Part shown: piece by piece, positions 1 to 24,000 of the stretch
Layout: every line of letters starts with the position of its first letter
How positions within the stretch are numbered: position 1 is the first letter of the stretch
Source of the DNA: an uncultured Psychrobacter sp.
GTDB lineage: Bacteria; Pseudomonadota; Gammaproteobacteria; Pseudomonadales; Moraxellaceae
Direction of reading: 5' to 3'
Length of the DNA: 24,000 nucleotides
NCBI GenBank assembly: GCA_963515535.1
Contig: CAUPWW010000005.1
Location: forward strand, 180,804-204,803
Notes under the pieces: generated by a model
Database searches by the model: none
The model's input: only the letters and a program-made list of their open reading frames with translations
What the model was told of the DNA's origin: nothing
Made by a program: the position numbers and the translations under genes

Positions 1-1
1 T

Positions 2-814
2 GTTGTCCGTGATGGTGAGTTTGTCAGCGTGTCCTACAAAATCATGGACGGTGACACTATCGCAAAGGTCAAAGCTGGCAAAGCCGAAGTATCAATGGGC
101 TATATGGCTGAGATTGACTTCCAAGATGGTGTTACGCCTGACGGTGAGCCATACCAAGCCATACAAAAGAATATACGAATTAATCACCTTGCGATTGTCG
201 ATAGAGGTCGCGCAGGTCCTGAGTGTCGCATTAGCGATTCAAACTGGGGAACGTCCCCAATAACCAAAGTCTTAGGAGATAATCAAGTGACTTTAAAAAC
301 ATTAATTGTGGACGGCTTAACAGTTGAAACCACTGAACAAGGGCTTGCCGCAGTCAATAAGATTGCTGATGCCAAAAACGAAGCAGTTAAAGCGCTTAAT
401 GATGCAAAGGTCGCACACGATGCTGCTATTGCTACTAAAGACGCTGAGCTTGCCAAAAAGGACGCCGAGATTGACGCCCTGAAAGCCGCTAAGCTGTCGG
501 ACGCTGAGATTGACGCAAAGGTACAGGCTCGCAGTGATTTGCTAACCAAAGCTAAGTCAGTAGCAGATACGGATTTTACTGGTTTGTCAGACGCAGACAT
601 CAAAAAAGCCGCCGTCGTTGCAAAACTGGGTGATGCTGCTATCGAGGGTAAAACCGAAGCCTACATTGATGCTCGCTTTGATATTTTGGTCGAATCAGCG
701 GATAAGGCAGACCCGTTTGCTAAAGCTATGAGTGATAAGCAGACCACCGTTACTGATAACGGTCAAGCCGAGTACGAAGAAAACCTACGCAACGCATGGA
801 AAAAAGGAGCTTAA
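2..814 (+). CDS. Prohead protease/scaffold-like protein (DUF2213-type), 5'-truncated at window edge
   Basis: The frame is open from nt 2, so the track's GTG at 29 is internal. Motif RINHLAIVDRGRAGP is followed by an Ala/Lys/Asp-rich coiled-coil tail. It lies directly upstream of the cement and major capsid genes. Confidence 0.6.
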   Translation, partial: VVRDGEFVSVSYKIMDGDTIAKVKAGKAEVSMGYMAEIDFQDGVTPDGEPYQAIQKNIRINHLAIVDRGRAGPECRISDSNWGTSPITKVLGDNQVTLKTLIVDGLTVETTEQGLAAVNKIADAKNEAVKALNDAKVAHDAAIATKDAELAKKDAEIDALKAAKLSDAEIDAKVQARSDLLTKAKSVADTDFTGLSDADIKKAAVVAKLGDAAIEGKTEAYIDARFDILVESADKADPFAKAMSDKQTTVTDNGQAEYEENLRNAWKKGA

Positions 815-818
815 CATC

Positions 819-1244
819 ATGGCTTATAAAGCTGAACAAGACGCTGGCATCGCTGGCGCAATCGTAAACACCGAAAACAAAAACATCATTAGCCGTACTG
901 TCGAAGATGCTGCTGGTATCGCGTTTGGTCTAGCAGTCGCTCAAGGTACTAATGATAAAGGTATTCGAGCTGTGACTACTGGCGATACTGGTTTTGTCGG
1001 TATTACTGTCTTAGACCGTACCGCAGGTGATTTGATTAACGGTAAATTTGTGCAATACGAATCGGCTCGCGTCTTAGAAGAAGGCGTGATTTGGGTTGAA
1101 GTGACCGCCGCTGTAAAAGCAGGTGATGCCGCCGCCGTTGACCTAGCAACTGGCAAATTCAACAAAGCTGGTGCTGCAATGGCAGGCGCACGTTTTGAAA
1201 CTTCTGCTGCAAGCGGTGGTCTTGCTCAACTACGATTAAAATAA
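819..1244 (+). CDS. Capsid cement/decoration protein (Gp24-like)
   Basis: ATG at 819 lies 9 nt after AAGGAG (804-809). The product is a 141-aa Gly/Ala-rich beta-type protein. Its position between the DUF2213-type and DUF2184-type genes is the usual trio order. Confidence 0.5.
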   Translation: MAYKAEQDAGIAGAIVNTENKNIISRTVEDAAGIAFGLAVAQGTNDKGIRAVTTGDTGFVGITVLDRTAGDLINGKFVQYESARVLEEGVIWVEVTAAVKAGDAAAVDLATGKFNKAGAAMAGARFETSAASGGLAQLRLK

Positions 1245-1253
1245 GGACGAAAC

Positions 1254-2174
1254 ATGAAACAGTATGATGCAGTATCAATGCTTGCGTTTGTTGAAAATCA
1301 GCGCAACTACATTGAGCAAGAAGTAAACCGTACGGTATTCCCAGAGGTGCAGTATCCGCTATTACTGCCAGTAGATACCAGTGCGCCCGAGTGGACGAAA
1401 ACAATCACTTTCCGTAGTGCTGAATCTTACGGCCAAGCGGATTGGATTAACGGCAATGCTGATGATATTCCACTAGCAGGCAACACTTACGGCCAATCAC
1501 AATCAACTGTGCAAATGGCGGGTATCGGTTACGGTTACGGCTATGAAGAACTGCAAGCGAGCATGGCTTATGGCACCAATCTAGCCAATGATGACGCTAT
1601 TGCAGCGCGTGAGACTTATGAGCGCTTTGTTGATAAGGTGGCAATGGTTGGTGATGCGTCTAAAGGTATGCAGGGTTTGATTAATACCGCAGGTGTGACT
1701 ACTGAAGCGGCAACCGCTGTTTGGACAACTGCCACCGAAGACCAAATCCTAAAAGACGTAAACAAGATGCTGGGCGGCACTGCTACAGCAACGGGCTATA
1801 CTGTACCTGCTGACACGCTGCTATTGCCGTTTGCAACTTACACGTACTTAGCAAGCACACCGCTAGCTAACAAGTCAGGTGGTACGCTGCTTAGCTTTAT
1901 CCAGCAGTACAACACTTACACAGCTATGACTGGTCAACCGCTAACTATTCGCGCCATTAACCGCCTAACCGGTGCGGCCACTGGTGGTAGTAATGACCGT
2001 GCTGTGGCTTACTCACGCAATCCGCGTGTGGTTAAGATGCACATTCCAATGGCGCATCGTTTCTTGCCAACATTCCAAACTGGCACATTAAACTTTGTTG
2101 TACCAGGTATTTTCCGCTTAGGCGGTGTTGAGATTCGCAATAAAGACGCGGTTCGTTATATGGACGGGGTGTAA
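1254..2174 (+). CDS. Major capsid protein (DUF2184 / HK97-fold family)
   Basis: 306 aa. The sequence (…QMAGIGYGYGYEELQASMAYG…, …RNPRVVKMHIPMAHRF…) matches my recollection of the DUF2184 major capsid family, and its position in the head module fits. Confidence 0.75.
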   Translation: MKQYDAVSMLAFVENQRNYIEQEVNRTVFPEVQYPLLLPVDTSAPEWTKTITFRSAESYGQADWINGNADDIPLAGNTYGQSQSTVQMAGIGYGYGYEELQASMAYGTNLANDDAIAARETYERFVDKVAMVGDASKGMQGLINTAGVTTEAATAVWTTATEDQILKDVNKMLGGTATATGYTVPADTLLLPFATYTYLASTPLANKSGGTLLSFIQQYNTYTAMTGQPLTIRAINRLTGAATGGSNDRAVAYSRNPRVVKMHIPMAHRFLPTFQTGTLNFVVPGIFRLGGVEIRNKDAVRYMDGV

Positions 2175-2175
2175 T

Positions 2176-2487
2176 ATGCAGGTAACTAATAACAGTGCAG
2201 GTCGTTTGGTATTATCAGGCGGCCAAGCGATTGATGCAGGTCAAACGGTCGATGTTAAAGACTTTGACGATAAGCATCATGTGACTAAAGCGTGGCTTGA
2301 TGCTGAATATCTTACTGTAAACGACAGTGAGGATAATCAGCCTAAGCCATTAACCAAAATGAAGGTCGATGAGCTACAAAGCTACATTGCTGAAAACGGC
2401 GGTGAGTTTGCAGAAACAGACAAAAAAGACGACTTGCTGCTAATCGCACAAGCCATTGAAGAACAACTAGCAACTAATCAAGAGTAA
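2176..2487 (+). CDS. Small head-associated protein with a C-terminal HeH/SAP-like motif
   Basis: ATG at 2176 lies 2 nt after the capsid gene stop. The segment LTKMKVDELQSYIAENGGEF…KKDDLLLIAQ resembles helix-extended-helix motifs. Confidence 0.4.
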   Translation: MQVTNNSAGRLVLSGGQAIDAGQTVDVKDFDDKHHVTKAWLDAEYLTVNDSEDNQPKPLTKMKVDELQSYIAENGGEFAETDKKDDLLLIAQAIEEQLATNQE

Positions 2488-2492
2488 TCATC

Positions 2493-2834
2493 ATGGACTT
2501 AGCATCATTTAAAGCGCGTTATCCGTCATTCCTTAATGACAATGAGATTCAAACGGCATTGAGTGATGCTGAGCTATTGATAACGACTTACAATATACCT
2601 GATGACAAGCTAGAGCTTGCCACAGCGTACCTAACGGCTCACTTACTCACACTACTACCTACTAGCGGTGTGACTGAGCCATACGTTACAAAAGTTAAGG
2701 CTGATACTGTAGAGGTACAGTTTGGCGATAAAGTCGCTCATATTAACGACTGGCTAAACTCAACCAGCTACGGGCAGTTATTTGCCTTACTGATTAAGCC
2801 AAAAGTCAATGGCATAGGTATGGTGGTTGTATGA
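2493..2834 (+). CDS. Head-tail adaptor (DUF4054-like)
   Basis: 113 aa. The N-terminal FKARYPSF motif and its position after the capsid gene are typical of DUF4054 connector proteins. Confidence 0.5.
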   Translation: MDLASFKARYPSFLNDNEIQTALSDAELLITTYNIPDDKLELATAYLTAHLLTLLPTSGVTEPYVTKVKADTVEVQFGDKVAHINDWLNSTSYGQLFALLIKPKVNGIGMVVV

Positions 2835-3208
2835 TTAACGCACTTATCAATAAACACCTACCTAAAGCCTTTGACAACCCATTGAAAGATACGGTCACAA
2901 GCTTTACTGCCACGCGAAAAGGTGAGGGCGGAGTTTATGATCCAGTAGAAGATCAGTATGTCGGCTCACCTGATGTCAATTACACAGGTAGAGGCATATT
3001 TGGCAGTTACTCGACGCTTGAAATTCAAGCCACACAGATTGATATAACCGATGTTAAGCTGACCTGCTTACAAATCGAGGTGACGCAACCGCCAAAGGTT
3101 GATGACATTATCACAGCTGATGATCAAGACAGGCGCGTGATGAATGTTAGTCAAGACCCCAGTCGGTCAATTTGGATATTGCAGCTAAGGGGATTGCATG
3201 TGGGATAA
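2831..3208 (+). CDS. Head closure / head-tail joining protein (putative)
   Basis: ATGA start-stop overlap with the upstream gene. 125 aa, located in the neck module. Confidence 0.4.
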   Translation: MINALINKHLPKAFDNPLKDTVTSFTATRKGEGGVYDPVEDQYVGSPDVNYTGRGIFGSYSTLEIQATQIDITDVKLTCLQIEVTQPPKVDDIITADDQDRRVMNVSQDPSRSIWILQLRGLHVG

Positions 3209-3575
3209 ATCACCAGTCCTTTTCGCTGATGTGGTCGAGAAAGCAGCGGTTAAGCGGGTCAAGGATATTGCGACTGATATGCACACTGCGCTAGTGGATA
3301 AGATGCCTATTGATACGACACAAGCGGTATCAAACGTAAATGTGGCGCTAGATGCGCCCAATTGGACGTTTGTTAAAGGTAAGACAATAGGTCGCGCAGG
3401 GGCAATGGCCGAGGGTATGGGTGTTATCAATGCCATGCCTACTGATAAGCTACACTCGGTTTACTTTACCTCGGCAGTGCCATACATGAAATATCTTGAG
3501 GCGGGTTGGAGTTTACAGGCTCCTAACGGCGTTTTTACCGTCGTTTATTATGGCGTAAGCGCATGGTATCGGTGA
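3198..3575 (+). CDS. HK97 gp10-like neck/tail completion protein (putative)
   Basis: RBS AAGGGGA at 3187-3193. It overlaps the previous gene. The MPIDTTQAVSN segment resembles the gp10-family PxDTG motif. Confidence 0.4.
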   Translation: MWDKSPVLFADVVEKAAVKRVKDIATDMHTALVDKMPIDTTQAVSNVNVALDAPNWTFVKGKTIGRAGAMAEGMGVINAMPTDKLHSVYFTSAVPYMKYLEAGWSLQAPNGVFTVVYYGVSAWYR

Positions 3576-3635
3576 TATAATAAACTCAAAACAAGCGGTC
3601 GATAGATTGATTGCAGAAAACAAGGACGGTTGATT

Positions 3636-3836
3636 ATGAGCATCGAAGAACTGCACGCAAGAGAGAAGAAACTAGAGCAAGATTTATGCGCTGCCAATGA
3701 AAGGCTTATTAGCGAGTTTGAGAAAGACACCGGTGTTTACGTTAGTCGTGTCGATGTTGATATAGCGTTAATTGAAACCGTAGGCAAACCTGATAGATAT
3801 ATTATTACTGGCGTTAATATTGACACTAGCATCTAA
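3636..3836 (+). CDS. Hypothetical small protein
   Basis: ATG at 3636 lies 9 nt after AAGGA, while the track's TTG at 3630 is too close to the RBS. 66 aa, followed by a strong terminator. Confidence 0.4.
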   Translation: MSIEELHAREKKLEQDLCAANERLISEFEKDTGVYVSRVDVDIALIETVGKPDRYIITGVNIDTSI

Positions 3837-3851
3837 TAGCTCGCTAAAACC

Positions 3852-3873
3852 AAGCCCTTACGAGGGCTTTTTT
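3852..3873 (+). terminator. Intrinsic terminator
   Basis: Stem aagccct / agggctt with loop tacg, followed by a T-run to 3873. Confidence 0.7.
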
Positions 3874-3897
3874 ATTGCCTAAAATAAGGAGATTGAT

Positions 3898-3987
3898 ATG
3901 AGAATACTATTAACGCTTGCTATATTAGCCGCTGACTTATTCATTGATTATCTTGATAAAAAGAAAAACGAGGCAGACGATGAGTAA
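3898..3987 (+). CDS. 29-aa hydrophobic peptide (MRILLTLAILAADLFIDYLDKKKNEADDE)
   Basis: Not in the ORF track because it is under 60 aa. AAGGAG (3886-3891) lies 6 nt upstream of the ATG. It has one TM-like segment plus a charged tail, and its 3' end overlaps the next gene's ATG at 3980. Confidence 0.4.
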   Translation: MRILLTLAILAADLFIDYLDKKKNEADDE

Positions 3988-4390
3988 GGAATACGTTAGG
4001 CAGCTAGTGACAAGTAGGCTCGCTCAATTCCCTATGTTGGTTGCAGATAGAAAGTCTTACCCTAACCAACCTGATACACCAGTACCATTAAGCGGTCAGT
4101 GGCTCAGATTGCGCGATATTGAGTTCGTACTACATAAGGTAGCCAGTATAGGCTCAGAACCGTGTACGAGGCGCACAGGCGTTATTGTGATTGATGTATT
4201 CGAGCGGTTGGATAGTGGTACAAAGCGCATTACTGAATTGACAGATGCGCTTGAAGAGTGGTTCGGCTTATGGACAGCGCCTAACTTTTGGACTGACCCT
4301 GCTAATACAGTAAATAAGCCCAACGATGGTGATAAAAATGGTTACTATCTATCGACGGTTTATGTGCCGTTTACTTATGATGAAGATTGA
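3980..4390 (+). CDS. Tail terminator protein (DUF4128 / gpU-like, putative)
   Basis: ATG at 3980 (MSKEYVRQLV…). 136 aa, ending in …YYLSTVYVPFTYDED. Its position between the neck genes and the tail tube gene fits this role. Confidence 0.5.
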   Translation: MSKEYVRQLVTSRLAQFPMLVADRKSYPNQPDTPVPLSGQWLRLRDIEFVLHKVASIGSEPCTRRTGVIVIDVFERLDSGTKRITELTDALEEWFGLWTAPNFWTDPANTVNKPNDGDKNGYYLSTVYVPFTYDED

Positions 4391-4395
4391 TTAAG

Positions 4396-4404
4396 TGGTA
4401 TAAT
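4396..4404 (+). promoter_or_regulatory. Extended -10 promoter element (TGgTATAAT) for the moron at 4433
   Basis: An exact TGnTATAAT lies in the intergenic gap 29 nt upstream of the ATG at 4433. There is no good -35 element. Confidence 0.35.
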
Positions 4405-4432
4405 AACTCTATTAAAACAGGGAGTTATTGCC

Positions 4433-4711
4433 ATGTATAAAGCCAAGAAGAAAGTAGATTTGTCGCACTTGTTCAAGCTAAAGATTCGTAAGCGACCGCC
4501 TGTTGTGATGGTGAGGCGTAACAATAACGAAGCTTGGCAGACACTCGATGGTGTAACTGGTTTTACCGAGCCAACGTTAAAAAGGCGTCAACACGAATGG
4601 CTCTCCGCACCAGAAGATATGCCGTACTTGAGAGCGTTCTTTGATAACAAGAGCATCAATGAGATAAAAGCGATGTATCGACAAGAGCCTAAACTAGATA
4701 TAAGCGAGTGA
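4433..4711 (+). CDS. Hypothetical basic protein (moron)
   Basis: RBS AGGGAG at 4419-4424. 92 aa. It is bracketed by a promoter-like element and tandem terminators. Confidence 0.5.
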   Translation: MYKAKKKVDLSHLFKLKIRKRPPVVMVRRNNNEAWQTLDGVTGFTEPTLKRRQHEWLSAPEDMPYLRAFFDNKSINEIKAMYRQEPKLDISE

Positions 4712-4713
4712 TT

Positions 4714-4821
4714 ATGAGTTATATACTCCCCTCGGTTATTTCACTATCTGCTCTAGTATGTGGGCTATGGTGTATCGTCGGCATGGTGTTAGACTTCCAT
4801 CAAGCGGATAAACGACGCTAA
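4714..4821 (+). CDS. 35-aa membrane peptide (MSYILPSVISLSALVCGLWCIVGMVLDFHQADKRR)
   Basis: Not in the ORF track. The ATG lies 3 nt after the upstream stop. It has a single hydrophobic helix followed by a basic tail. Confidence 0.35.
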   Translation: MSYILPSVISLSALVCGLWCIVGMVLDFHQADKRR

Positions 4822-4842
4822 TTAAATTATACAAACAAACAC

Positions 4843-4868
4843 GGCTCACCTTATGGTGGGCTTTTTTT
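4843..4868 (+). terminator. Intrinsic terminator (first of a tandem pair)
   Basis: Stem ggctcacc / ggtgggct (with G-U pairs), loop ttat, then T7. Confidence 0.65.
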
Positions 4869-4878
4869 ATACCAGTTT

Positions 4879-4922
4879 GCTGCTGTGGTTATTTCACCGT
4901 TCCTGCAGCAGCTCTTTTTTTT
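4879..4922 (+). terminator. Intrinsic terminator (second of a tandem pair)
   Basis: Stem gctgctg / cagcagc with a long loop, followed by tcTTTTTTTT. Confidence 0.5.
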
Positions 4923-4957
4923 AAGTCAGAACGGTGAGCAAAGAAACGGTGAAAACA

Positions 4958-5458
4958 ATGAATGATTTAGTGATTATTGAAGAAAACACAGCTTGCACAA
5001 ACAGCCTTGCTATTGCAGAAGGTTTGGGAGTTCAGCACGCCAGTGTCATGAAGATGATTAAAAAATACCAAGCTGATTTTGAAGAAGAAAACTTGGTCAG
5101 ATTTGAAATCCAAGCAAGACCATTAGGACAGCACGGCGGCGGTGTTAGTGAAGTTGCCGTATTAGACGAATATCAGGCAACATTGCTGCTCACATATATG
5201 AGAAACACCGCTAAGGTGCGCTTATTCAAACAGGCTTTGGTTAAAGCGTTTCTGCGAGCACGTGACCTACTGATGACTGGTCAAATGGGCTTGATGCAAA
5301 AACATGCAATCTTGACGCTGGCGCTTGGCGATGAAAAAGAAGTTGCAAGTAGCTGCGGTAAAGGCTTGGCGGACTGGAAGCGAAAACGAGACGGCCTACA
5401 AGCAGCTATAGCAGACGTTGAAAGACAAATGCAACCACAGCTAACCAATTTTGAATAA
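4958..5458 (+). CDS. Rha-family phage regulatory protein (paralogue 1)
   Basis: The N-terminal segment LVIIEENTACTNSLAIAEGLGVQHASVMKMIKKY… fits the Rha (Phage_pRha) pattern. ATG at 4958 is preferred over the track's GTG at 4934. Confidence 0.65.
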   Translation: MNDLVIIEENTACTNSLAIAEGLGVQHASVMKMIKKYQADFEEENLVRFEIQARPLGQHGGGVSEVAVLDEYQATLLLTYMRNTAKVRLFKQALVKAFLRARDLLMTGQMGLMQKHAILTLALGDEKEVASSCGKGLADWKRKRDGLQAAIADVERQMQPQLTNFE

Positions 5459-5484
5459 GCCTCTATTGATTTAGGGGCTTTTTT
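5457..5484 (+). terminator. Intrinsic terminator
   Basis: Stem aagcctct / aggggctt (one G-U pair), 8-nt loop, then a T-run. Confidence 0.55.
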
Positions 5485-5503
5485 ATACCTAACGAAAACC
5501 TAT

Positions 5504-5527
5504 GCCCACTTAATTGTGGGCTTTTTT
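5504..5527 (+). terminator. Intrinsic terminator
   Basis: Perfect stem gcccac / gtgggc, loop ttaatt, then T6. It ends 17 nt upstream of the tail tube gene ATG. Confidence 0.7.
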
Positions 5528-5543
5528 ACATCCGGAGAAAGTT

Positions 5544-6473
5544 ATGGCTCGTGGAAATAAGGCTGTATTAAGTTATAGCAAACAAGACGATGTTTCAGTA
5601 GTCCCCCTTACAGGTTGGAAAATCCTACCTCGTGTGTCGGACAGTCTGAACAACACAGTTGAGCTAACCGATAGCGAAACCATCAACGATAGTCGCTTGA
5701 AAACAGCAGGTATGGTTACGTCTGCCAATGCTGAGGGCGATATTGAAGTAGAAATGATTAAGGGTGCTTATGACGACCTAATCGCAGCAGCAGCAGGTAA
5801 TGAGTGGACTACAGCAACCAAAACAAAGACGGTAGTCTTTGGCGGCGATGTTGTGACTAAGTTTGCTATCGAGAAAAACCATAAGGATATTGCACAGTAT
5901 CACTACTGGTCAGGTATGCGAGTTAATAGTTTCTCGTTAGATATTCCTGAAAGCGGCTTTATCGGCATGACGTTTGGCTTTATGGGTGGTGGTTATGCTG
6001 CATCATTAGCAGCCAGTGCAGTAACGCCAACAGCAGCTGTAACGTCACCTAAAGCAACCTCATTAAGCGTTAGCGACATTAAAATTGATGGCGTTACAAC
6101 TAAGGGCGTGTCATGTGTTACCGCATTTAGCTTTGAGCTAAACAACAACATTGAACGTCAAAACTGTTTAGGCGCAGGTCTATACGGCTCTAATTTCCTA
6201 GAAATGATGGCTGATATGACGGGCAGCTTAACGCTAGCCTATAGTAAAAACACGCAATCAATGCTGGATAAGCAACTGACTGGTGCGCCGGTTAAGATTG
6301 AAGTTACCGTTAAATTCCCTGATGGCGATACCTACGTGCTGACTATTCCTAAGGCGCAAATCTCAGGTGACGTACCATCTGGCGGAAACGAGATATTACA
6401 AGCTCAATTAACCTATACGGTTTATGCAGACGCACCTGCTGACGCGCCGACACTTAAACTGATTACCGCATAA
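5544..6473 (+). CDS. Major tail tube protein
   Basis: ATG at 5544 follows GGAGAAAG. 309 aa. The sequence (…RVSDSLNNTVELTDSETINDSRLKTAG…GDIEVEM…) resembles the Phage_tube_2 family, and it lies directly upstream of the chaperone pair. Confidence 0.7.
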   Translation: MARGNKAVLSYSKQDDVSVVPLTGWKILPRVSDSLNNTVELTDSETINDSRLKTAGMVTSANAEGDIEVEMIKGAYDDLIAAAAGNEWTTATKTKTVVFGGDVVTKFAIEKNHKDIAQYHYWSGMRVNSFSLDIPESGFIGMTFGFMGGGYAASLAASAVTPTAAVTSPKATSLSVSDIKIDGVTTKGVSCVTAFSFELNNNIERQNCLGAGLYGSNFLEMMADMTGSLTLAYSKNTQSMLDKQLTGAPVKIEVTVKFPDGDTYVLTIPKAQISGDVPSGGNEILQAQLTYTVYADAPADAPTLKLITA

Positions 6474-6484
6474 GGATTATAAAG

Positions 6485-6961
6485 ATGGCTATTCAGCTAA
6501 AAGATTTAAAGCCTAAAAACCTCGCAGCCGTTGAGCGTGAGATTGACTACAAGGGGCTTGTTAAGCTAACCATGCGTGTTGGTCAAGATAAAGCCTTTGC
6601 CGCCGCTATGGGGCAGATTCAAGAGAATGGCGCCAATAAAAAGGTAACTAAGGATTCGTTAGCCAAAGCAAACTTCGATGCCGATGTATTGTCAACAGGT
6701 GAGGCGATGCTTTACTTGGTTGGTGAGTACCTAATCACAGAATGGGACGTTGAAACAGCAGACGGCGAAATTGCGCCTATCAACGGCGATAACTTTACAG
6801 CCTTATGCGCGTCTATCGGTGACGATGCCGAAAACCTTGCATTTGCTACCCACGTCTTTGAGCAGTTCCAAGAAATGAGCGCCGAGTTTGCAGAGCAGGC
6901 GGCAGCTACTAAAAAAAAGCCGTTGAAGTCTACCGCTACCAAAAAGAGTACGCAGGCTTAA
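6485..6961 (+). CDS. Tail assembly chaperone (gpG analogue)
   Basis: 158 aa and acidic. It lies between the tube gene and the T-like ORF and contains the slippery site near its 3' end. Confidence 0.7.
   Translation: MAIQLKDLKPKNLAAVEREIDYKGLVKLTMRVGQDKAFAAAMGQIQENGANKKVTKDSLAKANFDADVLSTGEAMLYLVGEYLITEWDVETADGEIAPINGDNFTALCASIGDDAENLAFATHVFEQFQEMSAEFAEQAAATKKKPLKSTATKKSTQA
6913..6919 (+). promoter_or_regulatory. -1 programmed ribosomal frameshift site A_AAA_AAG
   Basis: The zero-frame codons are act aaa aaa aag. A -1 slip continues from 6919 as gcc gtt gaa gtc…, with no stop codon, into the 6979 ORF frame. Confidence 0.7.
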
Positions 6962-7251
6962 CAGACTTTGATATTGAGGTGATGGCGCATTTAGGGCTTG
7001 ATGTGCCAGAACCGCCGAGTTTTGATGCTAGCATTCAGGACGTTATACAGACGTTCTATTTGGTCGATAGAGGACGCAATTATACAGAGGGACAACCACT
7101 GCCGATAAGCGTAAAGAACATCACAGACGTTGTTAGTGTGCATCCTATTGATGTGCCTCGCAGTGTGTTAGATAGTATTATTTTTGAGCTTGATAACTTG
7201 GTATTAAATGAAGTAGCAGAGAATAATAAGAAGGCTGCGGATAAGGCTTGA
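6919..7251 (+). CDS. T-like extension of the chaperone (expressed as a GT fusion of ~255 aa via -1 frameshift)
   Basis: The -1 frame is open from 6919 through the track ORF 6979..7251. No convincing independent RBS precedes 6979. Confidence 0.6.
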   Translation, partial: AVEVYRYQKEYAGLTDFDIEVMAHLGLDVPEPPSFDASIQDVIQTFYLVDRGRNYTEGQPLPISVKNITDVVSVHPIDVPRSVLDSIIFELDNLVLNEVAENNKKAADKA

Positions 7252-7372
7252 CCCTCAAAACAGGGGTGAAGGGTCACCGATTCGATGACCGTTGCGGTCT
7301 GCATATTTGTAGAGTGATGTGCGAATATGCACATCGGTAGCCGACGCAAAATTGCGTTGGCTTTAAAATCAA

Positions 7373-7582
7373 CTACTTGCCTTGCTCGAGTATCGCGATA
7401 TAGATTTTATCTAGCTTACGATGAATATCGCTATCAGTCACATGGTCGGTATTGTTTAATGATTCATCAAGGCGGTGGATAAGCTCAGCGTTTGCTGAAC
7501 GGTTGTTGTCCGCGGCTGACTGGTCTAGTCGCTCTTTTAGCTCAGCAGGTATCCTATAGGTTACAGGTACGTTTTTAGACAC
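7373..7582 (-). CDS. Arc/Mnt-family ribbon-helix-helix repressor
   Basis: VTYRIPAELKERLDQSAADNNRSANAELIHRLDESL aligns with the P22 Mnt/Arc core (FNFRMPMEVREKL…ANGRSMNSELLQIV). GTG start with AGGA 6 nt upstream. Confidence 0.75.
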   Translation of the reverse strand: MSKNVPVTYRIPAELKERLDQSAADNNRSANAELIHRLDESLNNTDHVTDSDIHRKLDKIYIAILEQGK

Positions 7583-7616
7583 GTTAAATCCTAGTTGGGT
7601 GGTTAATGATGGTTAA

Positions 7617-7645
7617 ATAATATCTTAATTGTTTGCACATTGCAA
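7617..7645 (-). promoter_or_regulatory. Candidate sigma70 promoter for the RHH gene (TTGCAA-17-TATTAT on the minus strand)
   Basis: -35 element at 7640-7645 and -10 element at 7617-7622, read on the minus strand. Confidence 0.45.
7633..7645. promoter_or_regulatory. 13-bp palindrome TTGCAcatTGCAA, candidate operator
   Basis: A perfect 5-bp inverted repeat with a 3-bp spacer covers the -35 elements of both divergent promoters. Confidence 0.4.
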
Positions 7646-7662
7646 TCATAACATGATATTAT
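7633..7662 (+). promoter_or_regulatory. Candidate promoter for Rha paralogue 2 (TTGCAC-18-TGaTATTAT)
   Basis: -35 element at 7633-7638 and -10 element at 7657-7662, with a TG extension at 7654-7655. Confidence 0.45.
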
Positions 7663-7690
7663 AACCATGTGCTTGAGAAAACTTAGGCAC

Positions 7691-7733
7691 AAAAAAGCCC
7701 CATACATTACTTTCGACGGATATGTATGAGGCT
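7691..7733 (-). terminator. Minus-strand intrinsic terminator inside the rha2 5' leader
   Basis: The minus strand reads gcctcatacat-(14 nt)-atgtatggggc-TTTTTT. The stem is 11 bp with one G-U pair. Confidence 0.5.
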
Positions 7734-7760
7734 GTTAACCCTAAACGAGAGGTATTAACA
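7691..7760 (-). ncRNA. Candidate ~70-nt cis-antisense RNA (sar-like) covering the rha2 RBS and start codon
   Basis: A minus-strand promoter TCGACA(7790-7795)-17-TATACT(7767-7772) predicts a start near 7760, and the terminator ends at 7691. The transcript would be complementary to GAGAGG…ATG of rha2. Confidence 0.35.
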
Positions 7761-8288
7761 ATGAGTAGTATAGCATTGAGTTTTAATAATGTCGATTTAG
7801 TATCAATTGATGGCGGCGAGCCAAGAACCACGTCATTAGCAGTGGCTAAGAAATTTGGTAAGCGTCACGGCGATATACTGCGAGCTATTAAGAATATGGA
7901 TTGCTCGCATGAATTCTCACTACGCAATTTTGCGTCGTCAGATTTTATAGACGAACGCGGCAAGGTGCGTCGAATGTTTAACATGACCAAAGACGGTTTT
8001 GTATTCTTGGTTATGGGCTTTACAGGTAAAGTGGCGGCTGAATTCAAAGAAGATTACATTAACGAATTTAACCGCATGGCTGACAAACTGAATGGCAATA
8101 TCGGTACATTGCTAGAGCGCCATAATGCAAAGTCAGGTATCTTGAAACAAGGTGAGGCAATCGCGTCCGATAGCGGCTATAACTTGTGGTTCTTTGGTCA
8201 AGTCAAAAACCCAAAGACGCGCACAGAATTAAAAGAAATTGAAAAAGAGTTGCAGCCTATGTTGCCTAATATTGAGGTGAAGAAATGA
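7761..8288 (+). CDS. Rha-family phage regulatory protein (paralogue 2, antirepressor-like position)
   Basis: ATG at 7761 follows GAGAGG. The Rha pattern is present (…EPRTTSLAVAKKFGKRHGDILRAIKNM…GFVFLVMGFTG…). It is divergent from the RHH gene. Confidence 0.65.
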   Translation: MSSIALSFNNVDLVSIDGGEPRTTSLAVAKKFGKRHGDILRAIKNMDCSHEFSLRNFASSDFIDERGKVRRMFNMTKDGFVFLVMGFTGKVAAEFKEDYINEFNRMADKLNGNIGTLLERHNAKSGILKQGEAIASDSGYNLWFFGQVKNPKTRTELKEIEKELQPMLPNIEVKK

Positions 8289-8536
8289 GCAATCAATGGA
8301 TAAGCGTTGATGACAGAATGCCCAAGGTAAAGGATTACTGCCTGACACTGGGTTCTAATGACGATGTAGAGTTTGCGGTCTATACTCAAGATAGAGATGG
8401 TTTCTACTTTGCCTCGATAGACGCGCCGATATGTGATAAATTCGGTTATGACAATAACGGAATCCTATACGGTGAGTTAACTAATATCAGATATTGGTTT
8501 CCATTGCCGCAACCGCCTAACCTAGACAACAACTAA
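8285..8536 (+). CDS. DUF551-like protein
   Basis: WISVDDRMPK… at the N-terminus and …RYWFPLPQPP at the C-terminus match the DUF551 pattern. ATGA overlap with rha2. Confidence 0.55.
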   Translation: MSNQWISVDDRMPKVKDYCLTLGSNDDVEFAVYTQDRDGFYFASIDAPICDKFGYDNNGILYGELTNIRYWFPLPQPPNLDNN

Positions 8537-8597
8537 ATAAACATTACGGCTCAAGTGAGTGTAATGTGAGTTGCAATCATGGGCTAGGGGATTGATT

Positions 8598-8807
8598 GTG
8601 AAAAGAGATATTAAAACGCTTGATGATGCGAATGAGATTTTAAACGTACATGGCATTGAGAAGTCGAGAGCTATCGTGCGTGATGCGCCTGATGGCGTAG
8701 AGTCATACTCATGGGTACTTGGCGAATCAGGTATTAGAGATAAGGAAGTTTGGATTTGTGATTTAAAGGACGCTATAAGTATCGTAGATAGAGAGGTGGT
8801 GAAATGA
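8598..8807 (+). CDS. Hypothetical protein
   Basis: GTG at 8598 lies 7 nt after AGGGGA, while the track's TTG at 8571 lacks an RBS. The 3' end is coupled to the next gene by an ATGA overlap. Confidence 0.4.
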   Translation: MKRDIKTLDDANEILNVHGIEKSRAIVRDAPDGVESYSWVLGESGIRDKEVWICDLKDAISIVDREVVK

Positions 8808-9037
8808 AACAGCTAACGCAAGCGGTTTTTGATGGCGCACCTGACTGGGTTAAGAGTGCAGCGGTTGATAGTACAGGTGATGTTTACTTTTACGCTGTAC
8901 CAAAAAAAGAACTCTCTTTTGATTCCGATGAATGTTGGTGGGTTTATTTGGGCGATAAGGATAATTCGCAAACTTATAGCCCTTATGAGGGTTACGACGC
9001 AACCGATTGGAAGGATAGCGCAATAGATAGAGTTTAA
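8804..9037 (+). CDS. Hypothetical Trp/Asp-rich small protein
   Basis: 77 aa, translationally coupled to the upstream gene. Confidence 0.45.
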   Translation: MKQLTQAVFDGAPDWVKSAAVDSTGDVYFYAVPKKELSFDSDECWWVYLGDKDNSQTYSPYEGYDATDWKDSAIDRV

Positions 9038-9122
9038 ACCCTCCACGCTGCCTAGGCTCATTACCGAATCGTGGGAACGCTACCCACTTGGCAGCACCTT
9101 ATTAGCGATTACTAAGCGAGTG

Positions 9123-9623
9123 ATGACAATGAAAAGTGTAATAATAAAAACACTAAAGGCGGTGTTTGTTCTTAGCGCAATTATGATAGTGATTGGCGTT
9201 ATTGCTGGTCTTTTTGAGAGTAGTGATGATAAAGCCGCAAGAGAGCTTAAAAACGAGCAAGACAAGATAGCAGCCACGCCGCAAAAGGCGGAAAAAGCAG
9301 TTGAAGATAACGCGCCTGAGCCTGCAAATGCTACGCCAATAGATACCCTAGTGGCGGACAATCAGCCTGATCCAACCATAGGCGGCAAAACTCGCATGGA
9401 TGTTTTAGTAGATTGTCAGACGGCAATACAAAAACAGTTGAGCAATCCACGCTCGTTTGATGTAAAAACTCGTGAGATTATCCATAAGAAGTACGAAGAC
9501 GGTGGCGAGCACTTAGTTGGCTTTAAGTTTTACGCAAAAAATCAATTCAATGCTGAATCGGAACACATGGCAGTATGCGCCTTTGACCATAACGGCAAGC
9601 GACTGACCGCAGAATACAAATAA
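9123..9623 (+). CDS. Membrane-anchored protein (N-terminal TM helix plus a ~75-aa C-terminal domain)
   Basis: Hydrophobic segment AVFVLSAIMIVIGVIAGLF. The C-terminal part CQTAIQKQLSNPRSFDV…FYAKNQFNAE…AVCAF resembles small prophage cargo (lipo)proteins. The start could be 9120, 9123 or 9129. Confidence 0.5.
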   Translation: MTMKSVIIKTLKAVFVLSAIMIVIGVIAGLFESSDDKAARELKNEQDKIAATPQKAEKAVEDNAPEPANATPIDTLVADNQPDPTIGGKTRMDVLVDCQTAIQKQLSNPRSFDVKTREIIHKKYEDGGEHLVGFKFYAKNQFNAESEHMAVCAFDHNGKRLTAEYK

Positions 9624-9644
9624 AATTAATTATTTTTAATCAAG

Positions 9645-9667
9645 CCACCTTTTTAGGTGGTTTTTTT
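9645..9667 (+). terminator. Intrinsic terminator 25 nt upstream of the tape measure gene
   Basis: Stem ccacct / aggtgg, loop tttt, then T7. Confidence 0.75.
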
Positions 9668-9692
9668 ATGTCCAAAATAAGGGGTCGCTGTC

Positions 9693-12600
9693 ATGGCTGA
9701 AGCACAAGAAAGCCGTCTTAGTATCGTAATTGATAGTGCGGACGCTGAAAAACGCATTAAAGAGCTACGCAAGCAATTACGCGAGCTTGGGCAGCAGTCA
9801 GATGAAACGGGCGACAATACCGATGATTTAGGACGCAGACAGCGCCGAGCAAGTGATGATGCTGGTAATTTAGGCAGCGCCAATGATAACGCTAGAAAGT
9901 CACTAGATAACATGGCAAAGGCGGCCGCTATTGCAGGGGCGGCATTGGCAGGTGCAATCGGGCTATCCATCAACAAGGCTCAGTCTTGGGAGTCGGCACT
10001 TGCAGAGATTAATAAAACGGTTGATTTTGCAGCTGAGGACGGCTTAGCTAATATGCGTAAAGGTCTGCAAGAGCTGACCACGCAGATACCGCAAACGTTT
10101 GAGGAGTTGGCAGCCGTAACTGCTACTGGCGGACAGCTTGGTATTGCCGAAGAAAACTTGCTTGGCTTTACTGAGACTATGGCAAAGATGGGTGTGGCTT
10201 TTGATATACCAGCACAGCAAGCCGCTGACAGTATGGCAAAGATTGCTAACGTATTCCAAATCCCTATTGAAAATATTGATCGTTTAGGCGATGCAATCAA
10301 TACGCTATCAAATAACACACCTGCTACTGCCGCCCAGCTCATTGATTCACTGCAACGTGTCGGTGGTGTCGCTAAGGTCTTTGGTTTGACAGAGGACGCG
10401 ACATTAGGCTTAACAGGTGCATTGATTGCTATGGGTAAGCCTGCCGAAGTCGCATCAACGGCGGTCAACTCGCTATTAACTACGTTCTCAACACTGGATA
10501 ACGCCACCAAGTCACAAATTAAAGGGTTTGAGAAACTAGGCTTAGATATTGACGAGTTTAGTAAGTTGGTCGCAACCGATGGTAAACAAGCGATTATTAC
10601 TTACTTAGAGGCTATTAATAAACTAGACCAGTCAGAGCGCATCGGTACAAACGCTATGATTATCGGTAAAGAGTTTGGTGACGACTTAACCATGCTTGCT
10701 GGTAGTGTCGGCGTATTAGAAAACAACTGGGCAATGCTTGGTGAAACGGTCAACACAACCAAAGATTATTTTGGCTCAATGGATGTTGAGTTTAAAAAAA
10801 TTAGCGAAACGTCTGCAAATAAAATGAAGTTATTTAAGCAGAATATAGATGGCGTGGTTGCTGGTATCGGTGACGCCTTTATCCCTGCATTAAATGACTT
10901 GCTTTACACCCTAACGCCTTTTATCGCTACGATGAGTATATGGGTATCTGAGAATCCTGAGCTAATTAAGCAGATTGTGACCATTGGTGGCGCTTTTCTT
11001 GGTTCTGTTGTTGGGTTAAAGCTTTTTGCTGATGGTGTTAATGCTGCAAAAAGCACTGTCGATGGCTTAAAGCTTGCTTATACGGCGTTGGGTAGCACGA
11101 TGGGCTTAACGGTTATCGGTCTAGGTATTTTGCTGGCTGCTGGCGTACTGGTTTATCAAAACTGGGATGAGATAAAACGCGTTGTTAGTGAAAATCAGCC
11201 GATGTTTATTGCTTTGGGCGTGTCAGTAAGTGCGCTCACAGTGGCCTTAGTTGCAGCCAATGCGCCATTGATACTATTAAAAGTACAGGCGGCAGCGGCG
11301 GCGGTGCAAGCAGGTGTGATGACTGTGGCAACCGCAAGTTGGTCAGTGGCAGCAGGTGTGGCAGCAGCAGCAACCTGGACGTTTAATGCGGCGCTAGCTG
11401 TCTTAACCAGTCCAATACTTGCGGTGGTTGCGGCCATCGCCTTAATCGCGGCGGGTGGTTATCTAGTCGTTAAAAACTGGGCTGCTATCAGCGCTGGGCT
11501 TAACGCTGAGTTTAATAAGATAAAAAGCTATGTATTAAACACGGTTGCAACTATGCAGGCGGCTTGGGATAGAGGAGTGGCTAATACCCGTGGCGCAATT
11601 ATCAATATCAAAAACACTATCGTCACCACGTTAAAAGAGCTGCCTAGCCGTATGCTGCAAATCGGCAAAGACATTGTTACGGGCTTGGTCAACGGTATTA
11701 AGTCAGGCGCAAGTGGTGTGACTACCGCAATCAGTAGCATGGCATCAAGCGCAGTTGCTAAAGCCAAAAGTGTTCTCGATATTCGTAGCCCATCACGGGT
11801 AATGAAGAAAGTCGGCGAGCAAACAGCCGAAGGTATGGCAGTCGGCATCAAGAAAGGCGCAAAGGCTGTTAAAACCGAAGCACAAAAGATGGCTGAGCAA
11901 GCAGTGGCGGCCGTCAAAACAGGCGTGGAAAACTTAAAGCGTGAGATTGCATTATTTGGCAATGATAGCCCAGTCGCTGCGCTTAAATATGATATTAGTG
12001 TCGGTAAGTTTGGCGGCGCTGATACCAGTCAGCTAATGTCATTAACGCAGACCAAAGAGCAACTAGAGTTATCTAAAAAGCTCGCAGATGCCAATAAATC
12101 AGTGCAAGACAGTATCGACGGTCTTATCAAGCAACAAGCCTTGTTTGGCAATAATAGCTCGCTTGCTTCGCTCATGTACGATATTGAGCATACCGAGAAA
12201 TACAAAGGCGTGACGCAAGAGCTAACCGATAAGCTAATCGAGCAAACACGAGCGCTTGAGCAATTAGGCATGACCGCGAAAGCGACCGATGCTATTAGGG
12301 CGCGATTTGCACAACTTGAAAAAGCTAAGGAAACATCGAGCGAAGGCTTAGATAAAATGCTCGGAGGTATCGAGCAAGAAACGCCAATTGGTAAAATACA
12401 GGCCGATTATGAGCAGCGATTAGAGGTGGTTCGTCAGTTTGAGCAACTACATACCGACGAAGTGCAAAAAGCGGCAGAAGCAAGAATGGCAGTTGAGCAA
12501 AGCTACCAAGACGCTAAACGCAATCTCATGCTAACGCAAGGCGAGGCGCTGTTTGGTGATTTAGCAGGGTTGGCAAAAGGCTTTGCTGGTGAGCAGTCAG

Positions 12601-13088
12601 GCATCTACAAAGCATTGTTTGCCGTTGAAAAGGGCTTTGCCATTGCACAATCCGCTATAGCTATTCAGCAATCAGTAGCAAAAGCCATGGCCGTTGGTTT
12701 TCCTGCCAACATACCTTTAATCGGGCAAGCCATAAGCCAAGGCGCTGACATTATGGGCAACATCAAAGCGGTATCAGCAGGCTTTAAAAAGGGCGGTTAC
12801 ACAGGTAATGCAGGCGTCAATGATATTGCAGGGGTTGTCCATGGCCGTGAGTACGTGTTTGATGCTCAGTCTACTAAGCGTATTGGGGTTGATAATCTTA
12901 ATGCGATGCGCCGAGGTGATAAGGTTGGCGGTGATGTGAATATCACGGTCACAGTAGATGCGCAGGGCAATAGCTCAGTATCGGGCGATAACGAACGAAT
13001 GGGACGTGACATGGCAAACGGTATCAAAGCTGTGGTTATGGACACGTTACGCAAAGAGAAACGTCAAGGAGGTATGCTTTATGCTTAG
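9693..13088 (+). CDS. Tail tape measure protein
   Basis: 1131 aa. It has a TP901-type core (…AEINKTVDFAAEDGL…MAKMGVAFDIPAQQAADSMAKIANVF…), central hydrophobic segments, and a lambda H-like C-terminus (GGYTGNAG…GVVHGREYVFDA). By the ~0.15 nm per residue rule, this length implies a tail of about 170 nm. Confidence 0.9.
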   Translation: MAEAQESRLSIVIDSADAEKRIKELRKQLRELGQQSDETGDNTDDLGRRQRRASDDAGNLGSANDNARKSLDNMAKAAAIAGAALAGAIGLSINKAQSWESALAEINKTVDFAAEDGLANMRKGLQELTTQIPQTFEELAAVTATGGQLGIAEENLLGFTETMAKMGVAFDIPAQQAADSMAKIANVFQIPIENIDRLGDAINTLSNNTPATAAQLIDSLQRVGGVAKVFGLTEDATLGLTGALIAMGKPAEVASTAVNSLLTTFSTLDNATKSQIKGFEKLGLDIDEFSKLVATDGKQAIITYLEAINKLDQSERIGTNAMIIGKEFGDDLTMLAGSVGVLENNWAMLGETVNTTKDYFGSMDVEFKKISETSANKMKLFKQNIDGVVAGIGDAFIPALNDLLYTLTPFIATMSIWVSENPELIKQIVTIGGAFLGSVVGLKLFADGVNAAKSTVDGLKLAYTALGSTMGLTVIGLGILLAAGVLVYQNWDEIKRVVSENQPMFIALGVSVSALTVALVAANAPLILLKVQAAAAAVQAGVMTVATASWSVAAGVAAAATWTFNAALAVLTSPILAVVAAIALIAAGGYLVVKNWAAISAGLNAEFNKIKSYVLNTVATMQAAWDRGVANTRGAIINIKNTIVTTLKELPSRMLQIGKDIVTGLVNGIKSGASGVTTAISSMASSAVAKAKSVLDIRSPSRVMKKVGEQTAEGMAVGIKKGAKAVKTEAQKMAEQAVAAVKTGVENLKREIALFGNDSPVAALKYDISVGKFGGADTSQLMSLTQTKEQLELSKKLADANKSVQDSIDGLIKQQALFGNNSSLASLMYDIEHTEKYKGVTQELTDKLIEQTRALEQLGMTAKATDAIRARFAQLEKAKETSSEGLDKMLGGIEQETPIGKIQADYEQRLEVVRQFEQLHTDEVQKAAEARMAVEQSYQDAKRNLMLTQGEALFGDLAGLAKGFAGEQSGIYKALFAVEKGFAIAQSAIAIQQSVAKAMAVGFPANIPLIGQAISQGADIMGNIKAVSAGFKKGGYTGNAGVNDIAGVVHGREYVFDAQSTKRIGVDNLNAMRRGDKVGGDVNITVTVDAQGNSSVSGDNERMGRDMANGIKAVVMDTLRKEKRQGGMLYA

Positions 13089-13416
13089 GACGTTTACATG
13101 GTGCGTCGATGCAGGTGCAACTGAGGAAATCGAGCTTAAAACCAACGTCACGCAGTTTGGCGATGGTTATGAGCAAGTATCGAGTATCGGCATTAATAAT
13201 GCGCGTGAGAGTTGGCCGCTTAGTGTGAAAGGGCGGAGCGACAAAACCAAAGCGGTCAGGCAATTTTTGCTTGACCATAAGGGCGTGACCCCGTTCATTA
13301 TGACGATTGACGGTGAAACGAAAACCTATCGAACGGACGGCAATATCAGCAGGAATCATTTAGGCGCTGATGTGTGGCAAGTCTCATTTAACGTCAAACA
13401 AGTATTTATACCTTAA
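13081..13416 (+). CDS. M: Minor tail protein, lambda gpM-like
   Basis: ATG at 13081 lies 7 nt after AAGGAGGT. MLRTFTWCV…VTQFGDGYEQ…FLLDHKG parallels lambda M (MKTFRWKV…VRFGDGYSQ…FLEEHGG). Confidence 0.8.
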   Translation: MLRTFTWCVDAGATEEIELKTNVTQFGDGYEQVSSIGINNARESWPLSVKGRSDKTKAVRQFLLDHKGVTPFIMTIDGETKTYRTDGNISRNHLGADVWQVSFNVKQVFIP

Positions 13417-13418
13417 TT

Positions 13419-13532
13419 ACCGACCCGCACGGCAACACCAAACAATATACCTGCGCCGGTGTATCGATACCGCAGCGCAAAGGCGATCATTGGCAAATCA
13501 CGCTCAACTTTGAGCAGTTTAATAATACTTAA
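13419..13532 (+). pseudogene. Fossil 3' end of a second gpM-like gene
   Basis: One frame of the 'intergenic' DNA reads TDPHGNTKQYTCAGVSIPQRKGDHWQITLNFEQFNNT*. This aligns with the intact M-like C-terminus DGETKTYRTDGNISRNHLGADVWQVSFNVKQVFIP*. There is no start codon and it is out of frame with the gene upstream. Confidence 0.6.
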
Positions 13533-13540
13533 GGATTGGT

Positions 13541-15007
13541 ATGCAAATACAAAAAATAAACCTTGGTGCTGAGCCCAAAGGCATCGGCGGCGACAGCGCA
13601 CGGACCAGTAATGGCAAGGTTAACGACAATTTTGATGCGGTAGCAGCTGAATTTACAGACGTCAAAGCCTTGATACCTAAAGTGACCTCTGAGCTTGGAC
13701 AATCGACAACGACAGCGATATCACAAAAGCTGTTTACTGATACCGTCATTCCGACATTTGAAGACATTGGCGTTGCAGGATCGATATCATTTGGTATTGG
13801 CATTACAACCAACCTACCGCCTGGCATGTCAGAGATGGAAGGCACGCGCATCAAGGGGCATAGTAATTACGGCAACTATCAATATAGCGATGGCTCGGTG
13901 ATGTGCTATGTCCCCATGTTCTATTATCGCTGGGGACATGCAAGCAATCCTAGTTACGCGACTCACGGTCTTAACTCATGCGACGTTAAGTCAAAACAGG
14001 CATTCGCAAGCATTGCAGCGGCACAAAGTGCAGGTTACGCAATTCATCGCGCTTTTTATGACGATGGCCAATTAAAAAACGGCTTCTTTGTTGACAAATA
14101 TCAAGCGAGTAACAACGCAGGCAAAGCAAGCTCTATCAAAAACGGCATTCCACTGTCGTCATCTAGTGCCAACGCGCCATTCAGTGGATTGACTGGCTCC
14201 CCTGCTAACAACCTAGCTGGATCAATCGATGCTGTCAAAACCCGTGGCGCAAACTTCTTCCCGACGACCATCTTTATCCAGCGCGCGCTATCGTTGCTTA
14301 GCATGGCTCATGCCCAAGCAGCAACGAGCACGGCGGCGTGCGCTTGGTACGATGCGTCTGGTGTAACCAATTACCCTAAAGGGTGCAATAACAACGCACT
14401 GCGCGACGTAAACGACACGAGCGTTATCTATGAAGAGACCGGCTACTTAACAGCGGGCAAAACAGGGTCAGCAAAACCATTTGCCAAGACCACGCACAAC
14501 GGCCAGCACAGCGGCGTTGCAGACTTAAACGGCAATATGTACGAAGTGGCTTTAGGGTTGACGCAGACAGACGGTAATTTTTACATCTTAAAAACCAGTG
14601 CTAAAGCGTCAGCACTCACAAGCGGGGTAACGCTTGCGACCGACGCGTGGGGCACTGCTGCAATGACCAAAAGCTATGACTCGCTAGGTGCAAGCTATGG
14701 TGAACTCACAGGCGAGAGTCGCAGTTTTGCCATCGGCTCGACAACCAAGCAAGTATTCTCAAGCGCCAACAGTGGTCTGGCTTGGTCGGCATCCTGCGCA
14801 GGCATACCCCAACTTGGCGGCTCAGATGGCACCAACATATTTGGCAACGACCGCTTCTACGACAATCGAGTTGAGCACTTGTGCCCGGTTGTGGGCGGCA
14901 ACTGGAACAACGGCACGTATGCTGGTGTCTGGGCGGTCCATTGCTACTTTTTTCGGTCGAACAGCAACTACAACTTCGGTGTCCGGGCGGCCTTGTACCC
15001 TGTTTGA
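13541..15007 (+). CDS. DGR target: tail-fibre/receptor-binding protein with a C-terminal C-type-lectin/FGE-like fold (Mtd analogue)
   Basis: The N-terminus has a fibre-type motif (GGDSARTSNGKVNDNFDAV). HNGQHSGVADLNGNMYEV is FGE/CLec-like. The last ~40 codons form the VR (…CPVVGGNWNNGTYAGVWAVHCYFFRSNSNYNFGVRAA…). Confidence 0.85.
   Translation: MQIQKINLGAEPKGIGGDSARTSNGKVNDNFDAVAAEFTDVKALIPKVTSELGQSTTTAISQKLFTDTVIPTFEDIGVAGSISFGIGITTNLPPGMSEMEGTRIKGHSNYGNYQYSDGSVMCYVPMFYYRWGHASNPSYATHGLNSCDVKSKQAFASIAAAQSAGYAIHRAFYDDGQLKNGFFVDKYQASNNAGKASSIKNGIPLSSSSANAPFSGLTGSPANNLAGSIDAVKTRGANFFPTTIFIQRALSLLSMAHAQAATSTAACAWYDASGVTNYPKGCNNNALRDVNDTSVIYEETGYLTAGKTGSAKPFAKTTHNGQHSGVADLNGNMYEVALGLTQTDGNFYILKTSAKASALTSGVTLATDAWGTAAMTKSYDSLGASYGELTGESRSFAIGSTTKQVFSSANSGLAWSASCAGIPQLGGSDGTNIFGNDRFYDNRVEHLCPVVGGNWNNGTYAGVWAVHCYFFRSNSNYNFGVRAALYPV
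14880..14990 (+). repeat. DGR variable region (VR)
   Basis: 111 nt collinear with the TR at an offset of +566. There are 12 mismatches, 11 of them opposite TR adenines. Both repeats share the GC-rich 3' end cggtgtccgggcgg, after which the flanking sequences diverge. Confidence 0.9.
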
Positions 15008-15032
15008 CTGAGCGATAGCGAAGGAGTTTGAG

Positions 15033-15416
15033 TTGGCAGTAGACAGCGAGTCAAATTTAGATAAGAAGTTCATTCAAACGATGAAGCTTCTAAATATCTA
15101 TCTTAATCATTTCCCAAGCCATGAGAAGCATGGCTTGGCGCTTAAAATAAGACAAACCGCTTACGAGATGTATGACTACATCGTCGAAGCGCAAAAGCGT
15201 TATCACAAGAAGACGACGCTTACCAATTTAGACATCAAGCATGAGCAGCTCAGAATGCAAGTTAGGCTTGCGTTCGAGCTGTCCTATTTCGGTCATCCAA
15301 AGACCGAAAAGATGTCTGTGCAAAAATTAAATGCCAAACTTTATCTTGTGATATCAGCAAGTATCGATGAGATCGGCAAGATAATCGGCGGTTGGATTAA
15401 ATCACTAAAACAATAA
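15033..15416 (+). CDS. avd: DGR accessory variability determinant (Avd, four-helix-bundle family)
   Basis: TTG start 6 nt after AAGGAG. 127 aa and basic. FPSHEKHGLALKIR and the C-terminal EIGKIIGGWIKS resemble the Avd family as I recall it (unverified). Its position between VR and TR fits. Confidence 0.7.
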   Translation: MAVDSESNLDKKFIQTMKLLNIYLNHFPSHEKHGLALKIRQTAYEMYDYIVEAQKRYHKKTTLTNLDIKHEQLRMQVRLAFELSYFGHPKTEKMSVQKLNAKLYLVISASIDEIGKIIGGWIKSLKQ

Positions 15417-15445
15417 GGTGCTCCAAAAAGGGAGGCGTCTTAATA

Positions 15446-15556
15446 TGTGCCCGATTGTGGGCGGCAACTGGAACAACAGCACGAATGCTGGTGTCTGGAC
15501 GGTCAATTGCAACAATTCTCGGACGAACAGCAACAACAACATCGGTGTCCGGGCGG
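15446..15556 (+). repeat. DGR template repeat (TR)
   Basis: This is the non-coding copy of the VR. In the VR frame it carries 11 AAY codons. It contains 29 adenines, 11 of which are substituted in the VR. Confidence 0.9.
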
Positions 15557-15692
15557 ACTCGGCATCACCTAAATCGGCAAGCTGCCGACTGGTGCCAAGG
15601 GAGACGTTTTCCTGCTTTAAGCGAAATCGGTTTAAACCCGTCTTTCTAGTAGCGCACGCGAAAGTCAGACGGGTTCTTTTTTAAGGATTGTT
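15557..15692 (+). ncRNA. DGR spacer (Sp) portion of the TR-containing RNA
   Basis: A 136-nt untranslated gap lies between the TR and the RT ATG. It contains hairpin tcggca-agc-tgccga (15573-15587) and a long stem aacccgtctttc / gaaag(tc)agacgggtt (15635-15675) followed by T6. Confidence 0.55.
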
Positions 15693-16760
15693 ATGAAAAG
15701 GGTTGGTAATTTATACGAATCCGTAGTCTCAGCCGAATCATTATGGGACGGCTATTTGGGCGCAAAGAAAAGCAAAGGTGGTCGACGTGGGTGTTTTCAG
15801 TTTGAAAAAAGCCTAGGCCGCGAGCTAAACGAATTACAAGAAGAGTTGGCAAACAACTCCTATAAGCCAAGACCCTATTTTAGATTTGTAGTACATGAGC
15901 CAAAAAAGAGGGAGATATATGCCCCAGCATTTAGAGATTGTGTTGTGCAATATGCAATCTATTTAAGAGTTATGCCAATATTTGATAAAACCTTTATAGA
16001 CCAGTCATTTGCTTGCCGTGTTGGGCTTGGCACACACAAGGCTGCCGACTATACGCAAGACGCGCTCAGAAGAGCCGGCCCCAATACCTACACGCTACAA
16101 TTAGACATAAAGAAGTTCTTTTACAGCATAGACAGACCGACTCTTAGAAAATTGCTAGAGAAGAAGATTAAGGATCAGCGCTTGGTCGATTTGATGATGT
16201 TGTTTGCGGACTATCCCGAACCCAAAGGCATCCCAATCGGGAATCTGTTGTCGCAAATGTTTGCGTTGATATACATGAATCCTGTAGACCACTACGCCAC
16301 TAGAGTGCTGAAGCCAGCAGCTGGGTATTGTCGTTACGTTGACGACTTCTTATTGTTTGGCTTGACCCGCGCGCAAGCACTGAAGTACAGAGAATTGCTG
16401 ACAGATTTTGTAGAAAATGAGCTCAAATTGACCCTATCACGATCAACGATAGCCAATACCAAACGCGGCGTTAACTTTTGTGGCTATAGAACCTGGCGCA
16501 GCGGCAGGTTTATTAGGAAGCACAGCTTATACAAGACTAGAAAAGCTGTAAGGGCCAATAAACTGGAATCTGTTATATCGCATCTTGCGCATGCCTCAAA
16601 AACCCATTCACTGCAACATCTACTAAATTATACGGAGCAACAAAACCATGGCTTATATTGTGAGCTACCAAAAATTTATCACCAAAGACACTACCAAGCA
16701 GTTGGACGCTCCGGAGGGATCAGTGGAGTTATGTACAATCGATGGGGTGACGTATGTTAG
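15693..16760 (+). CDS. DGR reverse transcriptase
   Basis: IPIGNLLSQMFALIYMN is the DGR-type (I/L)GxxxSQ motif, and YCRYVDDFLLFG is the YxDD box. RBS AAGGA at 15683-15687. Confidence 0.9.
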   Translation: MKRVGNLYESVVSAESLWDGYLGAKKSKGGRRGCFQFEKSLGRELNELQEELANNSYKPRPYFRFVVHEPKKREIYAPAFRDCVVQYAIYLRVMPIFDKTFIDQSFACRVGLGTHKAADYTQDALRRAGPNTYTLQLDIKKFFYSIDRPTLRKLLEKKIKDQRLVDLMMLFADYPEPKGIPIGNLLSQMFALIYMNPVDHYATRVLKPAAGYCRYVDDFLLFGLTRAQALKYRELLTDFVENELKLTLSRSTIANTKRGVNFCGYRTWRSGRFIRKHSLYKTRKAVRANKLESVISHLAHASKTHSLQHLLNYTEQQNHGLYCELPKIYHQRHYQAVGRSGGISGVMYNRWGDVC

Positions 16761-17046
16761 CGTGCCTGATGATGCGGACTTGCCCATCAATCAGCCGGAT
16801 GAAATTGTAGACACTGTGCAGCCAGTGGTAATGAATGACGATCTGCGAGAGCTGATTAAATCACAGTCAACGCATGTGCAGCTCATCGATGATCGCGTCA
16901 AAGCAAAGATTGCCGAACGCTACAGCATCACCGATGAGATTAAGCAATTACGCAGCGCACCTTCCGTCGAGTTCGACGAGTACGCAGAATATGCAGAATC
17001 ATGTCGCGCCTGGGGCCAAGAACAGAAATCAATGCTGGGGCTATAA
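16648..17046 (+). CDS. Hypothetical acidic protein (possible fibre assembly/chaperone-like)
   Basis: 132 aa of protein-like composition. GGAG lies 10 nt upstream. It overlaps the RT 3' end by 113 nt, and its stop is 1 nt before the L-like ATG. Confidence 0.5.
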   Translation: MAYIVSYQKFITKDTTKQLDAPEGSVELCTIDGVTYVSVPDDADLPINQPDEIVDTVQPVVMNDDLRELIKSQSTHVQLIDDRVKAKIAERYSITDEIKQLRSAPSVEFDEYAEYAESCRAWGQEQKSMLGL

Positions 17047-17047
17047 C

Positions 17048-17881
17048 ATGCTTTCATCTGACCTACAAAAGTTATCGGTTACAGGGCTTGTCACACTATA
17101 TGAATTAGATGCTACCAAGCAAGGCGGCGGCATATTGCGATGGCACGGCCATGTGAGTTTTGAAGACTGGCGCAAGTTATTTGAGTGGGCCGGCAGCACG
17201 GAAACACTAGCGGGAGACACCACAGTCTTGGCTGGTACAGATTATACGCAAAGTCCTACAGAGACTGATTTTTTTAGAAACATCGTTTGGCAAGGCCAAA
17301 AATACACTCCGGTCGCCATCCAAACTGATGGGTTGGAGATTCGCGGTGATGGCAGACCATCTGCGCCAACGCTTATTATTGGAAATAACATCGATGGTAT
17401 TAATGGCGCAGTCACGGCGTTGTGCGCCTTTTACGGCGACTTTGTTGGCGCAGAGCTCCGCGTTATCCATGTATTAGCAAAATATCTTGACGCAGCAAAC
17501 TTCGGCGCAGGTAATCCAACAGCTGATAGTCAGCAATATACTGACCAGTACTGGACCATCAATCAAAAGACCCACGAATCGCTAAGCGAGCAAGACAGCT
17601 CAGTGGCGTTTGAGTTATCAACGCCGCTCACCGCCCAGCGCAAGATGATACCTAGTCGCACGATTACTAAGTATTGCGACTGGGCGGTCAAAGGCAAATA
17701 TCGCGGCGAATCATGCGGCTACACAGGTACCGCTATGTTTACTGAGGATGGCACACCAACCGATAATCCCGCGCTCGATAAATGCGGTGGCTGTTTAAGT
17801 GATTGTAAGCTGCGTTTTGGCGAGCATGAGCCACTCTCGTTTGGTGGATTCCCAGCTGCATCGATGATAGGCCGACGATAA
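17048..17881 (+). CDS. L: Minor tail protein, lambda gpL-like
   Basis: VWQGQKYTPVAIQTDGLEIRGDG…APTLIIGN, YRGESCGYTG and DKCGGCLSDCKLRFG parallel lambda L, including its 4-Cys (Fe-S) cluster. The ATG at 17048 is used rather than the track's 16874. Confidence 0.9.
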   Translation: MLSSDLQKLSVTGLVTLYELDATKQGGGILRWHGHVSFEDWRKLFEWAGSTETLAGDTTVLAGTDYTQSPTETDFFRNIVWQGQKYTPVAIQTDGLEIRGDGRPSAPTLIIGNNIDGINGAVTALCAFYGDFVGAELRVIHVLAKYLDAANFGAGNPTADSQQYTDQYWTINQKTHESLSEQDSSVAFELSTPLTAQRKMIPSRTITKYCDWAVKGKYRGESCGYTGTAMFTEDGTPTDNPALDKCGGCLSDCKLRFGEHEPLSFGGFPAASMIGRR

Positions 17882-17890
17882 GGAACCCGT

Positions 17891-18640
17891 ATGTATATTT
17901 TAAAAGAAACACGCGAAGCAATACTCAATCACGCGGCAGCTTGTTATCCCAGGGAATCTTGCGGTGTGGTTGTTAATCGAATCTATATCGAATGCGAAAA
18001 TATTGCTGATAGCGACAATGAGTTTGTTATCAGTCCGCGCGATATCGTCGCCGCTGAGGCGTTCGGTAAAATAGAAGCGATTGTACATAGCCATCCTGAC
18101 GGCTCAACCAAGCCCAGTACGTTCGACCTTTTGCAGATGCCATTACACGGGCTGCCATGGGTGATTGCCAGCTATCCTGAAGTAGATATCAAAGTCCATA
18201 AGGCCAAACCATATACTGCGCCGTTAATTAACCGTGAATACATCCACGGCGTACTGGACTGCTTTAGTATCGTGCGAGATTACTATGCCCGTGAGCTGAA
18301 TATTGAGATTGATAACTTTGAGCGACTGGACCGCTGGTGGGAAAACGCCGCCAACGCGGATTTATATGTCGATAACTTTGCCTCACAAGGCTTTGTCCAA
18401 GTCGATAACTTGCAGCGCCACGATGTCATCTTGTGCCGCGTGCAACCAACCGCCCATGTCAATCACGCGCTTATCTATTTAGGGGGTGATGGTCAATTGC
18501 TATCTGAGAAATCAGAAACCGTTATTGGCGATCACTTAGTATTGCATCATCCATACCGCCGCCGCTCGCGCCGTGAGATTTACGGCAATGTCTGGCAAGA
18601 GCGCAGCGCGATCATCGTGCGCCACAAATCATTAATGTGA
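17891..18640 (+). CDS. K: Tail tip assembly protein, lambda gpK-like (MPN/JAMM plus NlpC/P60)
   Basis: JAMM motif HSHPDGSTKPSTFD. The NlpC/P60-type catalytic Cys context is GVLDCFSIVRDYY, with a downstream His in HALIYLG. Confidence 0.85.
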   Translation: MYILKETREAILNHAAACYPRESCGVVVNRIYIECENIADSDNEFVISPRDIVAAEAFGKIEAIVHSHPDGSTKPSTFDLLQMPLHGLPWVIASYPEVDIKVHKAKPYTAPLINREYIHGVLDCFSIVRDYYARELNIEIDNFERLDRWWENAANADLYVDNFASQGFVQVDNLQRHDVILCRVQPTAHVNHALIYLGGDGQLLSEKSETVIGDHLVLHHPYRRRSRREIYGNVWQERSAIIVRHKSLM

Positions 18641-18647
18641 GGTAATC

Positions 18648-19202
18648 ATGCTTCGACGCATCGAGCTACACGGCATCTTAGCCGAAAAATTTGGCAAGTC
18701 ATTTGAGTTTGATGTGGCGTCGCCCCGCGAAGCCTGCGAGGCACTGAGCTACGAAGTCGATGGATTTAGAAGGTTTATGATGACCGCCCACGAGAGCGGT
18801 CTTTTTTTCGCCGTATTTAATGATGATAACAACATTGGCGCTGATGAGGTTGAGATGAAAACGGGTGCAAAAGTCATTCGTATCGTACCCAAAATTACTG
18901 GTGCAGGCGGTGACGCGATGGGCTGGATTCAGGTTATTGCTGGTGTAGCACTAATTGGTTTTAGTGGCGGCAACCCAGCCATGATTGCGGCTGGCGGTGG
19001 TATGTTACTTGGCGGTGCCGCAACACTACTTATGCCTCGACCTACTATCACTCCGCAAGACCCGGACGGCAATAAACCCAGTTATGCATTTGGTGGCGCT
19101 GTCACTACTGTTGCTGAAGGCAATCCTGTCGCCGTTGGATATGGCCGCTTCCACTGGGGCGGTGCTGTTATTAGTATGATGATCGTCAATGAGGATACGT
19201 AA
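18648..19202 (+). CDS. I: Tail assembly protein, lambda gpI-like
   Basis: 184 aa with a Gly-rich hydrophobic C-terminal half. It lies between the K-like and J-like genes. Confidence 0.75.
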   Translation: MLRRIELHGILAEKFGKSFEFDVASPREACEALSYEVDGFRRFMMTAHESGLFFAVFNDDNNIGADEVEMKTGAKVIRIVPKITGAGGDAMGWIQVIAGVALIGFSGGNPAMIAAGGGMLLGGAATLLMPRPTITPQDPDGNKPSYAFGGAVTTVAEGNPVAVGYGRFHWGGAVISMMIVNEDT

Positions 19203-22200
19203 TGTCATTATTAGCAATTAAAGGCGCCAAAGCCGGCCAGGAAAAACCGCACCAGCCGTCTATTGCCAAAGACGATGTCGCCTCTATCAGTAAGGTTAAG
19301 ATTTTGTATGCGTTATCGGAAGGTGAAGTCAAAGGCTTGGTCGATGGCGCGGCCAGTATTATGCTGGACGGCACCCCACTATTGGATGCTGACGGCAATC
19401 CAAACTTTGAAAACGTCGAATGGGAAATCCGCCACGGTACGGTTGACCAAACGCACATTGCAGGGCTGCCAAGTCTCAGTAGTGAGATTGGTATTGGTAC
19501 GATACTTCGCAGCGGTACGCCATGGATTCGCACCATCACCAATACCCAATTATCTAGCGCCAACGTCAATGTATCTTGGTCACGCCTCAGCGACACGACT
19601 GATAAAAATGACATCATTGGTACCAAGGTTGATTATGCGATTGATGTCCAAACCGACGGCAATGGCTATGTAACAGTACTCGATACCAGCATCAAAGCCA
19701 AAACCTCGGGGCGCTATCAGCGCACGCACAATATCAAACTGCCAGAAGCACAGCAAGGTTGGCAAATTCGTGTGCGTAAAATCACTGCTGATGGCGACAA
19801 TGAGCGCAAGTTTAATCAGATGCAGATTGATAGCATCGCTGAGATTATCGATGCCAAACTACGTTATCCGCATACGGCCTTGCTGTATCTATCGTTTGAT
19901 GCGCGTGCGTTTAGCAATATCCCTAAAATGACGGTTGATATGTACGGCCGTTATCTTAAAGTACCTGTCAATTATGACCCTGTTAGCCGTACCAGCGCGG
20001 GCATTTGGACTGGTGAACTTAAAACAGACTATACCAACAACCCTGCGTGGGTGTATTACGACCTCATCACCAATGATCGCTATGGCCTTGGCGACCGCTT
20101 AAAGCCATTTATGATTAATAAATGGGCCATTGCTCATATCGCGCGTATCTGTGATGAGCCAGTCAGCGATGGTAAAGGCGGCACTGAGCCGCGCTTCACT
20201 TGTAATTTGTATTTGCAGGTCGATGAGCAAGCATACCAAGTGCTGCAACATATCGCCGCTATCTTTCGCGGCATGAGTTTTTGGAATGGCGCACAGATCA
20301 TTTTAGATGCAGATACCCCGCGCGATGTCGACTATGTCATCACCCGCGCAAACGTGGTTGACGGCGCCTTTATTAAAAGCGGCACCGCCATTGATGATCG
20401 TCATACGGTCGCGCAAGTAGCATGGTCAAACCCAGAAAACAACTATGAGACAGACTATGTAATGGTGCGCAATGAGCGTGCGATTGCAAAATACGGCATT
20501 AACCCACTTGAGATGCCAGTTGTCGGCTGTACCAGCGAGGGGCAAGCATACCGCGCAGGACTGGCGGCATTACTCTCTGAACAAAACCGCACGCAAACCG
20601 TCACATTTACGATGGGGCTGGATGGCTCACTACCGACCGTCGGTGACCGTGTTGATATTGCAGATATGATGTTCACTGGCGTTAATAACGGCGGGCGCAT
20701 ATCAGCAGTTAATGCAAACCGTACCGTCATTACTATTGATCGTGATGACGTCCCTGCAACCACTGGCGACAGATTAAGCGTTAACTTAGAGTCTGGCCGC
20801 GCTCAAACGCGTGAAATCTTAAGCGTATCTGGACGCAATATCACAGTAAAAACACCATTTGACCCAGTTGCCGCAGAAAATGTCTGGGCAGTTGATAGCG
20901 ATGAGCTACCAACCATGTCATTTATCGTGCTATCAATCACAGAAAACGAGGATAGAACGCAATACACGTACACCGCACTGCAATATGACGCGGGGCTCTA
21001 TGCGCAAATCGATAATGGCACCATTATTGAGCCGCGCCCACCAGCACCGCCGTTTAATCCGTATATCATCCAAGCACCGGATAGTGTCACGGTGTCATCA
21101 CGTAACCGCGTAGTACAAGCACAAAACGTCACCACATTCGTTATCGTGTGGAGCCAAGTTAAAGATGCGGTCGCATACGACGTTGAATGGCGTAAAGATG
21201 ATGGCGACTGGATTAAGCTGCCACGCACGGGCAATATTTCAGCTGAAATAGACGGCGTTTACAGTGGTAATTATCTGGCGCGTGTTCGCGCTGTATCAGC
21301 ATTTGATGCCATCTCAAAACCGACAACATCAATGCTCACTGCCATTACTGGTAAAGCAGGCAAACCACCAAAACTTCTATCAATTAAAGCAACTGGCTTG
21401 CTCTTTGGTATGCGCATTGATTGGATGTTTGCACCAGGCAGTGACGACACGGCTTATACAGAGATACAAGTCGCCTCTGCACCTGATGTTAATGTCGCAA
21501 CCCTGGGTCAGTTTGCATACAGTACCGATACTCACACGATTAACGGACTGCAAGGCGGATTGACACAGCACTATCGTGGTCGCATCGTCGATAAGCTTGG
21601 CAACACCAGCGACTGGACGACTTGGGTTAGCGCGACAACAGACCAAAGTGCTGACAAAGTGCTGGACTTAATCCAAGGTCAGATAACCGGTAGTAGCCTC
21701 GATCAAGCCCTAACTAGCCAGATTGATAAAATTGCAGTCAATGAAACTGCAATTATTGCCGCCAACAAAGCCATCGCTGCAGAAACGCAAGCTCGCATTG
21801 ATGCAATACTAGCAGCTAATGACGCTATCACTGCTGAGCGCGACGCGCGTATCGCCGATGTTTTAGATGCAAATAACAAAATTACCGCAGAGCAGCAAGC
21901 GCGGACCGCAGGTTTATTGGCTGCTAATGAGGGCATCTCAACAGAAGTAACACAGCGTAAAGACGCAGATACCGCTATCAATAGCCGCGTTGATACTCTC
22001 GTTAGCAAGACTGATGGCAATACAGCAGCTATTAGCAGTGAAGTAACCGCTCGCACCAATGCAGACACCGCACTATCAAGCCGCATCGATACTGTGGTGG
22101 CTCAAAGCGACGGTAATACGGCCGCTATTAGTAGTGAAGTGACCGCCAGAACCAATGCTGATAGCGCACTCTCTACTCGTATCGATACGGTTACCGCTGA

Positions 22201-24000
22201 ATCAGCAGGCAATAAAACCGCCATACAGACTGAGACAACAGCCAGAACATCGGCAGACGAAGCACTGGGCAAGCGCATCGATACGGTGACGGCATCAAGC
22301 GGTGAAAACAAATCAGCGATACAGACCGAAGTTACTGCTCGCACCAATGCAGACACCGCACTATCAAGCCGCATCGATACTGTGGTGGCTCAAAGCGACG
22401 GTAATACGGCCGCTATTAGTAGTGAAGTGACCGCCAGAACCAATGCTGATAGCGCTTTATCTACTCGCATTGATACGGTGTCATCTAAAACGGATGACAA
22501 CACGGCATCCATCACCAGTAATTATGAAACGCTAACCACCGCGACAACTGCCAATGCAACCAAGATTGATGGTGTTTTTGCCCAAGTCAATCCGCTAATG
22601 GCTGGGGATGATACGGTTAGTGCTGGGGACGACACAGTTTTAGTTGGCGTATGGTCTGAAACAAGCGCACGTATCGAAGATGATATTGCATTAGGTCAGC
22701 GCATTGATATATTAAATGCAAGTTTTAATGACAATACTGCACTGATATCAACCGAGCAAAAAGTAAGAGCTGATGCCGATAGCGCCTTGTCTACTCGTGT
22801 TGATATGCTGTCAGCTGCAACGGAAGGCAATACTGCGTCAATCACCAGTGAAAAAACAGCCAGAACAACGGCTGATGAGGCGCTGGGCACTCGCATTGAC
22901 ACCGTCACAGCAACGGTATCTGACAACACGGCTTTAATACAAAGCGAGTCAACTGCGCGCGCCAACGCAGATACAGCACTGTCGCAACGTGTCGATACCG
23001 TGCAGTCATCAACTGCCACAGCACAGTCTAAAGCTGACAAAGCCGAAGCTGATGCAGCGACCGCCCAAACTGCCGCCAACGCAGCAGCGACAGCAGCGGG
23101 AAATAAAGGCGAGGTTATCTTTGGCTCAACTACGCCAGCAGCTATTAAACAATTAGCGCAAAACTTATGGATTGATACAACAGGAGGTAAAAACACGCCT
23201 AAGCGCTGGGATGGCAGCGCATGGTCAATCGTAACCGATAAAGCAGCAACAGACGCTCAAGCAGCCGCTAATGCCGCACAAGGTACAGCAACCGAGGCGC
23301 TAGGCAAAGCAAATACTGCGACAAGCAATATCGCAACGATACAAACCGAGCTGACAGCCACAACATCGAAAACCAATGCCACAGCAACATCGGTTGGTAC
23401 ATTGCAAACAACAGTGGCAGGTAATACAGCAAGCATACAGACAGCGCAATCAACCATCAACGGTATGCAAGCGCAATATACCGTCAAACTTGATGCAGGT
23501 GGCAGGGTATCAGGCTTTGGCTTGATGAACGATGGTGCTACAAGTGCGTTTGATGTGCGTGCTGATAGATTTAGTATATCTGCACCAGTCGGCAAGCCTA
23601 ACGATGTTAATGGTACTAGCCCATTTATGGTGCTGACTAATCCGCAAGTGATTGACGGCGTAACTGTACCGGCTGGGGTTTATGCTCGTAACTTTTATGC
23701 GCCTCGTGCGTCTATTGATACGATACAAATCAAAGATGGTGCTATTAAAACGGCGCAGATTGATAACCTTGCGGTGACAACAGCAAAGATTGATAATCTA
23801 GCTGTTAAGTCGGCACAGATTGACAATCTAGCAGTGACAAGCGGTAAGATTGCAAACCTTGCGGTTGATACGTTGCAGATTGCAGGTAATGCTATTACAG
23901 TAACTGGTGTGTTTTTTGCAGAACCTGAAACTCACTTTAATATAGCTCAAACTGATTACATTGTCGCAGAATTAGATATAGATTCCGCAGGAGGCACAGT
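19202..24000 (+). CDS. J: Tail tip / host specificity protein, lambda gpJ-like (3'-truncated by the window, at least 1599 aa)
   Basis: The ATG overlaps the I-like stop (TAATG). I read the frame codon by codon to nt 23998 and found no stop. It is absent from the track because it is open-ended. The J core is present, with FN3 region (AYDVEWRKDDGDW…YLARVRAVSA; GKAGKPPKL…), then a repeat fibre, then YTVKLDAGGRVSGFGL…ADRFSI. Confidence 0.9.
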   Translation, partial: MSLLAIKGAKAGQEKPHQPSIAKDDVASISKVKILYALSEGEVKGLVDGAASIMLDGTPLLDADGNPNFENVEWEIRHGTVDQTHIAGLPSLSSEIGIGTILRSGTPWIRTITNTQLSSANVNVSWSRLSDTTDKNDIIGTKVDYAIDVQTDGNGYVTVLDTSIKAKTSGRYQRTHNIKLPEAQQGWQIRVRKITADGDNERKFNQMQIDSIAEIIDAKLRYPHTALLYLSFDARAFSNIPKMTVDMYGRYLKVPVNYDPVSRTSAGIWTGELKTDYTNNPAWVYYDLITNDRYGLGDRLKPFMINKWAIAHIARICDEPVSDGKGGTEPRFTCNLYLQVDEQAYQVLQHIAAIFRGMSFWNGAQIILDADTPRDVDYVITRANVVDGAFIKSGTAIDDRHTVAQVAWSNPENNYETDYVMVRNERAIAKYGINPLEMPVVGCTSEGQAYRAGLAALLSEQNRTQTVTFTMGLDGSLPTVGDRVDIADMMFTGVNNGGRISAVNANRTVITIDRDDVPATTGDRLSVNLESGRAQTREILSVSGRNITVKTPFDPVAAENVWAVDSDELPTMSFIVLSITENEDRTQYTYTALQYDAGLYAQIDNGTIIEPRPPAPPFNPYIIQAPDSVTVSSRNRVVQAQNVTTFVIVWSQVKDAVAYDVEWRKDDGDWIKLPRTGNISAEIDGVYSGNYLARVRAVSAFDAISKPTTSMLTAITGKAGKPPKLLSIKATGLLFGMRIDWMFAPGSDDTAYTEIQVASAPDVNVATLGQFAYSTDTHTINGLQGGLTQHYRGRIVDKLGNTSDWTTWVSATTDQSADKVLDLIQGQITGSSLDQALTSQIDKIAVNETAIIAANKAIAAETQARIDAILAANDAITAERDARIADVLDANNKITAEQQARTAGLLAANEGISTEVTQRKDADTAINSRVDTLVSKTDGNTAAISSEVTARTNADTALSSRIDTVVAQSDGNTAAISSEVTARTNADSALSTRIDTVTAESAGNKTAIQTETTARTSADEALGKRIDTVTASSGENKSAIQTEVTARTNADTALSSRIDTVVAQSDGNTAAISSEVTARTNADSALSTRIDTVSSKTDDNTASITSNYETLTTATTANATKIDGVFAQVNPLMAGDDTVSAGDDTVLVGVWSETSARIEDDIALGQRIDILNASFNDNTALISTEQKVRADADSALSTRVDMLSAATEGNTASITSEKTARTTADEALGTRIDTVTATVSDNTALIQSESTARANADTALSQRVDTVQSSTATAQSKADKAEADAATAQTAANAAATAAGNKGEVIFGSTTPAAIKQLAQNLWIDTTGGKNTPKRWDGSAWSIVTDKAATDAQAAANAAQGTATEALGKANTATSNIATIQTELTATTSKTNATATSVGTLQTTVAGNTASIQTAQSTINGMQAQYTVKLDAGGRVSGFGLMNDGATSAFDVRADRFSISAPVGKPNDVNGTSPFMVLTNPQVIDGVTVPAGVYARNFYAPRASIDTIQIKDGAIKTAQIDNLAVTTAKIDNLAVKSAQIDNLAVTSGKIANLAVDTLQIAGNAITVTGVFFAEPETHFNIAQTDYIVAELDIDSAGGT
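21986..22987 (+). repeat. In-frame 96-bp (32-aa) tandem repeat array within the J-like gene
   Basis: The unit is R[IV]DT[VL]x6Nx3Ix2Ex3Rx2ADxALxx. Six contiguous units occupy 21986-22561 and three more occupy 22700-22987. Segments 22049-22167 and 22337-22455 are 119/119 identical. Confidence 0.85.

Follow-up and report, generated by a model that had tools for sequence, protein, structure and literature searches.

A Truncated M Gene Marks a Putative Non-Homologous Join in the Tail Module of a Psychrobacter Lambda-like Phage

Introduction

The DGRs of Bordetella phage BPP-1 (Mtd-Avd-TR-RT) and of Thermus (TaqVP) combine a protein of C-type-lectin fold, which carries the VR at its C-terminus, with Avd, TR and RT. 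The DGR described here resembles both in these parts, in the adenine-specific differences between TR and VR, and in the predicted fold of its target. Unlike in BPP-1, where the target lies distal to the tail genes, the present target is located within the tail-tip module of a lambda-like siphophage, between the homologues of gpM and gpL, and unlike in either system its N-terminal motif is common to non-DGR fibres of the PF25670 family and an additional conserved frame, orf132, follows the RT. Homologues of lambda M, L, K and J are recognizable at the Pfam/PDB level in the lambda order M-L-K-I-J, with only a weak match for I, but unlike in lambda, M and L are parted by a fibre slot.

The backbone TMP-M-slot-L-K-I-J is shared with phage Psymv2 (NC_023734) and with prophages of P. 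faecalis and P. arcticus 273-4 (Psyc_0449 locus). The two prophages carry the same M-DGR-L cassette, and Psymv2 harbors a PF25670 fibre (orf41) instead of the DGR. In contrast to the window (the whole stretch of 24,000 nt analysed here), all three have a single M, no fossil M fragment and different left arms; the fossil has its intact counterparts in orf40 of Psymv2 and in the M gene of P. faecalis. To explain mosaic 'novel joints' in HK97, HK022 and other lambdoid phages, Hendrix and colleagues reportedly proposed an illegitimate-recombination model. As in those joints, affinity in the window switches at a single nucleotide near a gene boundary, with no homology and with a functional gene set kept. 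It differs in that the joint lies off the boundary on one side, where a 114-nt gene fragment remains, and in that both parental configurations are readable from relatives.

Results

Layout of the Tail Module

The window represents the tail module of a lambda-like (pro)phage of Psychrobacter. Two phage types are distinguished in it, namely A-type (affinity to relatives such as L115) and B-type (affinity to, e.g., the P. faecalis and P. arcticus prophages), and the tail genes are as follows:

9693-13088, + strand: TMP (tape measure protein, 1131 aa), body mosaic, C-terminal ~105 codons A-type only
13081-13416, + strand: M_A, intact gpM-family minor tail gene, 111 aa (PF05939 Phage_min_tail, E 1.3e-24)
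17048-17881, + strand: L, gpL-family minor tail protein, 277 aa, B-type (PF05100 Phage_tail_L, E 2.6e-60)
17891-18640, + strand: K-like gene, JAB + NlpC/P60, B-type
18648-19202, + strand: I-like tail gene, B-type, weak Lambda_tail_I match
19202-24000, + strand: J-like central tail fibre gene, open frame of ~1600 codons that runs off the window

The first 8 nt of M_A lie within the end of the TMP gene, as in A-type relatives, and the M_A product is 97% identical (aa) to that of L115 and 90-93% to those of L007, L008 and L031, with a further match to the lambda tail tip protein M in the PDB (8iyk_M, E 3.6e-4). The J-like gene is collinear with Psymv2 orf46 and the J gene of L003. In a lambda-type block M is followed immediately by L, whereas here 3631 nt lie between the M stop and the L start, comprising a 124-nt stretch (13417-13540), the target, avd, TR, RT and orf132. 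The coordinates that an earlier note on this DNA had given for M, the intergenic stretch, the DGR parts and L are all correct.

The DGR Cassette and Its Target Fibre

The cassette between M and L contains the following features:

13541-15007, + strand: DGR target / tail fibre, 488 aa, with a ~35-aa N-terminal motif, a helix and a C-type-lectin/FGE-like body
14880-14993, + strand: VR, C-terminus of the target, 13 differences from TR, 12 of them at TR adenines
15033-15416, + strand: Avd (accessory variability determinant; PF22296 bAvd, E 1.6e-17)
15446-15559, + strand: TR (template repeat)
15693-16760, + strand: DGR RT, 355 aa (PF00078 RVT_1, E 2.5e-16), IGNLLSQ and YVDD present
16648-17046, + strand: orf132, conserved ORF of the DGR cassette, overlapping the RT 3' end by 113 nt

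The DGR is canonical, having Avd, an RT adjacent to the TR, a TR/VR pair with adenine-specific differences and a target with a TaqVP/Mtd-like (C-type-lectin/FGE-like) fold. In five relatives, the share of TR/VR differences found at TR adenines ranges from 15/16 to 17/17, and across six relatives the TR is kept at 111-114 of 114 positions with the VRs differing at different adenine sites; apparent VR turnover is shown at the level of lineages, and is indirect evidence that mutagenic retrohoming may be ongoing. A simple inverted-repeat scan detected no IMH-associated hairpin downstream of the VR. The orf132 product is 66-81% identical (aa) to its counterparts in L003, L005 and L013, with no match in Pfam or PHROG. 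Literature searches for a DGR with Psychrobacter, or with a minor tail protein, returned nothing relevant.

The target has a helix at residues 20-44 followed by the ~415-aa body, and its AlphaFold model (pLDDT 81) matched TaqVP best in Foldseek (5vf4, E 7e-11), followed by Mtd (E ~0.02), with FGE also matched. Residues 3-35 match phrog_12499 (tail fiber). An HMM of the slot-fibre N-terminus revealed that the ~35-aa motif is common to non-DGR slot fibres and DGR targets, with E values of 1.7e-7 for the L013 target and 6.6e-4 for the window target, the next unrelated match being at 0.24. Only these N-terminal ~35 aa are shared, and the PF25670 (Phage_tail_C_2) C-terminal domain has no match in the target. 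The fibre probably attaches via this common motif. Docking specifically on M would be expected to appear as co-variation between M type and fibre N-terminus, but no co-variation was seen: M_A pairs with both types of fibre N-terminus (L007 versus L008), and likewise M_B, the B-type M (L003 versus Psymv2).

A Fossil of a Second M Gene

Directly in front of the target, two short features were identified:

13419-13532, + strand: fossil, codons 76-112 and stop of a B-type M gene, first 75 codons deleted
13533-13540, + strand: native M(B)-target spacer, 8 nt, same spacing and sequence in L003 and L005

The fossil frame translates as TDPHGNTKQYTCAGVSIPQRKGDHWQITLNFEQFNNT followed by a stop, and is set at -1 relative to M_A. 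Its sole Pfam match is PF05939 (profile positions 73-106 of 108), against which the fossil alone scores 13.9 bits, below the 39-bit cutoff. It shares 37% identity with the C-terminus of the window's own M (pairwise E 2e-4), and in tblastn it is 97% identical to residues 74-112 of M_B, a member of PF05939. At the nucleotide level, fossil and spacer together (13419-13540) are the same at 122/122 positions as the 3' ends of the intact 112-aa M genes of L003, L009 and L033 (P. faecalis prophages and one metagenome contig), at 110/122 as P. arcticus 273-4 and at 93/103 as Psymv2 orf40 (E 1e-35). In P. faecalis, this DGR target is likewise present, immediately downstream of the intact M. The resemblance of the fossil frame to M goes far beyond chance. 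Having codons 76-112 only and no start codon, the fossil is not a complete, translatable gene; it is a gpM-family pseudogene fragment, the remnant of a second M gene rather than a second M gene. Two M-like segments were found in the window only, among ~110 related loci searched with M proteins. The earlier note had read 13419-13532 as resembling an M C-terminus, and as a partial foreign M gene that came in with the DGR-bearing DNA; the significant similarity to gpM-family proteins and the complete identity to M_B uphold both points.

The 8-nt spacer and the fossil's stop codon form an AAGGA ribosome-binding site, and the fossil itself would be without a function of its own. A retained function, be it as a leader or regulatory RNA of the target gene, as a -1 frameshift extension of M or as a homology landing pad for later exchange with B-type phages, would account for its zero decay relative to L003, and the -1 frame of M_A is indeed open over the ~27 nt that precede the M stop. 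Yet there is no start codon or canonical slippery heptamer, the RNA fold z-score is -1.3 with no Rfam match, and none of the other ~110 loci retains such a fragment. Moreover, the perfect identity does not end with the fossil but continues rightward for 319 nt and reaches into the target gene, which points to recency and not constraint, and we regard a function as highly improbable. Promoter- and terminator-like sites in 12500-18000 were no commoner than in shuffled sequence.

The Recombination Joint

Immediately upstream of the fossil, the affinity of the window changes abruptly:

12779-13418, + strand: segment of A-type affinity only (3' end of the TMP gene, intact M and the 2 nt after its stop), 84% nt identity to L007 and 84-93% to L115
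13418/13419, no strand: blunt recombination joint, where A-type similarity ends with TAA+TT and B-type identity begins with ACCGACCC

No bases are common to the A-type end (13416-13418) and the B-type start (13419), so there is no microhomology, and the terminator-like hairpin found after M in A-type phages is absent at the joint. M_A and M_B types share only ~40% aa identity and no usable nucleotide homology, so the two could not have been joined homologously at this place. With an abrupt switch, both parental types documented intact and zero microhomology, the joint is, as far as its bases tell, illegitimate and not homologous. The recombination scar proposed in the earlier note is thereby borne out, but not the homologous exchange that it invoked.

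The junction is known from the window sequence alone. An exact junction 24-mer had no match in viral_contigs, neither a 24-mer nor a degenerate 24-mer had any in metagenome_contigs, a search of the plasmid database gave no match, and an exact-protein look-up found neither the window's M nor its target on record. A junction unique across all collections scanned, next to proteins likewise absent from the records, is what a contig misassembled from two co-occurring Psychrobacter phages would also give. We consider such a chimera very unlikely, since assemblers join at shared k-mers and the two parental types have no sequence in common there, whilst a position 2 nt past the stop, with the full M and the target's ribosome-binding site kept, is expected from selection on a real recombinant.

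Two Parental Arms

The left arm, at least 9 kb in length (tail tube, chaperones, TMP and intact M), has A-type affinity, and the right arm, at least 7 kb (fossil, DGR and L-K-I-J), has B-type affinity. Similarity to L115 in the left arm runs from 3967 to 13416 and stops at the M stop codon, with 90% nt identity in the 5' part of the TMP (9234-11085) and 93% nt (97% aa) identity in M. The TMP body (10002-12766) is ~80% identical (nt) to L003, a B-type relative, with which no nucleotide homology was found for ~12770-13418. From 13419 to ~16900 the identity to L003 is 81-100% per 100-nt bin, the first mismatch rightward of the joint being at 13738, after 319 nt of perfect identity; this perfect stretch suggests that the recombination was recent. 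The identity continues at 84-99% nt through most of L-K-I-J. The L-K-I proteins share 90-96% aa identity with L003 versus 53-57% with L115 (L alone, 96% versus 53%). A second mosaic break relative to L003 was observed at about 16900-17044 (273-nt indel).

The earlier note had the cassette wedged into the tail-tip block. If only the DGR cassette and a little foreign M had been inserted by homologous exchange where M and L had been adjacent, one could expect 13419-16900 to be the stretch closest to L003, which it is (95-100% in many bins), and a second break such as that at 16900-17044; M-L adjacency is also the rule in the wider family (64/76 loci). This is nevertheless unlikely, because the joint lacks homology, the L-K-I proteins came with the B-type arm or are part of it, the target body (81-97% to L003) is conserved no more than L-K, and the slot is occupied in the sampled Psychrobacter relatives, with A-type parents carrying a fibre there. 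Since B-type affinity runs through L-K-I-J and the whole left arm from ~3967 is A-type, the event is, on these comparisons, an arm swap and not a cassette insertion. Replacement of only a patch (TMP C-terminus and M) was ruled out, as the upstream segments 3944-7251 and 9120-9623 match L115, not L003.

We therefore favor, with a probability of roughly 0.85, that the tail module was built by a non-homologous join of two related phage types. An A-type phage would have contributed the tail tube, chaperones, TMP with its A-type C-terminus and complete M, and a B-type phage M from codon 76, the fibre gene, avd, TR, RT, orf132 and L-K-I-J. The join would have fallen 2 nt past the A-type M stop, leaving the dead B-type M (114 nt) and the 8-nt spacer with its ribosome-binding site before the target. 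The recombinant presumably survived because the joint left M_A whole and did not disturb the translation signals of the target. An exact parent was found for neither arm, and as the best left-arm relative, L115, reaches only 78-93% nt and the TMP is itself mosaic, more than one recombination event may be superimposed.

The scar is clean but ordinary phage mosaicism, and leaves existing knowledge of DGRs and phage recombination unchanged. It is a well-resolved case of mosaic origin, in which both parental configurations survive and the breakpoint is placed to the nucleotide, and it explains the illegitimate nature of the joint by the lack of nucleotide homology between M types on the M side of the slot.

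The M-L Slot among Relatives

In A-type relatives the order is M, terminator hairpin, ~290-aa PF25670 fibre and L, and in each of the closest M_A relatives (L007, L008, L031 and L115) M is followed by a T-run hairpin and then the PF25670 fibre. The closest target relatives have an intact M_B upstream at an 8-nt spacing, and this order is native in the P. faecalis and P. arcticus prophages. The M-L gap is almost always occupied in Psychrobacter relatives, by the ~290-aa fibre or by the DGR cassette, with two loci having a small ORF in it, and M directly adjoining L was found in none of the close Psychrobacter relatives sampled. Direct M-L adjacency before the event, as the earlier note assumed, is therefore not supported.

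In this Psychrobacter phage clade, a receptor-binding gene is maintained in the gap from gpM to gpL, with DGR cassette and plain fibre alternating. Knowing this helps in the annotation of these prophages and in the choice of a system for finding where on a lambda-like tail tip a DGR fibre sits. The first 24 residues of L are almost all invariant across the aligned A and B types, which leaves homology on the right (L) side of the slot only. It is possible, though we hold it tentatively and rather doubt it, that the gap is a dedicated slot for the exchange of side fibres, with PF25670 and DGR C-type-lectin alleles on a common N-terminal anchor, perhaps also in other Moraxellaceae lambda-like siphophages. 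Swaps between types would then be illegitimate on the M side, the window having caught one; the M/L ring, and not J, would be the docking site of the anchor, and a natural system with a DGR fibre beside a fixed central fibre, J, would be at hand.

Outside the clade, a DGR between M and L is as unusual as the earlier note held. M adjoins L in 64 of the 76 IMG/VR M-relatives, relatives from Acinetobacter, Pseudomonas and Pasteurellaceae have nothing in the slot, and of the target's 80 best relatives in IMG/VR three lie in the M-L slot and 77 elsewhere. In L037, the DGR is placed after a J-like gene, before lysis.

Gene layout of the tail-tip module

A lambda-like tail-tip module occupies the plus strand from 9693 to 24000, and the gene coordinates and family matches obtained agree with the layout drawn up in the earlier note.

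Features of the tail-tip module (position, strand, identity)
9693-13088, +, TMP
13081-13416, +, gpM-family gene (PF05939, E 1.3e-24)
13417-13540, +, 124-nt gap between M and the target
13541-15007, +, ORF of the 488-aa target, the DGR variable protein
15033-15416, +, Avd (PF22296)
15446-15559, +, template repeat (TR)
15693-16760, +, reverse transcriptase (RT)
16648-17046, +, orf132
17048-17881, +, gpL (PF05100, E 2.6e-60)
3' of gpL, +, K-like JAB/NlpC-P60 gene, I-like gene, then J-like gene, which continues past the window end

The tail structural module also contains genes resembling moron-type insertions at 4934-5458, 7722-8288 and 8285-8536, placed ahead of the tail tube gene and between the chaperone genes and TMP; two of them encode Rha-family regulators (PF09669) and one a DUF551 protein. 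The J-like gene contains an internal 96-nt tandem repeat at 22019-22480 (4.8 copies, 66% matches) that gives 32-aa repeats, and the same internal repetition was seen by BLAST in the J of Psychrobacter phage Psymv2.

A fossil M gene end and the recombination joint

The locus combines a textbook illegitimate-recombination scar with a canonical DGR that occupies a tail-gene slot specific to the clade. The frame at 13419-13532, here called the fossil, translates as TDPHGNTKQYTCAGVSIPQRKGDHWQITLNFEQFNNT followed by a stop codon. Its sole Pfam match was to PF05939, positions 73-106 of 108 (the C-terminal third), with 13.9 bits, which is below threshold, as expected of a fragment, and it aligned with the C-terminus of the window's own M at 37% identity (E 2e-4). 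Among phage genomes, BLASTN aligned 13419-13521 with the 3' terminus of Psymv2 orf40, a gpM homologue (93/103 nt, E 1e-35), while the tail genes flanking the fossil are just 68-78% identical to those of Psymv2. The nearest relatives of the 488-aa protein are prophage-encoded, in P. faecalis (94% aa) and in P. arcticus 273-4 (Psyc_0449, 80% aa), and in these prophages an intact 112-aa M gene stops 8 nt before the target ATG. Positions 13419-13540 are identical (122/122 nt) to the M 3' end and spacer of three such loci (L003, L009 and L033, P. faecalis prophages and one metagenome contig), and the perfect identity runs on rightward to 13737. This match indicates that the fossil represents codons 76-112 and the stop of an M gene of the L003 kind (B-type), the first 75 codons being gone. 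The identification of 13419-13532 as a gpM-family C-terminal remnant, made earlier from the sequence, was therefore upheld by the Pfam, Psymv2 and P. faecalis matches alike.

No function was found for the fossil: its frame has no start codon, the sequence shows no evident slippery site, RNA folding gives a z-score of -1.3, Rfam gave no match, and a second M fragment occurs in none of the other loci among the ~110 searched. Its perfect preservation is attributed to recency, the identity reaching well beyond the fossil itself.

The intact M of the window shares only ~40% protein identity, and no nucleotide match, with the B-type M. Its nearest relatives are in L115 (97% aa) and in L007, L008 and L031 (90-93% aa), related phages referred to as A-type. 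Each of these has the order M, GC hairpin with a T-run, a ~290-aa protein carrying PF25670 (the "phage tail protein C-terminal domain") and L, the terminator-like hairpins lying between M and the slot fibre at 7340-7382 in L007, 1394-1446 in L008, 825-859 in L031 and 9334-9377 in L115. A-type similarity stops at the M stop codon, or 2 bases on as in L008 (TAATT), and B-type identity starts at 13419 (ACCGACCC). The joint is blunt and illegitimate, because the bases flanking it do not match the opposite parent; the homologous exchange proposed in the earlier note does not agree with such a switch, nor with M types that have no nucleotide match. The A-type hairpin and fibre were lost in the outcome, and the B-type spacer was retained with its AAGGA ribosome-binding site, the B-type phages having only 8 nt between M and target. 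The window's junction was seen in no other viral or metagenome contig searched. An assembly chimera of two phages is unlikely, given that the parental types have no k-mer in common at the joint.

Affinities of the two arms

The window was compared along its length with L003 and L115, as representatives of the B-type and A-type, respectively.

Nucleotide identity of the window to the two loci
L003, 10002-12766 (TMP body): ~80%
L003, 12770-13418: no homology
L003, 13419-13737: 100%
L003, target body: 81-97%
L003, avd, TR and 5' half of RT: ~99%
L003, 16900-17044: down to 64%, a second mosaic break, with a 273-nt indel just 5' of the L start codon
L003, L-K-I and first 1.5 kb of J: 84-99%
L115, 3967-4390: 93%
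L115, 5489-7235: 78%
L115, 9234-11085: 90%
L115, 12779-13083: 84%
L115, 13084-13416: 93%
L115, right of the joint: scattered pieces at 65-74% only, with one J segment (~23063-23318) at 82%

The L, K and I proteins are 53-57% identical to those of L115, and nothing corresponding to the tail tube and chaperone genes of the window was detected in L003. These affinities indicate a left arm of at least 9 kb that is A-like and a right arm of at least 7 kb, including L-K-I-J, that is B-like, and they argue for an arm swap instead of the cassette wedged between M and L that had been suggested. Older events are superimposed, the TMP being mosaic in its own right. Overall, what the earlier note observed (the fossil and the layout) stands, and its interpretation is borne out in part only.

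Occupants of the M-L slot in related phages

The gap between M and L was surveyed by an L-profile scan with one genome per species, together with loci fetched by protein look-up. The order M-PF25670 fibre-L was found in 10 Psychrobacter loci and in Psymv2, L007, L008, L031 and L115; M-DGR-L in the window, P. faecalis, P. arcticus and Psychrobacter sp. 72-O-c; and M-small ORF-L in two Psychrobacter loci (L014, 7606-7995; L019, 7654-7998) and Moraxella phage Mcat10 (L114, 4032-4433). The small ORFs encode 114-133 aa, with no obvious resemblance between the Psychrobacter and Moraxella translations when compared by eye. M directly adjoins L in Acinetobacter, Pseudomonas, Glaesserella and Gallibacterium. 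Cassette-free junctions exist among relatives; those of the sampled Psychrobacter loci hold a fibre or a small ORF, and in none of these loci does M directly adjoin L. Ranking by L identity intersperses DGR-bearing loci with fibre-bearing ones, a pattern that implies repeated swapping.

Among IMG/VR relatives of M, M and L are adjacent in 64/76 loci and none of the 76 has a DGR in the gap, while target relatives lie between M and L in only 3 of the best 80 in IMG/VR. In one locus (L037), the DGR lies after the gene for a J-sized protein and ahead of a muramidase gene, the canonical distal position. The M-DGR-L architecture, which the earlier note had called unusual, is so in general, but it is standard for this clade. 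Several M-L-adjacent loci carry a PF25670-type fibre after J (L128, L180, L191 and L194). The fibres 3' of J that are related to the slot fibre lie at 15181-15777 in L024, 17499-17984 in L128 and ~16-17 kb in L180, L191 and L194, those of L024 and L128 carrying the slot-fibre N-terminal motif; it therefore seems that the fibre gene was relocated between clades.

In Psychrobacter nivimaris LAMA 639 (L018), the N-terminal motif of the fibres is present in two consecutive slot ORFs (522-980 and 941-1741; 96 and 77 bits). The pair resembles a partial duplication and may mark a further recombination scar in this slot. In Psymv2, the gpL homologue is divided between two overlapping ORFs (orf42/orf43, 6989-7528 and 7525-7803); a sequencing error, a frameshift or a programmed shift could account for the split.

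Target protein, repeats and orf132

An HMM of the first 45 residues of 11 non-DGR slot fibres, searched against 1061 ORFs, found the DGR targets of L013 (E 1.7e-7) and the window (E 6.6e-4), the next unrelated ORF being at E 0.24, and an independent PHROGs match assigned residues 3-35 of the target to a tail fibre family. These matches indicate a common N-terminal motif, a putative anchor, in the DGR target and the plain slot fibre. From about residue 75 onward, the target consists of a module that occurs widely, attached to many differing N-termini. The AlphaFold model of the target (pLDDT 81) matches TaqVP, a DGR variable protein (E 7e-11), followed by Mtd and by formylglycine-generating enzymes. 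For the C-terminal region of the PF25670 fibre, the match was to 7z47_D, a solved structure named "putative tail fiber". No co-variation was seen between M type and N-terminus type, so docking of the fibre specifically on M is unsupported.

The repeat pair 14880-14993 (VR) and 15446-15559 (TR) shows 13 differences, 12 of them at TR adenines, as would be expected of a canonical DGR. The TR is kept at 111-114/114 among six relatives, whose VRs depart from it at differing adenine positions (15/16 to 17/17), indicating VR turnover in the lineage. The one non-adenine difference in the window is C to T (15518 in the TR, 14952 in the VR); L003 and L033 also have a single one each, at other positions.

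The orf132 gene (16648-17046 in the window, 9109-9765 in L003, 9112-9510 in L005 and 7329-7724 in L013) is found, with 66-81% aa conservation, in all M-DGR-L cassettes that were examined. It lies in a different frame from the RT and shares ~110 nt with the 3' end of that gene. It had no match in Pfam or PHROG. The L003 copy has a 273-nt C-terminal extension matching phrog_14311 and phrog_6034. An accessory role, associated with the DGR or the fibre, is possible for orf132.

Follow-up and report, generated by a model that had tools for sequence, protein, structure and literature searches.

The diversity-generating retroelement (DGR) of Bordetella phage BPP-1, a podovirus, is arranged as mtd-avd-TR-Sp-brt and is placed at the end of the tail-fibre genes. 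IMH/IMH* elements of the BPP-1 type comprise, at the 3' end, a GC-rich element plus another ~21 bp over which VR and TR are homologous, and in BPP-1 a DNA hairpin/cruciform lies just downstream of VR. A variable protein of Thermus aquaticus, TaqVP (PDB 5vf4), is encoded on the bacterial chromosome, outside phage tail modules. Pseudomonas phage Bise, with the closest RT among deposited phage genomes, has a contractile tail and carries its cassette after the baseplate and fibre genes. In Psychrobacter, phage Psymv2 provides the closest described tail operon; it is without RT, Avd and TR.

Here we describe a window of 24,000 nt from an uncultured Psychrobacter sp. (assembly GCA_963515535.1, contig CAUPWW010000005.1, positions 180,804 to 204,803, forward strand), in which a sequence-only reading had proposed a complete BPP-1-style DGR. 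Each component of that interpretation (RT, Avd, target fold, gene order and repeats) was tested and found, and the locus is with high confidence understood as a complete DGR that a lambda-like siphovirus prophage of Psychrobacter carries within the operon of its tail genes. Systems of this kind are already known; the present one is well preserved and leaves the current understanding of DGRs unchanged. What it offers is a clean, fully annotated element from a cold-adapted genus for which none is described in the literature searched.

Results

Gene organization

In the ORF map, the cassette is found on one strand in the order target/VR, avd, TR, spacer, RT. Its site lies between gpM and gpL, inside the tail-tip module as delineated by Pfam and PHROG, and the prophage carrying it resides on a 237-kb bacterial contig. 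All genes of the cassette are intact and co-oriented with the tail operon, which is itself intact including gpJ. Coordinates given below are those of the window, and all features are on its plus strand.

VR/TR repeat pair

A repeat finder applied to the window returned a single direct-repeat family, 14880-14993 and 15446-15559, with 89% identity; no third VR/TR copy was found in the window, with both strands searched. Exact ungapped comparison of VR 14880-14990 with TR 15446-15556 reproduced the earlier hand alignment of 111 nt with 12 mismatches, 11 of which lie opposite precisely the TR adenines listed there (15454, 15478, 15484, 15499, 15505, 15511, 15514, 15515, 15523, 15535 and 15541). 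Enrichment of mismatches at TR adenines had been named beforehand as a check, and it is pronounced (Fisher one-sided p=7.3e-7). The 111-nt TR comprises 29 adenines and 82 other nucleotides, and a single one of the latter differs (TR C15518, VR T14952), again as counted before. The register continues for 3 nt, to 14993/15559, and adds one mismatch, also at a TR adenine (15557). After correction for all position pairs, 99 matches in 111 positions would arise somewhere in the window with a probability of ~6e-37.

VR (14880-14993) covers codons 447-484 of the 488-codon target gene and ends 14 nt before the stop codon. TR (15446-15559) is non-coding; an ORF that spans it is not conserved among related loci. 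When read in the VR frame, TR yields NWNNSTNAGVWTVNCNNSRTNSNNNIG, the translation that had been proposed. Its 29-30 adenines all occupy codon position 1 or 2 of that frame (18/11/0 by position), the 29 being spread over 18 codons, mostly AAY, and no stop codon is reachable by substitution of a TR adenine. Up to 18 residues could thus be rewritten per round, which corresponds to ~1e17 possible proteins.

Both repeats end in the GC-rich, IMH-like block CGGTGTCCGGGCGG (14977-14990 in VR, with an identical copy at 15543-15556 in TR), beyond which the flanks diverge, as claimed from the sequence and as seen in all related loci. The VR-side flank is conserved among loci and also encodes the target C-terminus and the avd ribosome-binding site. 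Homology past the GC-rich 14-mer extends for only about 3 nt, which suggests that the target may not be recognized exactly as in BPP-1. A hairpin of the BPP-1 type was not found after VR: the DNA fold of 14975-15075 has -6.3 kcal/mol (z=+0.98 against shuffles), and the repeat finder reported no inverted repeat in this interval. The designation as BPP-1-style applies to gene order and RNA architecture; it is qualified by the undetected hairpin after VR and by the short VR/TR homology past the GC block (~3 nt; in BPP-1, TR continues for 17 nt past the start of the cDNA).

Variation in natural relatives

Population comparison involved 19 natural target homologues from database sequences, at least 90% identical. 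All of the TR-adenine codons are polymorphic (18/18, mean 6.0 alleles), in contrast to 78/470 of the other target columns (mean 1.2 alleles; p=5e-14). Variation of VR at TR-adenine positions was another check named beforehand, and the natural relatives vary at exactly these codons. In one pair of homologues VR holds all 3 differences, with 0 elsewhere; in another pair, 13 fall within VR and 1 outside it. Near-identical relatives thus differ almost only in VR, from which homing appears to have been recent on the timescale of the lineage. Hypervariation in nature is already visible among database relatives.

The repeat pairs of nine related loci show the same bias, with mismatches at TR adenines amounting to 14/15, 16/16, 14/14, 17/17, 12/13, 14/14 (L011), 14/14 (L012), 12/13 and 11/13, and none or one at VR adenines. 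The TR of the window is 100% identical to that of locus L007 while the VRs are 85% identical; among close loci generally, TR identity is 97-100% and VR identity 82-89%. At non-adenine cells where the TRs differ between loci, VR equals its own TR at 145/147, evidence of concerted evolution from TR to VR. Judged from which of the two copies stays constant, the flow of information from TR to VR is probably one-way.

Reverse transcriptase and Avd

The RT (355 aa, 15693-16760) was assigned from PDB, tblastn, Pfam and PHROG searches and from motifs. Its best PDB sequence match is 8ub7 (a 328 aa RT, E=1.8e-44), with group II and retron RTs at E=1.5e-16 or weaker; tblastn gives brt of BPP-1/BIP-1/BMP-1 at 35% identity over 91% of the query. 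The protein matches Pfam RVT_1 and PHROG 1423 (E=7e-93), and R73 is the counterpart of bRT R74. Both motifs that had been pointed out previously are present in the ORF, IGNLLSQ at aa 182-188 and YVDD at aa 215-218. In DGR RTs, [I/V/L]GxxxSQ replaces QGxxxSP (PMC7826257). On similarity searches and this signature motif, the enzyme is supported as a member of the DGR RTs, nearest to Bordetella phage bRT. Whether the RT would fall outside the DGR clade was a further point named in advance, and it is not of group II or retron type.

The avd ORF (127 aa, 15033-15416; TTG start with AAGGAG upstream), located between VR and TR, encodes Avd, as the sequence-only reading had suggested; Pfam bAvd is matched with E=1.6e-17 and 64.4 bits (cutoff 40). 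It also matches PHROG 3206, 'Avd protein of DGR' (E=8e-22), and NCBIfam DivGenRetAVD at 75.4 bits, slightly under the 80-bit equivalog cutoff.

These assignments bear on the explanation that dispenses with a retroelement, in which the repeats are a partial duplication homogenized by ordinary recombination, exposed codons of the tail protein are under diversifying selection, and the RT is an unrelated retron or group II intron enzyme. Receptor-binding domains are often under diversifying selection, and the top named NCBIfam model for the RT is indeed a group II intron RT. Yet its score (119.6 bits against a cutoff of 300) is, like those of all NCBIfam RT models, far below the cutoff, and a DGR RT is the best PDB match by 28 orders of magnitude. 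The differences fall on TR adenines in 10/10 independent elements with the non-coding copy invariant, and selection gives no reason for the variable nucleotides to coincide with the adenines of a non-coding repeat. The TR-adenine pattern, together with a DGR-type RT that carries the signature motif and the presence of Avd, effectively refutes duplication and selection without a retroelement.

RNA architecture of the TR flanks and spacer

A 13-pair closing helix connects the avd-TR intergenic region (5' strand, 15429-15441) with the spacer (15601-15613); pairing is complete (100%) across 8 sequences and reaches 98.8% across 19, and 3-4 of the pairs show compensatory changes. Its 5' strand corresponds to the avd strand of the 'cPRT Stop' duplex of BPP-1, which lies inside avd there and is intergenic here. 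Within it, a proposed template:primer duplex (15558-15599; 15558-15567 with 15590-15599; outer helix 93-97% paired) surrounds a small hairpin (15574-15579/15583-15588, 3 compensatory pairs), the positional equivalent of the Avd-binding stem-loop of BPP-1. This region was mapped to TR117-129:Sp47-56 and Sp3-33 of BPP-1 by topology and a common CAUCACC string. The segment 15601-15634 contains the closing helix 3' strand, a short hairpin GCU-UUA-AGC (15614-15622) whose third pair covaries through 4 pair types, and from 15623 onward the invariant single-stranded GAAAUCGG, with AAATC unchanged in 19 sequences. It parallels Sp59-70, Sp71-78, G79-A80-A81 and the Thumb Ring of BPP-1, with which it has the exact strings UCCUGCUU and GCGAA in common. 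A long interrupted stem-loop (15635-15675, from a single-sequence fold) directly precedes the RT ribosome-binding site, shows compensatory changes in 6/7 basal pairs, and is the positional equivalent of the bRT-binding stem-loop. In the window lineage a T-run follows it, so that it resembles an intrinsic terminator; the T-run is absent in GC-rich relatives.

Over the whole RNA model, 98.2% of cells are paired, compared to 38-49% in slid controls, and 15 pairs have changes on both sides, compared to 1-3. Both long-range helices are kept in 19 sequences, including divergent GC-rich elements. All helices have covariation support, and their order and topology are those of BPP-1. Automatic alignment of the spacer with that of BPP-1 was unsuccessful, hence the mapping of elements relies on topology and spacing and on short strings that match exactly, and the protein contacts of the predicted RNA are putative, by analogy.

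With all parts in view, the possibility can be weighed that the element is a fossil, active in the ancestry of the prophage but no longer diversifying, its VR/TR differences left from the last homing event. Prophages often decay, and this one is embedded in a bacterial contig; the non-adenine difference C15518/T14952 could be post-homing drift. As regards current activity, a single genome cannot show ongoing homing, and the evidence for activity is at the level of the lineage. Against decay, however, no damage is seen in RT, Avd, target or any of the RNA helices, the tail operon is open including gpJ, and near-identical relatives differ almost only in VR; the one non-adenine mismatch agrees with the ~0.77 errors that published bRT error rates alone would produce in each homing event. 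A fossil is thus considered quite improbable, and an element in working order is preferred.

Target protein

The target gene (488 aa, 13541-15007), delineated from ORF, PHROG and AlphaFold evidence, encodes an N-terminal segment of ~70 aa modelled at low confidence, a conserved core, and a C-terminal lectin-like domain with VR. No Pfam match was found for it; PHROG matches are phrog_2889 (aa 306-487), the tail protein phrog_5302 (E=6e-8) and, at the N-terminus, a short, weak match to the tail-fibre phrog_12499 (aa 3-35, E=5.5e-4). The AlphaFold model (pLDDT 76) has TaqVP 5vf4 as its best PDB fold (Foldseek E=2.5e-9, probability 1.0), followed by Mtd 1yu2/1yu4 and by FGE-like PvdO/CalU17 and TvpA, in line with the fold anticipated earlier. 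Sequence identity to TaqVP is 13-14%, with TM 0.40-0.53 over a multi-domain alignment, and 5vf4 is also the only PDB match of the sequence itself (aa 304-370 and 436-484, including the VR-encoded C-terminus). VR is hence predicted to lie on a C-type-lectin/FGE-like fold that tolerates variation.

Position, fold and the tail-fibre match of the N-terminus suggest a receptor-binding fibre. A working DGR might instead diversify a non-structural or other lectin-like protein in the tail operon. This would agree with the lack of a Pfam match, the weakness of the tail-fibre PHROG match, a best structural relative that is not a phage fibre, and a gene in the same slot of Psymv2 that is not detectably homologous. 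Such a protein is nonetheless unlikely, for the gene sits between gpM and gpL in the tail-tip module, and its homologues in other phages follow gpJ (L049) or the portal gene, there within a structural block (L046). Their N-terminal segments are swapped (87-90% query coverage, lengths 393-778 aa), as expected if they adapt the protein to different virions. The structural matches include Mtd, a receptor-binding protein; phrog_5302 is annotated as a tail protein. With the target as a receptor-binding fibre, the most likely effect of rewriting VR, by analogy, would be to alter the host surface receptor bound by the phage.

orfX, a conserved partner gene

The gene orfX (132 aa, 16648-17046) shares 113 nt, in another frame, with the 3' end of the RT gene; it accompanies this target family and is conserved downstream of RT in 15 related loci. 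Its family (130-220 aa) has a confidently predicted fold; no Pfam domain was detected in any of the homologues (n=174), and the model (pLDDT 95) gave no PDB fold match. In L046, orfX directly follows a target homologue that has no DGR. Target and orfX occur as a pair, whether the DGR core is present or not, across dissimilar virion types: in a lambda-like tail tip, in the post-gpJ position and in a podovirus-like structural block. We tentatively consider that the avd-TR-RT core is a module inserted between a lectin-type tail gene and its partner, and that orfX could be a hitherto unrecognized assembly or attachment factor for this family of hypervariable receptor-binding proteins, although confidence in this is rather low; a role as new DGR accessory factor appears less likely.

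Discussion

Judged from the homologous system of Bordetella phage BPP-1, diversification likely proceeds as follows. The transcript would comprise the avd-TR intergenic region, TR and the 136-nt spacer, with the sequence just upstream of TR paired to the spacer and the TR 3' edge paired to a second spacer segment. The RT-Avd complex would bind the folded RNA and prime cDNA in cis from a spacer adenosine, predicted as A15598, with synthesis beginning at C15558 as the predicted first templated base. TR would be copied faithfully except opposite adenines, where any nucleotide may be inserted, and synthesis would halt at the upstream helix. The cDNA would then replace VR at the 3' end of the target, anchored by the common GC-rich block, and TR would never be altered during homing.

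Among described tail operons, that of Psymv2 is the nearest (TMP 78%, gpK 71%, gpI 68%, gpL 53%), and the 3' end of its gpM has 90% DNA identity with the window. Its gpM-gpL slot is also occupied by a fibre-annotated gene, orf41 (287 aa), which has no detectable homology to the target, and orfX is missing along with the DGR components. Bise resembles the window in its retroelement (RT 56%, Avd 55%, target C-terminus 31% identity), with the same target-avd-TR-RT order; no homologue of orfX was detected. With its lambda-like tail-tip position and its conserved partner gene orfX, the locus adds a little to knowledge of how DGR targets are attached to the virion.

Differences from BPP-1 include the gpM-gpL site in a lambda-like siphovirus tail, a target without sequence similarity to Mtd, and orfX as an extra conserved gene after RT that is unrelated to bbp4. 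The hairpin after TR has 6 bp here and 11 bp with a UNCG loop in BPP-1, and VR/TR homology past the predicted cDNA start is ~1 nt as opposed to 17 nt. Gene order and orientation are the same, however, and both systems have Avd, a GC-rich block at the VR/TR 3' end and a spacer of about 136-144 nt. The BPP-1 RT is the best solved relative, and its [I/V/L]GxxxSQ motif and R74 equivalent are kept. In both RNAs a duplex of upstream flank and spacer is followed by a short hairpin, G-A-A, a single-stranded stretch and a long stem-loop before the RT start, and the template:primer helix surrounds a hairpin. Since this architecture is kept despite only 35% RT identity, the Psychrobacter element provides an independent system for testing the cis-priming model, and it comes with specific predicted nucleotides (A15598, C15558) and natural compensatory variants of the helices.

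Variation at the template adenines

The exact ungapped comparison of 14880-14990, in the VR at the 3' end of the target gene, with 15446-15556 in the TR aligns 111 nt with 12 mismatches, 11 of them at TR adenines, and so reproduces exactly the alignment, the mismatch count and all eleven adenine coordinates of the sequence-only reading, whose TR frame, GC-rich terminal block, RT motifs and ORF between VR and TR are likewise as stated. Only 1 of the 82 non-adenine TR positions differs from the VR (C15518 in TR, T14952 in VR), giving an adenine enrichment of the mismatches at Fisher p = 7.3e-7. The register extends by 3 bases to 14993/15559, with one extra mismatch that is also at a TR adenine (15557). 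A repeat finder returned 14880-14993/15446-15559 as the sole long direct repeat of the window (89% identity); the chance of 99/111 matches at any position pair in the window is ~6e-37, and neither a third repeat copy nor a second VR was found on either strand of the whole window. The lone non-adenine mismatch is expected, because published error rates of bRT (the BPP-1 RT) at U, C and G, multiplied by the composition of this TR, predict ~0.77 non-adenine errors per homing event. TR adenines occupy codon position 1 (18) or position 2 (11) and none elsewhere, and a stop codon is unreachable by any substitution at them; the theoretical repertoire is ~1.7e18 proteins from 20 codons, or ~1e17 from the 18 core codons.

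The variation anticipated at TR-adenine positions is present among natural relatives. The window target protein is WP_313974127.1 (uncultured Psychrobacter, 237-kb contig), in a 90%-identity cluster of 37 members. Of the nineteen 488-aa sequences compared, 14 belong to this cluster; the other 5 come from the two clusters next in similarity, which are 91% identical to the window protein. All 18 TR-adenine codons are polymorphic across these 19 database relatives, with a mean of 6.0 alleles, as against 78 of the 470 remaining columns with 1.2 alleles (p = 5e-14). One pair of targets has 0 differences outside the VR and 3 differing VR residues; in another, 1 residue differs outside and 13 inside.

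The DNA of nine related loci, taken from genomes and viral contigs and with RTs 72-98% identical, was compared as well: each locus has a TR/VR pair of its own with 11-17 mismatches, of which a share between 11/13 and 17/17 lies at TR adenines and 0 or 1 at VR adenines. Conservation of the TR is far above that of the VR; between the window and one locus (L007), the TRs are identical and the VRs 85% identical. At non-adenine positions where TRs differ between loci, the VR carries the base of its own TR in 145/147 cells, and TR-to-VR copying has therefore persisted while the lineages diverged.

A coding TR was considered and rejected. An ATG-initiated ORF at 15418/15445-15684 does run across TR and spacer, and its first stop varies such that 8 to 88 codons result among 19 loci; in the comparison loci L010 and L011 a 4-nt insertion throws the ATG out of frame. 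The inserted TGTG lies between the invariant AUG and the TR start (L010:5727-5760, L011:5729-5760), and the TR/VR relationship there is apparently unaffected.

Reverse transcriptase, Avd and target protein

The RT (15693-16760) has its best solved relative in the 328-aa reverse transcriptase of PDB 8ub7 (residues 2-288, E = 1.8e-44), with group II intron and retron RTs far weaker, at 1.5e-16 or worse in the PDB sequence search. Deposited phage genomes returned the brt of BPP-1, BIP-1 and BMP-1 at 35% identity over 91% of the query, along with further DGR phages, the nearest being Pseudomonas phage Bise at 56%. The proposed DGR-type RT is thereby borne out, also by IGNLLSQ at residues 182-188, an instance of the DGR signature [I/V/L]GxxxSQ, in place of which group II and retroviral RTs have QGxxxSP (PMC7826257); YVDD is present as well. 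Residue R73 aligns with bRT R74, which together with I181 has been shown to promote adenine mutagenesis. Every NCBIfam RT model falls far under its cutoff, which excludes the group II, retron and Drt classes for this enzyme. The ORF between VR and TR (15033-15416) is avd: its product exceeds the Pfam bAvd cutoff (64.4 bits vs 40) and matches the PHROG 'Avd protein of DGR', while lying slightly under the NCBIfam equivalog cutoff (75.4 vs 80).

The target (13541-15007, 488 aa) has no Pfam match; it matches PHROG tail proteins and, weakly at its C-terminus, PDB 5vf4. In the AlphaFold model (48 homologues, pLDDT 76, pTM 0.79), the nearest fold is that of the DGR variable protein TaqVP from Thermus aquaticus (E = 2.5e-9); Mtd variants, PvdO and CalU17 (both FGE-like) and TvpA rank after it. 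By this model similarity, the target is assigned to the C-type-lectin/FGE class used by DGR targets. The N-terminal parts differ among homologues, as would fit a virion-attached protein whose anchor is swapped between tail types. Variable N-termini, fold and gene position together support, but do not prove, the receptor-binding role that the sequence-only reading had ascribed to the target.

Proposed structure of the DGR RNA

The region from avd stop to RT start was aligned for 8 and then 19 non-redundant elements; the added ones were picked out of viral contigs by a motif scan and include GC-rich ones with ~50% RT identity. RNAalifold and explicit pair counting support five helices. Paired cells amount to 98.2% in the proposed structure compared to 38-49% with partners slid, pairs changed on both sides number 15 compared to 1-3 in the slid controls, and the observed covariation score was reached by 0/500 shuffles. 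Two long-range helices are kept in 19/19 sequences (96.4% paired vs 39-58%). Rfam gave no match in the whole window at gathering thresholds.

For comparison, the cryo-EM description of the BPP-1 RNP (bioRxiv 10.1101/2023.10.23.563531) was placed on the BPP-1 sequence, with TR G117 at 2904, Sp A56 at 2831, Sp59-70 reading CGGUUCUGUCCU and Sp71-78 reading GCUUCGGC, followed by G79 A80 A81. A global MAFFT alignment of the spacer to BPP-1 was misaligned, hence unreliable, and was set aside. The window RNA has the BPP-1 elements in unchanged order. In the proposed mapping, the closing helix (15429-15441 with 15601-15613) is equivalent to the avd:Sp 'cPRT Stop' duplex; the outer helix (15558-15567 with 15590-15599) to the template:primer duplex TR117-129:Sp47-56; and the small hairpin inside the latter (15574-15588) holds the position of the Avd-binding stem-loop. 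Then come a short hairpin, GCU-UUA-AGC (15614-15622), with an invariant G-A-A (15623-15625), corresponding to Sp71-78 and the A-minor adenosines of G79-A80-A81; a conserved single-stranded AAAUCGG stretch from 15624, at the Thumb Ring position; and a long interrupted stem-loop before the RT start (15635-15675), corresponding to the bRT-binding stem-loop. CAUCACC, UCCUGCUU and GCGAA are exact strings common to the window and BPP-1 at corresponding places.

By analogy, A15598 is the predicted priming adenosine; its pairing partner is U15559, and two G residues separate it from the closing helix, in the manner of BPP-1 A56-G57-C58. The first templated base would then be C15558, within one nucleotide of the end of VR/TR similarity (15559). 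Between closing helix and TR (15442-15447; columns 24-31 of the 19-element alignment A3), a CUUAAnAUG stretch is invariant or nearly so among very divergent elements and sits where BPP-1 cDNA synthesis terminates.

A plain terminator was the rival assignment for 15635-15675. The hairpin is missing from a simple terminator scan because its loop is too large, and covariation together with the BPP-1 comparison identifies it as the equivalent of the RT-binding stem-loop. The T-run that follows this stem-loop (15676-15692), just 5' of the RT ribosome-binding site, has the look of an intrinsic terminator; it occurs in the AT-rich Psychrobacter group, is missing from GC-rich relatives, and may serve, in this lineage alone, to terminate the DGR RNA or to attenuate expression of the RT.

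Phage context and the conserved ORF 3' of the RT

The window corresponds to a siphovirus prophage's late operon. Genes for head protease, major capsid protein, connectors, tail terminator, tail tube and chaperone come first; next are the tape measure (9693-13088), gpM (to 13416), the DGR cassette, gpL (17048-17881), gpK, gpI and a gpJ-like tail-tip gene (19205-24000, + strand). The last of these is one open frame of at least 1598 codons that runs past the window end, which rules out a disrupted gpJ; its C-terminal part has ~80% DNA identity to the gpJ of Psymv2. Two Rha/anti-repressor-like genes within the tail-gene operon (4934-5458 and 7722-8288, + strand) look like moron-type insertions; the segment 7374-9126 shares 88% identity with Psychrobacter phage vB_PmaS_Y8A, and in that phage the matching stretch overlaps KilA-N and Arc-like genes.

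Psychrobacter phage Psymv2, the closest described phage, has a similar tail module without the DGR. Its gpM-gpL slot, which holds the cassette here and in five close relatives (L002, L003, L007-L009), is occupied by an unrelated 'tail fiber' gene; in an Advenella prophage, the cassette lies between gpJ and the lysis genes. The target has no significant similarity to the Psymv2 'tail fiber' gene, orf41. These two otherwise unrelated occupants of the slot begin with a comparable short pattern, M-x-I-Q ... G-D-S ... K-V-x-x-N-F (window 13541-13640, L001:16075-16170 in Psymv2), which is not statistically significant alone and may represent a tail-attachment motif.

Directly 3' of the RT lies orfX (16648-17046, + strand), a conserved ORF of 132 aa that shares 113 nt with the RT 3' end in another frame and ends 1 nt before the gpL start codon. 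It holds this position in 15 related loci, divergent ones included, among them loci with no gpL or gpK homologue detected in the fetched sequence. There is no Pfam or PHROG match even at E<=10, nor a Pfam domain in any of 174 database homologues. Its model (pLDDT 95) combines a three-stranded sheet at the N-terminus with a bundle of helices at the C-terminus, and matched no solved structure and one unnamed viral prediction only; similarity to BPP-1 bbp4 was likewise not found. A 107-aa database entry that apparently derives from the source contig (P0143, 237-kb contig) is probably truncated N-terminally, since the N-terminal 25 residues are conserved; the C-terminal extension of 218-aa forms bears no relation to gpL.

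In a podovirus-like metagenome contig (L046), an orfX homologue lies immediately 3' of a target homologue (L046:4352-6438, 59% identical in the core, a P22-type portal nearby) whose C-terminus aligns with the VR region in degenerate form, not AAY-derived; no RT or Avd was found in the 12 kb fetched. Therefore it is the target gene, not the RT, that orfX tracks; in DGR-bearing versions, avd-TR-RT sits between target and orfX. The L046 gene pair may represent a pre-DGR or a post-DGR state.

Comparison with known elements

It is already established that DGRs occur in phage tail genes, that their targets have lectin folds and that DGR RNA elements are conserved across taxa; in the literature searched, no paper describing a Psychrobacter DGR was found. 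The present DGR is real and well preserved, and the natural evidence of its activity is unusually good. It differs from BPP-1 in host phage type and insertion site, in an upstream closing-helix strand placed outside avd, in a shorter post-TR hairpin, in almost no VR/TR homology past the GC block and, unlike BPP-1, in having no hairpin after the VR detectable by repeat/inverted-repeat search and DNA fold. The element passed all of the defining DGR tests applied to it, and it probably works like the BPP-1 DGR.
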